DNA of 64,000 bases, from the sequence record NC_100327.1. One strand, 5' to 3'. The translations under genes were made by a program, and so were the position numbers. The notes under the pieces are model-generated. The model made no database searches and was not told the origin of the DNA. It was given only the letters and a program-made list of their open reading frames with translations. This stretch comes from a phage. Positions 1 through 64,000 of this stretch are shown piece by piece (positions within the stretch are counted from its first letter, which is position 1; each line of letters starts with the position of its first letter).

Positions 1-798
1 TCTCGGGTTTTTCTTTTTCTTTTTAGATGTCGAACCACCTTTGGCAGCAGCTTTAGCTTTTCGTTTTTTAGCAGGTTCTGGATTTTTAGGGGTAGGAGAT
101 CCGTGCATCCCAGACTCTGCACTTATTTCAAACACAGAGTCTTTGAACCTTTTTCCAACCTTGGTCCAATACAAAGCCCCATCCTGAACGCTAAATGTTG
201 AGTTAGTCAGCCTTGCAAACCTGCGGAGGTTCTCTGCAGTGTTTCCAGAGAAAGCCATAGAGTATTGCAAAGTCTGGTTTCCAAAACCAACAACCCTACC
301 TTTTGGCAAGTTCATATCCTTCAGTAGATCATTAAGCACAGAGTTCAGAGGTGTGCCTTTCTGATAAGATCTTGTGCTTTGGCACTTAATGATGTTCTCA
401 GTACCATCCCCAAAGATGAACTTAGTTTTTCTGGTCGGACCTTCCCATCTGTCTTCAACAAACTCCACAGTTCCGGAGAATATCAACTGGTTCTCATTAT
501 CATAGCCAGCTTCAAACATAACTGCAAGGGCATCAGCCTGATGCATATCCAAATAGTTAACTGTATCGTCAGATAGGTTGTAAACTGTCACATAACCTTT
601 GTTTGGCTCTTTGGTATTGTCCTTTTGTATGTCAAACTCTATATTGGCAGCACCAGTGTCCGAGCTAACTTCATAAACTCCGGAATCACTCTCCCCTTTC
701 TTTTCAACAGATTTTGGGATATTGGTTTTTGATTTGCCGCCATGTTCTACAGGACGACCAAACAATAATCGCCATGTTCTACGTCTGTACTCTGCCAT
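1..798 (-). CDS. tail/baseplate protein, 3' end cut by window edge
   Basis: Minus-strand open frame from ATG at 796-798 (overlaps upstream stop, TAATG) running off the window start; absent from ORF track; lies downstream of tape measure. Confidence 0.45.
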   Translation of the reverse strand, partial: MAEYRRRTWRLLFGRPVEHGGKSKTNIPKSVEKKGESDSGVYEVSSDTGAANIEFDIQKDNTKEPNKGYVTVYNLSDDTVNYLDMHQADALAVMFEAGYDNENQLIFSGTVEFVEDRWEGPTRKTKFIFGDGTENIIKCQSTRSYQKGTPLNSVLNDLLKDMNLPKGRVVGFGNQTLQYSMAFSGNTAENLRRFARLTNSTFSVQDGALYWTKVGKRFKDSVFEISAESGMHGSPTPKNPEPAKKRKAKAAAKGGSTSKKKKKNPR

Positions 799-1178
799 TA
801 TTCTAACCCTTGCTGTTCCTTGTAAAGATCAACCGGGGTGCCGTATACAAGTTGTAGCTCAGATCTCGCCCCAAGGTTATATCTTCCAACCCTGCCCCAA
901 TATTGATCGTCTTTAAACGACAGCGCCATCAGTCTACCTTTCGGTAAATCATCTCTGTAATGCAGTCCGTCTAAAATATCTTGACAAGCTGTTACTTTTC
1001 TAGTTACTAAAGGGCTGTCACCTACTGGACCAAGAGATAACCACCAGGACTCATCCCTCTCATTCCATTGCATACGCATTTCATACGTTTCGTTGTCTAA
1101 AACAACACGCATGGTTTGGTCAGGAAAGCCGTCAATGTCCCACACAAAGGTTATTATGCACCAATCTTTAAGCTCCAT
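798..1178 (-). CDS. hypothetical tail protein
   Basis: ORF track 126 aa, ATG start; sits between tape measure and baseplate-like gene. Confidence 0.5.
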   Translation of the reverse strand: MELKDWCIITFVWDIDGFPDQTMRVVLDNETYEMRMQWNERDESWWLSLGPVGDSPLVTRKVTACQDILDGLHYRDDLPKGRLMALSFKDDQYWGRVGRYNLGARSELQLVYGTPVDLYKEQQGLE

Positions 1179-1190
1179 TATACGCTCCCC

Positions 1191-2075
1191 TTATTTCCCG
1201 TTAACTTTGTTGTAGTTTCCCTGCTCAGATGGGACTATGGTAGAAGGTCTTCCATATTCCTGATAATACCAATCCGCAGCCGATTGGGTAACACCGTTTT
1301 CATCTGTCCACATCATAGACTTGTATGGCTGCCACTCCTCTGCAGCGTTTGTGGATGCAGTGTCTGCGAATGCTCCTGTGTCCCTCTTGTTACCTACGTT
1401 ACTACCATTCTTACAGTCGTTGACAGCACCTTTTTGCTGGGTTTTGCCTACTTTCTTAGGATTGCTGTATACAGTTGCATTAACAACCTTATTCAAGTAG
1501 AATGTGCGGAACTCTGTAAGCTCTACATCAAACACCATTGCAGCGCCTTCACCAACAGACTTGTTGGCAGAAAGACTGGTTATGATGTAGTTCTCAAGAA
1601 GTCTCTCCTCGGTAACCAAAGAAACCAACTGTCGCTTATTGATAATCTCAGTCAAAGCCTCCAATGCAGCGCCTGGTCGCATAGATGCTGCAGGGTTTTT
1701 AGAGTCAGTATTCCTGTCAATGTAGTTTTGCTCATAAATTATGTGTGGGGATGTATTTACCCTACCAGTAAAAGAAAATACACCATCTTTAATTACAGCG
1801 TGGTCTGACAGGGTAGATTTATCTTCCACCGCAAACCCAGTCTTATCAACAGAATGTTTGAAAGAGTAATTCTCAACCTGATCGAAGATAATGGCAAGAT
1901 CGTTAGTAAAGTTTTTACCCTTCATCTCCGTATTGCGACCGCCATAGTTAAGACCGCTGACAAACATAGTGTACTTTACATCGCTTTCAGTTTGCTGCTC
2001 TGCCTTTTCAGCCTTTGGAGATTTAACCTCTTGAGGCTTGTACAGGTCTTTTTCATCAACTATATTGCTTGGCAT
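1191..2075 (-). CDS. tail-associated protein (post-tape-measure position)
   Basis: ORF track 1191..2102; start moved to internal ATG (codon 10) preceded by GGAGAGG. Confidence 0.5.
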   Translation of the reverse strand: MPSNIVDEKDLYKPQEVKSPKAEKAEQQTESDVKYTMFVSGLNYGGRNTEMKGKNFTNDLAIIFDQVENYSFKHSVDKTGFAVEDKSTLSDHAVIKDGVFSFTGRVNTSPHIIYEQNYIDRNTDSKNPAASMRPGAALEALTEIINKRQLVSLVTEERLLENYIITSLSANKSVGEGAAMVFDVELTEFRTFYLNKVVNATVYSNPKKVGKTQQKGAVNDCKNGSNVGNKRDTGAFADTASTNAAEEWQPYKSMMWTDENGVTQSAADWYYQEYGRPSTIVPSEQGNYNKVNGK

Positions 2076-2142
2076 AACCTCTCCAGGACACTCCGATACC
2101 ATCTAGATATTGTATCATAAAATAGCCGTTTTTACAACACCG

Positions 2143-2168
2143 ATAAAATAAAGGGGGCCGGAGCCCCC
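2143..2168 (-). terminator. rho-independent terminator after tape measure gene
   Basis: GGGGGC-cgga-GCCCCC hairpin with A-run on plus strand (U-run for minus transcript). Confidence 0.55.
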
Positions 2169-2179
2169 TGCACAGTTTA

Positions 2180-4516
2180 TTACCAAAGGTCGGTAGACAT
2201 GAAGTTGATATCTTTATTGTTCTCCCACTCAAGTTTTGCATCAAATATTTTGTTAAACTCACCCTCATCTATTGAAATCGTGATTTTCCCATCACTGATC
2301 TCTAAAGGTAGCATTTCCATAGTTCTTAATTGAGAAGCAAAACCAGGGCCACCCGGCAACGGAAGAGTCCCGCCCGGTAAGGTGTCCAAAGGATTAACAA
2401 ACCCGTTACCTCCCGATATGATATCTTTGCGAATCATATCGCTGATAGTATCCAGCTGCTGATTTCTTTCACTTAGTGGGTTGTAACGGTCATTAAATAA
2501 TTCCCCGGCGCTTAGTATTGTACCGATAATGCCCAGCTTACCGAGCAGACCAACTTTGCCACCAGGTGTCTTGAGGCCACCTCCACCTTTTCCTGCCGGA
2601 GCTCCACCACCAGATCCTTCTGTAGTAGCGGCACCCGCTGCTCCAGCTGCACCTCTTAGAGAGTTAAGGAATTTAAAGGTTTTTACAAGCATGGATGCCA
2701 TGACAAAACCTTTTGTTAGGGCGTTGACTACCAGCATGATGGCAGCAGCAAACCCTGCCCATTTAGCATAGCTAAAGGTGTCATGAAGCTCTTCAGAATA
2801 TTCCTTCGTCTTAGCTGTTATGAATCCCCATTTAATCCCCCATTCAAGGAAAAACATGCGGATCTTGACTATAGTGTTGTTTAGTTCACCAACTACCCAG
2901 TTAAGGCCTCTCACAAACCCGCTAACAAAATCACCAGAGGCATCCCACACAAATTGCAGAGTCTCACCCGTGCGGATCAGTGTATAATAGAACTCTGTTA
3001 GTTCGTCAGACCAACGGGTGAACAGTTTCTGACGAGTCAGTTCGATGAAGGTTTTCAGTCTGTTTTCTGCCAGCACGTTAGACTTCTGCATTCTTTCATA
3101 ACCAGCTGCAGATGCCTCGTTCATGTACTTAGCCACATACTTCATGATCTTGGCTGTTTTAACCTCACCTTTCTTCATCATGTCCATGAACTGATCCATG
3201 GAGAGTTCAGAAAGACCAAAAGCCTCTTTGGTGGCCTTGATAAAAGGTTCGTATGCACCAGGCAATGCTTCAGCAAGTTGTTGCTTCAGTTCTTCGGACA
3301 TTACTTGTCCTTTCCCAAGCATCTGTTGGATTGCCATAATACCGCGCTGGTATTTTACCTCATCGGCACCATAAGCAGCAGCATACTGTGAGTATGCAGA
3401 AAACAGCTCATGCACTTCCTGATTTGTCATCTGGTTTTTGGCGTTTACCGACATCTGGGCGTAACCTTGAAGACCAGATTTGAGATCAAAACCAAGACGC
3501 ATAGCCTCTTGCTGGACAAACGCAACCTCACTGTTGGCTTTGTTTGGATCTCCAGTAACAGCAGTAAGAGCAGCACTTGCCCCCTCCATCATGTGACCGG
3601 ATCTGTTAACCGCAGCAAATCCAGAAAAAGCTGTATACGCAGCTGTTGCATTAATAACAGATCTACGTAAGTCTCTCATGGCATCGCCTAGTGTAAGCGT
3701 TTGGCTGGTGGCGCTTTTAAACCCAGACTGCAGCGCTGACAGGTGGGCGTTAAAGGTTGACTTCTTCATCTCCCCGCGAGCAAACCTGGACTCTAACTCT
3801 GAGTATCCTGGCAAGCTTCCACGGAATCCGGCCCCATACTTGGCAGAAAGTCTTATCGCGGAGTTGTAGAGGTGGGTTCTCCTTGCCTCACGATCCGACA
3901 TAAGCCTATTATCCATACCAGCTTTACTGTCTCTTCTTAGCTGTCTATGATAACGATTCATAGCGGCTGTCTGAGCTTTCACAAGGTTAGGGTCGGAAGC
4001 TACACCACCCATATTAGGGTTACCGGGGATATATTTGAAAGCTTTGGCATTAGCCAGAACTCTTGCCTTAGGTGCCTTATAACCGCCGTAAGACACTGGT
4101 GCAGATTTGGCAGCCTTTTTGGCCTCTTTAGCTTGCTGCTGGTAGAACTTACGCATCCTAGCCATTTCTGGATTTTTAGCGGTAAGATTACCTACAGCTT
4201 GTTTACGTCTCGCATTCTCCCTACGTTCTATTGCAGCCCTTACTGCAGCCTCTTTCTTGGCCTGTGCTACGCTCTCTCTGTGCAGTTTAGCATTTGCCTG
4301 AGATTGCTGTCTGGCAACCCTCTGCATTGTCTGCTGGGTTTTAACAGCTACCGCCTGCCATCTACTCATGGGGTTGGCTGAGTTAAAATCCTCGCCCAGT
4401 TTCCTGAACTCCCTCCCAATACTGCGAATTTTCTCTACAGCTTTTTTGTAGGAGGAGTTCTCTATCTCAAAGCCAATCTTGTTGACTGTTGTGGCAACTA
4501 TTTTGTTTGTAGCCAT
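2180..4516 (-). CDS. tail tape measure protein
   Basis: 778 aa, ATG with GAGGA RBS; long alpha-helical Ala/Gln/Lys-rich N-terminus, Gly-rich segment, hydrophobic stretches; follows chaperone pair. Confidence 0.8.
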   Translation of the reverse strand: MATNKIVATTVNKIGFEIENSSYKKAVEKIRSIGREFRKLGEDFNSANPMSRWQAVAVKTQQTMQRVARQQSQANAKLHRESVAQAKKEAAVRAAIERRENARRKQAVGNLTAKNPEMARMRKFYQQQAKEAKKAAKSAPVSYGGYKAPKARVLANAKAFKYIPGNPNMGGVASDPNLVKAQTAAMNRYHRQLRRDSKAGMDNRLMSDREARRTHLYNSAIRLSAKYGAGFRGSLPGYSELESRFARGEMKKSTFNAHLSALQSGFKSATSQTLTLGDAMRDLRRSVINATAAYTAFSGFAAVNRSGHMMEGASAALTAVTGDPNKANSEVAFVQQEAMRLGFDLKSGLQGYAQMSVNAKNQMTNQEVHELFSAYSQYAAAYGADEVKYQRGIMAIQQMLGKGQVMSEELKQQLAEALPGAYEPFIKATKEAFGLSELSMDQFMDMMKKGEVKTAKIMKYVAKYMNEASAAGYERMQKSNVLAENRLKTFIELTRQKLFTRWSDELTEFYYTLIRTGETLQFVWDASGDFVSGFVRGLNWVVGELNNTIVKIRMFFLEWGIKWGFITAKTKEYSEELHDTFSYAKWAGFAAAIMLVVNALTKGFVMASMLVKTFKFLNSLRGAAGAAGAATTEGSGGGAPAGKGGGGLKTPGGKVGLLGKLGIIGTILSAGELFNDRYNPLSERNQQLDTISDMIRKDIISGGNGFVNPLDTLPGGTLPLPGGPGFASQLRTMEMLPLEISDGKITISIDEGEFNKIFDAKLEWENNKDINFMSTDLW

Positions 4517-4570
4517 GGTTTCCTCATAATAAAAAGGGCCAGATCCCAGAAAAGGAATCCGGCCCTTAGA

Positions 4571-4819
4571 TTATCCTCTCCTGCGCTTAGCTTTCGCAGC
4601 AGCTGCGGCAGCCTTCTGCTCCCGCTCCATTTCCCTGTTTTGGACGGTATCTAGGAATTCTTCGATATCAAGATACTCACAGAGCTTCAGGAAATACGCC
4701 ATATCTGCAAGATTTAGCGATTCAAAATTTTCCCCTTTGAAATTCTTGAGCACCCTACACCAAAGAAAGTCGAACCAGTTGAGTGAACTGTTCTTGGCTG
4801 CCCACTCACTGGCCCTCAC
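4571..4819 (-). CDS. tail assembly chaperone frameshift extension (candidate)
   Basis: 82-aa frame with no ATG (track M is GTG); frame stays open upstream into the 3' end of 4831..5304, the classic G/GT-type arrangement before the tape measure. Confidence 0.35.
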   Translation of the reverse strand: MRASEWAAKNSSLNWFDFLWCRVLKNFKGENFESLNLADMAYFLKLCEYLDIEEFLDTVQNREMEREQKAAAAAAKAKRRRG

Positions 4820-4830
4820 AACAACCTTGC

Positions 4831-5304
4831 TTATTCCTGCTCTTCCGGAGTCTGATCCAGGTTGTTCACCTGCTGAATCATACCCATCTGCTGTAACATC
4901 TCCAGAAGGCTTCCTAAACCGTCTTGTGTGAAAAAACAGCCGTAGTTAACCTCCAGAACCTTACCTGCCAGCTTAATCATCTCCAGCAGATGCCCTGCAA
5001 ACACAACATCTGGGTTAAGCTTATCCACACCATCTACGGTAATATCTTCGAACAAGATTTTAAATAACTCTTCAATAGAGCTATCATCAAGTTCTTGGAA
5101 CAGGTAAGCCAGAGCAGTAGGAAGGACCTCTGCCATATTCTGACCACCAGAGATAATAGATCCACCGATAGCACCTAGCGGGACAGCCACAATCTTACCG
5201 ATTTTAGGCATGTTTTTCATTGCTTTCATCGGTCCCCAGTGGGTGATCACAAAGTTGTGCCCTGCTAAATCAATCTCTGTTGTAGGTCTAAAGTTTATAG
5301 CCAT
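4831..5304 (-). CDS. tail assembly chaperone
   Basis: 157 aa acidic protein, ATG start, between tail tube and tape measure. Confidence 0.5.
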   Translation of the reverse strand: MAINFRPTTEIDLAGHNFVITHWGPMKAMKNMPKIGKIVAVPLGAIGGSIISGGQNMAEVLPTALAYLFQELDDSSIEELFKILFEDITVDGVDKLNPDVVFAGHLLEMIKLAGKVLEVNYGCFFTQDGLGSLLEMLQQMGMIQQVNNLDQTPEEQE

Positions 5305-5466
5305 TTTATAGCATCCTTATTAGTCATGTTGTGCACCATATTTGTGTATTTTACCATGATTATGGTGCATTGTCAATTTAACCTTTCAAGCAATTCAAGA
5401 ACGTGTGTCAAAACCATAAAAGCAAAAAGCCCCACCCGAAGGTGAGGCTTATGCTAAAGTGTGCCC

Positions 5467-5940
5467 TTAGATAATACCTGCAAGACCTGCGAGGCCAGTA
5501 AGAGCACCAGTGATGTTATCACGGTTGAGCCATGCATCCAGAATACCGATATCCCAGTCCAGCTGACCTACTTCGGTTCCGTAAGTCAGGTCAGGCTGTT
5601 TCTGGATCCAACCAATTGTGGAAATACCAGGACCCTGGCTACCTTCCAGCAGAACTGGGAAGAATACCAGACCAGTAATCGATGCCTGTTTCTGCCAGTC
5701 AGAAAGGTAAGCGTTCCATACAGAAGTGTTCTGCAAAGATACAGTCATAACACCAGATTGGTTACGAGACAGGGCCGCAGACATTTCGCCATCCACACCG
5801 ACGTGAGGGTAGATGTTGTCTTCGTTTCTTGAAACAACGATCTTGGTGTCAGCAGCGAAGCCAGTGACACGCTGCTGCATCAGGTACAGTTTGACCTTTT
5901 TAGGGTCATACGCATAAGGAGTTAAAATTTGAGTTTCCAT
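5467..5940 (-). CDS. tail tube protein
   Basis: 157 aa, ATG with AAGGAAG RBS; immediately downstream of sheath gene. Confidence 0.6.
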   Translation of the reverse strand: METQILTPYAYDPKKVKLYLMQQRVTGFAADTKIVVSRNEDNIYPHVGVDGEMSAALSRNQSGVMTVSLQNTSVWNAYLSDWQKQASITGLVFFPVLLEGSQGPGISTIGWIQKQPDLTYGTEVGQLDWDIGILDAWLNRDNITGALTGLAGLAGII

Positions 5941-5950
5941 CTAGTCTTCC

Positions 5951-7327
5951 TTATTCAGTCATTGCAACAGCATTGGTGGATTTAGAACCAACTTTGTCCA
6001 GAAGAACGTTGATCCGGATACGAACGAAGTGCAGGGCGTTGTTATACACCAGTTCCACTTTCACACCTTCCAGAACACGAGCAGCCAACTGATTGGTTGG
6101 GATTTCTGCACGTTTAGGAACTGTGATGATCGGGTCGTAGAATACATTATTGTCTTCGTCGAAACCTGTCAGGATCGCACCATTCTTAATGCCAGTGTTG
6201 ATTGGGTTGTTCATCAGGACAGACTTGATAACCGGAAGATCATCATCAGACATCTTCATGCTTAAACCCATGTTGGAGCGACGATGCATGTACCCAAACA
6301 TAGATTCTTCAGATCTGAACTTGATCCAGTGTGCAAAACGAATAGCGTCTGCATACTGACCTGAAGCACACTTACCTTCCCAGAAAGCGCCAACACCGTT
6401 AATCATTCTGTAGAAGTTAACGTGGTTTTCCCAAATAGCCATACGCTGAGTTAAAGTCAGAGACGGTGCAATCACACCTGGCATCTGTTTTAAGTGCAAG
6501 CTGTCGCCGTAAGACGGATCGTTGGATGCCATAGCACCTATGATACCACCCTCCGGGAAGTCCTTATCTGCGCGAGGATCGTACATGCCGACACTGTCAT
6601 ATTGTGCAGCTTTCAGTTTGGTGGCGATGTTATTATCTTTACCAGTCACATCTTCTGCAGTAGAGTAGACGTGCAGCTTGTAGTTGGCCTGAGCCCACTT
6701 AGCACATGCTTCAATGTCGGTGTGGTCTTCATGGCACAGGAAGTACCAATTGTCCCGCTCAGCATTGATCTTATCAACTACTGTAGAAGGTTTTTCAGCA
6801 TTGGCGATATTTTTAATTGTATAGTTACCAGTATGATAACCTACAGTGCAGTCACCAGTGATGGTGATAACACCGTCTTCAGCCGCTACAGTGATATCGT
6901 CCAAGTTATCATCTGCTTCGATTTTAGTCTTCATGGACTCTGCGATCTGAGTTGCAGCTGTCCCACCAGAGATAGGAACTATCAAAGAGGTATTGTAGCC
7001 ACCTTTTGCAATAGTCATTACTACATCGGTATCAGCTGCGGCAGCAATACCTTTAAAATCTACAGTGGTTTTTTCTTTGGCCTGTCTGCCGATCATAACA
7101 TATTGTGGAGGGAATACACCACCAAAAGCTTTTGCTGCAAACTCATACGCTGCAGAGCCTTGTGCGAAACCATCTTCCACCATCTGATCCAGCTCCGCAT
7201 ATACGCGAGCTCGCTCAGTAAAGTTGTTGTGGATAGCGATGAACAGGGGAGTTTCGAAACCTACAGTGTCAATAGGTTGGGTTCCGAGGTTAACTGTAAC
7301 ATCTACCACTTTATCTAAATATGGCAT
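5951..7327 (-). CDS. tail sheath protein
   Basis: 458 aa, ATG with AGAGGA RBS; size and sheath-tube-chaperone-tape-measure order typical of contractile tails. Confidence 0.65.
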   Translation of the reverse strand: MPYLDKVVDVTVNLGTQPIDTVGFETPLFIAIHNNFTERARVYAELDQMVEDGFAQGSAAYEFAAKAFGGVFPPQYVMIGRQAKEKTTVDFKGIAAAADTDVVMTIAKGGYNTSLIVPISGGTAATQIAESMKTKIEADDNLDDITVAAEDGVITITGDCTVGYHTGNYTIKNIANAEKPSTVVDKINAERDNWYFLCHEDHTDIEACAKWAQANYKLHVYSTAEDVTGKDNNIATKLKAAQYDSVGMYDPRADKDFPEGGIIGAMASNDPSYGDSLHLKQMPGVIAPSLTLTQRMAIWENHVNFYRMINGVGAFWEGKCASGQYADAIRFAHWIKFRSEESMFGYMHRRSNMGLSMKMSDDDLPVIKSVLMNNPINTGIKNGAILTGFDEDNNVFYDPIITVPKRAEIPTNQLAARVLEGVKVELVYNNALHFVRIRINVLLDKVGSKSTNAVAMTE

Positions 7328-7399
7328 TTGTTTCCTCTTAATATCTGTGCACGGATATCAAACACGCAGTGTAATCATTACACTACACAATTATAACGA

Positions 7400-7951
7400 T
7401 TACTGACCACTGTCTGTAACCGATTTATCAGAATTGGGTGAAGGGAAGTGTGTGGTTATTTCAGCCTTAATTCCCTGAAGATCCTCAAAAGCCCCAATGT
7501 CTGTCTCAACAAACCTTACGTTAAATGTCAGCATTACCGTGGCTCTATTTTCATACGTCTGCTTATTCAACGGCACTCTTTGAGGTGAGATTGTTGAATT
7601 GTTAGAGTAGGCAAAGCACGATCCCAGAGGGAAATACTTGTCATAAAACATTGGAAGGTTTATTGCTTGCAATACTCTGCTAAGTGCAGCATATGCCCTG
7701 CCGCGATAAGCTGTTAACAGATAAGTAACAGTGTAACTGTGGGTGACGTAAGCATTACCTTCCGCATCTTGAAACTCATTATCTTCCCAAGTGGTGGGAT
7801 TGATCGCCAGGGTTTGCAAAAGTACAAACTCACCTTCCGGCTTCGGTATGGTAGAGCTTTCTGCCAGAACTACAGTTCTTCCTGTGGCAACCTTGACAAG
7901 CTTAGCGATGGTTGTTTCAAGATCAGAAAAAACTTTTTCGAAAGCTTCCAT
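7400..7951 (-). CDS. tail completion/neck protein (position-based)
   Basis: 183 aa, ATG overlapping upstream stop (ATGA). Confidence 0.4.
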   Translation of the reverse strand: MEAFEKVFSDLETTIAKLVKVATGRTVVLAESSTIPKPEGEFVLLQTLAINPTTWEDNEFQDAEGNAYVTHSYTVTYLLTAYRGRAYAALSRVLQAINLPMFYDKYFPLGSCFAYSNNSTISPQRVPLNKQTYENRATVMLTFNVRFVETDIGAFEDLQGIKAEITTHFPSPNSDKSVTDSGQ

Positions 7952-8376
7952 CAGTTTTCTCCTTCAGGCTCTTCTACCACAAAAAATCTATATCTTCCAC
8001 CACCAGACGTGACATAAGCATCACATTTTAAAACGGTAAACCACTTCAGGTCACCACGGATGTCGGGCAGTTGAATTTGATCAGCCATTGCATATGTTCC
8101 TTCGTCTGGACTATACAACTTGGTTGAGGAGTAAACTGTAAAAGCCTCGTACTGTCTGTCACCCTCAGGATTTATCTGGGAGGAGTAATCTTTAGCTGCC
8201 CTTCCTGTCAACGGCTGCACAACACACTCTAAGACATCAAACTCTTCATACTCAAGTTCTAACCCCTCGTTAGCAAAAGGACCACCAACTGTTTTGTTAT
8301 ACACTCTGTGGCGACCTTTGAATGTTTTACGGGGTATTAGCCTGTTCTTTCCTATCAGCTTATAACCTGCTGCCAC
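7951..8376 (-). CDS. neck/head-tail joining protein (position-based)
   Basis: 141 aa; GTG start with GGGGG RBS. Confidence 0.4.
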   Translation of the reverse strand: MAAGYKLIGKNRLIPRKTFKGRHRVYNKTVGGPFANEGLELEYEEFDVLECVVQPLTGRAAKDYSSQINPEGDRQYEAFTVYSSTKLYSPDEGTYAMADQIQLPDIRGDLKWFTVLKCDAYVTSGGGRYRFFVVEEPEGEN

Positions 8377-8385
8377 TCAACCCCC

Positions 8386-8850
8386 TTATTTTTGCTGTCC
8401 AATTTTAAAGGTTGCAGATTCCAGCAGCACATCGTAATGCCGCATAGCCTCGTTGAAGCCCTTCTCTTGTGCCCACTGCTCACTAACAGTAGGGTTACTA
8501 AACTGACCAGCCTCAATAACAAACTGGATAGCTTTGGCCCCTGTGTCCCCCATCTGCTTAAGAATAGCCTCTGCACTTGATCCTCTAGCCATAGCTCTCA
8601 ACAATTTTTCTGTCAAGGTCTGTAGTTGAGTGCTGTGAAATGCAAAAGCTGTCTCCATGAAATTGCGAACAGGCAGCCCGTTCCAACCGAAGTTGTGAAT
8701 GGCTGCCAATGTTGCCATATTTAAGCCTGACGGGTGAGGTTCGTCATAAAAGCCGTAGGTTATTGTTTTACTTTCAAGTCTCACAAGTTCTTTGTAGAAG
8801 CGATCTAAACGCTTTAGGTTGAACCTTGTTTGACATTTAACCTTTAGCAT
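8386..8850 (-). CDS. neck/head-tail joining protein (position-based)
   Basis: ORF track 8386..8862; start moved to ATG at codon 5 with GAGGG RBS. Confidence 0.4.
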   Translation of the reverse strand: MLKVKCQTRFNLKRLDRFYKELVRLESKTITYGFYDEPHPSGLNMATLAAIHNFGWNGLPVRNFMETAFAFHSTQLQTLTEKLLRAMARGSSAEAILKQMGDTGAKAIQFVIEAGQFSNPTVSEQWAQEKGFNEAMRHYDVLLESATFKIGQQK

Positions 8851-8903
8851 TATATCCCTCACTAATGTATTTTACCACAAAGATACATCAAAAGCAACAA
8901 TTT

Positions 8904-9524
8904 TTAAAAACTGCGTTTGCGTCTTGGGTGGCGAGGAGGTTGGTTATTTAGACCGCTGATAGGTGTAATCCCCTGGACATCGAACGGTCCGTTGCTGTTT
9001 TCATTAAATTTAACCCGAATTCCTTCGTCTACACGAACACCACCAATGATAATCATTCTGCTGTAAGCATCTAGCTCAGAATCTACATAGTCTGGGTGTG
9101 CCAGCAGCCAATCAAGGAAATCCTTCCATTGGGCGTAGGAAGATCCACCACGAATCTCTATGGTCTCATCACCTATTTTTTCCAGACGGGAAGTTATACT
9201 TGCATTACCGCTGGACACTTCCTGCATCATCAGCCACCGCACAAGCTGCACAAGCACATTGTACTTAAGTAGAGGTAGCTTATCAGGATCTGCCGGATAA
9301 TTTAGTTTCAACTTCTCCATGTCAAGGAATGTTTTAATTACCTCATCAGGGAGGGTTTCCTCATCAACATTGCCAAGCAACAACCTCATAATATTAATAA
9401 GAGGTTGGTCTGGATCAGGTTCCGGAGGTACAGGATCTTCTTTTGGTGGTTCTTCTGGGGTATCGACTACACCATCATGGTTAGGCGGTGACGGGATAAT
9501 CTCTTCATCTTCATACCATGCCAT
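8904..9524 (-). CDS. head-tail connector region protein, acidic
   Basis: ORF track 8904..9581 (TTG); internal ATG (MAWYED) preferred because the extension would run through a hairpin. Confidence 0.4.
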   Translation of the reverse strand: MAWYEDEEIIPSPPNHDGVVDTPEEPPKEDPVPPEPDPDQPLINIMRLLLGNVDEETLPDEVIKTFLDMEKLKLNYPADPDKLPLLKYNVLVQLVRWLMMQEVSSGNASITSRLEKIGDETIEIRGGSSYAQWKDFLDWLLAHPDYVDSELDAYSRMIIIGGVRVDEGIRVKFNENSNGPFDVQGITPISGLNNQPPRHPRRKRSF

Positions 9525-9583
9525 TTGAAAATACCTCGTAAAAATAAAGCCCCATTCCTGATTTGGAAGGGGCCTTAACAAAA

Positions 9584-10429
9584 TTATGCCAGTGCAGCCT
9601 CAAAATCTTTCATCATATTTTGGAAAGTTTTTGCCTTACTTAAGATAACACCGTGCTCTTTGGCGAAGGTTTGGAGTGCATCTTTTGAACCACTTTTGTC
9701 ATCTTCGTTGTTAAGAGCTGCGGCCTGCTGCAGTATGGCATCAACATCACTGCGAGAAGATCTTGATTCTTGTGCCTGTTCAGGATCCTGCTCAGTGCCT
9801 CCCGGTGCAGCCGGATCTGGGGATTCTCCACCCCCACCACCTGGTTCAGTAGGACCTACAGGTGGCTCCGGCTCTGGTTCAGGCAGTGGAGCTACCGTAG
9901 AAACCAGCCCAAGATTTACAACCTGAGAACGTTTCTTAGGCCACTCGATGGTGAAAGTTTGGGTATCTTCTTCATAAACAATGTTGCATTGCTCATCGTT
10001 TATGGTCACTTTTTTAGGCATACCTTCAGGGTCCCACAGATGGCCCTCTGCCACGGAAACTTTGAAAGCAGCATCTACCTCTTTAAACACTGACGGAGTG
10101 AGTGTAATATTGACATCCCCGCTTTGCAGTGTTAAAGTGCTTTCATCAAGGTTCTCTGTGAAGAACAGAAGAATAACACCCATACGGATAGTTGAAATAC
10201 CAGTATCAATTGGCAGGCCTGTGTGTTTTGCAATCTTCTCGAAGAAGTCTACAATCGTTCTACATGGATAGTGAACACTGCCGATAACGAATTCTGTTGG
10301 TGGCAGCAGGGCTGATAAACCAACATTGATTTCTGGATTATATTGTGCTAAAAATTGATAAAAACTTAACTGATTGTTGAAAACTCTTAATAGAGGATCA
10401 TACTCAACTGGGTAGACGGTTCGCTTCAC
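9584..10429 (-). CDS. structural protein with Pro/Glu-rich linker
   Basis: 281 aa; GTG start with AGGAG RBS; PEPEPEPP/GGGGG low-complexity linker; follows major capsid gene. Confidence 0.4.
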   Translation of the reverse strand: MKRTVYPVEYDPLLRVFNNQLSFYQFLAQYNPEINVGLSALLPPTEFVIGSVHYPCRTIVDFFEKIAKHTGLPIDTGISTIRMGVILLFFTENLDESTLTLQSGDVNITLTPSVFKEVDAAFKVSVAEGHLWDPEGMPKKVTINDEQCNIVYEEDTQTFTIEWPKKRSQVVNLGLVSTVAPLPEPEPEPPVGPTEPGGGGGESPDPAAPGGTEQDPEQAQESRSSRSDVDAILQQAAALNNEDDKSGSKDALQTFAKEHGVILSKAKTFQNMMKDFEAALA

Positions 10430-10454
10430 GGGACACTCCTGTTAAACCCTAATA

Positions 10455-10487
10455 AATAAAAAAGGGGAGGGGGAGAACCCCCTCCCC
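10455..10487 (-). terminator. rho-independent terminator after major capsid gene
   Basis: GGGGAGGGGG-agaa-CCCCCTCCCC hairpin flanked by A-run (U-run on minus transcript). Confidence 0.7.
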
Positions 10488-10511
10488 ATATGGGATGAAT
10501 CACCTCAGTGA

Positions 10512-11522
10512 TTATTCACCACCTTTCAGAGTTGCTTTAACAACCAGCTCTGGACGGGTGTTAACTGCCAGCATGGAAGTTTCAGATTCAATCTTCTCTT
10601 CACGCAGGTATGCAGAGTGTTTATACCACATGTACAGTTCCTGTGCTGGAGTGTTTGCTTCGTTAACATCGTCTGCCGGAGCAAAGTGCAGCTGGAACAT
10701 CTGATCAATACCCATCGGCAGAATGCGAGCTTCTTTCTTAGGAATATTGCCAGAGATATCTTCGATAAAGGTGATACCTTTATGCTCAAACACACGGTAT
10801 ACGCTGTCTTGACCGCCAGCACCCAGACGGCGACGCAGAGGTTCCTGAGCAGAGCCGTAATAGGTATATGCCAGTTCTACCAGCGGGTGATGGGTAATAG
10901 CACTGAAGAACTCTGGTGAGCACAGGGCTACAATACGATAGCCAGCTGCGTTATCGCCAGCTTGCAGCGCGATGTGCAGACGAGCTTCTTCCAGAACCTC
11001 CATAGGATCCTGATCTGCTTTTGCAGGGTCAATCTCAACAGACTTCTGAGACACACCCCACAGAGTGTAGTAGTCATACTGACAGGTTGTGTCACCAGGT
11101 GCATAGGATTTACCCAGAATAGCCTGGAACAGCGCTTTCTCACGCAGTGCTTCATGAGAAACACGGATACGGCGAACAACGCGGGTTACTACATCCTGAA
11201 CAGTTTTCGGAGCATCTGGAGTGAAGTAACGACGGAAGTTCTGAACATCTGCTGCGGTGATGCCTTTGTCCAGAGGGAAGAACGGGATGTTCAGGTTTTT
11301 AACCTGAGCACGTTCACTACCAACGTAGTTACGCTCACCACCACGACGGCGTGCCGGAATATCGGTTACAACTTCATCAACACGCTCAATCTGAGCAATT
11401 GTTGAGGTGCCGAGACGGGTTTCGAACAGATCCATACCAGTAATCAGTCGGAATTGACGCGGAACAAGGTCCAGAGTAGCACCTAAATCAACAATGCCAA
11501 ATTCATCTTTACGAGTAATCAT
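10512..11522 (-). CDS. major capsid protein
   Basis: 336 aa, ATG with GGAG RBS, strong terminator downstream; position after scaffold; reminiscent of lambda-E/P2-N type coat proteins. Confidence 0.6.
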   Translation of the reverse strand: MITRKDEFGIVDLGATLDLVPRQFRLITGMDLFETRLGTSTIAQIERVDEVVTDIPARRRGGERNYVGSERAQVKNLNIPFFPLDKGITAADVQNFRRYFTPDAPKTVQDVVTRVVRRIRVSHEALREKALFQAILGKSYAPGDTTCQYDYYTLWGVSQKSVEIDPAKADQDPMEVLEEARLHIALQAGDNAAGYRIVALCSPEFFSAITHHPLVELAYTYYGSAQEPLRRRLGAGGQDSVYRVFEHKGITFIEDISGNIPKKEARILPMGIDQMFQLHFAPADDVNEANTPAQELYMWYKHSAYLREEKIESETSMLAVNTRPELVVKATLKGGE

Positions 11523-11570
11523 TTATTTCTCCAAAGTAAAACTTAAATATTTTCCCGAACAATTTAGGAC

Positions 11571-11960
11571 TTACTCTTCACCAAGAGTCTGGACGTGAAC
11601 TTTGTTACCCAGAGCTTCCAGCTTTTCAATAACAGCCTGCTTAGCTGCTTCACCGTTAGACCCCAGCAGCTTATCTTTTGCAAAGGTAACACCGTGAACT
11701 GCAACAACCAGTTTATATTTCTGACCTGTTTGCAGAGGCTCAGCAAGATGAACTTTTCCTGCATCTTTTACCAAAGCTCGGTCTACAAGAACACCATAAA
11801 CGTCTGAGCCATCATCGTTAGCGATAGTGCCAGTTTTTGTTACAACAGTACCAGCATGGTGGTGCTCTGTCAGTGTAATTTCCATCTCTTTAAAATTGTA
11901 GCCAGCATCGCTAGAATCAACTTTGCCGAGCACGATATCAGAATATTGAGCGGTAATCAT
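11571..11960 (-). CDS. head decoration/accessory capsid protein (position-based)
   Basis: 129 aa, ATG with GGGGGAAATAA RBS, between scaffold and capsid genes. Confidence 0.4.
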   Translation of the reverse strand: MITAQYSDIVLGKVDSSDAGYNFKEMEITLTEHHHAGTVVTKTGTIANDDGSDVYGVLVDRALVKDAGKVHLAEPLQTGQKYKLVVAVHGVTFAKDKLLGSNGEAAKQAVIEKLEALGNKVHVQTLGEE

Positions 11961-11980
11961 TTATTTCCCCCGTTAATGTC

Positions 11981-12958
11981 TTATTTGGTAGATTCTGCAC
12001 GTGCACGAGCAAGTGCTTTTGCAACGTTTTCAGCAAGAATTTCTTCTGCGGATTTTGCAATATCATCCACAACAGGTTCGCCATCATTACCATGTTCAGT
12101 GGTGGCAAACTCTTCTTTAGTTTTATGCACCTCTGCTTCCAGCTCTTCAATTTTTGCTTGAGCTTTCTCCAGCATAGCTACGATAGGTTCGTTAGCTTTT
12201 TCCAGCATGAAGTCAACCAGGGTTGCATGATCTTCTTCACCAACAAAGCTTAAAGCTTGAGCCTTAGTCAGCATTTTAGCTTTTTCAACTTCAACCTGGG
12301 CCTTGATGATTTCTTCAGCTTTACTCTGGGTTGCTTTCAGCTCTTCTACTTGCTTCAGCAGATCCAGATACTCTTTAGTTTTGGTTACGTCCACCGGATT
12401 CTCCTCGGTATTTGCGGATTTTGCAACATCATCCACCTCGGTAGTTTTATCCACCTCAGCAGGTTCCTGTACCGCCTTGATCAGGTTCCCTTCTTTATCG
12501 AAGAGATCAGCGGTTACTTGTTCAAAAATCTGTTGTGTTTTTAACAGGCTGTACTGATCTGCCACACTAAGCTGCTTGCCTTCTTTTGCAGCTTTATGAA
12601 TGGTCACGTTATCACAACGCTCTTCCAGCCATGCAATACAAGACTCTGCGTCAGCTTGCGCCCATTCCCAATCAGGATGCTCTTTAGCCCAAGCCTCCTC
12701 TTCAATCTCAAAACCAAGCATGTGTGCAAGTGCTTTAGCATCATCATACCACATATCGAAGAAACGACGCAGGTATTCTTCAAAACTAAGCTCCACAGTA
12801 ACTTGGCGAAGTGCCTTAACAATATCGTCTGTTAACTGCTCAGGCTTAAGATCACTCTTCATCAAAAGAGATACAGGTCTGTTGTTAGCGCTATAGCCTT
12901 GCGCCTTATGGCACAGGGCAATCCCCTTCTCTTTAATAGTAATCGTTTTTTCAGACAT
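11981..12958 (-). CDS. head scaffolding protein
   Basis: 325 aa, highly charged, predicted coiled-coil (EELEAEVHKTKEE...), ATG overlapping upstream stop. Confidence 0.55.
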   Translation of the reverse strand: MSEKTITIKEKGIALCHKAQGYSANNRPVSLLMKSDLKPEQLTDDIVKALRQVTVELSFEEYLRRFFDMWYDDAKALAHMLGFEIEEEAWAKEHPDWEWAQADAESCIAWLEERCDNVTIHKAAKEGKQLSVADQYSLLKTQQIFEQVTADLFDKEGNLIKAVQEPAEVDKTTEVDDVAKSANTEENPVDVTKTKEYLDLLKQVEELKATQSKAEEIIKAQVEVEKAKMLTKAQALSFVGEEDHATLVDFMLEKANEPIVAMLEKAQAKIEELEAEVHKTKEEFATTEHGNDGEPVVDDIAKSAEEILAENVAKALARARAESTK

Positions 12959-13377
12959 TATTCATTGCCCTCTTCTACAACACTGATCCCGAAGTTTACG
13001 TTGGTAATTTCACCAGTTTCTTCATCAACATTACCTGTTGCCTGAATGCTTAGGCCACCAACAATGCCAGCCTTCTTAGCTTCCCATAATTCAGGATTAT
13101 TGTATTTAACTTTAGCAACCCAAGAGCCAGCCTTGATGACCTGCTCAGTGCCAATTACTACAACATCAAACTCTTCTTGAATCCACGTCTTTTCAATAGT
13201 GAAAGCATCTGTAGAGGTCAAGTGAAAAAGGTTTTCAGAAACTAGGCCTGCGGCGTATGCTGCGTCCCAGTTATCTTTAGCCTTTTTGATGGTGTCTTTA
13301 CTCATCCACTCACCGTGAGCATCTTTAGTGTCAGGTTCGTAGATGATTTCGTAGGAAATCATTTCTTCCTGTGGCAT
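12958..13377 (-). CDS. head assembly protein (function uncertain)
   Basis: ORF track 12958..13533 overlaps portal 3' end; start placed at ATG (MPQEEM) with GGGGA RBS; no ClpP/U35 motifs recognised. Confidence 0.35.
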   Translation of the reverse strand: MPQEEMISYEIIYEPDTKDAHGEWMSKDTIKKAKDNWDAAYAAGLVSENLFHLTSTDAFTIEKTWIQEEFDVVVIGTEQVIKAGSWVAKVKYNNPELWEAKKAGIVGGLSIQATGNVDEETGEITNVNFGISVVEEGNE

Positions 13378-13444
13378 CTTATTCCCCATGTGGATTATTT
13401 TATCACGCCAAAGGAGGTTTTGCAACCCCCTGTGTTGATAATTT

Positions 13445-15001
13445 TTAATTTTCCATGTTGGATATGGAATTATCTCTGGTTGATGATATTTTAGAAGTGC
13501 CGTTTCCAGTGGATCCTGCAGCCATTCCATCACCAGCCCTACTGATGTCCTGGCCCAAGAGCTTCATCAGCTCTTCCTGATCCATGTCCTCGTCAAATCT
13601 TTCATCAAACCCGCCTACTTCAAGAATCTTATTAATTACTGCAGGAGTTTTTGGCAAGTAACCTACAGCACCGATCCTCTGGACAAACTTGGAGAAGCTC
13701 TCCATGTCCACTTCTTCGATCAGACCAGGTTTCAGTTTAGGCATATCATCATCTTCAAGGATGATACCATTCAATGCCAGAAGCTGTGGGATAAGATCTT
13801 TATTGAAGGCCTCAGTGATAATATCTATATCACGCTGAACAAAATGACCATGGATAGACTGTTTTGACTCAGACAGAGAGAAAGATCCGACGTTATCGTT
13901 ACCGAGGTTAATAAAGCCAGCACCGAAACGGTCAAGAATCGCCTTCTTACGGGCATCAATCAAATCTTTAGTGGAATACTGCTTACCCATACCGTCAACC
14001 CCCTTCAGGGTCATGGAGTAAAGCTCTTTACCAGACTTATCTCTATCAGACGGAAGTATAAAGAAACTTTGCTCACCACTATGGGCGTTTGCTGCGTCAA
14101 GCATAAGGTCTGCAACCATTCTCCCTTCCATTGAATTCGGGTCAATGCTGGCCTTGTTCAAAATATTGGAAGGAATTTTCAGCTCAAGCACACCACCAAG
14201 GTCTTTGGAACAGCCAACAACCTCAAGGTTTTCAATCAGAACTTTCTCACGGAAAGATCTGTAGCAACCTATCATTGGCGACACACCTGCAGGGTTAGAT
14301 TCTGTTCCTGACAGAGTCATGAGCATAAGCTTTTTAGCAGGGATGAAAATTTCAGGCTCATTAAAGCCTTTTGAAGGCATTGCAGCAAGAGGTCCAGCCC
14401 AGCGTGCATTCTGAGTGTTTAGAAATGCATTAGGTGACTGATAAATACCTGTCAGTGTTCTACTATTCTTGTCAAAGACAAACGGCTCTGATCTGGACAA
14501 ACTGGCCTGAGGTCGGAATGCAATTTTATCAATAAGAAGCATCCCGGCATATTTACCTTCTTTCTCTCTGCGGTATACTTTCTCAAACAGTGAAAAACCA
14601 TACTCGTTAAAGGTAGCTGCGCTTCTTGCAATATCTCGAAGAGTTTGTTGGTTTGCCAAATTACGCAAAGAATACTCTATAAGCTCGGCAGCTTTCTTAG
14701 AGTCTTCACTTTTAACATTATAAAGGATCTTAAAATCATTGAATGCTTTCGTGATGAAAACATACTTTGTATCTAAGGCAGTAGCAACTGTGGAATCACA
14801 TTTCATAGTCTCCACTGTAGCAATCAGCTGAGGCCAACGCAATTCCTCAACCATCATAGATTGCGATTCTGCCATAATTTGGGAAAGTGCGCCAGAACCG
14901 ATCTCACTCATACGAACATTATGAGTTGGTGCGCCTGCGTTCCCAGATTTATTCACAGTTTTGGCTGTGGCGTTGTGTTTCCTGCGGTTCTTTTTGGACA
15001 C
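13445..15001 (-). CDS. portal protein
   Basis: 518 aa, GTG start with GAGGGG RBS; size and position between terminase and scaffold. Confidence 0.7.
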   Translation of the reverse strand: MSKKNRRKHNATAKTVNKSGNAGAPTHNVRMSEIGSGALSQIMAESQSMMVEELRWPQLIATVETMKCDSTVATALDTKYVFITKAFNDFKILYNVKSEDSKKAAELIEYSLRNLANQQTLRDIARSAATFNEYGFSLFEKVYRREKEGKYAGMLLIDKIAFRPQASLSRSEPFVFDKNSRTLTGIYQSPNAFLNTQNARWAGPLAAMPSKGFNEPEIFIPAKKLMLMTLSGTESNPAGVSPMIGCYRSFREKVLIENLEVVGCSKDLGGVLELKIPSNILNKASIDPNSMEGRMVADLMLDAANAHSGEQSFFILPSDRDKSGKELYSMTLKGVDGMGKQYSTKDLIDARKKAILDRFGAGFINLGNDNVGSFSLSESKQSIHGHFVQRDIDIITEAFNKDLIPQLLALNGIILEDDDMPKLKPGLIEEVDMESFSKFVQRIGAVGYLPKTPAVINKILEVGGFDERFDEDMDQEELMKLLGQDISRAGDGMAAGSTGNGTSKISSTRDNSISNMEN

Positions 15002-15017
15002 AAGCTTTACCCCTCAA

Positions 15018-15054
15018 AACAGTATAACAAAATAGCCCTCGTGTTAGAGGGCTA
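15018..15054 (-). terminator. hairpin terminator between terminase and portal
   Basis: TAGCCCTC-gtgtta-GAGGGCTA hairpin with adjacent A/T-rich run. Confidence 0.45.
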
Positions 15055-15103
15055 GTATCTCCGATTACTCTATTCTACCACATCTAATTAAGATTGGCAA
15101 CAC

Positions 15104-15910
15104 TTAGATAAAACGCTTGAACATAGAAGGTGATGAGATTGATGGAATCACACAAGGAAGTGCTACCTCCTCTTTCTCCAGGAAATTAATCGCAGAAGCT
15201 ACACAGTCAGCCCAGTCGTCTTTTCTGTTAAATGTTGATCTTTCCCCGTTGAATTTTTCAAGTTCGGTCAGAAATGCTTCCAGAGTATCAGGATGGAAAC
15301 TGGATTTTACAATCCTTACCATTCCTTGTTGGGCAAGATTGGCAAAAGGTGAGAACCTTGTCAGTTTAGACTTGTTGGAAGGCATTGGGTCTTCTTCAAC
15401 CCTAAACCCTTCGGCGAGCAAGGATCTGGAGGAGGTTAAGAACTCACTCTTACCTGCCTGACCGGGGTCCACAGAGAATACGATTATACAATCATCACCA
15501 TCAAACTGCGCCTGTTTCCTGATGATCACATCTCGTTCACCAGCCTTTTTACAGAACTTGCCTTCCAGACCTGTGGAATACCTCCCGTCATCCACGTTCT
15601 CAGGACAATAATCACCGGACAGGTAATAAAAGCCGTCGCTATCTTTACTTACCTTAACACTGGCGGTAAAGTCAGGAAATTTATTACCGGAAGTTCTCTC
15701 GGTTCCTGCCTTATCCCATGCCCTGCAAGATACTGACCCAAGAGGTACTCTATCGGCATCACGAAGGAAAGATCTTTGAAAATAGTTTGCACCCTCAGGC
15801 TTTGCAAACCAGTTACCATGGAGAAGCTGAGCTTTTTCCAGCTCTGGTAGACCTTCGAGGAAAGCAAGGTATTCTGGGTTGTCTCTCAAACAGACAGGAT
15901 TATCGAATCC
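15104..15910 (-). CDS. terL: terminase large subunit, nuclease domain (coding segment 3 of 3)
   Basis: Frame open from 15910 to stop at 15104-15106; no ATG at 5' end (track M is TTG); AWDKAG and DDWADC nuclease-type motifs; 5' boundary approximate. Confidence 0.65.
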   Translation of the reverse strand, partial: GFDNPVCLRDNPEYLAFLEGLPELEKAQLLHGNWFAKPEGANYFQRSFLRDADRVPLGSVSCRAWDKAGTERTSGNKFPDFTASVKVSKDSDGFYYLSGDYCPENVDDGRYSTGLEGKFCKKAGERDVIIRKQAQFDGDDCIIVFSVDPGQAGKSEFLTSSRSLLAEGFRVEEDPMPSNKSKLTRFSPFANLAQQGMVRIVKSSFHPDTLEAFLTELEKFNGERSTFNRKDDWADCVASAINFLEKEEVALPCVIPSISSPSMFKRFI

Positions 15911-16883
15911 TTATATTCAAAGGTGGTCGCAACACCACCCTCCGCACCATTACGTGCTGCTGCATGTTACCATGCAGAGTAGACTATATCACCACCCATC
16001 TCAGGGTGCTTCGCTTTTCGAGCGCCATAAGCTTGCGCCCTACTCCCTCTCGGGATAGTCGTTGAACTACATTACCAATCGTAATTGTTTGAAATATAGG
16101 TGTAAGTCTTACGGTCTTTTATTCCTTTAACAACACTAAAACTTACTCCCCACTTCTTAGCTATTTTATTTACACACAAAACCCTATCACTAAGATCCTC
16201 GCAGATACCTATTATCTTGTGCTCACTTATCCTATTAGAGGTTGGCACTTTTCTAAAGTTAAACTCTTTAGAAATATCTGGGTATACTGAGCCATTCTTT
16301 ATACCACTTACAAGTGGTTGATTGACACCAAACATTTCACAAATGTCTTTTACCCTTGCACCTTGCTCTAACAGCCTACATATTTCAAGAGCAGTGGCAT
16401 CATCTAGGGACCTGTATTTATTGACATAGTCCTTTTTAAGTCCCATTTCATGAGCGTGATGTGTGTTTTCCTCAGGCGTTGTCCACTCAAGGTTCCATGC
16501 GGCGTTATTCAACTTATTACCATCCAGGTGGTTTACTTGAGTTTTCACGCTGGGATTATCATTATCAACAAAAGTCATAGCGATAACTCTATGGACTAGC
16601 ACTTGGAACTTTTTCCCGCCCTCGCACAAAGTGACCATAGCATAGCCAGTCTTTTTCTGCACATTAGGATGGAGGAATTTATTAGAATACAGACTGTAAA
16701 TTCTGCCATCGTATGTAGCACAATAATGATTGTAGCCTAAAAAGCCTAAATTTCTCATTTCAAACATCTCCCTACTACAGGTTCGGAAGGGTAATTATAG
16801 CTGCTGATTGTCCGTTTAGCAATCGGATTTTCCAGCAATTAACGAAGTTATTCGACGTGCATTTCTGCACGAAGCCACTATCA
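15911..16883 (-). mobile_element. intron-like insertion with HNH homing endonuclease ORF (candidate group I intron)
   Basis: About 970 nt between terminase segments 2 and 3; GC-richer non-coding flanks around a free-standing HNH ORF; boundaries approximate. Confidence 0.5.
16072..16767 (-). CDS. HNH homing endonuclease
   Basis: 231 aa, ATG start; NHLDGNKLNN...HH HNH motif and C-terminal DNA-binding helix region. Confidence 0.75.
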   Translation of the reverse strand: MFEMRNLGFLGYNHYCATYDGRIYSLYSNKFLHPNVQKKTGYAMVTLCEGGKKFQVLVHRVIAMTFVDNDNPSVKTQVNHLDGNKLNNAAWNLEWTTPEENTHHAHEMGLKKDYVNKYRSLDDATALEICRLLEQGARVKDICEMFGVNQPLVSGIKNGSVYPDISKEFNFRKVPTSNRISEHKIIGICEDLSDRVLCVNKIAKKWGVSFSVVKGIKDRKTYTYISNNYDW

Positions 16884-17207
16884 TTTAATGGTTGCGCCTA
16901 TAAACGAGAATGACAACGGTCTTGGCTTGATCTCCACACCCAGTCCGTTAACCGTGGTGTATTTCTCTATCAACTCTTCTTTAGAGTCTCCCCAGATAAA
17001 TTCACCGTCGCGTCGGATAAAATATCTTTTCTTACCGCATTTCTCCGGATCTGGATACCCTTCATCGTCCAACCACCATCTAACCAGTTTGGCAAGCATG
17101 TGTTCTGAATCGGGGTTACAGCTGATAACCATTCTTGATGGATACTTTGACTGAGATCGCAGACGAGACATCAGGTAGTCTATCTGCTCCCATTCGAACT
17201 GTGTCGT
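16884..17207 (-). CDS. terL: terminase large subunit (coding segment 2 of 3)
   Basis: Frame open between stops at 17208-17210 and 16881-16883; track ORF 16881..17171; VISCNPD motif-III-like sequence; boundaries approximate. Confidence 0.6.
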
Positions 17208-18087
17208 TTATGTTCGGGCAAGGTCGCTAGTCTTGCCCCGCCATTTTCAGGCAGCTGCATGTCTCCATGCAGACCAGACTATATCTTATGAATGTGCAAA
17301 TACTCTGCCGCTCTAAGAATAGTTTCCTCATCCTCTTGGAAGAAACCTAAAGCTCTGTTGCATTTATCACAAAGCAACCCTCTTACAGCACCAGTTTTAT
17401 GGTCATGATCAACACAAAAGAAATCTCTGTACCCTTGCGTCCTATACTCATCAAGAGATATTCTACAAATGGCACACTTATGATCTTGATCTGAGAGTAG
17501 ACGATAGTATTCATCTTTTGTTATGTGAAATTTCTTCTCAATCTGATAAAACTTTTCACACATCTTACACCTGTTCGTAACCAGATATACTTTACCATAG
17601 TCACGTTTTGTGTAAAAACTATCAGCGAGCATACTTTCATGACAAGATTTGCATTCAAAAAGTTCACCTTTCTTCAGCAAGTCTTGAATAAATAATGCTG
17701 CGTCATCTCTCTTAACCATATTTTTGTTTCTACGAGATCCACCATTCCTGTAGTACATATAGCATTCCTTGCATGTACCTGAGTATCCATCCTTGCTCTT
17801 AGATGATAAAAAGAAATCATCAATAGGTAGAACTCTTTGGCAATCCATACATTTTTTAGTATTACACATTCACCCTCCCGTTTCGAATCGCTTGATTCTA
17901 CGTCTTTCGACTAGTCGTTGAACGTTCATCCTCTCGGATGCTTCGCTGCGGATTATCTAAATTAACACACTGTTACCATACCTTCGATCTCTCTTCGAAG
18001 CCTCTATCATGTTACCATGACAGGTTGGTGGTGTCAATAATAAAGATTTCCCCGCAATTAGGGAGGTTTTACGAGAGCTACAAATTA
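17208..18087 (-). mobile_element. intron-like insertion with Endonuclease-VII-type homing endonuclease ORF (candidate group I intron)
   Basis: About 880 nt between terminase segments 1 and 2; structured non-coding flanks; boundaries approximate. Confidence 0.5.
17279..17869 (-). CDS. Endonuclease VII-family (His-Me finger) homing endonuclease
   Basis: 196 aa, ATG start; multiple CxxC pairs and CVDHDHKTGAVRGLLCDKCN motif. Confidence 0.7.
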   Translation of the reverse strand: MCNTKKCMDCQRVLPIDDFFLSSKSKDGYSGTCKECYMYYRNGGSRRNKNMVKRDDAALFIQDLLKKGELFECKSCHESMLADSFYTKRDYGKVYLVTNRCKMCEKFYQIEKKFHITKDEYYRLLSDQDHKCAICRISLDEYRTQGYRDFFCVDHDHKTGAVRGLLCDKCNRALGFFQEDEETILRAAEYLHIHKI

Positions 18088-18513
18088 ACCCTCATCGAAG
18101 CAAACCATGGTGTACTCAAGCCCCTGATGGTTAAGCTTATCTTGTACATACTCCATATGGCAGTATTTTACAACAGCTCCCTTTTTGCTTCTATCCCACT
18201 TACCAGTGTTCGGATCAAACCGTGGAAAAATGAACTTATGATCCTTCTCTCTGAACTTTGGCTTAATGTTTTCAGGCAGATCACTATAAATAGCTACTGC
18301 TTTAGGCCATAGTCCACCCTCACCTTCCAACTGTGGGGTTGTTCTTCGGAACATAACCACAGAGCTGTGGGGGTCATCAATAATTTTAAGTGGCATCAAC
18401 TGCAAGAGGAACGACTTGCCAGACCCTGCGGCACCGCCGATTACCAAAATATCTGCATCGTTTTCTAGGATCATCTTCTGCTTTTCAGAACACGGTCCGT
18501 AAATCTTAGACAT
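18088..18513 (-). CDS. terL: terminase large subunit, ATPase N-terminus (coding segment 1 of 3)
   Basis: ATG with AAGGAGAGAGG RBS; Walker A GGAAGSGKS; Walker B MVCFDEG followed at once by an in-frame stop. Confidence 0.75.
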
Positions 18514-18800
18514 TAACCTCTCTCCTTTGGAAACAGTGTTCTAATATAGTCTTGCAAAATGATCAATTTAGCTCTATCATTGCTACAAGACAGATTATTA
18601 TCCCTCATAATGCCAGAATTCACTGCATCTGGCGCACCTTTCTTCAAAGGCATAGCTTTAGCAGGTGGTTTCATGGCACCTTCCGGGGGTTTAACAATCA
18701 ACCTTCCTACATCCGGAGGGTCAATCTTGTATTCTCTCTCAACGCTGGTTGCACACCCACATAATAACAAGCACACAATAAACAGTGTAGCAACTCTCAT
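18513..18800 (-). CDS. o-spanin (Rz1-like outer-membrane lipoprotein)
   Basis: 95 aa; lipoprotein-type signal with LLLCGC; proline-rich mature region; ATG overlaps i-spanin stop (ATGA). Confidence 0.55.
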   Translation of the reverse strand: MRVATLFIVCLLLCGCATSVEREYKIDPPDVGRLIVKPPEGAMKPPAKAMPLKKGAPDAVNSGIMRDNNLSCSNDRAKLIILQDYIRTLFPKERG

Positions 18801-19195
18801 CTACCCTCCTGATTAATACTCTCATTATAAATATCTATAAGCTGATCAGGGAGTGTTGACTTCTTACCCTCAGGTGACTGGAGGTAAATAATCTGCTTTT
18901 CTTTACCTGCCTTCTCAGCCATATTTAATTTATCCTGTAGATCAGAAAGGGATTTTTCAAGGTTTTTAACCTCCTCTGCGTGGCCCATTTTAATTTTGTC
19001 GGCCTGCTTTTGTTGCTGATCAAGGATCCGTTCCCACTTTAACTCTGTTGCTGACACACCTTCTTGGTAGGCATCATTAAGCTTAGAGTTAAACCAATAC
19101 ACGGCCCCAAGATAAGCTGTACCTATCGCAGCTGCAAAAACTAAACCTTTTATGATCCCTCTATACCTGCTCAGCCATGTTAAAACTGAAATCAT
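18797..19195 (-). CDS. i-spanin (Rz-like)
   Basis: 132 aa; N-terminal transmembrane helix then charged coiled-coil; ATG with GGAG RBS. Confidence 0.55.
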   Translation of the reverse strand: MISVLTWLSRYRGIIKGLVFAAAIGTAYLGAVYWFNSKLNDAYQEGVSATELKWERILDQQQKQADKIKMGHAEEVKNLEKSLSDLQDKLNMAEKAGKEKQIIYLQSPEGKKSTLPDQLIDIYNESINQEGR

Positions 19196-19211
19196 TTTAA
19201 GGCTCCAGAAA

Positions 19212-19244
19212 CGAAAAAACCCCGCAGCTATACAGCTAACGGGG
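19212..19244 (-). terminator. rho-independent terminator
   Basis: CCCCG...CGGGG hairpin adjacent to A6 run (U-run on minus transcript). Confidence 0.5.
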
Positions 19245-19300
19245 CGGGTTAAAATTGAGTAACCTAAATAGATCGAAACTAACTAAAAGGAGACTAATAC

Positions 19301-19570
19301 TTATCGAGGCACTCGGTGGATGATTCTAACAGTAACTGCATTTTCATTCATCAAGTATGCATCTACATCTCTGTAAATATAAAACTTCTGCTCACTATCA
19401 ACAACACAAGCTACCGCCCCTTCAGAGTTGTCTTCAAAAAAGACCACCACTGCATCGCAGCTGAGTTCATGATATGACTCTCGAAGATTTACAGCCAGAG
19501 GATTGAAATCGTCACGAAAATCTACGGTATGGGTTGGATTTACACGCTCTACAATTTTAAGTGTATACAT
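19301..19570 (-). CDS. hypothetical protein
   Basis: ORF track 19301..19660 would overlap tRNA-Pro; start moved to internal ATG (MYTLKIVERV), 89 aa. Confidence 0.45.
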   Translation of the reverse strand: MYTLKIVERVNPTHTVDFRDDFNPLAVNLRESYHELSCDAVVVFFEDNSEGAVACVVDSEQKFYIYRDVDAYLMNENAVTVRIIHRVPR

Positions 19571-19616
19571 TTTAAAGGTTCCTTTTGTTTGTATATGTTT
19601 AAAGTATAACTGAAAG

Positions 19617-19693
19617 TGGTCTCCACGGAGTGATTCGAACACTCGACCTCCTGATCCCAAATCAGGCGCTCTACCAAGCTGAGCTACGCGGAG
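19617..19693 (-). tRNA. tRNA-Pro (anticodon TGG)
   Basis: Hand-folded cloverleaf: 7-bp acceptor with C1-G72, D-arm, anticodon loop TTTGGGA, T-loop TTCGAAT, encoded CCA. Confidence 0.75.
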
Positions 19694-19703
19694 TATTTAT
19701 TAT

Positions 19704-19779
19704 TTGGTGGCCCTGGGTGGAATTGAACCACCGTCTGGCGATTATGAGTCGCTTGCTTGAACCTTCCAGCTACAGGGCC
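19704..19779 (-). tRNA. tRNA with CAT anticodon (Met, or Ile if lysidine-modified)
   Basis: Acceptor GGCCCTG/CAGGGCC, anticodon loop CTCATAA, T-arm GGTGG-TTCAATT-CCACC, CCA encoded. Confidence 0.75.
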
Positions 19780-19780
19780 A

Positions 19781-19856
19781 TGGTGCTGATGGCAGGACTT
19801 GAACCCGCAACCTATTGATTACAAATCAATTGCACTACCGATTGTGCTACATCAGC
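19781..19856 (-). tRNA. tRNA-Thr (anticodon TGT)
   Basis: Perfect acceptor GCTGATG/CATCAGC, anticodon loop TTTGTAA, T-loop TTCAAGT, CCA encoded. Confidence 0.8.
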
Positions 19857-19860
19857 AAAA

Positions 19861-19959
19861 AGGTGCTAGGTGATGGAATCGAACCACCTATGTATTCAAC
19901 GACTACCTCGTCTATTTTCAGGATTAAAAATCCTCGCCCTTGCCAAAGGGCTTACCTAG
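19861..19959 (-). tRNA. aberrant tRNA-like element with Lys (TTT) anticodon loop and ~25-nt insertion
   Basis: About 99 nt: perfect acceptor GCTAGGT/ACCTAGC, D-arm GCCC-TTTGGCAA-GGGC, anticodon loop TTTTTAA, T-arm GGTGG-TTCGATT-CCATC; extra hairpin GACGA-ggtag-TCGTT between anticodon and T arms; 3' end ACC not CCA. Confidence 0.4.
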
Positions 19960-20057
19960 CTCAGTATGTTGACCATGTTGCTAGTCGGCGATGACGACTG
20001 TAACATTTGATAATCCGGTTCTGCTTCCGACTTTCGCTTAATTACAAGGTCAACAAT

Positions 20058-20148
20058 GTGGCGGAGAGTAATGGAATCGAACCATCATCGAGTCATCCTC
20101 AACGGGACGGTTTTCAAGACCGCTTGAGCACCATTGCTCCCTACCCTC
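20058..20148 (-). tRNA. tRNA-Ser (anticodon TGA), type II
   Basis: Acceptor GGAGGGT/ACTCTCC with one G-U, anticodon loop CTTGAAA, long variable arm, T-loop TTCGATT, CCA encoded. Confidence 0.65.
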
Positions 20149-20263
20149 CTTTATAAATTATACTGATAATGACACTGATTTTCGAGCAGTTAGTGACTAG
20201 TATAAACGACGATAAATATCAATGCCATTATCTGTATTATTTATGCATCTAAAAATATAAATT

Positions 20264-20350
20264 TGGTGGGGAGTGGTGGAGTCGAACCACCCGAGTCGCA
20301 ATGACAATAGATTTACAGTCTACACCGCTACCTCTACGGGATAACTCCCC
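20264..20350 (-). tRNA. tRNA-Tyr (anticodon GTA), type II
   Basis: Acceptor GGGGAGT/ACTCCCC, anticodon loop CTGTAAA, long variable arm, T-arm GGTGG-TTCGACT-CCACC, CCA encoded. Confidence 0.75.
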
Positions 20351-20354
20351 AATT

Positions 20355-20429
20355 TGGCACCCCGTACTGGACTCGAACCAGTGTCAACGGCTTAGAAGGC
20401 CGCTGCTTTATCCACTAAGCTAACAGGGC
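20355..20429 (-). tRNA. tRNA-Arg (anticodon TCT)
   Basis: Acceptor with two G-U pairs, D-loop AGTGGATA, anticodon loop CTTCTAA, T-arm ACTGG-TTCGAGT-CCAGT, CCA encoded. Confidence 0.75.
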
Positions 20430-20525
20430 ACTGGGTGGCTTTCTTTTACACCTTAGCCGCCAGAAAAGGTGGGAGACCATGTTTACAATATTACACTGTT
20501 AAGCAAAGTTTGTCAAGAAAATATT

Positions 20526-20864
20526 TTAGCTATTGCTAACAGGTTGTATTTCTGTGGTAAATGGCATAAAAGGTGCTGGTTTTTCAGCCTCTTCTACTAC
20601 CACCTCTTCCTCTTCACCAAACATCTCATCATATTCTTCCTGCATTCGGTCTGCCTTATCAAGAACATACTCTGCAATGCTTTGACGAATATTTTGTTTG
20701 GTTTTCGGGTCCAACATCAGCTCTCTTAGAACTTTGTGAGCTTCTGGAACCATCGCTATAAAAGATTCCTTCATATCGAGGATGTTCTTCTCTAGCTGAA
20801 TGGCGTTGGACTCCTCTTTCAGAGGTCTGCCTCTACGGCGACGCTTTTTAGTTGTATCCGCCAT
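20526..20864 (-). CDS. AT-hook-like DNA-binding protein with acidic tail
   Basis: ORF track 20526..21017; start moved to ATG (MADTTKKRRRRGRPLK) with GGAGG RBS; RGRP basic motif; Glu-rich C-terminus. Confidence 0.5.
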   Translation of the reverse strand: MADTTKKRRRRGRPLKEESNAIQLEKNILDMKESFIAMVPEAHKVLRELMLDPKTKQNIRQSIAEYVLDKADRMQEEYDEMFGEEEEVVVEEAEKPAPFMPFTTEIQPVSNS

Positions 20865-21212
20865 GTTTCCTCCATTATCACGTGATAGGTGGATTTTATC
20901 ATAGCAAATACTGATTGTCAAGTTCGCCGCAGGGTGGTATTCCCTGCGACTTGTCCAGCGTCCTGGACCAGCAAGACCCAACAAGTGGGTTTTCCAGCTA
21001 TACCCATTACCGCGCACAGGCTCGACCTTATTACAGGTTGGCTGGGGTCACATCGTCATGTGCTGGCTGCCCCTACCATTTTAAGTGTGGTGCACTATCA
21101 AGCCCTCTAAGGGGAACTCAGTCTTCTCCGAACCCTGTTTCAAAGCATCCAGAGATAAAGCCATCAAATTCATCTTTAAATTGGATATTCATCATGATAC
21201 ACGAAAACAACC

Positions 21213-21455
21213 TCATTGTAAAGCACAAATAAATAAAACATACTTAATTTGTTTGTTATCAGGCTCAGGGTAGAAGTAGAAGATCTTGCTATCACCGATC
21301 TGAACACCACCATCCCAACAACATAGCCCATAACCTGTATTCATACAAGCTAAGTCGTTGGCAAAATCTATTGCATCATCCAGTGCACGAAATTCACCTT
21401 CATCTTCTAAATAATCCTCATTCATGGAACGAAAAACGAGCTTAACCTTAAACAT
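21213..21455 (-). CDS. hypothetical protein
   Basis: 80 aa ORF, ATG start. Confidence 0.4.
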   Translation of the reverse strand: MFKVKLVFRSMNEDYLEDEGEFRALDDAIDFANDLACMNTGYGLCCWDGGVQIGDSKIFYFYPEPDNKQIKYVLFICALQ

Positions 21456-21531
21456 AGCATTACCTGTAGACCTCGTAAGTTAAAATTGCATCACATCATA
21501 TTGCAGATCTTATCAGGTAACACTATTTTTG

Positions 21532-21741
21532 TCAACAGATTCCGGCCTTATCCTTCCTGTCTGCGTATTCTTTAATCGCAACCTCATCTGCATTAGTGAC
21601 CAGGTCTTCAAAGTAACTCTCAAGCTCCTCGTCAATGTCAGGAGACCAGCTCTTTTTCCTGTCAGTGTGAATTGCAGACTTGTTGAACTTATTACAGTTC
21701 TTTGCTACCGGGTTGTTCATTAAGCGCTCCTCAGCGTTCAT
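21532..21741 (-). CDS. hypothetical protein
   Basis: 69 aa ORF, ATG overlapping upstream gene end. Confidence 0.4.
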   Translation of the reverse strand: MNAEERLMNNPVAKNCNKFNKSAIHTDRKKSWSPDIDEELESYFEDLVTNADEVAIKEYADRKDKAGIC

Positions 21742-22309
21742 AGTAAATTTTATTTAACATTACCTCATCTTTTGCAGAAAGAATACCGAGATATGCATCA
21801 CCGAATCTACCTGCAACAACCTCTGCATGATACATCACTTCGTTAATATCGTCAAGAGTGATAACTGGATGACCGTATCTCTCTGAGTATTGTCTCAGAG
21901 TGCGATGTAGAGAGTCATCATCATAGGCAGACTTTTTAATATCACAAACACGACGAATAGCCTTGATGTCGAAAAAACCTGTGCGATACCACCCAAGAAA
22001 AAGGTTTCGTGCAGTGTCAACATCTACATTGATACCATCAAGAACCTTATCTACAAGATAGCTGTCATCCTTTGGACCAGCGTCCTTAGTGCGAATGTAG
22101 TTGCCATCTTTTCCAGGCGACATCTCCTTCTCATCCCCAACCTGCATGCCATCATTTGGCGGTGTTAGCCACTTATCCGGATGCTTACGATCACGAGCGT
22201 TAGAATGATTACGCTGGAAACCGGGCTTCCACTTGAAAGTTTTCTCCATCTGTTCTTCATTCTGATAACGTTTTGCAATCTTTTCACGGTCATCTTTGCG
22301 TGAACCCAT
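21731..22309 (-). CDS. hypothetical protein
   Basis: 192 aa, ATG with GAGGAGG RBS. Confidence 0.55.
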   Translation of the reverse strand: MGSRKDDREKIAKRYQNEEQMEKTFKWKPGFQRNHSNARDRKHPDKWLTPPNDGMQVGDEKEMSPGKDGNYIRTKDAGPKDDSYLVDKVLDGINVDVDTARNLFLGWYRTGFFDIKAIRRVCDIKKSAYDDDSLHRTLRQYSERYGHPVITLDDINEVMYHAEVVAGRFGDAYLGILSAKDEVMLNKIYYER

Positions 22310-22689
22310 AGCTGCCTCCTCTTCAAGTTATAGAAAAACTCACTGTATCGCTTTGTAACGAGCTTTTCTATCAAACTGGTGCGATTGCATTACCTGGTAT
22401 AGTTTATATAGCTGTGGAGCGATTTAGGGGCCTTCTTGTCAGTTTCCACACATAAACTTCATCCAAGCTCGCGCGGGAGACTCTCAACCGACTCCTTACG
22501 GCGCTGGCAAGCTTTCGTCGGTGGTCCACATCAGTGCTCGGCCTTTGGCCTGCGCTATCGCTTCGCTCCCACACATGTTAACAGACCTGCATGTATGAAC
22601 TTCTGTTATTGTGTGCACCAAGGAGGCCCGGCATCTCGCCCCTCGTAGGCGAGTGCCAATGAAGGGCCGACACTGCCCATAGTAAGTAA

Positions 22690-22810
22690 TAAATTTAAAA
22701 CATGGTACTTAGGATCTAGTATATTCTACATAAGTTAAGTATATGTACTTAGTACCATAAGTACTAGATCTTTTATTTTTTATTATTTAGTTATTTTAGT
22801 TATATTCTTT
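22690..22810. promoter_or_regulatory. AT-rich palindrome-bearing region (candidate origin/regulatory DNA)
   Basis: Over 75% A+T with GTACTTAG/CTAAGTAC-type inverted repeats and T-runs, adjacent to iteron array. Confidence 0.4.
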
Positions 22811-22812
22811 AT

Positions 22813-22900
22813 GTGTCCGTATCACGGACAGTTAGTGTCCGTATTACGGGCAGATGTGTCCGCGTGACGGACAGTAGTGTCCGTATCACGGACAGTTAAT
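22813..22900. repeat. array of 4-5 palindromic operator/iteron-like sites at ~22-bp spacing
   Basis: TGTCCGT-atc-ACGGACA twice exactly, plus variants TGTCCGT-att-ACGGGCA and TGTCCG-cgtga-CGGACA and a degenerate fifth copy. Confidence 0.7.
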
Positions 22901-22969
22901 AGTATCCGTTCCATGACGAACATAAAACATACGAATCCTTATAGTACAGATATTTAAGTTTTTACTGGT

Positions 22970-23320
22970 CTAACCAGTTGTTGACATCCGAATAACTTCT
23001 TCTGGTGGCAAAACTTTGGAAAATGTGCATCTTTTACCTCTCCCTTGTGTGGATGTTTCAACCACTCCTGCACATTCTAAAGTTTTAACGCACGCTGCTG
23101 CTTTTGTTTTCTTTATCCCAACATCTGCTGCAATTTTCCTTGTGCTTGGTGTGAAGCGTGAATTTCCTCCAAGCTTATACCAGTTGTGCAGGTAGCAGTA
23201 TACGATCTTGTCATACAAGTCAAGAACAACAACCTCCCCAGTTGTGTCATTCAAAACTTTTGACATAGATAGTATTTCAAGGGGGACTTTAAGATATAGC
23301 AGCTTATCCCCATCTTTCAT
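22970..23320 (-). CDS. winged-helix/HTH DNA-binding protein (candidate binder of adjacent iterons)
   Basis: 116 aa, ATG with AGGAG RBS; helix-turn-helix-like segment STRKIAADVGIKKTKAAACVKTLECAGVV. Confidence 0.45.
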   Translation of the reverse strand: MKDGDKLLYLKVPLEILSMSKVLNDTTGEVVVLDLYDKIVYCYLHNWYKLGGNSRFTPSTRKIAADVGIKKTKAAACVKTLECAGVVETSTQGRGKRCTFSKVLPPEEVIRMSTTG

Positions 23321-23367
23321 ATCTCCTGATTCTCCTTGTGTGGCAATTTTCTTTAAAATAGCAGGGA

Positions 23368-23922
23368 TTACTCCCTGCTGTCAATATCAAAACTCATTGC
23401 AATACGGTATGCCTCTTCTAATGGTAAGAGTCTCCCCCACACATCCCAACCGACATCAAGCTGCCTGCCAAACAACTGTTGTGTGGTTCCGTGAGCATGA
23501 CCGAACAGTTGGACTGATCCGTGAGGCTTTCTGTTCCACTTTGCAAACTGGTAATGGCTCATACAGATCAAATTCTTGTTGTGGCGAAGCTCGTAATAAT
23601 CTACAACCTCATGACCGAACTCTTTCATAATTCTGACAGTCGTCCTTGTGTCATGGTTGCCACGAACAAGAATAATATGTCCGTTCAACATATTTAGAAT
23701 ATCTGGAAGTAAGTTGTTGATATTCTTATCATTAGTGCACGCAATATCTCCCAAGTGGAACACAGTGTCTGCAGGTGACACAACAGAGTTCCACTCGGCG
23801 ATGATTCCCGCATTCATACTGTCAAGATTGTGATCATACTGAGATCTGTGTTTTTGACATGAATCAAACTCCATGACCCGCTGGTGGAGAAAGTGTGTGT
23901 CGCTTGTTACAAAGTATTTCAT
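23368..23922 (-). CDS. calcineurin-like metallophosphoesterase
   Basis: ORF track 23368..24027; start moved to ATG (MKYFVTSDTHF) with GAGGAA RBS; motifs SDTH, HLGDI, GNHD. Confidence 0.7.
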   Translation of the reverse strand: MKYFVTSDTHFLHQRVMEFDSCQKHRSQYDHNLDSMNAGIIAEWNSVVSPADTVFHLGDIACTNDKNINNLLPDILNMLNGHIILVRGNHDTRTTVRIMKEFGHEVVDYYELRHNKNLICMSHYQFAKWNRKPHGSVQLFGHAHGTTQQLFGRQLDVGWDVWGRLLPLEEAYRIAMSFDIDSRE

Positions 23923-23929
23923 ACATTCC

Positions 23930-24340
23930 TCATTTAAGTTTAATGCAGTTTTTAAGCTGGCGTTCCATACGATCCACAACCTTGTCTGGAACATCATGAA
24001 TGCTTTTATTACCGTGGCGGTTTTCAACCACGATCACGGTATAACTATACCCATGACTGATTGCCATGTCAACATATTCCTGCACATGTTTTTCTTTTGT
24101 AAACGTATTACTTACCACGATACGGTCGTATCCCATACGCATCATATCTTCTACGTTATCTTTGCACCATTTTGCTGCGAGTGTTACTTTACTTGCATCC
24201 CAGTTGTAATTGCCGTCATCGTCATACCAGAACATGTCGTTCTCAAAATGTGGATACAGACCCTCTAAAGATAGCGCATTTGCCAGTGTTGATTTGCCAG
24301 ACCCTGGTAGACCACGCACGATATATAGCATTTTAGACAT
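23930..24340 (-). CDS. P-loop kinase (polynucleotide-kinase-like)
   Basis: ORF track 23930..24397; start at ATG (MSKMLYIVRG) with GGAGGG RBS; Walker A GLPGSGKST. Confidence 0.6.
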   Translation of the reverse strand: MSKMLYIVRGLPGSGKSTLANALSLEGLYPHFENDMFWYDDDGNYNWDASKVTLAAKWCKDNVEDMMRMGYDRIVVSNTFTKEKHVQEYVDMAISHGYSYTVIVVENRHGNKSIHDVPDKVVDRMERQLKNCIKLK

Positions 24341-24461
24341 AGTGACCCTCCGTTTTAATTTCAACGGTAGTATACCTAACTGTTTTGTTAATTTCAAGTG
24401 TTGACACTAGGTTATTTGTGTGGCAGGATAGACTGACAAAATGACAAATGAGGAACATATA

Positions 24462-25376
24462 ATGAAGTATTTTAATGCAGACGACCTAGTTGACAAAGGT
24501 CTTGTAACCAGTAGGTATTACCCAGATCTCGGGTTAAAGATCTATAAATATGCTAGAAAAGTATTTTACAACAATTTATGGCATTTGTCCCCTCGTTTAC
24601 TGGAGTGCCGAGGCATTGTTGTAGGTAATGAAGGAAATGTTGTGGCATGGCCCTTCACAAAAGTGTTTAACTTGGGAGAAAACTCCACCAACCTGCCTGA
24701 CAATAAGCTTGTGACTGCGGTAGAGAAAAAGAACGGATTCCTTGGTGTGGTATCATCTCATAAAGGTGACCTATTGTTCTCAACAACCGGGTCTCTTGAT
24801 TCTCCATATTGTAACCTTGCAAAGGAAACCATCCAAGAGCAATGTGGTAATTTAGATCTTATCAAGAAGGTTATGGGCAATGAAAACATGACATTCATGT
24901 TTGAAATTTGTCACCCTTCAGATCCGCATATTGTTCAAGAAGACCATGGCGCATATTTGATAGGTTGCAGATATAATGATTCTGGAATAATGCTACCAGA
25001 AGCCGCTTTAGATGGGATTGCCAAATACCTTGGTGCAAAACGTCCTCACACTGTGCGTGAAATTCCGTTCAGCTATGCAAAAGAGTTAGCTGCAGAAACA
25101 AGAGGTGAAGGATATATGATTCGTAAGCCTTACTACCCTTATGATCTGCAGTTGAAGATCAAGTCTCCATACTATCTGGCACGAAAGGCCGTAATGAGGG
25201 GTAAAGCTTGGAAGATTTGGGATGATGATATCTTTAAACGTGTTGACGAAGAGTTTTACGGCATGGTAAACTTCATTCGTAACAACTACACAGAGGATGT
25301 ATGGAACTGCCTCCTGGAGCAGGAACGCCGTGAGATACTTGACTGCTATTTCCACAACGAGGACTATATGCAATGA
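24462..25376 (+). CDS. RNA ligase-like nucleotidyltransferase
   Basis: ORF track 24441..25376; start at second ATG with GAGGAA RBS; ligase motifs EKKNGFLG (KxNG), EGYMIR, KIKSP. Confidence 0.6.
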   Translation: MKYFNADDLVDKGLVTSRYYPDLGLKIYKYARKVFYNNLWHLSPRLLECRGIVVGNEGNVVAWPFTKVFNLGENSTNLPDNKLVTAVEKKNGFLGVVSSHKGDLLFSTTGSLDSPYCNLAKETIQEQCGNLDLIKKVMGNENMTFMFEICHPSDPHIVQEDHGAYLIGCRYNDSGIMLPEAALDGIAKYLGAKRPHTVREIPFSYAKELAAETRGEGYMIRKPYYPYDLQLKIKSPYYLARKAVMRGKAWKIWDDDIFKRVDEEFYGMVNFIRNNYTEDVWNCLLEQERREILDCYFHNEDYMQ

Positions 25377-25723
25377 AGAAGTTGATTGTGTGGCTGGATG
25401 ACTTGAGAGATCCGTCAAATTACGAGCTCCAAGACGCTGTTTGGCTAAAGAATTCCTCCGAGTTTATAGATTTTATTAACGATAATAGAAAGCTCTACAG
25501 ACGCGTTTCTGAGTGGCACATGGACAACGACCTTGGAGAGTTGTTCGAAGGGTACGATTGCCTATCTATGTTGGAGGAAAAATTTGTATTTGGTAAGCCC
25601 CCTGTAGTTGACAACGTGAAGATTTTCGTGCATACTTCTAACCCATCAGCGGCTCGTAAATTCATGCTTGCAGCTGACTCGTTTAAAAAGTTTGGAATAG
25701 AGATTAAACAAAACATCTACTGA
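25373..25723 (+). CDS. small receiver-like (Rossmannoid) protein, translationally coupled to RNA ligase
   Basis: 116 aa; ATG overlaps ligase stop (ATGA); pattern IVWLDD ... DNDLGE ... KIFVHTSNP ... K. Confidence 0.45.
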   Translation: MKKLIVWLDDLRDPSNYELQDAVWLKNSSEFIDFINDNRKLYRRVSEWHMDNDLGELFEGYDCLSMLEEKFVFGKPPVVDNVKIFVHTSNPSAARKFMLAADSFKKFGIEIKQNIY

Positions 25724-25731
25724 GGACACTT

Positions 25732-26493
25732 ATGCGACGACTGATTATTATCTCCGGTGCTGGTTTGAGCGCTGAATCTGGTATTCCCACTTTCCGATCT
25801 GGTAGCACTGCAATGTGGGAGAATTTCAGCATCGATGAGGTGTGCAACATCCACACCTTTGCCAAGAACTACTACAAGGTGCATGACTTTTACAATGCAC
25901 GTCGTGTAGCTCTAGGCGGTGTTGAGCCTAACCTTGCACATCTTCGGATCGCTGAGTGGTATTCCCGCTGGTCTGGTCGTGTGATCAACCTTACCACCAA
26001 TGTAGATGATTTGCTGGAGCGTGCGGGTGTAAAACATGAAGATATTTTACATGTTCACGGGTATTTGCCAGAAATAGTCTATGAGGACGACGAAGGAAGT
26101 AACGTCATTAAGGACATTGGATACTCTGAGGTAGATGCAGGAAAGTATACCTGGGTTAAGCCTAATGTGGTGTTCTTCGGAGAAGTAGCTCCGAAGTATA
26201 CAGACATGTATGACCTGTTGACTTCTCTTACGAGTAATGATATGGTTATCCTTGTAGGGTGTTCCAACACAGTTATCAATTTTAACTGGGAGCTATTCCC
26301 TGCCTGCAATAAGGGAACCAAACTGCTGATCGTTAACAAATACGACTCACAGCAGCTAGGGGAGAATGGTATTTCACGTAGTGATATTTACCAATATGAG
26401 GATCGCGGCATCCCAGTTTGGTTTAACGGGGCGGTTGATGCTTTCTCTGATAAAACATTCATTGAGACCGTAGAAAACTTTATGGAACTTTAA
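25732..26493 (+). CDS. Sir2-family NAD-dependent protein (deacylase/ADP-ribosyltransferase-like)
   Basis: 253 aa, ATG with GAGGA RBS; GAGLSAESGIPTFR, TTNVDDLLERAG, HVHG, NVVFFGE motifs. Confidence 0.8.
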   Translation: MRRLIIISGAGLSAESGIPTFRSGSTAMWENFSIDEVCNIHTFAKNYYKVHDFYNARRVALGGVEPNLAHLRIAEWYSRWSGRVINLTTNVDDLLERAGVKHEDILHVHGYLPEIVYEDDEGSNVIKDIGYSEVDAGKYTWVKPNVVFFGEVAPKYTDMYDLLTSLTSNDMVILVGCSNTVINFNWELFPACNKGTKLLIVNKYDSQQLGENGISRSDIYQYEDRGIPVWFNGAVDAFSDKTFIETVENFMEL

Positions 26494-26506
26494 AAGGAGA
26501 CCTTTA

Positions 26507-27220
26507 ATGCTGAATACCAAATTAATTGACAACCTGGAAAAACTGTCCCAACCTGAAAACTACCTTTGGTCTGCCAACTGGGTGGAAAACTGGAACCGTG
26601 TGGCAGCTAAAGTGAAAAAATCATACACACCATTCGAATTACAGCTTAGCTTCATTGAGGAAGAGTTCAATGAAGTTTTGGAAGAGCTGGAGAAAGGTGA
26701 TGGCGGAGATCACCTGCTAAAAGAGGCCTGCGATCTTCACGTTGTCACAAGTTATGCCGCTTATCTTGTTAATGATAATCACGAAAAGTGGTCAAACCTG
26801 TTTGATAATCCACAGGGTCTTAAGTTCAAGATCGGTGAGTTCTATGATACACTGATCGCTGCGAAAAACACCTCTAAGCAAAAAGCGTCCGCTTACCGCT
26901 TAGCAGAGTTGTCAACAGCTTTGCTGTTCCAGCTTCGCGGCGATGTGTGCGGGATGATGCGTAAGGTTCTCAAATCGAATGACAGCAAGTTTGCACGGGT
27001 CAACCATCTACAGTATTCACACGGTGCCAGTGCAGATATGCCTGCTGAACAACTCATCGAGTTGGAGATTAAAGATCTTGAGCGTCGTTTTGGTGGTCGC
27101 TACGAAGGTTTCGTTGCTAAAGAGGAGTTCTACAACGGCAATAAAGTTATTATATTCCTTGACAGTAAAGGTAAGATTATGAAGCCTTCGAGCTTCAAGG
27201 ATGTAACAGAGTATATTTAA
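26507..27220 (+). CDS. MazG-like nucleotide pyrophosphohydrolase domain protein
   Basis: 237 aa, ATG with AAGGAG RBS; EExxE...D helical signature (FIEEEFNEVLEEL...EACDLH). Confidence 0.45.
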   Translation: MLNTKLIDNLEKLSQPENYLWSANWVENWNRVAAKVKKSYTPFELQLSFIEEEFNEVLEELEKGDGGDHLLKEACDLHVVTSYAAYLVNDNHEKWSNLFDNPQGLKFKIGEFYDTLIAAKNTSKQKASAYRLAELSTALLFQLRGDVCGMMRKVLKSNDSKFARVNHLQYSHGASADMPAEQLIELEIKDLERRFGGRYEGFVAKEEFYNGNKVIIFLDSKGKIMKPSSFKDVTEYI

Positions 27221-27227
27221 CAACATA

Positions 27228-27252
27228 GCCGGGATTACCCGGCTTTACTTAT
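27228..27252 (+). terminator. rho-independent terminator
   Basis: AGCCGGG-atta-CCCGGCT hairpin followed by TTTACTT. Confidence 0.55.
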
Positions 27253-27282
27253 TATGGAAAGTATGCAGTGAGGTAGTCAGTT

Positions 27283-27591
27283 ATGTACAAGCATTCCAGA
27301 GATCTTGAAAAAGATGCTGTGTTTGGCGACCAGATGAAGGAGCTGATCAAACTTATTGGTAGAATGGAAGATAAGTTTGACACTAAAATCTACATCGATA
27401 GCAAGGTCTTCAACCACAAAATATGGACAAATGTGTGTGTTGGGCTACATGGTGATAAAGATATTGTAAATTTGGTTGTAATAAAGTTCATAGTGTGGCA
27501 GAATAGGACTATACGTTATTACGACCCACACTTACTTGTTTATCCTATAAAAGACCTACTACAGAAGGAGGACTGCAATGCCGTTATTTAA
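27283..27591 (+). CDS. hypothetical protein
   Basis: 102 aa, ATG with GAGG RBS. Confidence 0.5.
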   Translation: MYKHSRDLEKDAVFGDQMKELIKLIGRMEDKFDTKIYIDSKVFNHKIWTNVCVGLHGDKDIVNLVVIKFIVWQNRTIRYYDPHLLVYPIKDLLQKEDCNAVI

Positions 27592-27847
27592 TCTTGCTAA
27601 ACCTGTAGAAGCACATCAGTTTGACGGAAGCTCTTCATCAGTATCTGATCTGCAACGGTGGATTGATACAGGTGTGTTTACATCGTCACCTGTTCGGACC
27701 AGAGATCTTCGTCGCATGTGTGAGCTTGTCGAGCCTTTTGGTAACCTTGTCTTGTACCAGGGAGATTGGCTAGTTGACTTTATGGGAGACTGGTTGGTAA
27801 TGAGTAAAGAAGAGATGTTTAAAATTTTTAAGGAAGAGGCCGAGTAA
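27578..27847 (+). CDS. hypothetical protein
   Basis: 89 aa, ATG with GGAGG RBS, overlaps neighbours. Confidence 0.5.
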   Translation: MPLFNLAKPVEAHQFDGSSSSVSDLQRWIDTGVFTSSPVRTRDLRRMCELVEPFGNLVLYQGDWLVDFMGDWLVMSKEEMFKIFKEEAE

Positions 27848-29130
27848 TGCATCAGATCAAAACAACACTGTACGCACTGAATAAAGATGGCAGCTACCAA
27901 CAGTGGAAAGTATTCACGGATGGTGATAAGGTTATCGTAGAGTTTGGCAAGCTTGATGGTAAACTGCAGTACAAAGAGACGGTATGCACACCTAAGAACG
28001 TAGGTCGTGCCAACGAGACTACAGCTGAGCAACAGGCCGAGCTTGAGGCTATCAGCAAGTGGGAAAAACAAGTCCGTCTGGGGTATGTTGAAAACATGGA
28101 AGATTGCGAGCAGGGTGTTGATCTTTTACCCATGCTGGTGCATGACTACCTGAAGCGTGGCAAGGCACTTAAATTACCTTGCTGGATCTTGCGTAAGTTA
28201 GATGGCCTTCGTCTGCTTGTTGTTTTCCAAAATGGTGAGCCTAAATTTATTTCCCGTGGTAATAAGTCCTACCCTATTCAAGGAAAGCTTTTAGAGCAAC
28301 TTCGTTCTTTCCATTCTACCACTGGGATTAAACAACTTGATGGGGAACTATACATTCATGGTCTTCCTTTGCAGAAAATAGTGTCTCTTGCTAAACGGTG
28401 GCGCACACAGGAAGAGATTCAGGCCGAGATCGATAAAGACTATGAGGCAGATAAAAAACGCCGTCATGCAGCAATTAAGGCAGGCTTATCAACATACAAA
28501 AACTTCAACAAGGTAGATATTCCTGTCGATGTTGAGCCTGTTCGTGATGATTTGCGTTACGGTGGGTACTGTAGCTACGATCTGGAGTATCACATTTTTG
28601 ATATTCCTAGCGACAAGGTGTGGTGGGATCCAGAAACAGAGTCTGGACGCTGCAAGGATCTTATGGATGCAGAGGATACCGTTACCACTCTGATGCTTGA
28701 CCATATCAAGGTTGTTGACGCAGAGCTTGCGTACACAGTTGATCATTGCGAAGAATCTGTTGGTATATTCATGTCCGAAGGATATGAAGGTACTATCATG
28801 CGTAATTTCTGCGGTAAATACGAGTACGGTCAGCGAACATCTGAAGCATTGAAATGGAAAAAGTTCAACGACGCAGAGGTGAAAGTTATTGACGTTGAGA
28901 AAGATAAGAATGATGAAGGTGTTCTTATCTGTGTTGACAAGGAAGGTGTTATTGTTAAAATGAAGATGAAAGGCACGCACGAGGAGCGTAGCTATGACAG
29001 GATGCAGGAAATGATCGGCAAGTTTGTCACCTTCAAATATCAATCAAGGACAGAAGACAACAACTACCAATTCCCTGTCGGTATCTGCGTCCGAAATGTT
29101 GACCCAGACACTTGGGAGGTTCTGGAATGA
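27847..29130 (+). CDS. ATP-dependent DNA ligase
   Basis: 427 aa; motif I RKLDGLR (KxDGxR), DGELY, EGTIMR, KWKKF. Confidence 0.8.
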   Translation: MHQIKTTLYALNKDGSYQQWKVFTDGDKVIVEFGKLDGKLQYKETVCTPKNVGRANETTAEQQAELEAISKWEKQVRLGYVENMEDCEQGVDLLPMLVHDYLKRGKALKLPCWILRKLDGLRLLVVFQNGEPKFISRGNKSYPIQGKLLEQLRSFHSTTGIKQLDGELYIHGLPLQKIVSLAKRWRTQEEIQAEIDKDYEADKKRRHAAIKAGLSTYKNFNKVDIPVDVEPVRDDLRYGGYCSYDLEYHIFDIPSDKVWWDPETESGRCKDLMDAEDTVTTLMLDHIKVVDAELAYTVDHCEESVGIFMSEGYEGTIMRNFCGKYEYGQRTSEALKWKKFNDAEVKVIDVEKDKNDEGVLICVDKEGVIVKMKMKGTHEERSYDRMQEMIGKFVTFKYQSRTEDNNYQFPVGICVRNVDPDTWEVLE

Positions 29131-29254
29131 TGTAGGAAGGTTTAGTAGGTAACGGTAGCCAATCGAATGATGGTTTTTCAATTGGCACCTACATAACCAC
29201 ACTGTGTAGTGTTGTTGATCTGGTTAGTTATGAGTAAACTGGAGAGTATGAAAA

Positions 29255-29725
29255 ATGAAACTTGATAAAAATGTTCAACGAAAAGCTTTCTTGGATATGA
29301 TCGCATATTCAGAAGGCACAGATAATGGTAGACAACCCACCAAGGATCGGGGCTATGATGTCATAGTTGGTGGCAAGCTGTTTAGCGATTACAGCAAGCA
29401 TCCAGGTGTGTACGTTAAGCTAAATGCTAAACTTACCTCCTCCGCTGCTGGGCGTTACCAGGTTTTGGAGAAGTTTGCTAAACACTACATGGAACAGTTA
29501 GGATTGCCAGATTTTGGCCCTGCCAGTCAGGACAAGATTGCGTTGCAACTGATCCGTGAGTGCAAGGCTCTCGCCGACATTGACGAAGGGCGTATCCACG
29601 AGGCTATCCATAAATGCCGTTCCCGCTGGGCTTCGTTACCTGGTGCTGGATATGGTCAGCATGAACAGAAGATTGAGAAGTTGATCGAGGTGTTTAAAAA
29701 GGCAGGCGGTGTTGTCCTTGATTGA
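29255..29725 (+). CDS. endolysin (lambda R-type lytic transglycosylase)
   Basis: 156 aa; near-colinear with lambda R as recalled (QRKAFLDM.A.SEGTDNGRQ ... GAGRYQ ... WASLPGAGYGQ). Confidence 0.85.
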   Translation: MKLDKNVQRKAFLDMIAYSEGTDNGRQPTKDRGYDVIVGGKLFSDYSKHPGVYVKLNAKLTSSAAGRYQVLEKFAKHYMEQLGLPDFGPASQDKIALQLIRECKALADIDEGRIHEAIHKCRSRWASLPGAGYGQHEQKIEKLIEVFKKAGGVVLD

Positions 29726-29728
29726 TCA

Positions 29729-29757
29729 TTGACATAACCACACGGACGTGGTATTGT
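29729..29757 (+). promoter_or_regulatory. sigma70-type promoter
   Basis: TTGACA - 17 nt - TATTGT. Confidence 0.5.
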
Positions 29758-29788
29758 TGCCTCATAAAATGTTTAGGAGGGTTTAACC

Positions 29789-29995
29789 ATGAAAGATTTT
29801 CTGTTGGCAATTTTGTTCATGGCAGCATGTCTGGCCTGTGGTGTCGTGTTTGCAGGTGAAACAGCGTATCTTGTCGATGTATATCGGGACAATGGTAAAC
29901 GTATTTGCCTTTATGAGACAAGCCAAGGTGAGCTCTACGAGCTTGTGAAACAAGGCGAGGCTGGATCTTGTCCTCGCACCCATTTCTTTGAATGA
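29789..29995 (+). CDS. small Cys-containing secreted/lipoprotein-like protein
   Basis: 68 aa, ATG with AGGAGGG RBS; N-terminal hydrophobic signal with Cys residues (FMAACLACG); directly after endolysin. Confidence 0.5.
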   Translation: MKDFLLAILFMAACLACGVVFAGETAYLVDVYRDNGKRICLYETSQGELYELVKQGEAGSCPRTHFFE

Positions 29996-30004
29996 GGAGA
30001 ATAC

Positions 30005-30469
30005 GTGGAAGACGGACGTTTAATGAAGTCTGAACGCAGGCTTATTGTGCAACTGATCCCAGAAACAGCTTGGTATAATAACCTACGAAACGCTGTGAAG
30101 AAGAGTGAGTGGGATAAGATCCGTAAGAAGTGCTACAGAGAAGCCAACTACACTTGTGAGGTGTGCGGAGGTAAAGGCAGCAAACACCCAGTGGAGTGTC
30201 ATGAACTTTACACTTTCGAAGATGGAGTGATCCGTCTTGTCGGACTGATAGCGTTGTGCCCGGATTGTCACACATCGGTGCACCCTGGGTTAGCAAATAT
30301 CCGTGGAAAGTATGCTCAGGCAGTTAATCAGTTGGCTAAGGTGAATAAGATCACCAAGGGCATGGCAGAGGCTTATTATCGAGACTGCTTTGCAGAGTGG
30401 CGGGAGCTTAGCAAGGTTCCGGAATGGAAGACTGACTTTTCTTGGATACATCAGTATTTGGAGAATTAA
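30005..30469 (+). CDS. HNH-type zinc-finger nuclease-like protein
   Basis: 154 aa; GTG start with GAGGAG RBS; CEVCGG...ECHELY...CPDCHTSVH. Confidence 0.45.
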   Translation: MEDGRLMKSERRLIVQLIPETAWYNNLRNAVKKSEWDKIRKKCYREANYTCEVCGGKGSKHPVECHELYTFEDGVIRLVGLIALCPDCHTSVHPGLANIRGKYAQAVNQLAKVNKITKGMAEAYYRDCFAEWRELSKVPEWKTDFSWIHQYLEN

Positions 30470-30471
30470 GT

Positions 30472-31326
30472 GTGGTATACTACAATGACAATGATAAAGA
30501 TGCAGTTGCTTGGTTGAAGAATCTAATATCTTTAGGACTACTTCCTCAAGGCGAGGTGGATGATCGTTCTATTACAGAGGTTACTGTAGAAGATCTTAGA
30601 GGTTTCACACAGTGGCACTTCTTCGCTGGCATAGGTGGATGGCCTTTGGCCTTGAAACTTGCTGGCATTCCAGAAACTTGGTCGGTATGCACAGGATCTC
30701 CGTGCTGCCAACCTTTCTCTCAAGCAGGTAAGCAACGTGGAAAATTTGACCCAAGACATCTTGCACCAACATACCTCCGGCTCGTTAAACAGCTTAAACC
30801 TGAGTTCATGTTTGGAGAGCAGGTTGCAAAAGCGATTGAATCCGGATGGCTCGACGATATGCAGAATGAAATGGAAAACGCTGGTTACAGCTTCGGGGCT
30901 TCCATACTTAATGCTGCAATCCTCAACGCCCCGCACCGCCGCGAACGACTTTACTTCGGGGCAGTTAGCAACGTGGTTAACCCCTACGGTAACTCAGGTA
31001 GGGTGCAGATCTCAGGAAGCGATGGAAAGGCGCAAGCAACAACGCTTAGCAACTGGCAGGAAGTCATTAAGTCCTGGGAATCTGTGGGAGCAGGTGAGGA
31101 TGTATTACGGGTGTGGGAGCATACAAGACAGTATCTATGCCGAGACGGAAAATGGCGTAAACTTCCTGAACCCGGCATTCCCTTGTTGGTTGATGGGCTA
31201 TCCACCCCAATGGGATTGTCTCGCCACAAAGGCTTCGGTAACGCCATAGTTCCTCAAATAGGGGCACTTTGGGTGCAAGAGTTTATGAAGTCAGTGGATG
31301 ATTGTGTGAGAGGTGAGCATGGCTAA
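30472..31326 (+). CDS. DNA (cytosine-5)-methyltransferase
   Basis: ORF track 30442..31326; GTG start just after upstream stop; motif I FFAGIGGW, motif IV GSPCCQPFSQAGK, RRERLYF, GNAI. Confidence 0.8.
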   Translation: MVYYNDNDKDAVAWLKNLISLGLLPQGEVDDRSITEVTVEDLRGFTQWHFFAGIGGWPLALKLAGIPETWSVCTGSPCCQPFSQAGKQRGKFDPRHLAPTYLRLVKQLKPEFMFGEQVAKAIESGWLDDMQNEMENAGYSFGASILNAAILNAPHRRERLYFGAVSNVVNPYGNSGRVQISGSDGKAQATTLSNWQEVIKSWESVGAGEDVLRVWEHTRQYLCRDGKWRKLPEPGIPLLVDGLSTPMGLSRHKGFGNAIVPQIGALWVQEFMKSVDDCVRGEHG

Positions 31327-31609
31327 GAAACCTGTAAAAGAGAAATTTGATAAGACAGCTTTTGTATTCGATACACCTCTGGACGACATCATTAGAGGTA
31401 TGCAATCATTGTATCGGAAGGCTGAATCTGAGCAGCTGTCGGAATCAGAACTTTACTGGCTCGGTTGGTGGGAGTTAAACCTGCCTAAAGCTGAAAGTTC
31501 TTCTCTGAGAACTGTTAAAACGTGCGCCCAAGAAAACGCTGCACTTGGAATCTACCACAAAAGGAAAAGATCAACAAAAAGCTCTCCAAGAAAGACTAAA
31601 AAGTCTTGA
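31319..31609 (+). CDS. hypothetical protein with basic tail
   Basis: ORF track 31313..31609; ATG at codon 3; C-terminal KRKRSTKSSPRKTKKS. Confidence 0.45.
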   Translation: MAKKPVKEKFDKTAFVFDTPLDDIIRGMQSLYRKAESEQLSESELYWLGWWELNLPKAESSSLRTVKTCAQENAALGIYHKRKRSTKSSPRKTKKS

Positions 31610-31635
31610 CAAAAGTGTTATTAATCTGATATTAT
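31606..31635 (+). promoter_or_regulatory. sigma70-type promoter
   Basis: TTGACA - 18 nt - TATTAT upstream of 31669 gene. Confidence 0.55.
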
Positions 31636-31668
31636 CAGTCAGATATTTATAAACTAGGAGAACTAGAC

Positions 31669-31977
31669 ATGCTTAAAATTTTTATTGTTGAAGATAAAGA
31701 TATTGTCCAGTTGTATGCAAACGAGAATCATAAAGGTATTATTCTGAAGAAGGAAAGCAACCTCTATGAAAACACAATTCAACCTGGTGATGTAATTAAG
31801 ATCTGTGGCTATCTGCTACCAGACTCATTGATGAAAATAACCCACCACTGGGGGTCTAATCCGTTCCTTTTTGAAAAGTATTGGGATGTTGAGTCACTTA
31901 TTGCAGAGAGTGATGATGCATTTCATTACAGCATCCAACCATCTTGCAGAATAACTAACAGGAGGGTCTTTGAGTAG
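31669..31977 (+). CDS. hypothetical protein
   Basis: 102 aa, ATG with AGGAG RBS, downstream of promoter. Confidence 0.55.
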   Translation: MLKIFIVEDKDIVQLYANENHKGIILKKESNLYENTIQPGDVIKICGYLLPDSLMKITHHWGSNPFLFEKYWDVESLIAESDDAFHYSIQPSCRITNRRVFE

Positions 31978-33109
31978 AGAATATCCACTTATTGAGTCCA
32001 TAGATTGTCTAGCTGATCTTCTTGAACCTGACGCTATAGTTTATTATGACTTCGATCAGGTTGCATATCAAGCTGCAGCAAGTTGTGAAAAAAGGACAAT
32101 TGAGGTAACACACAAAGCCTCCGGACGTAAGAAGATGTTTAAAACACGAACAGAGTTCTGGGGGCGGCAGAAGAACACCGTTGGTGGTTGGTTAAAAGCT
32201 GAGAATACCAACCGTGAAGCTGCATGTAAAAAGGCTGGCAAGGAGTTTATTCCGTGGACACGAGAAGATTTCGATGTCTTGGATATCCAAACCCCTGATC
32301 CTGTAGAGAACTGCTTGCACACAATTAAGTGTAAAGCTAATGCAGTCCTTAATTATCTCGGTATTCCGGAAGATCGGTGCGTGGGGGTACTTGGAGGCAC
32401 AGGTAATTTCAGACTAGATCTTCCCATGCCGGAAAGATATAAAGCCAACCGTAACAATACTCTTCGACCACTGCTGCTTGGAGATGCAAGACAGTATCTC
32501 CAAAAGCAGTATAATGCTCAAGTGATCAACGGTATCGAGGCTGACGACTGGTTAGCTATCCAGCAATTTGAAGGTTGGAACCACTACCAAAAAACAGGTA
32601 AGTTCAACAAGTTTATTATCTCTATTGATAAGGACCAAAGAACACTACCGGGGCTTGTGTTCGATCCCATGCGAAACGATAAGGGAGATTTTGTAAGGGA
32701 AACCCCTATGCTGATCGATAACGGTATGGGGAACATCTTCATGAAGCCTAATGGAGAGGTTGGCGGTTACGGGATGCTGTTCTTCGGATACCAAATGCTG
32801 TGTGGTGACTCTGCTGACAACATCAAGCCGTATCAAGGACTTATCGGTAAGGGTAAGTTCGGGGATGCCTCAGCATTCTACCTACTGTCTCAGTGCAGCA
32901 CTCCAAAGGAGATGTGGGTGGCTATTATTGATCAGTACAAGAAGTGGTTCCCGAAAGGTGTTGTTAAGTATACTGACTTCAATGGTATTGATCGTAGAAT
33001 TTCCGTAGGTCAATGGATGAGTATAATTTTTGACTGTTTGTATATGAAGCGGACATTTAATGACCAGACAAAACTTGTTAACGTTCTTAGAAATGTTGGA
33101 GCAATCTGA
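31970..33109 (+). CDS. 5'-3' exonuclease / flap endonuclease
   Basis: 379 aa; TTG start with AGGAGG RBS; H3TH-type motif CGDSADNIKPYQGLIGKGK. Confidence 0.65.
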   Translation: MSREYPLIESIDCLADLLEPDAIVYYDFDQVAYQAAASCEKRTIEVTHKASGRKKMFKTRTEFWGRQKNTVGGWLKAENTNREAACKKAGKEFIPWTREDFDVLDIQTPDPVENCLHTIKCKANAVLNYLGIPEDRCVGVLGGTGNFRLDLPMPERYKANRNNTLRPLLLGDARQYLQKQYNAQVINGIEADDWLAIQQFEGWNHYQKTGKFNKFIISIDKDQRTLPGLVFDPMRNDKGDFVRETPMLIDNGMGNIFMKPNGEVGGYGMLFFGYQMLCGDSADNIKPYQGLIGKGKFGDASAFYLLSQCSTPKEMWVAIIDQYKKWFPKGVVKYTDFNGIDRRISVGQWMSIIFDCLYMKRTFNDQTKLVNVLRNVGAI

Positions 33110-33441
33110 TGACTAAAAATGCTGTAGATAACGCAATTATGGAAGCTGTTTTTGAGGATGATCACACAACAGGGACACTTAAAACAAAAAATACATTCGT
33201 TGTTGCCACAGGTATGTGGCGGTTGTATGAAGATGACACCATTTCATACATCCTGTACACGGATGATTACGCAGATGACCGTGTATGGTCTGCTGTTTTA
33301 AAAGAGGATTGTGAGCTGATTGAGGGCGAGCGGTTATGCATGTTCACCAGTGTGGAAACAGATGTTAAGCTTTGCTCTCTCGTCTTGTTCAAAGATAAGG
33401 CTTATGCTCCTGATGAAGGAGAGGAGGACGAGGAAGCATGA
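33109..33441 (+). CDS. hypothetical acidic protein
   Basis: 110 aa, ATG overlapping upstream stop, Glu/Asp-rich C-terminus. Confidence 0.5.
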   Translation: MTKNAVDNAIMEAVFEDDHTTGTLKTKNTFVVATGMWRLYEDDTISYILYTDDYADDRVWSAVLKEDCELIEGERLCMFTSVETDVKLCSLVLFKDKAYAPDEGEEDEEA

Positions 33442-34067
33442 GAGAGCGTCTATTATCCATAGACCAGTCGTTGACACACACAGCTTGCGTTGTATGGGAC
33501 GATGGAAAGCCTGTTCATAAGGTTGTGTTACGAACTCAAAGCTCATCTGCAAAAGAGAAGAAACCAGGGACGGTTTCTTTTGCAACAGCTGCTGAGCGTA
33601 TTGACTGGATCTGCAAACAGGTCAGATATTACATCCACACGCACGGCGTTGACACCGTGGTTATGGAAGGGCTTTCCTTTGGATCACGCGGGGATGCCAC
33701 ACGCGAACTGGCTGGGTTGTTTTACGGTCTTGAAGTTATGCTTTGGGATGCTTTAGCTGATTGTGAAAATGACGGCCTGTTTAAGGTCCACACCGTGACA
33801 CCAACAACTGCCAAAAAGTTTGCTCGTAGTCATCTTCCTGAGGAACTTGCTTTTGAGGAGAAGAAAAAGCTTGACAAAAAGACAGGTAAAGAGCATACTG
33901 TGAAGAAACCTGTTACGATGGATAAAAAGTTGATGGTTAAGGCCTGCGAAGTATCTGAACCTGGGTTCCTAGATGGGATCAATTTGGTACAAGGTAAGGC
34001 CGATCTCGCAGATGCTTATTGGATAGGCAGGGCGCATCTGGAGGGGTTATCGCAAAGCGTAAAATAA
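33438..34067 (+). CDS. RuvC-like Holliday junction resolvase (RNase H fold)
   Basis: 209 aa; LSIDQSLTHTACVVWDDG N-terminus, VVMEGLSFG acidic motif, C-terminal Asp cluster. Confidence 0.5.
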   Translation: MRERLLSIDQSLTHTACVVWDDGKPVHKVVLRTQSSSAKEKKPGTVSFATAAERIDWICKQVRYYIHTHGVDTVVMEGLSFGSRGDATRELAGLFYGLEVMLWDALADCENDGLFKVHTVTPTTAKKFARSHLPEELAFEEKKKLDKKTGKEHTVKKPVTMDKKLMVKACEVSEPGFLDGINLVQGKADLADAYWIGRAHLEGLSQSVK

Positions 34068-34624
34068 GAAAGAAAGCTGTCAAAGCCCCCGTTCATAGCG
34101 GGTGGCTAAAAGATTCTAAGGACATAGCCAACTTTCGAAAAGAATTGTCAGAGGAGCAGGATGGTCTTGATCCGATCTTGTGCGAGCCACTTCGTAAGCC
34201 TTGTTTAGATCATGATCATCTGACTGGTCGTTGCAGGGGTGTTTTGTCTCAGTGCACTAATACCTTTGAGGGGTATGTGCTTAAATACTGGATGAAATAC
34301 TGTAACGAGTATACAGATTGCAGTTTATCAGAGGCGTTGCGCCGGATGGCTGACTATCTGGAGAAAGACTACAGCGACTTCCCGCTCCACAAAAACTACA
34401 GAGATGATATGACAAAGTTCTTGAGGAGATGCTCTAAAGCTACGATTATTGCACGAGCAGAATCAGATCTCAATCTTGTCATTAATCCAGAGTGCACCAA
34501 GCATGAGGCTATTGAGTCCTACATGCAGGAGTTTATAAAGAAAACTGAGGAGAGAGATTTCTATGGGGATGAAAAAGGTATTCAATCCTTGCGACTCAGT
34601 CCTGATCAGGATGAAATACCGTAA
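34019..34624 (+). CDS. Endonuclease VII-like junction-resolving enzyme
   Basis: Track ORF starts at TTG inside the RuvC-like gene; no in-frame ATG/GTG before the catalytic motif CLDHDHLTGRCRGVLSQC, so true start is uncertain. Confidence 0.55.
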   Translation: MDRQGASGGVIAKRKIRKKAVKAPVHSGWLKDSKDIANFRKELSEEQDGLDPILCEPLRKPCLDHDHLTGRCRGVLSQCTNTFEGYVLKYWMKYCNEYTDCSLSEALRRMADYLEKDYSDFPLHKNYRDDMTKFLRRCSKATIIARAESDLNLVINPECTKHEAIESYMQEFIKKTEERDFYGDEKGIQSLRLSPDQDEIP

Positions 34625-34784
34625 CTGGAAAGGTGTTGTTGCAGATCGCTGCGTTACTGAGCCTAATTTATGGTTTGGCTCTACAGAGTATCATAAAGAA
34701 GAGCAGTGGTTGATGCATGCCTTTGATGTAGACAAGGGCGAATATCGTGACTTCGCTTTAAAAGACATTCTTCAGTTTTACTAA
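34563..34784 (+). CDS. hypothetical protein
   Basis: 73 aa, ATG start, overlaps preceding gene. Confidence 0.4.
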   Translation: MGMKKVFNPCDSVLIRMKYRNWKGVVADRCVTEPNLWFGSTEYHKEEQWLMHAFDVDKGEYRDFALKDILQFY

Positions 34785-34796
34785 GGAATTTTGACG

Positions 34797-35780
34797 ATGA
34801 TGACAAAGTTAACTCTTGAGCAAATTTTAACACTAAAGCAGCAGGGATACACTAATAGACAAATTGCTCGTGAATTTTTAGGCCGTGAGTCACGTGAGAG
34901 TTGGATCCGACTACAGCTTAAACGTGCACAAGAGAATATGTCAGAGATTGTAGGAGAAGCAACGGAGCGCTTCCTTGAAGAACACAAAGGAGCTAAAGTT
35001 TGGGTGTATGATACAGAAACATCACCAACAAACGGCTGGTTCTTTGGGCACTATAAGACCAACATTCAAACCTGCGGTATTGAAATTATGCCCTATATGC
35101 TAACTTTCGCAGGTAAGTGGTTAGACAGTCCTAGTGTGGTTGACTGCGCTCTTCCCGATTACAAAATGTGGGATGAGGATATTCACAATGACCTCGAATT
35201 GATTCAGGACTTGTGGTATTATCTGGATAAATGTGATGTCGCAGTAGCCCACAATTCAGGTTTTGACTGTGGGTGGGCAAACCAACGATTTGCATTTCAC
35301 GGGTTGCCTCCAACAAGCCCATACAAAGAGGTTGACACCCTTAAAATGATCAAGAAGGCATTCCGTTTGAATGCAAACACTTTGGAGTATGCATGCAAAT
35401 ACTTCCAACTTGCCCGACAGAAACTGATTGACCACACATTTGAAATGTGGATCAAGTGTGTTCATGGTGATCTTGAGGCGTTTAAACAGATGCGGGAGTA
35501 CAATGTTGGTGATATCCTATCTCTGGAAGGCCTGTATTTGCTGGCACGCCCGTTTGCTAAGCAGCACCCCAACATGTCATTGTACTACCAGGATGAGGAG
35601 CCAAAAGTTCGTTGCCCACGCTGCGGTGGAGAACACCTTCACGAGGAAGAAGCTTTGGCGTATACTCAACTGAGTGCATTTAAAACATATCGCTGCGAAG
35701 GTTGTGGATCTGTTGTTCGTGACCGTAACAACATCCGTACCAGAGAAGAAATGAAAAACACCCTGATTCAGATAATCTAA
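34797..35780 (+). CDS. DEDD-family 3'-5' exonuclease with N-terminal HTH
   Basis: ORF track 34791..35780; ATG at codon 3 with AAGGAA RBS; Exo motifs VWVYDTETS, VAHNSGFDCG, YNVGDILSLEGLY; C-terminal CxxC...CxxC. Confidence 0.65.
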   Translation: MMTKLTLEQILTLKQQGYTNRQIAREFLGRESRESWIRLQLKRAQENMSEIVGEATERFLEEHKGAKVWVYDTETSPTNGWFFGHYKTNIQTCGIEIMPYMLTFAGKWLDSPSVVDCALPDYKMWDEDIHNDLELIQDLWYYLDKCDVAVAHNSGFDCGWANQRFAFHGLPPTSPYKEVDTLKMIKKAFRLNANTLEYACKYFQLARQKLIDHTFEMWIKCVHGDLEAFKQMREYNVGDILSLEGLYLLARPFAKQHPNMSLYYQDEEPKVRCPRCGGEHLHEEEALAYTQLSAFKTYRCEGCGSVVRDRNNIRTREEMKNTLIQII

Positions 35781-35785
35781 TCAAG

Positions 35786-35815
35786 TATAGGGAGGCTTGC
35801 GCCTCCCTTTTCCTT
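35786..35815 (+). terminator. rho-independent terminator
   Basis: GGGAGGC-ttgc-GCCTCCC hairpin followed by TTTTCCTTTT. Confidence 0.6.
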
Positions 35816-35826
35816 TTGGAGGCACT

Positions 35827-36645
35827 TTGAGCAAGAAAGAGTCCAACGACAAATATTACACAAACCCTGAGTATGCAGAATATCTTGTTGGTAAAGTAAA
35901 AGATAAGTATGGAAATTGTGCATACGTTGAGCCTTCTGCTGGAAGGGGTTCTTTTTCAAAACTATTTTCAGAGATACTGTCTTACGATCTAGTACCAGAT
36001 CCTGAATTTGAAGGACCAACACCGTGCATTCAGGCAAACTTCTTGGAGGTGCATCCCAAGGCAGATGTCTTCATAGGTAACCCACCATTTGGCAAGAATT
36101 CATCTTTAGCTTGCAAATTCTTTAACCATTGTGCATCATTGCTAGAGCTTGGAGGGGCTATAGCCTTCATCTTGCCACGGACATTTGAAAAAATATTTTT
36201 TGCAAACAAACTGGACATGTCGATGCACCTTGTCTACAGTGAAAGGTGCCCTAAGAACTCGTTTCTACTTAATGGCAAACCTTATGACGTGCCGTGTGTT
36301 TTCCAAATTTGGGAGAAAAAGGCGTGCAACAGGGATCCTGTAGAGATTGGGGAGAATAAGTTATTTTCTTTTAGCACTCCAGATGACTACGACTTCTGTG
36401 TAAGACGTGTTGGGTATAATGCTGGAAAAGTATTGGGGGAGGATGACCCAAAATCTGAAGAATCAACATATTTCATAAAATCTTTAGTTGACGGTGTTGA
36501 CAGAGTGTTTGCTGAATGCTATTCTTCTTTTCAAGAAGAAGCAGGTAAGACTGCCGGAATGAAGAGTATAGGTAAGAAAGAACTACAATACATTTTGGAG
36601 ACTAGGTATGATCAAAAGCATAGACTTGACCAAAGAACTTACTGA
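35827..36645 (+). CDS. N6-adenine DNA methyltransferase (gamma-class motif order)
   Basis: ORF track 35797..36645 begins inside the terminator; start placed at TTG after GGAGG; motif I VEPSAGRGSF precedes motif IV FIGNPPFG. Confidence 0.75.
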   Translation: MSKKESNDKYYTNPEYAEYLVGKVKDKYGNCAYVEPSAGRGSFSKLFSEILSYDLVPDPEFEGPTPCIQANFLEVHPKADVFIGNPPFGKNSSLACKFFNHCASLLELGGAIAFILPRTFEKIFFANKLDMSMHLVYSERCPKNSFLLNGKPYDVPCVFQIWEKKACNRDPVEIGENKLFSFSTPDDYDFCVRRVGYNAGKVLGEDDPKSEESTYFIKSLVDGVDRVFAECYSSFQEEAGKTAGMKSIGKKELQYILETRYDQKHRLDQRTY

Positions 36646-37066
36646 TGCAAAAGCTTTTGGTGAGACAGCGGTACAAAGGGGGCAGGCGATGGGACTGGCA
36701 CTACCTTTCGTATTAAAAGAGCACTTTACAGATTTTCAACTTATCAAGGGTGATAAGGGAATGCTTATCCTGGAGCATAAGTTGAGTAAGAAACGCTATA
36801 AAGTTGTTTTTAATTCTAAAGCTCCAACAAAACTGGGATTCAGAACTTACAATCTTAACCCATCCTACACTAAGGGTGTTGGAAGGGTAGAACAACAGCA
36901 TTTCAGTGCCAGAGCTTCTTTAGCCCCTTTGATGCTAAATTTCTCAGGGGTGGCTTTAGGATACCTTGATAAGAAAAGAGTTCTTCATGTCCGTTTCACA
37001 GACTTTGTAACGCTTCTAGCCAACAACGAGGTTGATGAAAAGGGACGTGTAAAAACAAACTTCTAA
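36608..37066 (+). CDS. hypothetical protein
   Basis: 152 aa, ATG with GGAG RBS. Confidence 0.5.
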   Translation: MIKSIDLTKELTDAKAFGETAVQRGQAMGLALPFVLKEHFTDFQLIKGDKGMLILEHKLSKKRYKVVFNSKAPTKLGFRTYNLNPSYTKGVGRVEQQHFSARASLAPLMLNFSGVALGYLDKKRVLHVRFTDFVTLLANNEVDEKGRVKTNF

Positions 37067-37093
37067 TAACGCATAGTATGATTGGAGAACGCA

Positions 37094-37285
37094 ATGACAC
37101 TAAAGTTAACAATTCCAGACAGCTTTTCAGAAGACTTTATCCCAGAAATGATGGGTAAGATGCGATCATTGCTTGATCAGATCGAGGAAGCTGTTTGGGA
37201 AGACGATGCTGTAGTGGCTAACGAGCTGGTAGATAAGTGTAAAAGTATTATTGATGCAGTTGAAGAATACCACGGAGGTTTTTGA
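37094..37285 (+). CDS. hypothetical small acidic protein
   Basis: ORF track 37082..37285; ATG at codon 5 with GGAG RBS. Confidence 0.45.
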   Translation: MTLKLTIPDSFSEDFIPEMMGKMRSLLDQIEEAVWEDDAVVANELVDKCKSIIDAVEEYHGGF

Positions 37286-37899
37286 TGGATATTATTGTTC
37301 TTAACGCCCCACCCAGCAGTGGTAAGGATCACATTGCAGATCTCTTGTTGGAAGCTATTCCTAACTCACACCACCGTGAGGTTAAGGAGATGCTCTTCAG
37401 TGTGGCAATTAAGGCAGCTGGTGTAACTCCTCAACTCTGGAATGCACTTTATGACCGCCACTACAAAGAAGAGCCTTGCCCTTTCTTAATGATAGACGGC
37501 AAGCATGTTTCTCCGCGAGAATGGATGATCCATTGTAGTGAAAATCTGATTAAACCTATCTTTGGTGAAGATGCTTTCGGTAAAGCCGCAGTCGCATCTT
37601 TGAAGAAAGATTTCCCTAAAGGTAAAGGGGTTGTTGTTTACTCCGATGGTGGATTCAAAGAGGAGCTGGCATGCCTTAGCGAGTACGCGTACAGCACAGG
37701 TGGAGATCTGTTGTTGTTCCGTATTCACCGTGTCGGATATGACTGGGGAAATGATTCCAGAACCTATCTAAGTCTGGAAAAGAACGGAATAAAAGGAATT
37801 GAGTTCGATGTTGTAAACCCTGAAGGTGCACCTTGGGAATGTGCATCGGAGATTGTGTGCAAGTATATTGATGCTAAAGAGGCCCAAGAAGAATGTTAA
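37285..37899 (+). CDS. deoxynucleoside monophosphate kinase-like P-loop kinase
   Basis: ORF track 37282..37899; ATG at codon 2 with GGAGG RBS; P-loop NAPPSSGKD. Confidence 0.55.
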   Translation: MDIIVLNAPPSSGKDHIADLLLEAIPNSHHREVKEMLFSVAIKAAGVTPQLWNALYDRHYKEEPCPFLMIDGKHVSPREWMIHCSENLIKPIFGEDAFGKAAVASLKKDFPKGKGVVVYSDGGFKEELACLSEYAYSTGGDLLLFRIHRVGYDWGNDSRTYLSLEKNGIKGIEFDVVNPEGAPWECASEIVCKYIDAKEAQEEC

Positions 37900-38486
37900 T
37901 CGGTATTGATGTAGATTTGACACTGGTAGATTCAGGAACAGCATGGTGGGAGTGGTTGGAGCGTTTATATGGTCCAGCCAGTAAGACAGTCACTAAACCT
38001 TCTAATGGGTTAATGTATTACGATCTGTCAAAGTATTGGCCTGATCGCCCCAAAGAAAACATCATAGGGCCTTTTGATTTCTGGAGTGACCCGTTCCTCT
38101 ACGACTTTCTTAAGCCTGAAGAGGGGGCTATTGAGGTTATGAAAGATTTGGTGGCTCGTGGTCACAAGCTTGCATTTATCTCGGTATGCAAGAAAGGTCA
38201 CCTTGCATCTAAATCAAGGTTCTTAAAGCGTTGGACTAGTGATTTTATGGATCTGGACGATCACACCCAGGGTCACGGCTTCTACGCCACGCATTTCAAG
38301 GGAAATGTGGCTGTAGATGTTATAATTGACGACAGGCATGAATACCTGAACCAATTCGCTTCACGCCCTGAAGTTATTAAAATCCTAAAAGATACGCCTT
38401 ATGAGCAATTTGAGGAGTTAAAGGTCAGTGTTGACTATACCGCTAATAGCTGGTATAAAATAGGAAAGTTTTTAGAAGGTATTTGA
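37893..38486 (+). CDS. HAD-superfamily 5'(3')-deoxyribonucleotidase-like hydrolase
   Basis: 197 aa; HAD motif I IGIDVDLTLVD. Confidence 0.65.
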   Translation: MLIGIDVDLTLVDSGTAWWEWLERLYGPASKTVTKPSNGLMYYDLSKYWPDRPKENIIGPFDFWSDPFLYDFLKPEEGAIEVMKDLVARGHKLAFISVCKKGHLASKSRFLKRWTSDFMDLDDHTQGHGFYATHFKGNVAVDVIIDDRHEYLNQFASRPEVIKILKDTPYEQFEELKVSVDYTANSWYKIGKFLEGI

Positions 38487-38487
38487 A

Positions 38488-38688
38488 ATGGGCAGATGTT
38501 CTAAAGGTGGCGATCCTGTAGTCAGATACGGTGACTGGCTAGAGGTGTATGATCTGGGAGGTAAGCTGGTGTATGCCTCCAGGATCACCCAAGACATGTG
38601 CTCCGATATGTTCAACAGATACCTTGCATTTAAGGCCAACATAAACCCAGACGAAATTTCCAAAATTAAAACAAGGAGAGCTAAATAA
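38488..38688 (+). CDS. hypothetical protein
   Basis: 66 aa, ATG with GAAGG RBS. Confidence 0.45.
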   Translation: MGRCSKGGDPVVRYGDWLEVYDLGGKLVYASRITQDMCSDMFNRYLAFKANINPDEISKIKTRRAK

Positions 38689-39671
38689 TGCTAAAACTGT
38701 GCACTGCAAAGATCATTGCTGACAGCATTTCCGAGAAAGGTAAGCGCATCACCACTTTTGAGCTAGAGTATCCTCGAATTATTCACTCAGAGCTTATGAC
38801 GCACCGAGTGTTCAGCCGAAACGCCATGTCTTCCCGTGCAGTGCCTGTCGGAAAGATGCTGCAACAGATTGTGGAGAATCCGGCAATGCCAGTTCGCTTC
38901 GGTGTAAATAAGCGAGGAATGGAAGATGGTGGGGAACACGATCAAAAGATCCGTGTAGAGTACACTGATATGGAGCTAACTCCGGAAGAGTTTTGGAAAG
39001 AAGCTGCAAAAAACGCCGCTTGGCATGCAGAGAAGTTTGCCCTTGCTGGTTACCATAAGCAAGTATGTAACCGCTTAGTGGAGCCTTTTCAGCGCATGAA
39101 AACAGTTGTAACAAGCACCGAGTGGAATAATTTTTTCCACCTCCGTTGCTGGCACGATGCGGATCCTACGATTCAGATGTTAGCTAATTGTATGTGGGAG
39201 GCTCTTGTGAATAGCACTCCTGAAATCCTTAAACCGGGTCAATGGCACACTCCATATGTAGAGCACGTTTATTTGGACGGGGAGTTTAACTACGCTGTAC
39301 GTGACACAGAAGGAAAGCTCTGCATTCTCGATACTAAAGAAGCTCTGTCTATCAGTGCTAGTTGCTGTGCACAAGTATCTTATCGAAATATTGACAGCAC
39401 GTTTGAAAAGGCAGACAGTGTGGCTAAAAAATTGATTGGTGGGGATCGTATTCATGCAAGCCCTTACGAGCACCAGGCAACACCTATGGATCACGATAAC
39501 GCAATGGAACGTTTAAACTACTACCTGTCTTCATGTGAAATCACACAAGACATCAGTACTTGGCAGGAAGGTGTAACCCATCAAGACCGTGATGGTAAAT
39601 TCTGGTCTGCCAACTTTTGTGGGTGGGTTCAGCACAGACAACTGCTTAATAACCACTTCGTGAAAGGTTAA
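38688..39671 (+). CDS. thyX: flavin-dependent thymidylate synthase ThyX
   Basis: 327 aa, ATG with AAGGAGAG RBS; ThyX signature ELMTHRVFSRNAMSSRA. Confidence 0.85.
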   Translation: MLKLCTAKIIADSISEKGKRITTFELEYPRIIHSELMTHRVFSRNAMSSRAVPVGKMLQQIVENPAMPVRFGVNKRGMEDGGEHDQKIRVEYTDMELTPEEFWKEAAKNAAWHAEKFALAGYHKQVCNRLVEPFQRMKTVVTSTEWNNFFHLRCWHDADPTIQMLANCMWEALVNSTPEILKPGQWHTPYVEHVYLDGEFNYAVRDTEGKLCILDTKEALSISASCCAQVSYRNIDSTFEKADSVAKKLIGGDRIHASPYEHQATPMDHDNAMERLNYYLSSCEITQDISTWQEGVTHQDRDGKFWSANFCGWVQHRQLLNNHFVKG

Positions 39672-39672
39672 T

Positions 39673-39698
39673 CCTATCACAGCGATAGGTAACTTTTG
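39673..39698 (+). terminator. hairpin terminator after thyX
   Basis: CCTATC-acagc-GATAGG followed by TAACTTTTGTG. Confidence 0.5.
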
Positions 39699-39700
39699 TG

Positions 39701-39729
39701 TTGACTAATAGTATTAGATAATCTATAAT
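39701..39729 (+). promoter_or_regulatory. sigma70-type promoter (consensus -10)
   Basis: TTGACT - 17 nt - TATAAT. Confidence 0.65.
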
Positions 39730-39757
39730 AATGGCTCACTTTGTTGGTGAGCCAGAA

Positions 39758-40231
39758 ATGGAGACAGATATGAGTAATGTTATGATTCCTAAAAAGACAT
39801 TTATTTCAGTTACTTTGGATTTCCTATCTACCGTTCCCGGGTTTAACGTTCGCACACGAAACGGTCTCCGAGCTGCACTCTTTGCCGTAGGGTTTGATTT
39901 AAAAAGTATTGATGTTCTTCGTGGAAAAAACGTTCGATGCAAAAATAAGCCAACACATTATCGAAAGGCAGATGTATTTGCTGGTGTCATGCGTGCAGAC
40001 TTTAGATACCCGCAAATGTATAACGGTGTAGATATTTTAGATGTGGATAAAGCACCTGGTGAGGCAATGCTTGTTCAAGATCTTCCGTATGATATTCCTG
40101 TAGAGGATCGTGTTAATGTAAGAAAGTATACAAAACAATCTGAAAAGGCTGAAGATATTCATATTGTTGATGAACCTTTCAATTTTGAAGATCTGCATCG
40201 CCTGGAAAAATTATTCGGTATTGAAAGCTAA
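39758..40231 (+). CDS. hypothetical protein
   Basis: ORF track 39731..40231 would begin inside the promoter -10; start moved to ATG at codon 10 (METDMSNV) with GGTGAG RBS. Confidence 0.5.
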   Translation: METDMSNVMIPKKTFISVTLDFLSTVPGFNVRTRNGLRAALFAVGFDLKSIDVLRGKNVRCKNKPTHYRKADVFAGVMRADFRYPQMYNGVDILDVDKAPGEAMLVQDLPYDIPVEDRVNVRKYTKQSEKAEDIHIVDEPFNFEDLHRLEKLFGIES

Positions 40232-40241
40232 GGTGGTGAAG

Positions 40242-40472
40242 ATGAGTCATAACTCCAAGTGGAAGGATCTTGGTTTTGCAAGTCGGTCAGAGTATGTTGG
40301 TTGGCTTTGGTTCAACGGCCTGACAAACGATATTAAAATGTATGATGATGTTTATTATGACGAGTATACAGGCAAAATTATAAATATCTCTGTAGAAGAG
40401 GATACCTTTATCCAGCAAGATACTGATACCTGCCTTGATAAATACGTTGATGAAGTGGAGGAAGCAAATTGA
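40242..40472 (+). CDS. hypothetical small protein
   Basis: ORF track 40164..40472; ATG (MSHNSKW) with AAGGTGGTGA RBS. Confidence 0.45.
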   Translation: MSHNSKWKDLGFASRSEYVGWLWFNGLTNDIKMYDDVYYDEYTGKIINISVEEDTFIQQDTDTCLDKYVDEVEEAN

Positions 40473-42784
40473 TCACCAAGGTAATTAAAAGCAACGGATG
40501 TGAAGTGGCATTCGATCCAGAACGTTTAAATAAGGCAGCTATTTTCGGTGACGACGGTAACGGCAATTGGTCACATATTGCACTGGATGCATACAAACGA
40601 CTGTATGATGGATGTACAACCAAAGAAGTTAACCAAGCTATCATAGACTCCTGTGTTAGCCGTAAAGACGAAGCACATTCCCGTATGGCTGGTCGTGTTC
40701 TTATTGGTCAGATTTATAAAGAGGCTTTTGGAGGGTTTACAAAGATCCCTTCCTTACCATCATTTTACAACGACATGGTTGAGAAAGGGTATTGGGAGGA
40801 TATGGGATATAGCTTTACCGAGCTAAACACTTTAGACGCTGTTATTGACCACAGTAAAGATCTCGGTTATGGCTATGCAGTCCTTAAACAGTTTCGCGAC
40901 AAATACGGGATCAAGGATACTCTTAAAGACACCTTGTTTGAATCTCCCCAGATGATGTTTATGGGGATAGCAATGGCTGTCATGAAGAATATGCCGAAAG
41001 AACGTCGTATCAACGATGTTGTAAAATTATACACTTATCTGTCCGACTTAAAGATCAATGCCCCGACACCGTACTTAAACGGGCTGCGCACAGGTAAGAC
41101 AGGGTATGCATCTTGTTGTGTAATAAAAGCTGACGATACAGCAAAATCTATTGGTGTGGCACGTGAAGTTGCGTACACAATGACGGTTAACCAAGCAGGT
41201 ATCGGCTACTATTTATCATCAAGATCTGCAGGTGATGGTGTTCGCGGTAACACTATTAAACACATGGGTAAGATTCCATATTATCGAGGTATTGATGCTG
41301 GTGTTAAGGAGAACAGACAACAATCACGTGGCGGTTCTGCAACAGTATCATTCCTTGCACTGGACCCGCAGATTGATGAGCTAATCCGTTTGAGAAACCC
41401 TATGACTGTTGCTTCAAAAAGAATCAACACCATGGACTACTCCATCGGTATTAATAGGTCGTTTATCAACCGTGTGGCTAAGAATTTAGATTGGATGCTT
41501 GTTTCTTATAAGCACGCTCCTCAACTGCATGAGGGTATCTTCACCATGTCTATGGAGGAGTTCGATGCAGAGGTTGAGCGTATTGCTAAAGATGACAGTA
41601 TTCCTAAGACATGGATCCGGGCTAGAGATCTTGCTGTTGAGCTGATCACGCAGCGTACTGAGGTGGGAAGGCTGTACGTATACTGGACAGATGAGATGAA
41701 TAGACATACACCTTTTAAAGATGTGATCTATTCAAGCAACCTGTGTGCAGAAATAGCCCTCCCGACAAAAGGCTATTCAGATATGCGTAATATCTTCAAG
41801 TACGATGTTGATGATGGTGAGGTTGCATTGTGCTTCCTGTCATCTCTTGTAGCTGGAAGGGTTACCCCAGAGGAGTATGAGGATGTTGCATACTACACGG
41901 TGCTTATGATTGACAATGTTATGGAAATCATGACATATCCGTATGAAAACATGGAGAGTACTGTTAAAAAACGCAGATCCATCGGGGTTGGCCTTACCAA
42001 TGTTGCACATTTTATTGCCAGCCACAAGGTTACTTACGGATCTCCTGAAAGTAAACAGCTTGTTCACGATCTTGCAGAACTTCACAGCTACAGCTTGCAT
42101 AAGGCAAGTTTACGGTTGGCAAAAGAGCGTGGTGTCTGCGAGTGGATGTATAAAACAAAATATCCAGAAGGTTGGTTACCAATCGACACTTATAACAAAG
42201 AGGTCGATAGTGTGGTGAAAGATCCTTCTCTTAAACAGGATTGGGAAGGGTTACGTAAAGAAATCATTGAAAATGGTGGGCTACGTAATAGCGTTCTTGA
42301 AGCATATATGCCTAATGAAAGCTCTTCGCTGGCAACAAACACCACTAACGGGGTTTATCCTGTCCGTGAGCACATTATCTTTAAAAAGTCGCCACAAGGG
42401 CAGGTGCTGTTTATCGTTCCTGAATACGATGAGTTGAAAGAGTATTACACTTCGGCTTGGGACGTTGATACTAACGACATGATCGATATGTATGCTGTGA
42501 TTCAAAAATTCACAGGTCAGGCAATCAGCGCGGATTTATACATAGACTACACCAAGTTGAAAGATGGTAAAATTTCAATGAAGGAGCAGCTAGGGTACCT
42601 TATCCGTGCCACTAAATTCGGGATGAAGACATGGTATTATTTAAACTCTAGGGTTGGTGCTGGTGACTCCTTGGCAGAGGAACTTCATGCCAAGAAACAG
42701 GCTGAAGATGAAACCAGAAAGAACTATCCTTTGATTGCAGATAGTTCAGTTGAAGATCCGTATTGCGAAAGCTGTGCACTATAA
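40469..42784 (+). CDS. nrdA: ribonucleotide reductase class Ia large subunit
   Basis: 771 aa; TTG start with GGAGGAAG RBS; N-terminal ATP-cone; catalytic-site motif SSNLCAEIALPT. Confidence 0.9.
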   Translation: MITKVIKSNGCEVAFDPERLNKAAIFGDDGNGNWSHIALDAYKRLYDGCTTKEVNQAIIDSCVSRKDEAHSRMAGRVLIGQIYKEAFGGFTKIPSLPSFYNDMVEKGYWEDMGYSFTELNTLDAVIDHSKDLGYGYAVLKQFRDKYGIKDTLKDTLFESPQMMFMGIAMAVMKNMPKERRINDVVKLYTYLSDLKINAPTPYLNGLRTGKTGYASCCVIKADDTAKSIGVAREVAYTMTVNQAGIGYYLSSRSAGDGVRGNTIKHMGKIPYYRGIDAGVKENRQQSRGGSATVSFLALDPQIDELIRLRNPMTVASKRINTMDYSIGINRSFINRVAKNLDWMLVSYKHAPQLHEGIFTMSMEEFDAEVERIAKDDSIPKTWIRARDLAVELITQRTEVGRLYVYWTDEMNRHTPFKDVIYSSNLCAEIALPTKGYSDMRNIFKYDVDDGEVALCFLSSLVAGRVTPEEYEDVAYYTVLMIDNVMEIMTYPYENMESTVKKRRSIGVGLTNVAHFIASHKVTYGSPESKQLVHDLAELHSYSLHKASLRLAKERGVCEWMYKTKYPEGWLPIDTYNKEVDSVVKDPSLKQDWEGLRKEIIENGGLRNSVLEAYMPNESSSLATNTTNGVYPVREHIIFKKSPQGQVLFIVPEYDELKEYYTSAWDVDTNDMIDMYAVIQKFTGQAISADLYIDYTKLKDGKISMKEQLGYLIRATKFGMKTWYYLNSRVGAGDSLAEELHAKKQAEDETRKNYPLIADSSVEDPYCESCAL

Positions 42785-42789
42785 TTTTA

Positions 42790-42812
42790 AAGGGGCTTCG
42801 GCCCCATTTTAG
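42790..42812 (+). terminator. intercistronic hairpin (attenuator/terminator) between nrdA and nrdB
   Basis: GGGGC-ttcg-GCCCC followed by ATTTT. Confidence 0.5.
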
Positions 42813-42822
42813 AGGTAGAATA

Positions 42823-43911
42823 ATGGCTGTATTTAATGCTGAGAACACCGCTCATAAAACTGGTGACTATCCGCTGTTTCTGGGACAGCAAATGGGTATG
42901 TACGACTCTATCAACAAAAAATATCCACAACTGTTTGAACTATACAAAAAACAAAAAGAGCAAGATTGGGCAGAGGATGAAGTGGATTTGTCGCAATCTA
43001 TTTCAGATTTTGTAACATGCTCAAAGTCAACTTATGACGTGATGGTGCAGACCTTGATGTGGCAATGGGAGGCTGATAGCGTTGCGGCAAGATCGATCAT
43101 CTGCCTCTTTTCACCATTCATCACTAATAGTGAGCTTTTCACTCTATTGATGAAACAGTCAGAGATTGAAGTTCTTCACGCACTAACTTACTCAGAGATT
43201 GTTAGACAATGCCTCCCCAATGCCCGTGAGATTATAGAAGAGATTCAGGAAAACCAAAACGTTCTGAGCAGATCTGGCGTTATTGTCAAATACATGCAAG
43301 AGCTTGAGGATATTGGTGCAAAATACCGACTGGATCCTTCTAGTGTTGAAGAAGATATTGTGCGGAAATGCATTCTTAGAGCGCTTTTTGCACTTTTAGC
43401 CCTGGAAAGTATTGAGTTTATTGCAAGTTTTGCATGCACTTTCGCAGTAGCTGAACAGGGTATTTTTGTTCAGGTGGCGCAGCTTGTTCAAAAAATCATG
43501 CTTGACGAAATGCTACATTCGAAAGGTGATTTTGCCATCATTGATATCTTGCTTAACGATCCCGCATGGGAGAAAAGCTTCCTGGAGATAAAAGGGGAGT
43601 TAAAAGAGATTCTTGATGAAGTACGAACCAAAGAGTACGGTTGGAGTGACTATATTTTCAGCGAAGGAAGAGCGATTATAGGTCTTAACTCACCGTTGCT
43701 TAAAGAATGGGTTGACTATAACTGTTCACCGATTTATGATTACTACGACATCGACAAAGACTTTGTGCCGCCAACAAAGGACCCGCTACCGTTTATGCAG
43801 GTGTGGATGAAACCTTCATTGCAACAGACGGCGAACCAAGAAATGTCGAACACTGACTACCGCGTCAACACAACTGTTAACGACGCTGAAGAAGAAATTT
43901 GGGAGTTTTAA
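42823..43911 (+). CDS. nrdB: ribonucleotide reductase class Ia small subunit
   Basis: ORF track 42763..43911; ATG (MAVFNAEN) with AGAGG RBS; ferritin-like helices with EExxH-type metal ligands. Confidence 0.85.
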   Translation: MAVFNAENTAHKTGDYPLFLGQQMGMYDSINKKYPQLFELYKKQKEQDWAEDEVDLSQSISDFVTCSKSTYDVMVQTLMWQWEADSVAARSIICLFSPFITNSELFTLLMKQSEIEVLHALTYSEIVRQCLPNAREIIEEIQENQNVLSRSGVIVKYMQELEDIGAKYRLDPSSVEEDIVRKCILRALFALLALESIEFIASFACTFAVAEQGIFVQVAQLVQKIMLDEMLHSKGDFAIIDILLNDPAWEKSFLEIKGELKEILDEVRTKEYGWSDYIFSEGRAIIGLNSPLLKEWVDYNCSPIYDYYDIDKDFVPPTKDPLPFMQVWMKPSLQQTANQEMSNTDYRVNTTVNDAEEEIWEF

Positions 43912-43914
43912 TAT

Positions 43915-44193
43915 ATGAGCTGCGAAAAATCTTTTTTCATCATCATTTACGGTAAGGATAACTGCCCACATTGTGTCAGAGCAAAAGAATTTGCAATCAG
44001 CAAAGGTCTGCCTTTTGTATATAAGACACTTGGCGAGGGATACACAAAAGAAGAGCTTATTGAGAAGTGTAGTCCAATCGTCCCCAGAACGTTGCCGCAG
44101 ATCTTCTTAGAAAGCGATCTTGACAGTATCCATATAGGCGGTGCCGACGATTTCATCTCTTTTGTTAAGAATGGTTTTGGAGAGAAAAAGTGA
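43915..44193 (+). CDS. glutaredoxin/NrdH-like redoxin
   Basis: 92 aa; CPHC active site; between nrdB and nrdD. Confidence 0.75.
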   Translation: MSCEKSFFIIIYGKDNCPHCVRAKEFAISKGLPFVYKTLGEGYTKEELIEKCSPIVPRTLPQIFLESDLDSIHIGGADDFISFVKNGFGEKK

Positions 44194-46313
44194 AAGTTGT
44201 AAAACGGGACGGTAGAGAAGAGTTCTATAACGGAATTAAGGTGATCAAGGCGGCAGAGTCCGCCTTACTTGAGTCTGGACATACTGAAGAAGAAGCTTAC
44301 CGGATCGCTTGTGCGGTTAATGAAGTTGTTGCTAACAATCTACCAACCGACCAGTGCACGATCTCTGTAAAAAATATCCATATCCTTGTTGAAGATGCTC
44401 TTATGGATATGGGTTTAAAATGTGCAGCCAGAGAATACATCCAGTATAGACAGACAAGAGATAATAACAGAGAGGCAGGTGGAAAACTGCTTGCAGATAT
44501 TAGTGGCTTCTTGGATCGAACTTGTGATGAATTTACAAAAGAAAACGCAAATAAGCCTACCAATCATGTACACACTCATCGTGACCTGCTTGCAGGCATC
44601 CTTAGCAAACACCTTGCATCAACACAGATCCTGCCAGACCGTGTCTCAGAAGAGCACAATAAAGGCTTCATCCATGTGCATGATCTTGACTACTTGATCA
44701 GTCCGTTAACAAACTGTTGTTTGGTAAATTATCCAGATATGTTGGAAAACGGATTCAACATTGGTAACGCCCATGTCAGTAAGCCGAAGTCAATAGGGGT
44801 TGCAACAACAATCCTTAGCCAAATCTCTAGTGCGGTAGCTAGTGCTCAATATGGGGGTCAGACTATGAGCCATATTGATCATTATCTGGCACAGTATGCT
44901 GAGGCGACTTATGAGAAGAACCTTAAATTTTGCCAGGAACATTGGTTGCCAGATGCTGAGACTGTTGCAATGCAGATGACAGATAAAGACGTATTTGACA
45001 GCATGCAGACTTTACTCTATCAAATCAATACGTTAACTTCTGTCAACGGGCAAACCCCATTCATCACATTAAGTTTAGGTCTGGACACCTCAGTCTTTGG
45101 TAGAATGATTACCAAAAACTACTTGAAAGTCCACAAAATGGGTCTTGGTGAAGAACGTATCACACCTGTGTTCCCTAAAGTGTTGTTCTTCCTAGAAGAG
45201 GGTGTCAACATGAACCCTGGAGATCCTAACTATGATTTGAAACGATTAGCTCTGGAATGCTCTGCAGAGCGGATTTATCCTGACTTTGTTTCTGTTCCAC
45301 TAAATCGTAAAGTGACAGGCTCGACAGATGGTAAAGTAACGAGCATGGGTTGCCGGAGTTTTCTTAGCAAATACAATGACTTGGAAACAGGCGAGGAGAA
45401 ATACCTTGGCAGATTTAACTTAGGCGTTGTTAGCCTTAATCTGCCAATGATTGCGGCAAAAGCTAAAACGGAAGGTGTTGATTTCTTTGCAGTTCTTGAC
45501 GAATACCTAGATCTTGCATACGAGGCTCACCTTGTAAGGGTTGATCGTCTAAAAGGGACAAAGGCAGGGCAGAACCCTATCATGTGGTGTGAAGGCGCTC
45601 TTGCTCGCCTGGGCCCTGAAGAGAGTATTGATAAACTCTTCTACGACGGGTACGCTTCCATCAGTATTGGGTATATTGGTGTGTATGAAACCTGTCAGAT
45701 TTTGGGCAGGGAGGGTGACAAGGCTTTAGCTCTTGGAATACTTCAGCACATGAGAGATGCTTGTGAGAGATACAAGAAGGAAAGTAGACTAGCGTTTAGC
45801 TTGTACGGCACCCCTTCTGAGAGTCTATGCTATAAAGCTGCAACCTGTCTGGATCGTGAATATCCTGAAGTGTTGAAGCACGAGCATGAATATCTCACCA
45901 ACAGTTTCCATCAGCCAGTATGGATCAATAGCTCTCCTTTTGATAAGTGGGAGTATGAGGAAGGTTTTGCTATGATCTCCTCTGGTGGCAACATCGGATA
46001 CGTAGAGACACCAAATCTGAAAAACAACTTAGATGCTTTGGAAGCTCTTGTTGATTTCGGATATAAACACATTATGTATTTTGGTATCAACCAGCCTGTG
46101 GATAAATGTCTCAAGTGTGGTTTCTCTGGTGAGTTCAGTGCAACAGCTAAAGGCTTTGTATGCCCAGAGTGTGGAAACCATGAAGAGGGAACGATCAGCG
46201 TAATTCGACGTGTGTCTGGATACCTTTCCAGTCCTAACTCTCGTCCTTACAATAAAGGTAAGCAAGCGGAAGTTATCGAGCGAGTTAAGCACTACGGAAG
46301 TTGTGGTTGCTGA
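44190..46313 (+). CDS. nrdD: anaerobic ribonucleotide reductase class III
   Basis: 707 aa; GTG start overlapping upstream stop; N-terminal ATP-cone; zinc ribbon CLKCG...CPECG; glycyl-radical motif RVSGY. Confidence 0.9.
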   Translation: MKVVKRDGREEFYNGIKVIKAAESALLESGHTEEEAYRIACAVNEVVANNLPTDQCTISVKNIHILVEDALMDMGLKCAAREYIQYRQTRDNNREAGGKLLADISGFLDRTCDEFTKENANKPTNHVHTHRDLLAGILSKHLASTQILPDRVSEEHNKGFIHVHDLDYLISPLTNCCLVNYPDMLENGFNIGNAHVSKPKSIGVATTILSQISSAVASAQYGGQTMSHIDHYLAQYAEATYEKNLKFCQEHWLPDAETVAMQMTDKDVFDSMQTLLYQINTLTSVNGQTPFITLSLGLDTSVFGRMITKNYLKVHKMGLGEERITPVFPKVLFFLEEGVNMNPGDPNYDLKRLALECSAERIYPDFVSVPLNRKVTGSTDGKVTSMGCRSFLSKYNDLETGEEKYLGRFNLGVVSLNLPMIAAKAKTEGVDFFAVLDEYLDLAYEAHLVRVDRLKGTKAGQNPIMWCEGALARLGPEESIDKLFYDGYASISIGYIGVYETCQILGREGDKALALGILQHMRDACERYKKESRLAFSLYGTPSESLCYKAATCLDREYPEVLKHEHEYLTNSFHQPVWINSSPFDKWEYEEGFAMISSGGNIGYVETPNLKNNLDALEALVDFGYKHIMYFGINQPVDKCLKCGFSGEFSATAKGFVCPECGNHEEGTISVIRRVSGYLSSPNSRPYNKGKQAEVIERVKHYGSCGC

Positions 46314-46316
46314 TAC

Positions 46317-46346
46317 TTGACAAAAGCCACAAGGATGTGGCATATT
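46317..46346 (+). promoter_or_regulatory. sigma70-type promoter with palindrome in spacer
   Basis: TTGACA - 18 nt - TGgCATATT (extended -10); spacer holds GCCACA-agga-TGTGGC. Confidence 0.45.
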
Positions 46347-46382
46347 ATTGACACACAGTGAGCTAGGAGTAGGAGGTGCAGT

Positions 46383-46499
46383 ATGTCTACAGGTATTTAT
46401 AAAATTTGCAAGTGCGGCTGTCATTGCAATCTTCGTTGGTGCAAGGCACTGGACGATTTTATTTGGCATTGCCCTGAATGCGATGCGGAGTACTTATAA
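46383..46499 (+). CDS. zinc-ribbon microprotein (38 aa)
   Basis: Found by hand (below ORF-track size cut-off); ATG with AGGAGG RBS; MSTGIYKICKCGCHCNLRWCKALDDFIWHCPECDAEYL has 7 Cys and 2 His. Confidence 0.5.
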   Translation: MSTGIYKICKCGCHCNLRWCKALDDFIWHCPECDAEYL

Positions 46500-46514
46500 G
46501 CATAAGGGGTCGAA

Positions 46515-46619
46515 ATGCGGAAATCTATCAAGAAAATCAAGATAAAATTGTTAGCACTGAAGCGTAAGTATAAAAAGTTATACGGCTTCATCAAATGGAC
46601 TTTTATAAGTTTATCTTGA
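46515..46619 (+). CDS. basic micro-ORF (34 aa), speculative
   Basis: ATG preceded by AAGGGG; Lys-rich peptide MRKSIKKIKIKLLALKRKYKK... Confidence 0.25.
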   Translation: MRKSIKKIKIKLLALKRKYKKLYGFIKWTFISLS

Positions 46620-46650
46620 ATAGAAGCACACCACAGAAGAGAGGTTCCTT

Positions 46651-46887
46651 ATGATAGGTGTCTGTGTAAAAGCTAACAGATGGTTTACATTCGGTAAGGA
46701 TTACGAAATTATCTTTCATTCGGACAGAGCCACAACAGTAGAAAGTAATGATGGGTGCTACTGGTTCGTTAGTTACCAGGGTGATGGGTATTATAGATCT
46801 ACTGATTCCAGAGGGGAAGAAGCTGTTTTCTTAGATAGAGCTTATTGTGGGCCTGAATATCCCTATCTCAAAGAGGGTAAGGCATGA
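46651..46887 (+). CDS. hypothetical protein
   Basis: 78 aa, ATG with GAGAGG RBS. Confidence 0.5.
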   Translation: MIGVCVKANRWFTFGKDYEIIFHSDRATTVESNDGCYWFVSYQGDGYYRSTDSRGEEAVFLDRAYCGPEYPYLKEGKA

Positions 46888-47357
46888 ATGTTGTCAATAT
46901 TATAGAGTGTAGCATGGTTGACGGCCCAGGTATCAGGACAACAGTGTTCTGTTCTGGTTGTCCACATCACTGCGTCGGTTGCCAAAACAAAAGTGTTTGG
47001 TCCCCCGCTAAAGGGGAACCGTTAACAAATGACACAATCGAGAGCATACTTAGCTCTATAGAACCAAACCATATTACCGGCGTTACATTATGCGGTGGAG
47101 AGCCTTTAGCACCTTACAATATTGATGGTATGTATTCAATCATTTGCGCTATCCGTGAACGCTTCGGCAACACAAAAACTATCTGGGTGTACACAGGGTA
47201 TTTGTTTGAAGAAGTCCCCGATTACATTAAAGATAGTGTTGATTACATTATGGACGGTAAGTACGAAAAAGATAACCCCACCAAAAAACCCTTTAGAGGC
47301 AGTGATAACCAAAGAATGTTTAAAAAGGTAGCAGATGGTTGGGTTCAGGTTGACTAA
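46884..47357 (+). CDS. nrdG: anaerobic ribonucleotide reductase activating protein (radical SAM)
   Basis: 157 aa; cysteine cluster CSGCPHHCVGC; adjacent to nrdD. Confidence 0.85.
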   Translation: MNVVNIIECSMVDGPGIRTTVFCSGCPHHCVGCQNKSVWSPAKGEPLTNDTIESILSSIEPNHITGVTLCGGEPLAPYNIDGMYSIICAIRERFGNTKTIWVYTGYLFEEVPDYIKDSVDYIMDGKYEKDNPTKKPFRGSDNQRMFKKVADGWVQVD

Positions 47358-47360
47358 TCG

Positions 47361-47390
47361 TTGACAAAGCTTTGTTAAGTCGGTTATAAT
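47361..47390 (+). promoter_or_regulatory. sigma70-type promoter (consensus)
   Basis: TTGACA - 18 nt - TATAAT. Confidence 0.65.
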
Positions 47391-47419
47391 TGTCGTAATG
47401 AAAGCAGAGGAGGTGCCAA

Positions 47420-47533
47420 ATGGCTAAAAAAGCCTTGAAGAAGGCGTACAAGAAAGAGATTGCGCTTGAGCTTAAGAAAAAACACAAGCGTGAAAATAAA
47501 CATCATGAAGATGAAGAGGGGGTGCAACAGTGA
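47420..47533 (+). CDS. small basic protein (37 aa)
   Basis: Found by hand; ATG with AGAGGAGG RBS 8 nt upstream; MAKKALKKAYKKEIALELKKKHKRENKHHEDEEGVQQ; stop overlaps next start (GTGA). Confidence 0.45.
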   Translation: MAKKALKKAYKKEIALELKKKHKRENKHHEDEEGVQQ

Positions 47534-47880
47534 CACAAGAACGTATCGATTTGGCTAATAAGTTTGTAGATCTCATTTTGCCACGGTTAGTTACTCAACA
47601 TGCAGATGCTATTTCTACTAATCTTGATGGCTTACGCCTAATGCTGAATCGCACAGATGACCCTCGTATTCGGGCTGATTTAGAAGCCTCTGCCAACAAA
47701 CTGGAAAAGTTCTTGCAAGTAGACACGCAAGAAGCCTTGCACAAGATTATGGTGGAAGGTTTCTCTAAAGAATTTACCATTAAAGAGCTTAAGGAGCTGA
47801 TCCACCAAGAAGAGATGAATATCCGAGTTCAGGCTGTTGCAAGCAGCATGGAAGCGGCTATTGAAAAACTGTTGCAGTAA
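47530..47880 (+). CDS. hypothetical helical protein
   Basis: 116 aa; GTG start with GAGGGGG RBS. Confidence 0.5.
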   Translation: MTQERIDLANKFVDLILPRLVTQHADAISTNLDGLRLMLNRTDDPRIRADLEASANKLEKFLQVDTQEALHKIMVEGFSKEFTIKELKELIHQEEMNIRVQAVASSMEAAIEKLLQ

Positions 47881-47918
47881 AAGTACTTGGCACATCTCAA
47901 TCTGAAAGGAGTCCCAAC

Positions 47919-48707
47919 ATGGGTCGAGCTAAAGAAACAAAACGCATGCGTGATGAAGCTAGAGAGGCTCGCAAATCTGATCGCCTGCGTAAGGCTGCTG
48001 AGAAATTTGCTGACGAAAGAGAGCACACCGCTCCAGCTCTCCGACCAATGAATAAGAAGCAGCAAAAGTATCTTGATTATCTAGGGTCACGTAAGATTAT
48101 TATTGTAAACGGTGTGTTTGGATCCGGTAAGACATTTATGGCATCTGCATATGCAGGTGATCTTCTGCGTAAGAACGAGATTGATAAGATCATTGTTGCA
48201 CGTCCTTACGTCCAGACAGGAAAGACTTCAGGATTTAAACCCGGAAATGCAATGCAGAAACTGTGGCCCTATCTTCGAAGCATGATGGACACGATTTGTC
48301 GTCGTGTTGGCAAAGGTGCTTTTACCGCAATGCTGGGAGACGGTCAGAACAGTCGTATCGAGATTTGTGAAGTTGAAAGCATTCGTGGTCGTAGTTTCGA
48401 TGAGCGATGCTTTGTCCTGATTGACGAGGCACAGCAAACTAACCCTGAAGAAATGTTGTCAATTATCACAAGGATCTCTGATCAAGCCACCCTTGTAATT
48501 ATGGGTGATAATAGCCAACGTGACATCCCTGGTAAATCTGGCCTCGCATGGGTGACGGATTTCTTTACTCGTCATCCAGATCCTGAGGTTGGAATGATTA
48601 GCTTTGATAGTCCAGACGATGTCGTTCGTTCCGGGTTGGGTCGTCAGATTGCACTCAATCTTATTGAAGATCGTGCAAATCATATTTGGACCCCTGTTTC
48701 CGAGTAA
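47919..48707 (+). CDS. phoH: PhoH-like ATPase
   Basis: 262 aa, ATG with AAGGAG RBS; Walker A GVFGSGKTF; Walker B CFVLIDEAQ. Confidence 0.85.
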   Translation: MGRAKETKRMRDEAREARKSDRLRKAAEKFADEREHTAPALRPMNKKQQKYLDYLGSRKIIIVNGVFGSGKTFMASAYAGDLLRKNEIDKIIVARPYVQTGKTSGFKPGNAMQKLWPYLRSMMDTICRRVGKGAFTAMLGDGQNSRIEICEVESIRGRSFDERCFVLIDEAQQTNPEEMLSIITRISDQATLVIMGDNSQRDIPGKSGLAWVTDFFTRHPDPEVGMISFDSPDDVVRSGLGRQIALNLIEDRANHIWTPVSE

Positions 48708-48752
48708 TACAGAAGGGTGGTTATTCCACCCTTAAAATATCTAAAACAGTTG

Positions 48753-48781
48753 TTGACAAACAGGTAAGCTTTAGATATTAT
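48753..48781 (+). promoter_or_regulatory. sigma70-type promoter
   Basis: TTGACA - 17 nt - TATTAT. Confidence 0.6.
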
Positions 48782-48811
48782 CATCGGACAAAACAAGGAG
48801 AAGGAGATAGT

Positions 48812-49123
48812 ATGGCTACAATACAAGAGAGACTGAATAAAATATACTGCCTGTTCGTCTACAACGGTGAGACAATTTTGGCAAATAAAGGATCCAAGAA
48901 TGTGTGGATCAAGGACAGTGGTGGTAATATAATCAACTTAGCGTTGCTACGTGAGCGCCGACACAGATTCTTTATCGAGTCTCGAATTATTGAAAGCAGC
49001 ACCTGCTACAGAACAGGCGATAAAGTAATTGTTGACAATGATACGTGGTATGTGGTAGACTGGCAATCATTGAGTTGTGATGCTTCTGACAATCGTAAGT
49101 ATTCCATAGTGATTGCTAAATAA
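48812..49123 (+). CDS. hypothetical protein
   Basis: ORF track 48686..49123; start moved to ATG (MATIQERL) with AAGGAGAAGGAG RBS. Confidence 0.5.
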   Translation: MATIQERLNKIYCLFVYNGETILANKGSKNVWIKDSGGNIINLALLRERRHRFFIESRIIESSTCYRTGDKVIVDNDTWYVVDWQSLSCDASDNRKYSIVIAK

Positions 49124-49183
49124 AGGTAAATGTGAATCAGGTTTAAATAAATAGCTTTCAACTTCCAATATTAAGGATTTCTC

Positions 49184-50230
49184 ATGAATTTAACACCTCG
49201 CAGCACCATGGTACACGGCATGAAAGAAAAACAGAACGGTTTCGAACCTATGAGTAATAAAATGTTTGGTATGCCGGGCGGTATCATGGAAACATACAGC
49301 TACCCAACACCTGTTGTTGACCACGTTCTTTATATCGACGATTTGGAAGACCTGCAGGATCATATGTCTCGTCTGCAGACGATCCGTATGGCTCAGCCGG
49401 AAGAAAGCATTCGGGTGATCATCAATAGCCCTGGTGGTTGCGTGCACATTGCAATGGCTTATCTACAGGCATTCCGCGAGTCTCAGGCAAGCGTTGTTGC
49501 ACATGCTGAAGGGATGTGCTGCTCTGCGGGAACAATCTTATGGCTGGGTTGTAAAGAACGCACTGTGGCTCCGGACACAGAATTTATGTTCCACTACTAT
49601 CAAGGTGGCACTTATGGTAACGGTGTGAACATGAATACTCAGGTCAGCTACTGGAAAAAACGTTTTGAACGCCTGATCGAAAAATACTACGGTGGGGTGC
49701 TGACAGAAGATGAGATCGCATCCATCACAGCTGGTGGTGAAGTGTGGTTGGACGGAGAGGAGCTGGCAGCTCGAACTGGAGCCATCATTCTGGATGAAGG
49801 TAACATACAGCGCATCCAGAACGGACAAAAACCTAAAAAGCTTCTGGCAAAAGGTGATGAAGGCGTGTTAGGTGAAGCAGGTCTTCCTGAGATTCACCAG
49901 TGCACCTCTTTAGATGAGCTAGTTCATGCTGTTGAATCTGCGAAAGCGGTTGGTTCGAAAGGTGATGTTCACACTGTGTTCCTAAATCTGCAGATGGAAA
50001 GTGGTGAGACCATTAAGATTGCCTTAGGTGAGATTACCTCAGAAGATCTGCAGCGATTCTCTGTCGTTGAACTTCAAGACATTCTGTCCCAATTGAAGAC
50101 AACCCTGAACGGCGGTGAAGAGGTTAAGGTAAAAGATAAGACTCGCAAGCGTCTGGTGGACAATATTATTAAAACAGCAAAAGAGCTCAATGAAAAAATC
50201 CTGGGTGCAGGAATTGTCGAAGAAGCTTAA
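49184..50230 (+). CDS. ClpP-like (S14-family) serine peptidase with ~150-aa C-terminal extension
   Basis: 348 aa, ATG with AAGGA RBS; INSPGG, CCSAGTILWLG (Ser) and FMFHYYQGG (His) align with ClpP catalytic regions. Confidence 0.7.
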   Translation: MNLTPRSTMVHGMKEKQNGFEPMSNKMFGMPGGIMETYSYPTPVVDHVLYIDDLEDLQDHMSRLQTIRMAQPEESIRVIINSPGGCVHIAMAYLQAFRESQASVVAHAEGMCCSAGTILWLGCKERTVAPDTEFMFHYYQGGTYGNGVNMNTQVSYWKKRFERLIEKYYGGVLTEDEIASITAGGEVWLDGEELAARTGAIILDEGNIQRIQNGQKPKKLLAKGDEGVLGEAGLPEIHQCTSLDELVHAVESAKAVGSKGDVHTVFLNLQMESGETIKIALGEITSEDLQRFSVVELQDILSQLKTTLNGGEEVKVKDKTRKRLVDNIIKTAKELNEKILGAGIVEEA

Positions 50231-50242
50231 ACATTAATTCTA

Positions 50243-50268
50243 AAGCCCTCTTCGGAGGGCTTTTATGA
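50243..50268 (+). terminator. rho-independent terminator
   Basis: AAGCCCTC-ttcg-GAGGGCTT followed by TTAT. Confidence 0.65.
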
Positions 50269-50281
50269 TCTGGAGATTTGC

Positions 50282-50815
50282 ATGACTTGTGCTAGAAAAC
50301 CTGATGAACAACGTAACGCTTACGATGAGTATGTGACACCGGAGTGGTGTGCAGAAGGGCTGTATGACCTTATTCCGTTCCCAGAAGACTGGACCTATTT
50401 AGAGCCTTGCAGGAATAGTGCCTCAGGTGTGTTCTACTCACGTATGCCGTTAGGATCTGCATGGGGAGAAATCCAAGAAGGTGTTGACTATCTGAATACA
50501 GAATACAACCATGTTGACTGTATTATCACCAACCCACCATACAGTTTGGCTCGTGAGTTTGTAGACAAGGCGTTGAAAGATGCTGACGTAGTTATTATGC
50601 TTTTGCGTCTTAATTTTCTGGAAAGCAAAGCCAGATTTGAATGGTGGCTTGATAATGCACCTACCACTGTGATCACAATATCTAAGCGTCCATCTTTTCA
50701 ATCAAATGGCAGAACTGACGGGCAAGCATATGCATATTTTGTCTGGGATAAGAAAAACCGTTTAGACTTGCCGCCATTTATGTGGTTGGCACCTCCAGAG
50801 GTAGACCTGAAATGA
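50282..50815 (+). CDS. small phage-type N6-adenine DNA methyltransferase
   Basis: 177 aa, ATG with GGAG RBS; motif IV DCIITNPPYS. Confidence 0.65.
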   Translation: MTCARKPDEQRNAYDEYVTPEWCAEGLYDLIPFPEDWTYLEPCRNSASGVFYSRMPLGSAWGEIQEGVDYLNTEYNHVDCIITNPPYSLAREFVDKALKDADVVIMLLRLNFLESKARFEWWLDNAPTTVITISKRPSFQSNGRTDGQAYAYFVWDKKNRLDLPPFMWLAPPEVDLK

Positions 50816-51096
50816 AAATGAGTGCTAAGGACAAATTACACCAGTTAGCGCTAAAACGTCCTGTAACGCTTCCTGACGAGCTTAACTCTATTTATGATGC
50901 GATTGTAGGGGAGATACAAAATAAAGCGTTAGCAGGCTTTCTGGGGTGCGGATTTTCGATAAATCTACCATCGCATCTCTCAGATTACTTCCCGCACATT
51001 GTTGGAGATTTAAGGGCAGGAGGTCTGCAGGTAGATGTTGTTGGCATCTCCCCAGAGAAAAATAATACGGTTGCCTACTTGACAGTAACCTGGTAG
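50812..51096 (+). CDS. hypothetical protein
   Basis: ORF track 50782..51096; ATG overlapping upstream stop (ATGA). Confidence 0.45.
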   Translation: MKMSAKDKLHQLALKRPVTLPDELNSIYDAIVGEIQNKALAGFLGCGFSINLPSHLSDYFPHIVGDLRAGGLQVDVVGISPEKNNTVAYLTVTW

Positions 51097-51132
51097 TTGT
51101 GTATTGTTGTTTTCAACAAGAGGGGGTCATTT

Positions 51133-51372
51133 ATGTACAAGTCATTTTCAATCTACTCAAGACAGTCGAAACACTACACAGAGATCCTGATCACTCAGAA
51201 AAAATCTGTGGAAGGTGAGTGGGAATATCACCATAAAATGTTGCGTCCAGACTGGGTTTTTGATAGACTTATTGCTATGATCCCTCTCGGAGAAGTATAC
51301 CCTCTGACAGCCCATCGCGATGCTTGGGATTTAATTGATTACATAGATTCATTTAAGGAGCCTAGATTATGA
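51133..51372 (+). CDS. hypothetical protein
   Basis: ORF track 51097..51372; ATG (MYKSFSIY) with GAGGGGG RBS. Confidence 0.45.
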   Translation: MYKSFSIYSRQSKHYTEILITQKKSVEGEWEYHHKMLRPDWVFDRLIAMIPLGEVYPLTAHRDAWDLIDYIDSFKEPRL

Positions 51373-51770
51373 AGATTGAGATTACTAAAGAAGGTAAGAA
51401 AGTGTCCGGCAACTATGCAACAGTAATTCGGGATTTAATGTTTGAAGCCACCAAGATCGGTACATCTAAAGTTGGTCAAACTGTTAGTGTGCAAAGTAAT
51501 ATCGCCACAGGAGAGAAGGTATTCATTGTGGTCAAAGGGCAGGATCCTGTGGAAGGAACAGTGGGCCGAGGAGGTTACCTGTGCATTTCTGAAGAGCCTC
51601 GTATGCTAGTGGCTGACTCCGCTACTATAGGTGGGAAACGTGTGTGCGAGGCGGATGAGGTGATGATTATCCAGCCTGTTGACCCAGATGATCCAGCAAC
51701 TTGGGTGGTAGGAAATGAAATCTTCTCTTTAGAAGAGTTATCCTTCCTAGCCCCGCGCTCTGTTCAGTAA
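51369..51770 (+). CDS. small-protein paralog family A member (longer form)
   Basis: 133 aa, ATG with AAGGAG RBS; shares MKIEIT start and KVFIVVKGQD motif with family. Confidence 0.5.
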   Translation: MKIEITKEGKKVSGNYATVIRDLMFEATKIGTSKVGQTVSVQSNIATGEKVFIVVKGQDPVEGTVGRGGYLCISEEPRMLVADSATIGGKRVCEADEVMIIQPVDPDDPATWVVGNEIFSLEELSFLAPRSVQ

Positions 51771-51809
51771 TAATTTATCTTACCAGGGACGGTAGAAGCA
51801 GGAGGTAGC

Positions 51810-52043
51810 ATGAAAGTTAAATTTCTTACAGATTTAGGGTACCCTTCCTTGGTTGACTGTGTTGGTAAAATTGTGGAAGCAAAACGGCTATCTGCAAACG
51901 AGAATGTTGTCCTGGTTAAAGGGAAGGATTTACTAGCTGCAGGTGCAGAGTCTGGCAGGATCTCTCCTGATTATATGTATTACCTATCTTTAAGTAATCT
52001 GCCAGAGCGAGGCGGTAAAGGCCTTGAAGTTGTGGAGGGGTGA
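51810..52043 (+). CDS. small acidic protein, paralog family A
   Basis: 77 aa, ATG with AGGAGG RBS; MKVKFL...VVLVKGKDLLAAGA. Confidence 0.55.
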   Translation: MKVKFLTDLGYPSLVDCVGKIVEAKRLSANENVVLVKGKDLLAAGAESGRISPDYMYYLSLSNLPERGGKGLEVVEG

Positions 52044-52048
52044 CAGGT

Positions 52049-52573
52049 ATGCTTCTGATTAACTGGGAAGACCTCTATGGGGACAAAGACCCTGTTGCGT
52101 TTGTTGATCGTAGGTGGAGATACACTGAAGAACAACTGGCGGCAAAAAATTTAACTGCAAAACGCAGAAAGATCATCCAGTGCAAGTACAAATACGCACA
52201 GTTTGCTGCAAAAGTGTCTCCACAAATCGAGAGCTTTGTGCTTAAATTGTATGACGAGTACCTCAAATTCAAATTGGATTTTGTACAGGTGTACCGTGCA
52301 CAGATACGACCAGATACCAACATATGTAGATGGAAGGTTGTTTGTGACGGTAAAGATTTGCCGCTCAGCTTGACAATTGAGTGGCGTTATGGGTATCATG
52401 AGTGTGGTCTGTATGATATTTGGGATGTCATTGTAGATCCTGCTAAGCATCTGAACACAGAGGAGCTGGAATATATCAATAAGGTTATTCTCGATATGTT
52501 TTTCAGCTACACCCATGAAAACTCTGAGAAAGAACGGGATAATTTTCTTGACACCCTCAGTTGCCATTTGTAG
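52049..52573 (+). CDS. hypothetical protein
   Basis: ORF track 52040..52573 (GTG); ATG at codon 4 after GGAGGGG. Confidence 0.5.
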   Translation: MLLINWEDLYGDKDPVAFVDRRWRYTEEQLAAKNLTAKRRKIIQCKYKYAQFAAKVSPQIESFVLKLYDEYLKFKLDFVQVYRAQIRPDTNICRWKVVCDGKDLPLSLTIEWRYGYHECGLYDIWDVIVDPAKHLNTEELEYINKVILDMFFSYTHENSEKERDNFLDTLSCHL

Positions 52574-52576
52574 TAT
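52548..52576 (+). promoter_or_regulatory. sigma70-type promoter
   Basis: TTGACA - 17 nt - TAGTAT. Confidence 0.5.
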
Positions 52577-52603
52577 ACAATTTAACCTACAAAGGGAGGA
52601 CCA

Positions 52604-52840
52604 ATGAGTATAAATGTTGTGCTAATAGGTTACCTGGTAATGTCCGTTATAACAGCGGTATTCTTGACAGGTGTATGCATCGTGTCCAGACGAAGGGTGA
52701 AGTTTGAGGATTTTATCACCATCATCACTGCTGCACCTTTTTGGCCTGTTGTTATCTTCATCGTGATAATGTGCCTTGTTGATTACTACAAGAATATCCG
52801 TAAGGAGAAAAAGGAGGGTAGGGATGGAGACCGCACCTAA
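52604..52840 (+). CDS. small membrane protein (two predicted TM helices)
   Basis: 78 aa, ATG with GGGAGG RBS; hydrophobic segments VVLIGYLVMSVITAVFLTGVCIV and FWPVVIFIVIMCLV. Confidence 0.5.
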   Translation: MSINVVLIGYLVMSVITAVFLTGVCIVSRRRVKFEDFITIITAAPFWPVVIFIVIMCLVDYYKNIRKEKKEGRDGDRT

Positions 52841-52976
52841 AACTGTTTATACTGTTCTTAAAGAGATTGCGTTCTACGCAGATCTTAGCCAGGCACCTTT
52901 ATGGGAAAAGAGCATGTATTTAAAATGGTGCGTTAATTTAGGGAGGCCTTCCAGTGTTTCAAGCCATGTTTATTGA
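52824..52976 (+). CDS. hypothetical small protein
   Basis: ORF track 52776..52976; ATG (METAPKT) with AAGGAGGG RBS. Confidence 0.45.
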   Translation: METAPKTVYTVLKEIAFYADLSQAPLWEKSMYLKWCVNLGRPSSVSSHVY

Positions 52977-53073
52977 GATGCTATCTGGGGTATTGTTACT
53001 GGTAGCCATCTTAGGTGGTGCAGTTCTGATGTATAACTATCTTGAAAAAGGAGACAGCAATGGTAAAAAATAA
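52954..53073 (+). CDS. hydrophobic micro-peptide (candidate)
   Basis: Found by hand; GTG after GGGAGG; ...MFIEMLSGVLLLVAILGGAVLMYNYLEK... Confidence 0.3.
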   Translation: MFQAMFIEMLSGVLLLVAILGGAVLMYNYLEKGDSNGKK

Positions 53074-53245
53074 ATCTTTAGAGCAGGCTGAAAACCTTCT
53101 CCACGAGCTGGTAAAGGAGTGGAAAGTTGAATACTCAGATTTTAATGCACGAGAGGGTGAAGATTATTGGCCTACGGAGCGCTCAGAGGGCGAATGGTAT
53201 CAAGATTTTATAGAGTGGTTATATCAGACGTGCGATGAGGGGTGA
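53060..53245 (+). CDS. hypothetical small acidic protein
   Basis: ORF track 53042..53245; ATG at codon 7 with AAGGAG RBS. Confidence 0.45.
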   Translation: MVKNKSLEQAENLLHELVKEWKVEYSDFNAREGEDYWPTERSEGEWYQDFIEWLYQTCDEG

Positions 53246-53247
53246 CG

Positions 53248-53712
53248 ATGTTTGTTAAATATGTAAAAACGTGCCTCAACAGTCTTGGCAGAGAGCATTG
53301 GTACACCTTGCTTGAAAAAGGGGAAATTTTAACAAAATCTGGAAAGATAACTTTGATACCTCTTGATAGTAAAGGTAAAGACCCGTCACGACTTGTTATA
53401 GATGATTACGTTACAGGTGTGACGTTCGAGGTCTCTGTGGAGAGGTTAATACGCAGAGCTGGCGGCCCTTATGACCGAAGAGAGTATGTTTTCGATTCCG
53501 TTACAGAGATGGGGGAGCATCCGTCTTTAATGTTCAGGATGGTAATCAGAGATATGAGGTCATCTATAGATAGGATCGTAAAGGACATTAAGGAACCTTT
53601 TAGAGTAAAAGTTAAGAAGTTTTTCGATTCTAAGATTAACATACTCGCCGTTGCACTAGGTGTAGTTCAACTTCTGTTAATTTTGCACTATTTTGAACTA
53701 CTATTTAAGTAG
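53248..53712 (+). CDS. C-terminally membrane-anchored protein
   Basis: ORF track 53242..53712; ATG at codon 3; C-terminal hydrophobic helix ILAVALGVVQLLLILHYF. Confidence 0.5.
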   Translation: MFVKYVKTCLNSLGREHWYTLLEKGEILTKSGKITLIPLDSKGKDPSRLVIDDYVTGVTFEVSVERLIRRAGGPYDRREYVFDSVTEMGEHPSLMFRMVIRDMRSSIDRIVKDIKEPFRVKVKKFFDSKINILAVALGVVQLLLILHYFELLFK

Positions 53713-53774
53713 TAGTTGAGATATGGCACAAAGGATGTGCCATAGTGAAATAAACTAAGAAAGAGGTAGAGAGA

Positions 53775-54122
53775 ATGCCAAAGATTAAAACGTTATTACT
53801 GTGGGTAGCTGTTTTAGCTTTTATAGGGTACTGGACTTGGGAAACTGAATTAAAAGATATCGGATATACCAGTCTTGAGAGCAAGGCGTGCATTGGCATA
53901 ACCGATGCGTTCAGGCAAAATGCTATGGATCACGAATGTGTTGATGCAGATATAGATGAGAAACTGTCTAAGGACAAAGATTTTTACCATGGGCATGCTT
54001 TACTTGATAGTGGTGACACTGTAGAGTTCTGGTCGTGGTTTCGTGAAGATGGAACAATAAAAACAGCAGTAAAGATTTCTAACAAAGAGTTAATGCTGTT
54101 GCAGCAAAAGGAGGCTCAATGA
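53775..54122 (+). CDS. N-terminally anchored membrane/periplasmic protein
   Basis: 115 aa, ATG with AGAGG RBS; N-terminal TM LLLWVAVLAFIGYW. Confidence 0.5.
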   Translation: MPKIKTLLLWVAVLAFIGYWTWETELKDIGYTSLESKACIGITDAFRQNAMDHECVDADIDEKLSKDKDFYHGHALLDSGDTVEFWSWFREDGTIKTAVKISNKELMLLQQKEAQ

Positions 54123-54406
54123 TTTGGATATCCTATGCTGATGGCACCATGCTGTATACTGCAGGTACCAGATATGAAGTTCAGGAGAACGATAAAAAAT
54201 TTATCGTAAAAACATTTGACAAGGACGACAACCTTTTGCTAGAATTGACTTACAAAGTTGGAGAGGTATCCAATATCCAGTTGGATTGTGGTCATAAAGA
54301 TAATTCACTCAAAAAACCTGGAGTAGGTAAGGCTTCAGAAGAACGTCTGTCTCGTATTGCAGAAAGCGTTTCTCCCCAAAAATCTAAGAAGAGGACTAGA
54401 AAATGA
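54119..54406 (+). CDS. hypothetical protein
   Basis: 95 aa, ATG with AAGGAGG RBS. Confidence 0.5.
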   Translation: MIWISYADGTMLYTAGTRYEVQENDKKFIVKTFDKDDNLLLELTYKVGEVSNIQLDCGHKDNSLKKPGVGKASEERLSRIAESVSPQKSKKRTRK

Positions 54407-54597
54407 AAAACTTACGTTTTAACACTTATTACTACAACACATTGAATGATTTGTATTATATTGTTCGAAGTAAAAGTCCTGAAACAGTCCTATTCTGCCG
54501 CGAACCTTTCAAAGGGGAGGAAGTAGAGTCTGAGATGAATGTTAGCCAGATCACCTCTTTGTTGCTCTCAGGCGCAATGGAAGAAGCAATATTCTAA
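54403..54597 (+). CDS. hypothetical protein
   Basis: 64 aa, ATG overlapping upstream stop. Confidence 0.45.
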   Translation: MKNLRFNTYYYNTLNDLYYIVRSKSPETVLFCREPFKGEEVESEMNVSQITSLLLSGAMEEAIF

Positions 54598-54615
54598 ACC
54601 AGGCGGGAGGGTTTT

Positions 54616-54801
54616 ATGAAGCACTATTGCCTGTCTGGTAGAATGGGTGCAGATTGTGATTGGGTTTTCTTAAAACTTGTCAGCATTCGAGAGTTCATCC
54701 CAGAGGAAGAGCAAGAAAGCGAGCTGATGTCATGGATCAACCATTACGGTAACACTTTTCGGCATGTTAAGGTAGAAGAGTTGCCAAGCGAGGCTGATTG
54801 A
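54616..54801 (+). CDS. hypothetical protein
   Basis: 61 aa, ATG with GGGAGGG RBS. Confidence 0.45.
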   Translation: MKHYCLSGRMGADCDWVFLKLVSIREFIPEEEQESELMSWINHYGNTFRHVKVEELPSEAD

Positions 54802-54803
54802 CT

Positions 54804-54893
54804 ATGATTGCATCAATATTAACGTTTATGGGTGGCGTGGCATTCGGATTCATTGTTTGCCTGTTTATAGTGATTATGTCTATGCGAGGCTGA
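54804..54893 (+). CDS. hydrophobic micro-peptide (29 aa, candidate)
   Basis: Found by hand; MIASILTFMGGVAFGFIVCLFIVIMSMRG; begins 3 nt after upstream stop. Confidence 0.3.
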   Translation: MIASILTFMGGVAFGFIVCLFIVIMSMRG

Positions 54894-54896
54894 ATT

Positions 54897-55193
54897 ATGA
54901 AACTTTTTGAGTGGTTTAAAAAGTTTAAATATAAAGCTGTAGCCATCGTGCCGTGGTCCATTCAGTGGGTTGATGAAGGTGGTCTACCGATACCTGGTGA
55001 CAAAGATACTGGGTACTGGATTATGATGGAGAACGGGTTTGGAAAGCGAAAGTATACGTGCACAAACTCTACTCGATCTGCACTTAATAGAGTGCCTGGT
55101 TACAAACTTATGGTTGTGTGGAAAATGTCAGGCGTGCCTCCAGCCAATGCTCAATTTCTTACTGACAATCCTACCACGGTAGAGGGAGATTGA
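54897..55193 (+). CDS. hypothetical protein
   Basis: 98 aa, ATG with GAGG RBS. Confidence 0.5.
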   Translation: MKLFEWFKKFKYKAVAIVPWSIQWVDEGGLPIPGDKDTGYWIMMENGFGKRKYTCTNSTRSALNRVPGYKLMVVWKMSGVPPANAQFLTDNPTTVEGD

Positions 55194-55195
55194 TA

Positions 55196-55477
55196 ATGAA
55201 AAAGATTAACAGTAGTGAAGTCGAGTTTAAACTTGTCGGAAAAGGCACTTACTGGGAAGTTCGTCAAAAGGTATATTTGTTCGGTCTTATTCCTTACTGG
55301 TCTAAATTCTACTGGGGAGCTAACGAGTGGGGAAGATACGCCACCAAATCAATGGCACTTATTGGTATAGCAGAGTACATTGCAGCCAGAGATAGGGTTG
55401 GAGACACTTATTACTATACTGCGGACGATATTCGTAACAGTGTTTACGTCCCACAACCACCTGATGGAGACCGTTGA
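55196..55477 (+). CDS. hypothetical protein
   Basis: ORF track 55190..55477; ATG at codon 3 with AGAGGGAG RBS. Confidence 0.5.
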   Translation: MKKINSSEVEFKLVGKGTYWEVRQKVYLFGLIPYWSKFYWGANEWGRYATKSMALIGIAEYIAARDRVGDTYYYTADDIRNSVYVPQPPDGDR

Positions 55478-55701
55478 TGAAAGTTAAAGTTTTAGATTCA
55501 AGCTTCTATATTGGTCAGGAGCCCTTAGTGGGGAAAGTGTTTACTGCTGTCCCTAACGAAGATTACCCCGACCTTTTAAAAATAAAAGGGGCAGATCTTA
55601 TTGCCGCTGGTGCATCTCAGGAATGCTTTGACAGTCAGTGGACCTACAACTTTGCCCTAGGTGAGGATGTAGAGATAGTGGAGGACAATCATGAAGGTTA
55701 A
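55477..55701 (+). CDS. small acidic protein, paralog family A
   Basis: ORF track 55474..55701; ATG; MKVKVLDSSFYIGQ...LLKIKGADLIAAGA...DVEIVED. Confidence 0.55.
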   Translation: MKVKVLDSSFYIGQEPLVGKVFTAVPNEDYPDLLKIKGADLIAAGASQECFDSQWTYNFALGEDVEIVEDNHEG

Positions 55702-55945
55702 AATTCTTGATTCTAACGTCTACTTGGGACAATCCTTCCTGAAGGGAAAGGTCGTTCCTGCGGTATACTTTGAAGGGTTGCCGTGGGATGATCCTGTTCG
55801 GCAACATCACAGTTATGTAGGCCACAACGTAGTGTTTATCTTAGGAGCAGACCTGATCACCGCTGGTGCACCTGAATATTATTTCGGGGAAGAGTCCTAT
55901 TATGCCTTTGGGGTAGGGTCAGATGCAGATATTGTAGAGCTGTGA
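55691..55945 (+). CDS. small acidic protein, paralog family A
   Basis: 84 aa; MKVKILDSNVYLGQ...VVFILGADLITAGA...DADIVEL. Confidence 0.55.
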   Translation: MKVKILDSNVYLGQSFLKGKVVPAVYFEGLPWDDPVRQHHSYVGHNVVFILGADLITAGAPEYYFGEESYYAFGVGSDADIVEL

Positions 55946-55957
55946 TGGGTAACCGTT

Positions 55958-56356
55958 GTGAAAAATAAACTGTTCAAAGTTACAATGAAAATTCGCGGAG
56001 CTTGGAGCATAAAGCAAGGGCGTATTCCAGAATTTGAGAAAGACTTCTACGTAGTCTCCACCTCGGAGGAGGCTGCATGCTGGCAAGCTGGCTATGCCTA
56101 TGCAAGAACCTGGTACGAAGGATACCAGACTGGGGGCTATGACGGAGAAATTATCAGCAAGGGTGTAGAAGAAATTAATGTGTTGACAAGTGAAAAAGTT
56201 TTTGTTATAGTGCATCCAGATTCCAGAGTGAAGCATTACTGGAATGCCAGAACAAAAACTTGGACACCGTTTGCAGATTCTGCTACACCACTTTTAAACC
56301 AGAAAGCTCTTGACTCTGTCCCGAGCTATGGGGTTGTTGAAGAAAAGCTAAACTGA
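55958..56356 (+). CDS. paralog family B protein (~130 aa)
   Basis: GTG start; C-terminal region HPDSRVKHYWNARTKTWTPF parallels 58163..58558. Confidence 0.5.
   Translation: MKNKLFKVTMKIRGAWSIKQGRIPEFEKDFYVVSTSEEAACWQAGYAYARTWYEGYQTGGYDGEIISKGVEEINVLTSEKVFVIVHPDSRVKHYWNARTKTWTPFADSATPLLNQKALDSVPSYGVVEEKLN
56183..56211 (+). promoter_or_regulatory. sigma70-type promoter inside coding sequence
   Basis: TTGACA - 17 nt - TATAGT. Confidence 0.4.
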
Positions 56357-56373
56357 AACAGTGGGGTACTAAC

Positions 56374-56664
56374 ATGATGGATTTAGTTCTGGACACTGAT
56401 AACACCGGAGCGTTTAAAAAGGATGGTGTAACAAGCGTTGACCAATCCTTCCCTGCCAAGATTGACTCAAAATGGACCTACAAGTTTGATGGAGAGATCT
56501 TCGCAAATGATGAGAAGGTTGTAGATGCTGCAGCCATTTTGAACGCTCTAGGGTACGACCCTGTGAATTCTTTGATCAAGGATCCTGTTGAGTTTGCAGA
56601 GTATGTTCGAAAAATGGCAGATCTTGCTGTGGATATTTTAAAAACTATCGACAACAATCTGTAA
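56374..56664 (+). CDS. hypothetical protein
   Basis: 96 aa, ATG with GGGG RBS. Confidence 0.5.
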   Translation: MMDLVLDTDNTGAFKKDGVTSVDQSFPAKIDSKWTYKFDGEIFANDEKVVDAAAILNALGYDPVNSLIKDPVEFAEYVRKMADLAVDILKTIDNNL

Positions 56665-56670
56665 AAACTG

Positions 56671-56699
56671 TTGACACAACGCTTCAGATTTAGTATCAT
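56671..56699 (+). promoter_or_regulatory. sigma70-type promoter
   Basis: TTGACA - 17 nt - TATCAT. Confidence 0.6.
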
Positions 56700-56746
56700 T
56701 GTTTTCAAAGAGGGTTTGGTTCCCTCTTCTTTAAAAGGAACACGTT

Positions 56747-57064
56747 ATGCAAATTGAAATCACTGGCAACGTAGAAATCACTGAAGGTATGGTGTCTTTC
56801 ATTTCCCACAAAATGTCTAAGCTGGAGCGTTTGCATCCCTCTGCCAACTATGCACGTGTGAGTGTAAAAGTTGAAAATGATCACCAGGAAGTTATGGCGT
56901 TCATTTTTGACAATTCTGGAAAAGAAGTTATTGCCAAAGCTAAAGGCAGTGATGCTTACGAGGCAACTGACCGTATGGTAGATGTTGCAGCACGTCAGCT
57001 GGCTAAATGCGGTGGAAAGAAAGGTAAGGGGAAAGGCAAAGTAAAGATTGACTTTGGAGAATGA
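56747..57064 (+). CDS. ribosome hibernation factor-like protein (HPF/RaiA/YfiA family)
   Basis: 105 aa; MQIEITGNVEITEG...KLER...VKVEN...AKGSDAYEATDRMVDVAARQLAK parallels E. coli HPF as recalled; Gly/Lys-rich tail. Confidence 0.7.
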   Translation: MQIEITGNVEITEGMVSFISHKMSKLERLHPSANYARVSVKVENDHQEVMAFIFDNSGKEVIAKAKGSDAYEATDRMVDVAARQLAKCGGKKGKGKGKVKIDFGE

Positions 57065-57073
57065 GGTGCTACA

Positions 57074-57175
57074 ATGGGTGTGATTAAGAAATTAGTCCCA
57101 AATGTAGAGATTGCATGCTTTGAAATTATGTTTGCAATCGCAGTTGTAGTTAATGTGTTAGGTTACGGCTATTAA
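57074..57175 (+). CDS. hydrophobic micro-peptide (33 aa, candidate)
   Basis: Found by hand; ATG after GAGGTG; MGVIKKLVPNVEIACFEIMFAIAVVVNVLGYGY. Confidence 0.35.
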   Translation: MGVIKKLVPNVEIACFEIMFAIAVVVNVLGYGY

Positions 57176-57201
57176 TATCAAATAATTGAGGAGACCTCTA
57201 A

Positions 57202-57471
57202 ATGAAAATTAAATTATTCAAAACTGAGCTGGCAGACAAAAACTGTGGACTGGTTGAAGGTATGATTGTCGAAGCACAACCAGTTGACTATATGAAGGTG
57301 GTTCGTGATGCCCTGGGTGAAGGTTTTGATCTGATGGAGCCAGCTCTGCGAGAAGATGTTATCGAGATGGCTAAAAAGCACACACCTGAAGGCATGGTGG
57401 TGTTTGTTGCACCGGGTAACGGAGAAGAGTTGATTGTAACTCCGGATGTGTATGAGATTGTAGAGGAATAA
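57202..57471 (+). CDS. small acidic protein, paralog family A
   Basis: 89 aa, ATG with GAGGAG RBS; MKIKLFK...MVVFVAPGNGEELIV...EIVEE. Confidence 0.5.
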   Translation: MKIKLFKTELADKNCGLVEGMIVEAQPVDYMKVVRDALGEGFDLMEPALREDVIEMAKKHTPEGMVVFVAPGNGEELIVTPDVYEIVEE

Positions 57472-57492
57472 CCCTGCTTGGATTAGCATACT

Positions 57493-57515
57493 TCCTCGAT
57501 AAGGAAGGTTTGTAA
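57493..57515 (+). terminator. hairpin terminator
   Basis: CTTCCT-cgata-AGGAAG followed by GTTTG. Confidence 0.4.
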
Positions 57516-57562
57516 TTATTTGTGGGAAAGGAATCCCAATCTCTTACCAGAGGTGATACTAT

Positions 57563-57826
57563 ATGATTGTTTATTTTAAAACTTCAGGTGGATACCCTGA
57601 TTCTCAAAGCTTGATCGGAAAAACGTGCACAGCATACTCACCTCTTGATGAGGAGGTAGGCGATATTCTACGAAATATGTATCGGATTGATCCTCAAGAA
57701 GCTTTTGATCAAAACCTTGTATTTGTCAAGGGCTCAGACATGAAGTCTTTGGGAGCATTCCCTGAAGCAGATGATGATGCCGTTTATTCGTTCATGACCC
57801 CTTTTGAAGCTATGGTTGTTGGGTGA
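57563..57826 (+). CDS. small acidic protein, paralog family A
   Basis: 87 aa, ATG with AGAGGTG RBS; LVFVKGSDMKSLGAF motif. Confidence 0.5.
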   Translation: MIVYFKTSGGYPDSQSLIGKTCTAYSPLDEEVGDILRNMYRIDPQEAFDQNLVFVKGSDMKSLGAFPEADDDAVYSFMTPFEAMVVG

Positions 57827-57830
57827 TAAT

Positions 57831-58163
57831 ATGAAAGTACGCTTTATTGGTGAAACAATTCCTGTGCATCTCCGGTCTCCTGAGGATTCTGCAGATCTTG
57901 CATCTCAAAAGGCGAGAGGTTATGATAAGAAAGTAACCTCAACCGATGTAGTGCTTGAGGCTACCAGTCTACCTGACCCTGCTGCATTCTTTAATCATTA
58001 TGGGTACTATTTCAGCAATCTGATGAATATCGGTGAGCTTGTGTTTATTAGTGGTGAAGAGATTGTTAGCAAGCTTGGCGGCGATCCAGATGTCTTTCAT
58101 GAAACCTGTCCTTTTGCATTTGTGGTAGGTTCAGATGTGGAAGTTATTGAGGAGGTGCGGTAA
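57831..58163 (+). CDS. small acidic protein, paralog family A
   Basis: ORF track 57804..58163; ATG (MKVRFIGE) with GGGTGA RBS; LVFISGEEIVSKLGG and VGSDVEVIEE motifs. Confidence 0.5.
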   Translation: MKVRFIGETIPVHLRSPEDSADLASQKARGYDKKVTSTDVVLEATSLPDPAAFFNHYGYYFSNLMNIGELVFISGEEIVSKLGGDPDVFHETCPFAFVVGSDVEVIEEVR

Positions 58164-58558
58164 TGGTAAGCCTATACCGTGTTGAGTATAGCTCAGATAC
58201 TGTATACAACGTAAGAAGCAAAGATCGCAGCGACAGAGTGCAAGAAATGTATGTTCTTGCCGACAGTCCGTTATCTGCAGCGTTCAAGGCAGGGGCTCTT
58301 GCATCTCGTTGGAAATTTGAAGGGGGATCTTTCTATGAAGAAACCCTTGAAGATTCTGTTGTTATTTCTTCTGTAGAGGTTTCAGACGACTACGAAGGGA
58401 AAAAGTTCGTAATGCGGCACCCACACAGCAACATTGCGTACTACTGGGATGTTCTGAACAACGAGTGGACCCCAGATCTTCAGAAGGCTACTGTGCTAAC
58501 ACCGTTTTTGGCAGATAAGTTCCCACCAGAAGGTAATTTATCCGCACTGTTTCAGTAA
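58163..58558 (+). CDS. paralog family B protein (~130 aa)
   Basis: 131 aa, ATG with GGAGGTG RBS; HPHSNIAYYWDVLNNEWTPD parallels 55958..56356. Confidence 0.5.
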   Translation: MVSLYRVEYSSDTVYNVRSKDRSDRVQEMYVLADSPLSAAFKAGALASRWKFEGGSFYEETLEDSVVISSVEVSDDYEGKKFVMRHPHSNIAYYWDVLNNEWTPDLQKATVLTPFLADKFPPEGNLSALFQ

Positions 58559-58576
58559 TTTTCTTGCACACAGGTG

Positions 58577-58605
58577 TTGACAACTCCAACCCTGTGTGAA
58601 ATAAT
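58577..58605 (+). promoter_or_regulatory. sigma70-type promoter
   Basis: TTGACA - 17 nt - AATAAT. Confidence 0.5.
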
Positions 58606-58637
58606 ACCTTCATCTTAACAAGACAGGAGACCGATTG

Positions 58638-58895
58638 ATGAAGATTAAATTGAAAAACCTTGAAACGGCAGAGATTCAGGACGGTGTTGATTTCCGTTCT
58701 AAAGATGGTGACATCTTAGAGGTAAATATTCCAACCTACGAGCTGATTAAAGGTTTTGGCAACGTTCCGGAAGAGGATATTACAGAAATTCTTATGATGT
58801 TGATTCTTGACGGAACTGTGTTTGTAGGTGAAGGTGAGAACGCTATTGCAATCCCAGGCCATTTTTATGAAGTAGTTGACGAAGAGGTGCTGTAA
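58638..58895 (+). CDS. small acidic protein, paralog family A
   Basis: ORF track 58635..58895; ATG; MKIKLKN...TVFVGEGENAIAI...EVVDEEV. Confidence 0.5.
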   Translation: MKIKLKNLETAEIQDGVDFRSKDGDILEVNIPTYELIKGFGNVPEEDITEILMMLILDGTVFVGEGENAIAIPGHFYEVVDEEVL

Positions 58896-59246
58896 ATGAA
58901 AGTAGAAATTACCGGTTTTGATGTGAATGTGGTTCCGGAAGATATTTTAGCTAAACTTCCAGAAGGTTTTGGTAACGGCGTTGTGGTGGATGCTGTTCCT
59001 CCTACCAAAGACATTCTGCTGCAGTATGGTGTAGCAGAGGAAGATGTCGATAAAGTTCTTACAATGATGGCAATCGATCGTGTTGTCGTTGTTAAAGGTC
59101 TCGATAATTTTGAGAGTGATCCCCTGATTATTCGTGGAGATGACTACAAAATCATCGATAATGAAGGCCAAGAGTTCTATGAGCCTTGTGCAGAAGATAT
59201 TCTTAACTTATTACTGGAAGCAGGCACCGAAGAGGAGGACGAATAA
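58896..59246 (+). CDS. small acidic protein, paralog family A (divergent)
   Basis: 116 aa, ATG with GAGGTG RBS; MKVEIT...RVVVVKGLDN...; Glu/Asp-rich tail. Confidence 0.45.
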   Translation: MKVEITGFDVNVVPEDILAKLPEGFGNGVVVDAVPPTKDILLQYGVAEEDVDKVLTMMAIDRVVVVKGLDNFESDPLIIRGDDYKIIDNEGQEFYEPCAEDILNLLLEAGTEEEDE

Positions 59247-59575
59247 TGAAGATTGACCCGTTACTGAAGGCTCGTGCAGAAAAAGCGTACACCATTAAGT
59301 TGACCAACCTGGTTCCTACTTGTCATCCGGATGTAGGTTGGCCCGAAGGTTTGGTGGAGGGAACTGTAACAGCTGCATACCTTCCTAACATCAAATACCT
59401 TATGGAAATCTTGGAGCTGGATGAGGAAACTGCAGAACAGTTCCAGTTGGATATGAAACAAAGTGGGACTCTGGTTATTCACGGGTGGTACAATACTAAA
59501 GATGCAGAAGACCCTCTGGTAACTTCTAATCTGGCATATGAAATCTTAGGACCTTTGAACCTGGAGAAAGACTAA
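59246..59575 (+). CDS. small acidic protein (family A-like)
   Basis: 109 aa, ATG with GAGGAGG RBS. Confidence 0.45.
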   Translation: MKIDPLLKARAEKAYTIKLTNLVPTCHPDVGWPEGLVEGTVTAAYLPNIKYLMEILELDEETAEQFQLDMKQSGTLVIHGWYNTKDAEDPLVTSNLAYEILGPLNLEKD

Positions 59576-59862
59576 TGAAAGATCTGGTTAAGATTAAGAT
59601 TAAAGATACCAATGGAGAACTCAGTCATTTTGGAATTAATGATGGTGACGAGCTGATCGCACACCTGCCTACCAAGGAAGTTGTAAGCAAAGCAGTTGCC
59701 GGAGAAGAAGATGCAATGCAGGCTGCAGGTGTGGATGAAAACTATGTAGCCATGTGCATGTGCCGAGATCAGGTTGTTCTGTATAAAGCGTATCGACCAA
59801 ACGGAGCCACGGAGTGGCTTGTATTCCGACCCGAAGGATATGAAATCTTAGAGGCACTATGA
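59575..59862 (+). CDS. small acidic protein (family A-like)
   Basis: 95 aa, ATG with GGAGAAAG RBS; MKDLVKIKIK start. Confidence 0.45.
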   Translation: MKDLVKIKIKDTNGELSHFGINDGDELIAHLPTKEVVSKAVAGEEDAMQAAGVDENYVAMCMCRDQVVLYKAYRPNGATEWLVFRPEGYEILEAL

Positions 59863-59951
59863 TAAATCTTGCCAAGGTTGCAACGGCACTGTTAATTATT
59901 TGCTGGTCTGTAACCTTAACACTGTGTCTTGTATTTCAGTGAGGTGCTTGT

Positions 59952-60215
59952 ATGAACATCCTGATGTGGGTTATAGCAGTGGCGTTTGTTGCATGTTTTT
60001 GCTGCTGGGTTGCGGTGAGGATTTCTGTAGCTACCCTTCGGAAGTTGGGGTTCTCAGAATGGGATATTAATATCCTTTCTTTTCGCAATGAAACAATCTC
60101 AGCCGCCCTGCTTTGTAAGAAATTCAAGTGGGAACCTTGTGAGGTCATGAGCTATCTAAGAACAGGCGATATCCCTGAAAGATTTAAAAAAGTTCTTGAC
60201 GGCAAGGATAAATGA
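59952..60215 (+). CDS. small membrane protein
   Basis: 87 aa, ATG with GAGGTG RBS; N-terminal TM ILMWVIAVAFVACFCCWVAV. Confidence 0.5.
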   Translation: MNILMWVIAVAFVACFCCWVAVRISVATLRKLGFSEWDINILSFRNETISAALLCKKFKWEPCEVMSYLRTGDIPERFKKVLDGKDK

Positions 60216-60243
60216 CAGTATAGTGACTAACAAGAGGTGAGGA

Positions 60244-60384
60244 GTGACTGATTTTACTGAAGCTTTAATGATGGCCTTGTCTGTTTTAGCGCTATCGGTG
60301 TGTTTTGGGGCGTTATTCACATCTCTGGTTAAAGTTTTACATACAGTATTATTACCCAAGGAGCGCAGTAATGACGAAGATTGA
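60244..60384 (+). CDS. hydrophobic micro-peptide (46 aa, candidate)
   Basis: Found by hand; GTG after AAGAGGTGAGGA; ...MMALSVLALSVCFGALFTSLVKVL... Confidence 0.3.
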   Translation: MTDFTEALMMALSVLALSVCFGALFTSLVKVLHTVLLPKERSNDED

Positions 60385-60622
60385 CTTGAATGCTGGCGAC
60401 CATGTTGTTGTCAAATGCATCGGAGATTATCTTGGATTCACAATCGGCAATACTTACGAGGCGGTAGTGGCGAAGGTTTATCATGATAAAGTCCTCAGTC
60501 TTGTATTTGACTGCGATGATGATGGAGATGACCGATACGTCTGTGAGGTGCTGGCACGAGACGACAGTGAAGACCAGAAATTCCTGGTTATTGAACTGAA
60601 CGGTATTTTTGTAGAACGTTAA
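60371..60622 (+). CDS. hypothetical acidic protein
   Basis: ORF track 60305..60622; ATG (MTKIDLNAG) with AAGGAG RBS. Confidence 0.5.
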   Translation: MTKIDLNAGDHVVVKCIGDYLGFTIGNTYEAVVAKVYHDKVLSLVFDCDDDGDDRYVCEVLARDDSEDQKFLVIELNGIFVER

Positions 60623-60650
60623 TTTAAAACAACATAAGGAGACTCTTACT

Positions 60651-60956
60651 ATGGCTAAATCTAAAGTTGAACTGTTCACCTCTCTTCCTTCTGACACTGC
60701 AGAGCGTGATCGCCTTCGCAAGACAATCGAAGAACTGGTGGAACTCCAACTTCAGATTAAAGATCTGAAAGATGCCATTAAGGATATCATTCTCGTTGAG
60801 AAGCAGGATCACCTGTATTCTCCTAAATTCATCAAATCTCTGGTGGCTACCGAGTTCGATATTCGCTATGAGGCTGAAAAACGTCGAGCTAAAATCGAAG
60901 AAGAGGTTGAGCACATGTCCGAGGCAGACATTCTGTTCAAACGCTCTGTAGAATAA
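60651..60956 (+). CDS. hypothetical coiled-coil protein
   Basis: 101 aa, ATG with AAGGAGA RBS. Confidence 0.5.
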   Translation: MAKSKVELFTSLPSDTAERDRLRKTIEELVELQLQIKDLKDAIKDIILVEKQDHLYSPKFIKSLVATEFDIRYEAEKRRAKIEEEVEHMSEADILFKRSVE

Positions 60957-60966
60957 TGACAAATAG

Positions 60967-60992
60967 AGGGGCTTGGGCCCCTCTTTTTACTA
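60967..60992 (+). terminator. rho-independent terminator
   Basis: AGAGGGGC-ttg-GGCCCCTCT followed by TTTTACT. Confidence 0.65.
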
Positions 60993-61011
60993 TCTATGAA
61001 GGAGATTTGAG

Positions 61012-61344
61012 ATGGGTATACCGATCACTGTAAAAGAATTGAATGAACGTGATGCAGGTGGTCTATGGCCTGCACGAAAAATACGCTGCATCCGTATGAA
61101 AGAGAACCTTGAGCATCTTGAGCAACAGAAACGGATTGAGGTTGGTGATATTTTCGAAGTATTTTATTCTGATCGCCGTAACTGGGAAACCATTCAACCT
61201 TCCGGTTTTGTTCTTGCTAAGCTTGACACTGGAGAAGTGATTGTTCCTGGGTTGGATATTGTCTTCGAAATTATCCAGGAGTGGGATCCGGACAAGATTA
61301 GATACGAAGAGCTATTCGGTGAAGGTATTATCAAACCTGTGTGA
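61012..61344 (+). CDS. hypothetical protein
   Basis: 110 aa, ATG with GAAGGAGA RBS. Confidence 0.5.
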   Translation: MGIPITVKELNERDAGGLWPARKIRCIRMKENLEHLEQQKRIEVGDIFEVFYSDRRNWETIQPSGFVLAKLDTGEVIVPGLDIVFEIIQEWDPDKIRYEELFGEGIIKPV

Positions 61345-61352
61345 GGTGGATT

Positions 61353-61652
61353 ATGTCTACAAAGGCGGCTAAATACTCCTACATGCCATCAACCTCTGCA
61401 GAGGTAGACTTTAGTTTCGATGTGTTTCCACTGTTTGAGGTGGTTCTGGCATACCCAACAATACTATCTACTCCTGAATCACTTGTGCCTGTTAAGTTGC
61501 AGAACGCTATGCATTCCATGCACTACAACAACAAATGTAGGCACAGATGGTGTCAGGACGAGGAAAAAGATTTGGATAGTTTGAGAGATTTTGACAGTCA
61601 CCTTTTGACACCTTTCAGCTACTCCAACCTTGATAAGCCCTCGTGGGTATAG
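61353..61652 (+). CDS. hypothetical protein
   Basis: ORF track 61341..61652; ATG at codon 5 with GAGGTGG RBS. Confidence 0.45.
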   Translation: MSTKAAKYSYMPSTSAEVDFSFDVFPLFEVVLAYPTILSTPESLVPVKLQNAMHSMHYNNKCRHRWCQDEEKDLDSLRDFDSHLLTPFSYSNLDKPSWV

Positions 61653-61669
61653 CAAAATATCAAATTTAA

Positions 61670-61700
61670 GACACCTAGGACGCTCTGTGGCGTCCTTTTC
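61670..61700 (+). terminator. rho-independent terminator
   Basis: AGGACGC-tctgtg-GCGTCCT followed by TTTCTTT. Confidence 0.55.
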
Positions 61701-61865
61701 TTTATCTGGTGCACGATTGCATACCTTGGGCAGTTAATCTCATTACAGAGCGTTTAAGAGCTCCCTACAAACAACTCCATATTTCGAGCGTAGCGAGAAC
61801 GCACGTCCGTTTTGACCCAAATCACCATACGCTCGGATTTTAACCAAACCCTCGCGGCGTTTCTG

Positions 61866-61894
61866 TTGACACATTACCGATCCAGTGATAGTAT
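61866..61894 (+). promoter_or_regulatory. sigma70-type promoter
   Basis: TTGACA - 17 nt - TAGTAT. Confidence 0.55.
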
Positions 61895-61926
61895 CCACAC
61901 ATAGTTTGTAGAATATGGAGTACACA

Positions 61927-62016
61927 ATGAGAACATTGTCCGAAGTTTTAGTGGTGATCCTGATGATCATTACGTCCATAGCGGCTGTTGCCGGAATACT
62001 CACGGGTGGAACATGA
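61927..62016 (+). CDS. hydrophobic micro-peptide (29 aa)
   Basis: Found by hand; ATG with GGAG RBS downstream of promoter; MRTLSEVLVVILMIITSIAAVAGILTGGT; stop overlaps next start (ATGA). Confidence 0.4.
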   Translation: MRTLSEVLVVILMIITSIAAVAGILTGGT

Positions 62017-62225
62017 TCAACACACATGTATCTGAAGAGACATCCGAAGGAGTGACCATATGTCCCTTGGATGAGCCAGTTAAAGAGGAAAACTTATATT
62101 CTGAGGACTCTTCATCTTCGTCCCAGACAGATCCTGAGGCTGATGACCTGACGTGGGAGGACATCGTAGATATCTGGTTCTCTATTATGCCTGAGCACGA
62201 AGAGTTCAGAGGTGGTAGACTATGA
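62013..62225 (+). CDS. small acidic protein
   Basis: 70 aa, ATG; Ser/Asp/Glu-rich. Confidence 0.45.
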   Translation: MINTHVSEETSEGVTICPLDEPVKEENLYSEDSSSSSQTDPEADDLTWEDIVDIWFSIMPEHEEFRGGRL

Positions 62226-62346
62226 AGCACCGAGCCCACACAGGTTCCTCATGCTAAAGCATGGCCTGAAGAGGAAAACGTGCATAATTCCTGTGCATTG
62301 GGACGTATAAAACCCTGTTCACACTCTCATTTCCAGAGGAGATTTT

Positions 62347-62562
62347 ATGAAGATAGAAATATTTGGTGGAGCTGACAACACTCGTGGCCTGATTTACCTT
62401 GAATTCGATGAATCATACCTGCCAGAGGTGTTAAATATAGACTCTGTTGCTGATGCTTTGGGAGTAAACCCTAAAGAACTCCACTCTTGTGCTGAGATCG
62501 ATGGTTGGGAGGAGACCATGAACATTGATTTCAGTGAAGTAGAGGATGAACCGCTGGACTGA
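62347..62562 (+). CDS. small acidic protein
   Basis: 71 aa, ATG with AGAGGAG RBS; MKIEIFGG start resembles family A N-termini. Confidence 0.45.
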   Translation: MKIEIFGGADNTRGLIYLEFDESYLPEVLNIDSVADALGVNPKELHSCAEIDGWEETMNIDFSEVEDEPLD

Positions 62563-62912
62563 CGCACAATTAGCTGCCCGGCCAAAGTGCTGGAAGCACC
62601 TATAACACATCTTTCAACTAAATTTCCCACCACCACAATCACTTACCTTCCACACATGACTGTTTGCTTGTTTAGTGAGCAGTCATGCCTTGACATTCTT
62701 GCCTATCCTGATAAAATTAAGTTCTTCTCTTTTCTTTTACCGAGTAATTCGGGTTTTCTGTTCTCTTCGGTTTGAAGGGGTATGGAGATACACCTGAGTG
62801 AACAGGGTGAACAACCGAACCATTGGCTATGGCATTAGCATGGCGAAGCGGACGGGTGACGAAAGAGGGGCCGGAGGACACCAGTCACTGCCATATGATA
62901 TATGGGTGATAA

Positions 62913-63473
62913 CCTGAAGAGTCTGAATAAGTGTTTAAGTACCAGTCAGAGGAAAAGGTGAATGGTAGCCGAAGGGGGGAGGGGGGTTTCTTGTATCTTT
63001 AATTTGTATATTATGTATACACTTGTAAACCAATCTCATCTGAATCTGTTTACCACACAAAGCGAATAGAGACAAATATTACCTATTAAACTTGAATTAT
63101 TTATAGAAAATACCACAACACCACTTAAGTCTTTGATTTTACACACAAATCCTACAGATATTCATCCTCCCTATTTAACATACCTGTAACATATTCCATA
63201 CTCTACCTGCCTGATCAATTTACCCAACCACATCCTCCATATTTTCCCTGTCTGTACTACCCCTGCCCCGCCGGGAGTCCCGTCATATCTGGCTTTCCAG
63301 CAAATATCGCACCCACAAATATCATTGCCTGAAGAGGGTTTCATCCCATAATACATGCCTTACCTGAAGAGCGCTTCATACACCACGTAAATTTTTTAAT
63401 TGACCTGCAATTTTCCCGTCATGACCCCATGCCCCGCCGGAGAGGTTGGCTTTTCCCACACAGACCTGAAGAG
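62913..63473. repeat. dispersed short direct repeats in non-coding DNA
   Basis: CCTGAAGAG at 62913, 63338, 63363, 63465; TGCCCCGCCGG near 63262 and 63430; TTGACCTG near 63400, 63505 and 63847; no credible ORF over ~1.4 kb. Confidence 0.55.
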
Positions 63474-64000
63474 TCAGCCAGAAATATCTGAACAGGCCCA
63501 ATTCTACCACGATTTTGACCTGACCTACAGGAGTGCTGCCAGGCGGACGAAATGGGAATACTTCTCATTCTTATAACAATTCTCAAATATCAAGGCAGTG
63601 AGGCAAATTAATAGGCTAGGCCGTTCACACAGTGGCACAACATTTGCAACCTATCTTGTGGGAGTGAATGAGAATACCTATCATTGTGAGAATAGTTATC
63701 ATTACGGGCAATTTAACATAATACCCATTATGCGCACCACTGGCGATACATACAGGGATTGATAACATGGGTTACTGTTTACGCACATAACAATTATATT
63801 TCTTATTATTTGTGGGGGATATAGTTAGCAGCCAATAGATTAGATATTGACCTGCAGACTTCTGACCGTCCAGACGTCTAAACGCCCACACAACAAGGAT
63901 TATACATACAACACTGAATGTAAACAGGACCGCAAAAATGCTACCATACAAGCTTGTAAATTTTTCATGCAGCACTTGACAAAGAGGAGAAAAACTTGTC

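What the first reader, a model, noticed from the sequence alone, without database searches (positions are those of the whole stretch)
22690..22900. Iteron-like array of palindromic sites next to an AT-rich palindromic region: candidate replication origin or operator
Four to five copies of a 17-19-bp inverted repeat (TGTCCGT-atc-ACGGACA, two exact and three variant) are spaced at ~22 bp, about two helical turns. They follow a >75% A+T segment containing GTACTTAG/CTAAGTAC palindromes. The array lies immediately upstream of a small winged-helix-like protein gene (22970..23320, minus strand) and at the boundary where transcription direction switches.
Basis: seen in the sequence. Interest (0 to 1): 0.6.

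Follow-up and report, generated by a model that had tools for sequence, protein, structure and literature searches.

The report
Candidate replication origin of rV5-like phage
Four evenly spaced palindromic DNA sites next to the most A+T-rich stretch of this rV5-like coliphage genome are most likely the docking sites of the small DNA-binding protein encoded beside them, and together they look like the phage's still-unmapped origin of DNA replication.

Summary
The array is real. Four 17-bp palindromes (TGTCCG-N5-CGGACA) start at 22814, 22836, 22857 and 22878, with a decayed fifth copy. They are unique in the ~139-kb genome and abut its most A+T-rich block (22680-22812, 80.5% A+T). The window is a Vequintavirus (rV5-like). 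Three details in the finding are wrong. The array lies downstream of the minus-strand gene 22970..23320, not upstream. The transcription switch is ~1.45 kb away. CTAAGTAC does not occur.

The 116-aa gene product is a winged-helix protein. Its only significant match among solved structures is the iteron-binding N-terminal domain of the PLE satellite initiator RepA (4RO3). Plasmid RepA_N initiator domains are among the top fold hits.

Sister genera carry homologous small proteins, each beside its own one to three palindromic repeats and an A+T-rich region. Between two ~80%-identical phages the protein gene and its repeats are swapped as one unit.

Best reading (0.55): an iteron-type origin served by an initiator reduced to its DNA-binding domain. 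Main rival (0.25): a lambda-style operator. No binding, replication or transcription data exist.

The parts
22680..22812 (.). A+T-rich block (80.5% A+T), the candidate DNA-unwinding element. It contains two direct GTACTTAG repeats, the inverted repeat ATGGTACTTAG/CTTAGTACCAT, two GATC sites (22713, 22767) and T-tracts next to the array.
   Evidence: It is the most A+T-rich 60/100/130-bp block of the window and richer than any 100-bp block in the rest of the inoa genome. Its variable-site density among 10 Vequintavirus genomes is 0.083, against 0.13-0.18 in the flanking non-coding DNA. The segment 22766-22812 is 78% identical over 50 nt to the equivalent stretch beside the repeats of Erwinia phage pEp_SNUABM_01.
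22814..22830 (.). Palindromic unit 1, TGTCCGTATCACGGACA
22836..22852 (.). Palindromic unit 2, TGTCCGTATTACGGGCA (one half-site mismatch, present in every sampled genome that carries this unit)
22857..22873 (.). Palindromic unit 3, TGTCCGCGTGACGGACA
22878..22894 (.). Palindromic unit 4, TGTCCGTATCACGGACA (identical to unit 1)
22903..22922 (.). Decayed fifth unit (TATCCG-N8-CGAACA), lying in the hypervariable stretch 22899-22922. Its right end, (C/T)G(A/G)ACA, is conserved and could act as a -35 hexamer for a rightward TATAGT -10 at 22940-22945.
   Evidence: 15 of the 24 positions 22899-22922 vary among 10 genomes. Alignments. Promoter-like match.
22970..23320 (-). Gene for the 116-aa winged-helix protein, the presumed binder of the array. 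It corresponds to only the DNA-binding N-terminal domain of RepA_N/PLE-RepA-type initiators.
23355..23384 (-). Predicted sigma-70 promoter of the winged-helix gene (TTGACA-18-TATTTT with TG). Its spacer holds the palindrome GCAGGGA-TTAC-TCCCTGC.
   Evidence: Annotated as a promoter in rV5 and as a terminator in phage Murica.
22405..22679 (.). Conserved G+C-rich (55.6%) non-coding element between the A+T-rich block and the next gene (21731..22309). Its role is unknown and it may not belong to the module.
   Evidence: The ORFs are not conserved and substitutions show no codon-phase bias. No Rfam match. Folding z-scores are -1.5 and -1.4.

Best explanation
The array, the adjacent A+T-rich block and the neighbouring gene form an iteron-type replication origin module.

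Proposed mechanism:
1. The 116-aa winged-helix protein is made from its own sigma-70-type promoter.
2. It binds as dimers to the four 17-bp palindromes (half-sites TGTCCG / CGGACA).
3. The sites are 21-22 bp apart, so all dimers sit on one face of the helix and can assemble cooperatively.
4. This nucleoprotein complex bends or stresses the DNA so that the adjacent 133-bp, 80% A+T block opens.
5. The phage's own replisome enters there. The rV5 paper describes a T7-gp4-like primase-helicase and a PIF1/RecD-type helicase; the inoa record annotates a DNA polymerase, a primase/helicase and a further helicase.

Shown here: the sequence architecture, its uniqueness, its conservation, the homology of the protein to an iteron-binding initiator domain, and the co-inheritance of protein and repeats.

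Inferred: binding, cooperativity, melting and initiation.
For: 1. Anatomy. Four phased palindromes sit next to the genome's most A+T-rich block. The site is unique in about 139 kb.
2. Protein.
   - The profile of the window-type protein has one significant match among all PDB sequences: 4ro3, E 2.5e-6.
   - The sister 4MG-type profile finds the same chain independently, E 3.5e-5.
   - 4RO3 is the N-terminal domain of PLE RepA. That protein binds the iteron (repeat 3) of the PLE origin in EMSA, and the paper describes typical RepA_N iterons as semi-palindromic direct repeats. [quoted passage not shown]
   - Foldseek ranks 5kbj, 4pql and 4pt7 first.
   - The distant HMMER relatives that could be classified fall in HTH_36/DUF6945/DnaD_N families, named replication initiation, O-like or DnaD-like by PHROGs.
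3. Comparative evidence.
   - Homologous small proteins exist in other Vequintavirinae genera and related phages. hhalign gives 96% probability for window type vs 4MG type and 95% for 4MG type vs K54 type.
   - In most sampled loci the gene has its own palindromic repeats beside it, with an A+T-rich region carrying AGATC motifs on the far side. Five loci have two or three tandem copies at a 23-26 bp period; four show only a single imperfect palindrome seen by eye.
   - Several of these repeats converge on a central A/T tract, as RepA_N iterons do.
4. Cassette swap. Phages 4MG and K54_rec4 are 70-85% identical (about 80% beside the module) on both sides. The winged-helix gene plus its repeats share no DNA similarity, and homology resumes at the first base after the repeats.
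5. Inversion. In this genus the gene is inverted relative to the array, yet the array stays joined to the A+T-rich block. The array therefore does not depend on lying in that gene's promoter.
6. Selection. The array and the A+T-rich block have about half the variable-site density of the neighbouring non-coding DNA. Substitutions inside units fall mainly in the 5-bp centre (5 of the 6 variant positions against the window). Unit number varies from 2 to 4 in exact unit steps.
7. The origin of rV5 is undefined in the literature.
Against: - The protein is only a DNA-binding domain. It lacks the C-terminal domain that RepA_N, lambda O or RepE-type initiators have beyond their DNA-binding domain.
- Its Pfam scores are just under the curated cut-offs (27.4 vs 28; 24.5 vs 25).
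- DUF6945 also occurs fused to a GIY-YIG nuclease, so the domain is a general DNA binder.
- In sister genera the repeats lie 8-11 bp upstream of the -35 of the gene's own promoter, or abut its ribosome-binding site. That position also fits transcriptional control.
- DnaA boxes and GATC sites are not enriched here.
- GC skew turns 1.45 kb away, at the transcription switch, and is explained by transcription direction.
- No binding, replication or transcript data exist.
Confidence: 0.55

Rival explanations
1. Transcriptional operator. The winged-helix dimers bind the tandem palindromes to repress or activate promoters that flank the array, as lambda CI/Cro do at OR. This would control leftward transcription into the non-coding region and the genes beyond it, and possibly a rightward antisense transcript across the winged-helix gene. 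It would not be an origin.
For: - The geometry equals lambda-type operators: 17-bp palindromes in tandem.
- GenBank records call the protein 'putative transcriptional regulator'.
- In sister genera the repeats sit just upstream of the TTGACA -35 of the winged-helix gene, or abut its ribosome-binding site.
- Outward-facing promoter-like matches use the terminal half-sites as -35 elements. Leftward: CGGACA-15-TAAAAT. Rightward: (C/T)G(A/G)ACA-17-TATAGT. The rightward match reaches 10-11 of 12 in FV3, SYGMH1 and Aya.
- Generic winged-helix repressors are close fold matches.
Against: - Only one locus in the genome carries the site, so the protein is not a global regulator.
- In this genus the array lies 3' of the gene.
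- The window's promoter matches are weak (8 of 12) and were not picked up by the stricter scan or by the rV5 authors.
- In Av-05 and FBKp34 the sites centre near -54 and -80 and do not overlap the core promoter.
- The specific sequence affinity is to initiator DNA-binding domains.
- This rival is not exclusive: initiators commonly autoregulate through their iterons.
Confidence: 0.25
2. A DNA-organising site with another role. Either it is a centromere-like partition site bound by a TubR/ParR-like adaptor, or it is a packaging (pac) recognition site bound by a small terminase-like protein.
For: - Phased arrays of palindromes bound by winged-helix or RHH dimers are typical of plasmid centromeres.
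- TubR appears among the Foldseek hits (E about 1e-2).
- One Vequintavirus genome is deposited as a circular 137.6-kb E. coli 'plasmid'.
- One assembly (A141) is opened right at the array.
Against: - No ParA/ParM/TubZ-type partner gene is adjacent. The neighbouring P-loop protein is an AAA_33 kinase type.
- The phage is lytic.
- The nearest annotated terminase CDS lies about 3.5 kb away, beyond the lysis and tRNA genes.
- The protein shows no terminase similarity.
- An assembly break at a tandem repeat is an expected artefact.
Confidence: 0.07
3. RNA-level element. The array is transcribed and its four hairpins act as an RNA, for example as a protein-binding or processing array.
For: - The array lies inside a block of minus-strand genes.
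- Each unit can form a hairpin with a 6-bp stem.
Against: - No U-tract follows any hairpin, and no terminator-like site was found.
- There is no Rfam match above chance.
- The two half-site variants (unit 2, and FV3 unit 3) would each be a wobble pair only on opposite strands, so no single strand keeps all the stems.
- The co-swap with a DNA-binding protein points to a DNA-level role.
Confidence: 0.03

Closest known systems
PLE RepA and the PLE origin iterons (Vibrio cholerae phage satellite; Barth et al., NAR 2020, PMC7145576; PDB 4RO3)
   Same: - Tandem (semi-)palindromic repeats in a non-coding region serve as the binding sites.
- The element works together with a lytic phage's replisome.
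- The rV5 paper reports a PIF1/RecD-type helicase. I take this, from my own knowledge, to be the SF1B class that PLE replication needs.
   Different: - The phage protein is the N-terminal domain alone (116 aa) and has no C-terminal domain.
- Here the element belongs to the phage itself, not to a satellite.
- The central spacer of the sites here is TATCA/TATTA/CGTGA rather than a poly-A tract.
- Binding and origin function are untested here.
RepA_N plasmid initiators of Gram-positive bacteria (PDB 5KBJ, 4PQL, 4PT7, 4PTA; named in PMC7145576 as staphylococcal plasmid RepA proteins, e.g. pSK41 and pTZ2162)
   Same: - Dimers bind iterons that contain inverted sub-repeats.
   Different: - No detectable sequence similarity to Pfam RepA_N.
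- No C-terminal domain.
- From my own knowledge, the origin of those plasmids lies inside the rep gene. Here it lies outside the gene.
ori-lambda with O protein (recalled from established knowledge, not tested here beyond Pfam)
   Same: - Four palindromic iterons of about 18-19 bp in tandem.
- An adjacent A+T-rich region and a further inverted repeat.
- The N-terminal winged-helix of O binds as dimers and forms an 'O-some' that stresses the A+T-rich DNA.
- Specificity cassettes of protein plus iterons are exchanged among related phages.
   Different: - ori-lambda lies inside the O gene.
- O has a C-terminal domain that recruits P-DnaB.
- The window protein gives no Phage_rep_O match. Only the 4MG type does, weakly (E 0.042).
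Lambda OR/OL operators with CI/Cro (recalled)
   Same: Tandem 17-bp palindromes with short spacers between divergent promoter-like elements, bound by dimers.
   Different: - No strong promoters overlap the sites here.
- The protein family is initiator-like, not CI/Cro-like.
- The phage is lytic and has a single site cluster.
Basic replicons of iteron plasmids such as P1 oriR, F ori2 and pSC101 (recalled)
   Same: In sister genera the order is A+T-rich region (with GATC-containing short repeats), then iterons, then promoter, then rep gene. This is the canonical layout of these replicons.
   Different: - Those iterons are asymmetric direct repeats bound by monomers of two-domain Rep proteins, and DnaA boxes are present.
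- Here the sites are palindromes, the protein has one domain, and DnaA boxes are not enriched.

Membership tests
RepA_N-like initiators / PLE RepA (DUF6945 N-terminal domain) | N-terminal winged-helix domain homologous to the iteron-binding domain | tested here: met
   [not shown]
RepA_N-like initiators / PLE RepA (DUF6945 N-terminal domain) | Passes the curated Pfam thresholds (DUF6945, HTH_36 or RepA_N) | tested here: not met
   DUF6945 27.4 bits vs cut-off 28. HTH_36 24.5 vs 25. No RepA_N (PF06970) hit.
RepA_N-like initiators / PLE RepA (DUF6945 N-terminal domain) | C-terminal domain beyond the DNA-binding domain (described as genus-specific and possibly host-specific in function, PMC7145576) | tested here: not met
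   The protein is 116 aa. The model ends after the wing and one short helix. All family members found are 105-158 aa.
RepA_N-like initiators / PLE RepA (DUF6945 N-terminal domain) | Tandem semi-palindromic iterons close to the gene | tested here: met
   Four 17-bp palindromes lie 76-156 bp from the stop codon. One to three palindromic units lie beside the gene in the nine sampled sister loci, tandem (two or three copies) in five of them.
RepA_N-like initiators / PLE RepA (DUF6945 N-terminal domain) | Inverted sub-repeats converge on a poly-A tract | tested here: not met
   The centres in the window are TATCA, TATTA and CGTGA. The feature is present in sister phages Av-05 (CAAAAC), FBKp34 (TTTTT) and ChuuTotoro (TTTTT).
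RepA_N-like initiators / PLE RepA (DUF6945 N-terminal domain) | Protein binds the iterons, and both are required for replication | not testable with these tools
   Needs EMSA or footprinting and replication assays.
ori-lambda type origin | Four tandem palindromic iterons plus an adjacent A+T-rich region | tested here: met
ori-lambda type origin | Origin inside the initiator gene; initiator of the Phage_rep_O family with a helicase-loader-binding C-terminus | tested here: not met
   The array is intergenic. The window protein gives no Phage_rep_O hit. The protein has one domain.
Iteron plasmid replicon (Rep_3 / RepE / P1 RepA type) | Asymmetric direct iterons, DnaA boxes, and a two-winged-helix Rep protein | tested here: not met
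   The sites are palindromes. One DnaA-like box with 1 mismatch is found, against 2.3 expected by chance. The protein has a single winged helix.
Lambda-type operator | Palindromic sites overlap the core elements of the regulated promoters | tested here: inconclusive
   Only 8-of-12 promoter-like matches use the terminal half-sites as -35 in the window. These rise to 10-11 of 12 for the rightward match in FV3, SYGMH1 and Aya. The stricter scan found none.
Plasmid partition centromere | Adjacent partner NTPase (ParA/ParM/TubZ) | tested here: not met
   The neighbouring genes encode a metallophosphatase and an AAA_33 kinase-type P-loop protein.

The most novel reading that the evidence does not exclude
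Vequintavirinae and some related large myoviruses would use a minimal initiator that is nothing but the RepA_N-like DNA-binding domain. Phased dimers on two to four palindromic iterons would open the adjacent A+T-rich DNA without any protein domain for recruiting a replisome. Entry would be left to the phage's gp4-like primase-helicase or its PIF1/RecD-type helicase, as has been speculated for PLE RepA. The protein-plus-iteron cassettes, of which at least three types are swapped as a unit between otherwise similar phages, would then define replicon specificity groups among co-infecting phages.
Probability: 0.3. Interest if true: 0.65.

Novelty: new variant of a known kind. Interest (0 to 1): 0.5.

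Why it matters
- rV5-like phages are among the most frequently isolated coliphages and are widely considered for biocontrol and therapy. Their replication origin is nevertheless undefined: the rV5 genome paper tried skew analysis and found only transcription-linked changes.
- This module gives a precise, testable candidate: about 250 bp of DNA plus one 116-aa protein.
- It links a large lytic myovirus to the RepA_N/PLE-RepA initiator lineage, which is described as rare in Gram-negative bacteria.
- It offers a natural experiment on how such initiators work, because the protein is the N-terminal domain alone and the cassettes are swappable.
- If the module proves to be an operator instead, it would be one of the first identified regulatory switches of this phage group.

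Tried and rejected
- Rfam, at gathering and E-value thresholds, found only tRNAs and chance-level hits. No RNA family matches the array or the G+C-rich element.
- RNA folding of the G+C-rich element on both strands gives z-scores of -1.5 and -1.4, not distinctive.
- Coding potential of the G+C-rich element: the plus-strand ORF has stop codons in most relatives, and neither ORF shows codon-phase bias, so it is non-coding.
- DnaA boxes are not enriched, and GATC is not significantly enriched in the A+T-rich block (2 sites).
- GC skew turns at the strand switch about 1.45 kb away and cannot separate replication from transcription effects (same conclusion in PMC3606486).
- The word-based protein search found only Vequintavirus copies. 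The exhaustive HMMER search found 15 proteins.
- Contigs of two distant relatives were under 2 kb and uninformative.
- The IMG/VR scan found no relatives.
- The first AF2 model, from 5 near-identical sequences, was too poor to use (pLDDT 45).
- The combined family profile A4, dominated by the K54 type, does not reach 4ro3. The link rests on the window-type and 4MG-type profiles.
- Direct profile comparison of window type with K54 type is weak. Homology is transitive through the 4MG type.
- RefSeq complete E. coli genomes hold no copy.
- Literature searches found nothing on an origin or on this protein in Vequintavirinae.
- No consistent hairpin explains the hypervariable tail 22899-22922 (inspection).

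Full report
IDENTITY OF THE WINDOW. The 3-kb stretch around the finding is 99-100% identical to Escherichia phages inoa, PMBT16, nom and about 115 other records of the genus Vequintavirus (rV5-like myoviruses, ~136-140 kb). In GenBank the array is at most labelled 'repeat_region'. The neighbouring gene is labelled 'putative transcriptional regulator', 'DNA-binding protein' or 'replication initiation protein'.

THE OBSERVATION.
- Four copies of a 17-bp palindrome (TGTCCG-N5-CGGACA) start at 22814, 22836, 22857 and 22878. The spacing is 22/21/21 bp, which is two helical turns. Units 1 and 4 are identical.
- A decayed fifth copy lies at about 22903-22922.
- Allowing 2 mismatches, the pattern gives 6 hits in the window, against 1.14 expected; 0 of 100 shuffles reach 6.
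- All hits with 0 or 1 mismatch belong to the array. None occurs elsewhere when the window is joined to the rest of the inoa genome.
- To the left, 22680-22812 is 80.5% A+T. This is the most A+T-rich 60-, 100- and 130-bp block of the window, and richer than any 100-bp block in the rest of inoa.

Three descriptive points of the finding are wrong:
1. The gene 22970..23320 is on the minus strand, so the array lies beyond its stop codon, not upstream.
2. Transcription switches direction at about 24341-24461, roughly 1.45 kb to the right. The cumulative GC-skew minimum is also there.
3. GTACTTAG is a direct repeat (22705, 22745) and CTAAGTAC does not occur. The true inverted repeat is ATGGTACTTAG / CTTAGTACCAT.

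VARIATION WITHIN THE GENUS. I aligned 10 genomes and read the array in 12 sequences: the window and 11 related genomes.
- Nine have four units, one has three and two have two. The differences are always exact unit steps.
- Against the window, 5 of the 6 variant positions inside units lie in the central 5 bp; one lies in a half-site (FV3 unit 3).
- Variable-site density is 0.081 in the array and 0.083 in the A+T-rich block. It is 0.13-0.18 in the other non-coding parts and 0.625 in the 24-bp tail that holds the decayed fifth unit.
- So the array and the A+T-rich block are the constrained parts of a 660-bp intergenic region.

THE PROTEIN.
- The 116-aa product scores just under the Pfam cut-offs for DUF6945 (27.4 vs 28 bits) and HTH_36 (24.5 vs 25).
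- It belongs to phrog_12838, 'replication initiation protein'. It has weak matches to the N-termini of longer initiators.
- A profile of the protein has a single significant hit among all PDB sequences: 4ro3, E 2.5e-6.
- The profile of a sister type of the protein (phage 4MG type) finds the same chain independently, E 3.5e-5.
- 4RO3 is the N-terminal domain of RepA of the Vibrio cholerae phage satellite PLE. Barth et al. showed that RepA is a RepA_N-type initiator and that it binds the iteron (repeat 3) of the PLE origin in EMSA. They describe typical RepA_N iterons as semi-palindromic direct repeats. [quoted passage not shown]
- An AlphaFold2 model from a 25-sequence alignment (pLDDT 62, pTM 0.58) has winged-helix topology.
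- Foldseek ranks the RepA_N initiator domains 5kbj, 4pql and 4pt7 first.
- Generic winged-helix regulators score almost as well, so the fold alone does not decide.
- An exhaustive HMMER search found only 15 proteins. The distant ones that could be classified are HTH_36/DUF6945/DnaD_N proteins that PHROGs names replication initiation, O-like or DnaD-like. One is a GIY-YIG nuclease fusion.
- The protein has no second domain.

COMPARISON WITH OTHER GENERA.
- The DNA and the protein of the window type occur only in Vequintavirus.
- Two further types of small winged-helix protein occupy a divergently transcribed intergenic region in all but one of the nine sampled loci, which come from other Vequintavirinae genera and related phages. 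In most of these loci the gene lies just upstream of a ribose-phosphate pyrophosphokinase (PRPP synthetase) gene. These are the 4MG_094 type (38 records) and the K54 gp156 / PVP-SE1 gp99 type (74 records).
- Profile-profile comparison links window type to 4MG type (96% probability, E 2.5e-9) and 4MG type to K54 type (95%, E 7e-8). The direct window-to-K54 comparison is weak.
- In most sampled loci the gene has its own repeats directly beside it:
  - TCAATTTGAG-N-ATAGGCT x2, period 23 (4MG, pEp_SNUABM_01)
  - TATTCC-N6-GGAATA x2-3, period 24 (K54_rec4)
  - TGTCCCC-N5-GGGGACA x2, period 25 (Av-05)
  - TGTCYCT-N4-AGGGACA x2, period 26 (FBKp34)
  - single imperfect palindromes, seen by eye only, in CR3, phiTE, ABPH49 and ChuuTotoro
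- On the far side of the repeats lies an A+T-rich region with AGATC motifs.
- Several of these sites converge on a central A/T tract, the hallmark described for RepA_N iterons.
- The sharpest result is the cassette swap. Phages 4MG and K54_rec4 are 70-85% identical (about 80% beside the module) on both sides of the module. The winged-helix gene together with its repeats shares no DNA similarity, and homology resumes at the first base after the repeats. The A+T-rich region is therefore common, and protein plus repeats are exchanged as one unit.
- This is what a cognate protein-site pair is expected to look like.

WHAT DIFFERS IN THIS GENUS.
- In the sister genera the order is: A+T-rich region, repeats, promoter, gene.
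- In the window the A+T-rich block and the array keep that order, but the gene, together with the phosphoesterase and kinase genes, points the other way. The array therefore faces the gene's 3' end.
- The gene has its own predicted sigma-70 promoter at 23384..23355.
- The array thus stayed attached to the A+T-rich block rather than to the gene's promoter.
- The stretch 22766-22812 is still recognisably similar (78% over 50 nt) to the corresponding stretch of Erwinia phage pEp_SNUABM_01.

INTERPRETATION.
- I rate at about 0.8 the claim that the palindromes are the binding sites of the adjacent protein. It rests on adjacency in all three protein types, the co-swap, the dimer-like palindromes with conserved half-sites, and the uniqueness of the site.
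- What the complex does is less certain.
- The origin reading (0.55) rests on five points:
  1. the specific homology to an iteron-binding initiator domain;
  2. the classic layout of phased iterons next to the most easily melted DNA of the genome;
  3. the single copy per genome;
  4. the persistence of the array-A+T junction despite the inversion of the gene;
  5. the lack of any defined origin in rV5.
- The proposed mechanism is cooperative assembly of dimers on one face of the helix, then opening of the A+T-rich block, then entry of the phage's own replication proteins. The rV5 paper describes a gp4-like primase-helicase and a PIF1/RecD-type helicase; the inoa record annotates a DNA polymerase, a primase/helicase and a further helicase. 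All of these steps are inferred.
- The chief weakness is that the protein is a bare DNA-binding domain.

THE MAIN RIVAL. A lambda-OR-like operator (0.25) is supported by three things:
- the geometry of the sites;
- the position of the repeats just upstream of the -35 in sister genera;
- weak outward promoter-like matches that use the terminal half-sites as -35 elements. The rightward one, (C/T)G(A/G)ACA-17-TATAGT, improves to 10-11 of 12 in FV3, SYGMH1 and Aya. In this genus it would give an antisense transcript of the winged-helix gene.

The two readings are compatible, since initiators often autoregulate through their iterons. Centromere, pac-site and RNA-hairpin readings have little support.

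NOVELTY. The protein name 'replication initiation protein' already circulates through automated annotation, and the repeats are flagged in a few records. In the papers I could search, I found nothing that connects the two, defines an origin for rV5-like phages, or notes the relation to PLE RepA, the domain-only architecture or the cassette exchange. I class the module as a new variant of a known kind, namely an iteron-type origin with a RepA_N-like binder. It is of moderate interest.

Noticed in passing
window 22405-22679: A conserved, G+C-rich (55.6% vs 43% for the window) non-coding element of about 275 bp lies between the A+T-rich block and the next gene. The ORFs annotated here in some records (for example rV5 ORF78) are not conserved: relatives carry stop codons and substitutions show no codon-phase bias. 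A hairpin at 22572-22615 carries an 18-bp deletion in three relatives that keeps the CACACA/TGTGTG stem base. There is no Rfam match, and folding energy is not distinctive. Phage Av-05 also has a G+C-rich non-coding stretch in the equivalent position (L017 473-870), with no sequence similarity to this one.
   Followed up: partly
window 22899-22922: This 24-bp stretch holding the decayed fifth unit is hypervariable: 15 of 24 positions vary among 10 genomes that are otherwise 90-99% identical here. It is flanked by highly conserved sequence on both sides. No consistent hairpin or compensatory pattern was found.
   Followed up: partly
window 22917-22945 (+ strand): A rightward sigma-70-like promoter match, (C/T)G(A/G)ACA-17-TATAGT, scores 8 of 12 in the window and 10-11 of 12 in FV3, SYGMH1 and Aya (Aya has TATAAT). 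It occupies the position where sister genera have the promoter of the winged-helix gene. Here it would make an RNA antisense to that gene.
   Followed up: partly
window 23355-23384: The palindrome GCAGGGA-TTAC-TCCCTGC sits in the spacer of the predicted TTGACA-18-TATTTT promoter of the winged-helix gene. The same sequence is annotated as a promoter in rV5 and as a terminator in phage Murica.
   Followed up: no
L012 2185-2541 vs L013 1534-2541: Between phages 4MG and K54_rec4, which are 70-85% identical (about 80% beside the module) on both sides, the winged-helix gene plus its repeats are replaced by an unrelated-looking cassette. The boundary is sharp and falls exactly at the end of the repeats.
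   Followed up: yes
window 19862-19960: Within the cluster of seven tRNA genes (19617-20429, minus strand), one 99-nt tRNA-like gene is read by ARAGORN with a four-base anticodon (atcc). It scores only 35.5 bits with the Rfam tRNA model and is annotated 'tRNA-OTHER' in inoa.
   Followed up: no
CP057073.1 (L026): A complete Vequintavirus genome (137,565 bp, circular) is deposited as plasmid pRHB39-C03_2 of an E. coli isolate from cattle faeces. No copy occurs in RefSeq complete E. coli genomes. This may reflect a carrier state or a contaminating phage.
   Followed up: partly
phage collection: Eighteen records named 'Campylobacter phage' carry this locus at 91-99% DNA identity over the 660-bp intergenic region (94-100% for the protein) to E. 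coli rV5-like phages. The one whose record header was read (A135) is marked UNVERIFIED, and those listed carry no annotation. The host assignment looks doubtful.
   Followed up: no
window 23368-25376 and 25732-26493: An RNA-repair-like gene set surrounds the strand switch: an AAA_33 kinase-type P-loop protein and a metallophosphatase on the minus strand, and an Rnl1-like RNA ligase followed by Sir2-like genes on the plus strand. In sister genera these genes are all co-oriented, and the winged-helix gene instead heads the PRPP-synthetase/NAMPT-like operon. The 4MG-type protein gives a weak match to Pfam 'wHTH-PRTase associated' (E 2.8e-4, below the cut-off).
   Followed up: partly

What the first reader, a model, noticed from the sequence alone, without database searches (positions are those of the whole stretch)
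23368..27220. Divergent candidate RNA-repair island with an attached Sir2-family enzyme
On the minus strand a calcineurin-like metallophosphatase (SDTH, GD, GNHD) and a P-loop kinase (GLPGSGKST) sit together, resembling a split end-healing enzyme. Diverging from the same intergenic region is an RNA-ligase-like gene (KxNG, EGYMIR, KIKSP) whose stop overlaps the start of a small receiver-like protein, followed by a Sir2-family protein (GAGLSAESGIPTFR, TTNVDD, HG, VVFFGE) and a MazG-like protein. T4 Pnkp plus Rnl1 is the known end-healing/sealing paradigm against anticodon nucleases. The phosphatase-kinase-ligase trio fits that paradigm; a coupled receiver-like protein and a Sir2 enzyme do not, and could be an NAD-dependent step or a separate NAD-directed counter-defence. 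This is the most system-like unexplained gene set in the window.
Basis: partly seen in the sequence, partly recalled or inferred. Interest (0 to 1): 0.8.

Follow-up and report, generated by a model that had tools for sequence, protein, structure and literature searches.

The report
Phage RNA-repair cassette with sirtuin add-on
This stretch of an rV5-like coliphage encodes a kinase, a phosphatase and an RNA ligase that most likely mend tRNAs cut by bacterial defences, plus a sirtuin, a receiver-like enzyme and a pyrophosphatase whose link to RNA repair was predicted in print in 2022 for this same phage group but has never been tested.

Summary
In detail: all six genes and every quoted motif are present. 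The window is a Vequintavirus (98.8% identical to Escherichia phage JeffSchatz). Profile searches identify a calcineurin-type metallophosphoesterase, a polynucleotide 5'-kinase, a T4 Rnl1-family RNA ligase, a Pfam cREC_REC domain, a sirtuin and a MazG-type pyrophosphohydrolase.

In my own linkage survey of 70 distinct ligase loci, the kinase is nearby in 60, the phosphoesterase in 55 and both in 51. Gene order is shuffled and some loci carry kinase–ligase fusions. This trio is therefore a real, widespread heal-and-seal module.

cREC, Sir2 and MazG join the trio only in enterobacterial 135–153 kb phages. The same Sir2 clade occurs elsewhere without the ligase: next to a HAD "Swiss-army-knife" RNA-repair phosphatase in T5-like phages, and next to a Nudix–cREC fusion and NAD-salvage genes in a jumbo phage.

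Iyer, Burroughs, Anantharaman and Aravind (Viruses 2022, PMC9503650) already described this neighbourhood, naming "Escherichia phage V5" as a prototype. They proposed that the sirtuin removes RNA 2'-phosphates with NAD+, as KptA/Tpt1 does. I found no experimental test.

My additions are minor: the clade derives from class III sirtuins, lacks the zinc ribbon, and the phosphoesterase is a core partner rather than an occasional one. Verdict: real, already known, biochemically unproven.

The parts
23368..23922 (-). Calcineurin-type metallophosphoesterase (MPE, 184 aa). Presumed RNA 2',3'-cyclic-phosphate / 3'-phosphate end-healing enzyme.
   Evidence: Pfam PF00149 E=3.5e-5, above gathering; phrog_547 E=1e-49. 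The DxH, GD, GNHD, H and GHxH motifs are invariant in 8 orthologs. Best PDB match is aq_1665 (1xm7), E=1e-14. Lies within 8 kb of the ligase in 55 of 70 loci. Its substrate is inferred, not shown.
23930..24340 (-). Polynucleotide 5'-kinase (P-loop, 136 aa).
   Evidence: Pfam AAA_33 E=1e-10; phrog_505 polynucleotide kinase. In a profile search the best PDB hits are Pnkp1 4xrp (2e-6), the C. thermocellum Pnkp kinase domain 4gp7 (1e-5) and T4 Pnkp 1ltq (2.7e-5). The P-loop and D35 are invariant; D35 aligns with the first D of the RDD motif in Pnkp1. Linked to the ligase in 60 of 70 loci and fused to it in 5.
24341..24461 (.). Divergent intergenic region between the kinase and ligase genes. Presumed back-to-back promoters.
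   Evidence: Minus-strand promoter-like site 24397->24369 (10 of 12 matches). TTGACA on the plus strand at 24401, with no good -10 element. GAGGA Shine-Dalgarno at 24450-24454. The number of promoter-like sites in the region is not above shuffled expectation (18 vs 14.4), so this is weak evidence.
24462..25376 (+). ATP-dependent RNA ligase of the T4 Rnl1 family (304 aa; an upstream ATG at 24441 is less likely).
   Evidence: Pfam RNA_lig_T4_1 E=1e-14; phrog_562 E=3e-66; TIGR02308 E=6.5e-10, below the equivalog cut-off. The ortholog profile hits only T4 Rnl1 in the PDB (2c5u, 9do4; E=3e-9), aligning motifs I, IV and V. K89, N91, G92, E216, G217, K232 and K234 are invariant.
25373..25723 (+). cREC (cyclic-phosphate-processing receiver domain) protein, 116 aa. 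Its start overlaps the ligase stop (ATGA).
   Evidence: Pfam PF20274 E=2.9e-15. Receiver catalytic positions D9/D10, D51/D53, S89 and K96 are invariant. No PDB relative by sequence. Enzymatic activity is predicted only (PMC7824862, PMC9503650).
25732..26493 (+). Sirtuin (253 aa), class III-derived and lacking the zinc ribbon. Predicted NAD+-dependent RNA 2'-phosphate remover.
   Evidence: Pfam SIR2 E=5e-27. Best PDB matches are SIRT5, CobB and Af Sir2, E~7e-21. Scores below all NCBIfam CobB cut-offs, 122 vs 243 bits. GAGxS, FR, Y54/R57, TNVDD, H109-G110 and FFGE are invariant. The HG..FGE segment has 0-1 Cys in 19 members. No PADLOC defence-type Sir2 hit.
26507..27220 (+). MazG-type all-alpha NTP pyrophosphohydrolase-like protein (237 aa) with an uncharacterised C-terminal extension.
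   Evidence: phrog_671 E=1e-21. EEExxE (51-56) and ExxD (73-76) are invariant. Pfam PRA-PH E=0.086 for this protein, but the ortholog in L023 scores 25.0 bits against a gathering score of 21.3. No PDB hit; the single-sequence model is unusable.
27227..27244 (+). GC-rich hairpin followed by a T-rich tail. Terminator-like end of the ligase-cREC-Sir2-MazG unit, and symmetrical on both strands.
   Evidence: 7-bp stem with 6 G-C pairs, AGCCGGG-ATTA-CCCGGCT, then TTTACTTATTA, starting 7 nt after the MazG-like stop. This is a pattern match only.

Best explanation
The locus is a phage RNA (most likely tRNA) heal-and-seal repair cassette with a lineage-specific NAD-linked extension.

Core. Assignment is well supported; activity is inferred.
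- Host anticodon nucleases and other metal-independent RNases leave 2',3'-cyclic-phosphate and 5'-OH ends.
- The P-loop kinase phosphorylates the 5'-OH.
- The metallophosphoesterase opens and removes the cyclic or 3'-phosphate.
- The Rnl1-family ligase seals the nick with ATP.
- This is the T4 Pnkp+Rnl1 logic, with the end-healing functions on separate proteins and a calcineurin-type phosphatase instead of a HAD one, as in bacterial Pnkp.

Extension. This is inferred and follows Iyer et al. 2022.
- cREC, co-translated with the ligase, is a receiver-fold phosphoesterase. It either opens the cyclic phosphate to a 2'-phosphate or linearises ADP-ribose 1'',2''-cyclic phosphate.
- The zinc-less sirtuin uses NAD+ to transfer ADP-ribose onto a residual RNA 2'-phosphate and expel it as ADP-ribose cyclic phosphate. 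This is the chemistry of Tpt1/KptA. It closely parallels the normal sirtuin mechanism: attack on C1'' of NAD+, then His-assisted attack by the ribose 2''-OH to give a 1'',2''-cyclic intermediate.
- The MazG-type pyrophosphatase breaks the ADP-ribose by-product down to AMP. In the jumbo-phage version a Nudix domain fused to cREC would do this.

My sub-confidences: core trio as RNA end-healing and sealing, about 0.85. Sir2, cREC and MazG working in the same pathway, about 0.45. Sir2 specifically as a 2'-phosphotransferase, about 0.35.
For: Family assignments:
- Ligase in the Rnl1 family.
- Kinase closest to RNA-repair polynucleotide kinases.
- Phosphoesterase with intact catalytic motifs.
- cREC, sirtuin and MazG-type protein.

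Linkage of the trio:
- 51 of 70 distinct ligase loci carry both the kinase and the phosphoesterase within 8 kb.
- These loci show at least five gene arrangements and 5 kinase-ligase fusions.

Linkage of the add-on:
- Sir2, cREC and MazG sit with the trio in rV5-like and Mydo-like phages at only 44-60% protein identity.
- The Sir2 clade is linked to RNA-end phosphatases in a second, unrelated context: HAD_SAK_2 (E=4e-20) lies 0-450 bp downstream of Sir2 in 28 of 42 ligase-less loci.
- It is linked to a cREC-pyrophosphatase pair in a third context, a Nudix-cREC fusion in a jumbo phage.

Operon-like packing and a terminator-like hairpin. A tRNA cluster, including an unusual tRNA-Lys(UUU), lies 3.5-4 kb away. 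The same reading is published for phage V5 (PMC9503650).
Against: - No enzyme here has been assayed, and I found no experimental paper.
- The trio is self-sufficient in principle. T4 and C. thermocellum Pnkp remove cyclic phosphates completely, so nothing requires a 2'-phosphate step. About 80% of ligase loci lack Sir2, cREC and MazG.
- The ligase profile matches T4 Rnl1, which needs no 2'-phosphate. It does not match fungal Trl1 ligase structures.
- Sir2 is not obligately linked. In phi92/phAPEC8-like genomes it lies about 31 kb from the ligase while cREC and MazG stay with the ligase. T5-like phages have Sir2 but no ligase or cREC nearby.
- Sir2's closest relatives are protein deacylases, and it keeps their anion-binding Tyr/Arg pair and FGE loop.
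- Much of the co-conservation is among related phages and could be inherited synteny.
- Distant stand-alone cRECs sit among unrelated genes.
Confidence: 0.5

Rival explanations
1. The sirtuin is an ordinary CobB/SIRT5-like protein lysine deacylase. It would act on host or phage proteins, for example keeping lysine-adenylating enzymes such as the adjacent RNA and DNA ligases free of inactivating acylation, or retuning host metabolism. It sits beside the repair genes only because accessory early genes cluster. The kinase-phosphoesterase-ligase trio repairs RNA on its own.
For: - The best sequence matches are protein deacylases: SIRT5, CobB and Af Sir2 at E~1e-20, and the NCBIfam CobB models.
- All deacylase catalytic residues, the class III Tyr/Arg anion pocket and the FGE substrate loop are invariant in the close clade.
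- The trio occurs without Sir2 in about 80% of ligase loci. Sir2 occurs without the ligase in T5-like and phi92-like contexts.
- In Mydo-like phages the Sir2 gene abuts or overlaps the ATP-dependent DNA ligase gene.
- That CobB reactivates acetyl-CoA synthetase by deacetylating its catalytic lysine is established knowledge, not tested here.
Against: - It scores at half the curated CobB equivalog cut-off.
- The zinc ribbon that shapes the peptide-binding cleft is absent in all 19 members examined.
- The Tyr/Arg spacing is not kept in the jumbo-phage member.
- Sir2 is repeatedly linked to RNA-end or ADP-ribose-processing enzymes in three different architectures. That is hard to explain if the substrate is a protein.
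Confidence: 0.25
2. Sir2, cREC and the pyrophosphatase (MazG or Nudix) form an NAD+/ADP-ribose-centred module that is independent of RNA ligation. It might destroy or remodel ADP-ribose-derived immune signals, or manage NAD+ turnover during infection. It is merely parked next to the repair trio in rV5-like phages.
For: - In the jumbo phage pEa_SNUABM_50, Sir2 and the Nudix-cREC fusion lie directly downstream of NMNAT and NAMPT with no RNA ligase nearby.
- In L054, Sir2 lies beside NAMPT and PRPP synthetase plus a canonical MazG.
- PMC9503650 itself lists cREC among domains predicted to process ADP-ribose derivatives.
Against: - A sirtuin consumes NAD+ rather than restoring it, and no sirtuin-based counter-defence is known.
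- When Sir2 and the ligase are separated (phi92/phAPEC8-like), cREC and MazG stay with the ligase, kinase and phosphoesterase, not with Sir2.
- cREC is translationally coupled to the ligase in the window.
- T5-like phages pair Sir2 with an RNA-repair-type HAD phosphatase.
Confidence: 0.15
3. The 'RNA ligase' works mainly as a tail-fibre attachment catalyst (the second activity of T4 gp63/Rnl1), or the trio processes DNA ends, so the cluster is not about RNA repair.
For: PHROG and many GenBank records label the protein 'RNA ligase and tail fiber protein attachment catalyst'. An ATP-dependent DNA ligase gene lies 630 bp downstream of the cluster.
Against: - The label is inherited from T4 gp63 and not tested.
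- All nucleotidyltransferase motifs, including the adenylated lysine, are invariant.
- Tight linkage and fusion to a polynucleotide kinase and a phosphoesterase makes sense only for nucleic-acid end chemistry.
- The phage has a separate dedicated DNA ligase.
- The cluster is in an early/accessory region next to tRNA genes, not among tail genes.
Confidence: 0.05

Closest known systems
Sirtuin-centred predicted RNA-repair neighbourhood 'type 2' of Iyer, Burroughs, Anantharaman & Aravind 2022 (PMC9503650, section 3.7.3, Fig. 5f), prototyped by Escherichia phage V5 and Proteus phage Mydo
   Same: The gene set is identical: sirtuin, T4-like tRNA ligase, cREC, nucleotide kinase, MazG-superfamily pyrophosphatase and calcineurin-like phosphoesterase. 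The window is a Vequintavirus, the rV5 genus.
   Different: Nothing substantive.
- My survey shows the phosphoesterase is a core partner of this ligase clade (55 of 70 loci) rather than 'occasional'.
- The sirtuin clade lacks the zinc ribbon and is class III-derived. The paper does not mention either point.
Bacteriophage T4 Pnkp + Rnl1 tRNA repair (counter to the PrrC anticodon nuclease)
   Same: The logic is 5'-kinase plus phosphatase plus Rnl1-family ligase. The ligase's only PDB relative is T4 Rnl1, and the kinase matches the T4 Pnkp kinase domain.
   Different: - Kinase and phosphatase are separate proteins.
- The phosphatase is a binuclear metallophosphoesterase, not a HAD/DxDxT enzyme.
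- The ligase is 304 aa against 374 aa and scores far below the Rnl1 equivalog cut-off.
- T4 has no Sir2, cREC or MazG partners.
Bacterial Pnkp (Clostridium thermocellum Pnkp/Hen1; Capnocytophaga Pnkp1-Rnl-Hen1)
   Same: It uses the same three chemistries with a calcineurin-type phosphoesterase. The kinase's best PDB hits are these proteins. Some viral loci even fuse kinase and ligase.
   Different: - The functions sit on three separate proteins here.
- The phosphoesterase is of the aq_1665 type and shows no detectable sequence match to the C. thermocellum Pnkp phosphatase domain.
- The ligase is Rnl1-type, not the Pnkp ligase type.
- I saw no Hen1 methyltransferase.
Fungal/plant tRNA ligase Trl1 (ligase-kinase-CPDase) plus Tpt1/KptA NAD+-dependent 2'-phosphotransferase
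   Same: If the published prediction is right, the parts list maps one to one. A cyclic phosphodiesterase (cREC), kinase and Rnl1-superfamily ligase would leave a 2'-phosphate. An NAD+-dependent enzyme (Sir2) would then remove it as ADP-ribose cyclic phosphate.
   Different: - Sir2 and Tpt1 have unrelated folds, as do cREC and the 2H CPDase. This would be functional analogy only.
- The ligase profile does not detect Trl1 structures.
- No activity has been shown.
Class III sirtuins (E. coli CobB, human SIRT5)
   Same: About 45% identity over the N-terminal 110 residues. NAD-binding motifs, the catalytic His and the Tyr/Arg anion-binding pair are conserved.
   Different: There is no Cys4 zinc ribbon, and the HG..FGE segment is only 37-40 residues. 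The protein scores below all curated CobB cut-offs. The clade is phage-restricted and embedded among RNA-end-processing genes.

Membership tests
T4 Rnl1 (RnlA) family ATP-dependent RNA ligase | Passes the Pfam RNA_lig_T4_1 gathering score | tested here: met
   55.4 bits against a cut-off of 28.3, E=1e-14, full-length profile match 1-227.
T4 Rnl1 (RnlA) family ATP-dependent RNA ligase | Nucleotidyltransferase motifs I (KxxG lysine nucleophile), IV (EG) and V (KxK) | tested here: met
   K89-x-N-G, E216-G217 and K232-I-K234 are invariant in 8 orthologs. They align with the KEDG, EGY and KIKS motifs of T4 Rnl1 2c5u.
T4 Rnl1 (RnlA) family ATP-dependent RNA ligase | Equivalog-level similarity to T4 RnlA (NCBIfam TIGR02308 cut-off) | tested here: not met
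   38.7 bits against a cut-off of 242. The protein is a divergent family member, not an ortholog-level match.
T4 Rnl1 (RnlA) family ATP-dependent RNA ligase | C-terminal tRNA-specificity domain of T4 Rnl1 | tested here: inconclusive
   The profile alignment runs to residue 296 of 374 in 2c5u. The phage protein is 70 aa shorter. No usable structure model could be made.
T4 Rnl1 (RnlA) family ATP-dependent RNA ligase | Seals 3'-OH/5'-PO4 RNA nicks with ATP | not testable with these tools
   Needs an enzyme assay.
Polynucleotide 5'-kinase (T4 Pnkp / bacterial Pnkp kinase domain type) | P-loop, plus the catalytic Asp equivalent to T4 Pnkp D35 | tested here: met
   GxxGxGKST and D35 are invariant. 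D35 aligns with the first Asp of the RDD motif in Pnkp1 4xrp.
Polynucleotide 5'-kinase (T4 Pnkp / bacterial Pnkp kinase domain type) | Closest solved relatives are polynucleotide kinases rather than nucleotide or small-molecule kinases | tested here: met
   The top seven PDB hits are Pnkp1, the C. thermocellum Pnkp kinase domain and T4 Pnkp (E from 2e-6 to 5e-5), ahead of gluconate, shikimate and adenylate kinases.
Calcineurin-like binuclear metallophosphoesterase | Metal-binding motifs DxH, GD, GNH[DE], H and GHxH | tested here: met
   D8, H10, D59, N89, H90, H123, H142 and H144 are invariant in 8 orthologs. Pfam PF00149 scores 24.7 against a gathering score of 21.5.
Calcineurin-like binuclear metallophosphoesterase | Belongs to the lambda-phosphatase-like subfamily used by bacterial Pnkp for RNA end healing | tested here: not met
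   The profile search finds only aq_1665 (1xm7), GpdQ-type phosphohydrolases and YfcE. There is no hit to the C. thermocellum Pnkp phosphatase domain or to lambda phosphatase.
cREC (Pfam PF20274, cyclic-phosphate processing receiver domain) | Passes the Pfam gathering score | tested here: met
   57.2 bits against a cut-off of 27, E=2.9e-15.
cREC (Pfam PF20274, cyclic-phosphate processing receiver domain) | Receiver-type acidic active site (paired Asp after strand 1, Asp after strand 3) with the conserved Ser/Thr and Lys | tested here: met
   D9-D10, D51/D53, S89 and K96 are invariant in 6 orthologs.
cREC (Pfam PF20274, cyclic-phosphate processing receiver domain) | Hydrolyses 2',3'-cyclic phosphate RNA ends or ADP-ribose 1'',2''-cyclic phosphate | not testable with these tools
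   The activity is a prediction in PMC7824862 and PMC9503650. I found no assay.
Sirtuin (Sir2) superfamily | NAD+-binding Rossmann motifs (GAGxS, FR, TxNxD) and the catalytic His of the HG motif | tested here: met
   All are invariant in 18 sequences at 44-99% identity. Pfam SIR2 E=5e-27.
Sirtuin (Sir2) superfamily | Cys4 zinc-ribbon small domain of canonical sirtuins | tested here: not met
   0-1 Cys in the 37-40-residue HG..FGE segment of 19 members.
CobB-type protein deacylase (NCBIfam equivalogs) | Score above the curated cut-off | tested here: not met
   The best model, NF001753, scores 122 bits against a cut-off of 243. NF040867 (CobB) scores 103 against 320.
Defence-type SIR2 NADases (ThsA, DSR, SIR2-HerA) | Match to PADLOC defence Sir2 models or to Pfam SIR2_2 | tested here: not met
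   No PADLOC hit. SIR2_2 E=0.059, below gathering.
Tpt1/KptA RNA 2'-phosphotransferase (functional analogy only) | NAD+-dependent removal of RNA 2'-phosphate yielding ADP-ribose 1'',2''-cyclic phosphate | not testable with these tools
   The fold is different, so the protein is not a family member. The analogy rests on gene context and on mechanistic parallels from established sirtuin and Tpt1 chemistry.
MazG / all-alpha NTP pyrophosphohydrolase superfamily | EExxE...ExxD metal-binding helices | tested here: met
   E51-E52-E53, E56, E73 and D76 are invariant in 11 sequences.
MazG / all-alpha NTP pyrophosphohydrolase superfamily | Passes a Pfam gathering score for a superfamily member | tested here: inconclusive
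   The window protein scores 13.7 bits against 21.3 (PRA-PH). The L023 ortholog scores 25.0 bits and passes; two others score 17.7 and 20.6. PHROG 671 gives E=1e-21.
Iyer et al. 2022 'type 2' sirtuin RNA-repair neighbourhood | Co-located sirtuin, T4-like ligase, cREC, nucleotide kinase and MazG (with or without a calcineurin-like phosphoesterase) in a medium-sized proteobacterial phage | tested here: met
   All six genes lie within 3.9 kb in a 135-140 kb Vequintavirus. The paper names phage V5.

The most novel reading that the evidence does not exclude
The zinc-less, class III-derived phage sirtuin acts on RNA rather than protein. It would be an NAD+-dependent 2'-phosphotransferase convergent with Tpt1/KptA. 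Together with a receiver-fold phosphoesterase (cREC) and a MazG pyrophosphatase, it would give a bacteriophage a fungal-style tRNA ligation route that leaves and then removes a 2'-phosphate, layered on a T4-style heal-and-seal trio. This would be the first nucleic-acid-directed sirtuin and the first catalytic, non-signalling receiver domain. The idea is already published as a prediction, so the novelty would lie in proving it.
Probability: 0.35. Interest if true: 0.7.

Novelty: already known. Interest (0 to 1): 0.33.

Why it matters
tRNA cleavage is a widespread bacterial anti-phage strategy (PrrC, RloC, PARIS, Cas13a, colicins), and phage RNA repair is the counter-move. The kinase–phosphoesterase–ligase trio found here is common in viral metagenomes and probably shapes which hosts these phages can infect. 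That is relevant because rV5-like phages are used in phage-therapy and biocontrol collections.

The sirtuin, cREC and MazG extension matters if the 2022 prediction holds. It would extend sirtuin chemistry from protein lysines to RNA phosphates and show a receiver domain working as an enzyme. rV5-like phages grow on E. coli K-12, so the prediction can be tested directly. As a discovery from this scan, however, it is not new.

Tried and rejected
- Homolog search for the ligase. The search for homologous proteins timed out three times. I replaced it with ortholog alignments taken from fetched loci.
- Structure prediction with alignments. Single-sequence AlphaFold models of the MazG-like protein and cREC had mean pLDDT of 50 and 42. 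They were too poor to interpret, so I ran no fold searches.
- Profile searches against PDB sequences. cREC and the MazG-like protein gave nothing.
- A 161-aa protein takes the cREC slot between kinase and Sir2 in L042, L050 and L052. I suspected NADAR from its sequence pattern, but Pfam, PHROG and PDB profile searches do not support that. It stays unidentified (phrog_652).
- Promoter-like sites in the region are not more frequent than in shuffled sequence, 18 against 14.4±3.9. The divergent-promoter idea therefore rests on gene arrangement only.
- PADLOC gave no defence-system assignment for any of the six proteins, beyond weak P-loop similarity for the kinase.
- Neighbours of distant stand-alone cRECs (L066-L069) were uninformative.
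- I considered the class III Tyr/Arg pair as evidence for a phosphate-binding pocket. I rejected it as decisive because the spacing is not kept in the jumbo-phage sirtuin.
- Literature searches for experimental work on phage sirtuins, cREC or Vequintavirus RNA repair found only the two computational papers.

Full report
**What the window is.** The 4-kb region is 98.8% identical to Escherichia phage JeffSchatz (Vequintavirus, the rV5 genus). It matches 121 phage records at 90-99% identity. In those records the genes are already annotated as phosphoesterase, polynucleotide kinase, RNA ligase, Sir2-like protein and hypothetical proteins. GC skew changes sign near 24 kb, where transcription diverges.

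**Checking the observation.**
- Phosphoesterase: Pfam Metallophos, E=3.5e-5, above gathering.
- Kinase: AAA_33, E=1e-10.
- Ligase: RNA_lig_T4_1, E=1e-14.
- The "receiver-like" protein: cREC_REC (PF20274, "cyclic-phosphate processing receiver domain"), E=2.9e-15.
- Sir2: E=5e-27.
- The last protein has only a weak PRA-PH hit, E=0.086.

PHROGs agrees and strengthens the last assignment (phrog_671, nucleotide pyrophosphohydrolase, E=1e-21).

Two coordinates need adjusting. The phosphoesterase most likely starts at the ATG at 23922, not the TTG at 24027. The ligase most likely starts at 24462, which has a GAGGA ribosome-binding site 7 nt upstream.

The plus-strand genes are packed tightly: a 4-nt overlap, then gaps of 8 and 13 nt. 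A GC-rich hairpin with a T-rich tail follows at 27227-27244. On the minus strand, the kinase and phosphoesterase genes are 7 nt apart.

**Family membership.** I built ortholog alignments from related loci and searched them as profiles against PDB sequences.
- Ligase. The profile finds only T4 Rnl1 (2c5u, 9do4; E=3e-9). The lysine nucleophile and motifs IV and V align. It is nevertheless far below the NCBIfam RnlA equivalog cut-off.
- Kinase. The best hits are all RNA-repair polynucleotide kinases: Capnocytophaga Pnkp1, Clostridium thermocellum Pnkp and T4 Pnkp. The invariant D35 aligns with their catalytic Asp.
- Phosphoesterase. It keeps all binuclear-metal motifs. Its only clear structural relative is the uncharacterised Aquifex aq_1665, not the lambda-phosphatase-type domain of bacterial Pnkp.
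- cREC. It keeps the receiver catalytic positions (DD, D, S, K) but has no solved relative detectable by sequence.
- MazG-like protein. It keeps the EEExxE...ExxD metal-binding helices. One divergent ortholog passes the Pfam PRA-PH gathering score.

**The sirtuin.** Its closest relatives are class III sirtuins (SIRT5, CobB, archaeal Sir2; E about 1e-20), but it scores at half the curated CobB cut-offs.

Across 18 homologs at 44-99% identity, several features are invariant: the NAD-binding motifs, the catalytic His109, the FGE loop, and the Tyr54/Arg57 pair that binds anionic acyl groups in class III enzymes.

The four zinc-binding cysteines are absent from every member examined. The segment that should hold the zinc ribbon is only 37-40 residues long. 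The protein does not resemble defence-type Sir2 NADases.

**Independent linkage analysis, from the Sir2 side.** I fetched 53 viral loci encoding the Sir2 clade.
- In 145-153 kb phages (Mydo-like and relatives) the whole set lies on one strand in the order phosphoesterase, ligase, cREC, kinase, Sir2, DNA ligase, MazG.
- About 35 T5-like loci have Sir2 with none of these partners. Instead, a HAD_SAK_2 "Swiss Army Knife RNA repair" phosphatase (E=4e-20) lies 0-450 bp downstream. It is present in 28 of 42 ligase-less loci and in none of the ligase-type loci.

**Independent linkage analysis, from the ligase side.** I surveyed 70 distinct loci at 28-89% identity.
- The kinase is within 8 kb in 60 loci, the phosphoesterase in 55, and both in 51.
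- There are at least five gene arrangements and five kinase-ligase fusions.
- cREC (10), Sir2 (11) and MazG-like (13) occur only in the enterobacterial 135-153 kb phage group.
- In phi92/phAPEC8-like genomes, Sir2 lies about 31 kb from the cluster while cREC and MazG stay with the ligase.

**Other contexts.**
- In a jumbo phage of the species Eneladusvirus BF, Sir2 is followed by a Nudix protein whose C-terminus is a cREC domain (E=3e-7). NMNAT and NAMPT precede it.
- Across 50,697 phage genomes, cREC is found in 356 records and the Sir2 clade in 975.

**What this means.** The kinase-phosphoesterase-ligase trio is a genuine, widespread functional module. Fusion, shuffling and conservation at low identity are the classic signs of functional coupling. 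Its components match the T4 and bacterial RNA heal-and-seal enzymes.

I therefore hold with high confidence (about 0.85) that it repairs RNA broken by metal-independent nucleases, most plausibly tRNAs. The cluster sits 3.5-4 kb from a seven-tRNA cluster.

Sir2, cREC and the pyrophosphatase are a lineage-specific extension. Sir2 recurs beside enzymes that process RNA ends or ADP-ribose in three different architectures:
- cREC plus MazG plus the trio;
- the HAD_SAK phosphatase;
- the Nudix-cREC fusion.

This argues that Sir2's substrate is a phosphorylated nucleic-acid end or a nucleotide, not a protein. It is not proof. The Sir2 clade is separable from the ligase, the trio is chemically self-sufficient, and much of the synteny is among related phages.

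**Mechanism, with status marked.**
- Inferred from family: the kinase phosphorylates 5'-OH, the phosphoesterase removes 2',3'-cyclic or 3'-phosphate, and the ligase seals.
- Inferred from context and published prediction: cREC opens cyclic phosphates on RNA or on ADP-ribose. Sir2 transfers ADP-ribose from NAD+ to a residual 2'-phosphate and expels it as ADP-ribose 1'',2''-cyclic phosphate. MazG (Nudix in jumbo phages) degrades the by-product.
- From established chemistry: the sirtuin and Tpt1 mechanisms are closely parallel. In both, a nucleophile attacks C1'' of NAD+, and the ribose 2''-OH then attacks the attached group to form a 1'',2''-cyclic species. A sirtuin doing Tpt1's job is therefore chemically reasonable.
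- My own alternative for cREC: receiver and HAD domains both work through a phospho-aspartate. cREC could be a terminal phosphatase like the T4 Pnkp HAD domain. That would fit the T5-like phages, which pair Sir2 with a HAD enzyme instead.

**Comparison with the literature.** Iyer, Burroughs, Anantharaman and Aravind (Viruses 2022; PMC9503650, section 3.7.3) describe this neighbourhood. [quoted passage not shown] They propose the KptA-like role.

Their other two neighbourhood types are Serratia phage BF and phage SP15. These match what I found independently. cREC was defined in their 2021 jumbo-phage paper (PMC7824862).

Five literature searches found no experimental test. Some recent GenBank records already annotate the cREC gene by name.

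**Verdict.** It is the published prototype of a predicted NAD-dependent phage RNA-repair system.

My additions are incremental:
- the phosphoesterase is a core partner rather than an occasional one;
- the sirtuin clade is class III-derived and lacks the zinc ribbon;
- cREC and MazG follow the ligase rather than Sir2 when the two are separated;
- an unidentified 161-aa protein replaces cREC in some Erwinia-type phages.

Novelty: already known. Interest is modest (0.33). It rests on the biochemistry being open and easy to test in a K-12 phage.

Noticed in passing
window 19862..19960 (-): A 99-nt tRNA that ARAGORN cannot name ('atcc'). Rfam's tRNA model matches full length at 35.5 bits, with an insertion of about 26 nt. 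Reading the sequence, the anticodon loop is UUUUUAA, so this is tRNA-Lys(UUU), and the extra bases form a long variable arm. That is unusual for tRNA-Lys. tRNA-Lys(UUU) is the classic target of PrrC-type anticodon nucleases, so this may be a nuclease-evading substitute tRNA sitting about 3.5 kb from the repair cassette.
   Followed up: partly
window 19617..20429 (-): A cluster of seven tRNA genes just upstream of the repair cassette: Pro-UGG, Met/Ile-CAU, Thr-UGU, the odd Lys-UUU, Ser-UGA, Tyr-GUA and Arg-UCU. Ser and Tyr scored better against the tRNA-Sec model than the tRNA model in Rfam but below its gathering score, which probably just reflects their long variable arms.
   Followed up: no
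L050 9079..9564; L042 9302..9790; L052 9090..9575: In three Erwinia-type 147-149 kb phage contigs, the slot between kinase and Sir2 that cREC occupies elsewhere holds a conserved 161-aa protein (78-82% identical among the three). It falls in phrog_652 (unknown function) and has no Pfam or PDB match. It may be a non-orthologous replacement for cREC.
   Followed up: partly
L099, L100, L104-L106, L110, L112, L114, L117, L118: Metagenomic viral contigs in which the polynucleotide kinase and the Rnl1-type ligase are fused in one ORF, with no phosphoesterase nearby. This forms a distinct two-domain repair protein.
   Followed up: no
L149 (Erwinia phage pEa_SNUABM_50, record 53263..60951): A jumbo-phage gene row: NMNAT, hypothetical, NAMPT, three small genes, Sir2, Nudix-cREC fusion, membrane protein, PhoH/PIN. 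The zinc-less Sir2 sits directly beside an NAD+ salvage pair. L054 similarly has NAMPT and PRPP synthetase next to Sir2.
   Followed up: partly
window 22970..23320 (-): A 116-aa helix-turn-helix protein (Pfam DUF6945 E=3.8e-6, HTH_36 E=2.3e-5) lies immediately downstream of the phosphoesterase on the same strand. It has its own promoter-like site at 23384->23355. It could regulate the cluster, but it is conserved with the cluster only in rV5-like loci.
   Followed up: no
window 27283..27847 (+): Two small overlapping genes of unknown function (102 and 89 aa; phrog_7684 and phrog_14585) lie between the MazG-like gene and the ATP-dependent DNA ligase (27847..29130). Homologs of both travel with the cluster in Mydo-like phages, in different positions.
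   Followed up: no
search results: About 20 GenBank records named 'Campylobacter phage', with Campylobacter jejuni given as host (MG0656xx series), are 84-93% identical to this E. coli Vequintavirus cluster. These records are probably mislabelled or derived from contaminating coliphages.
   Followed up: no
window 30442..31326 (+): A 294-aa ORF contains a 'GSPCCQPFSQAGKQRG' stretch that resembles motif IV of DNA cytosine-5 methyltransferases. A homolog sits near Sir2 in L040. This was read from the translation only and not profile-tested.
   Followed up: no
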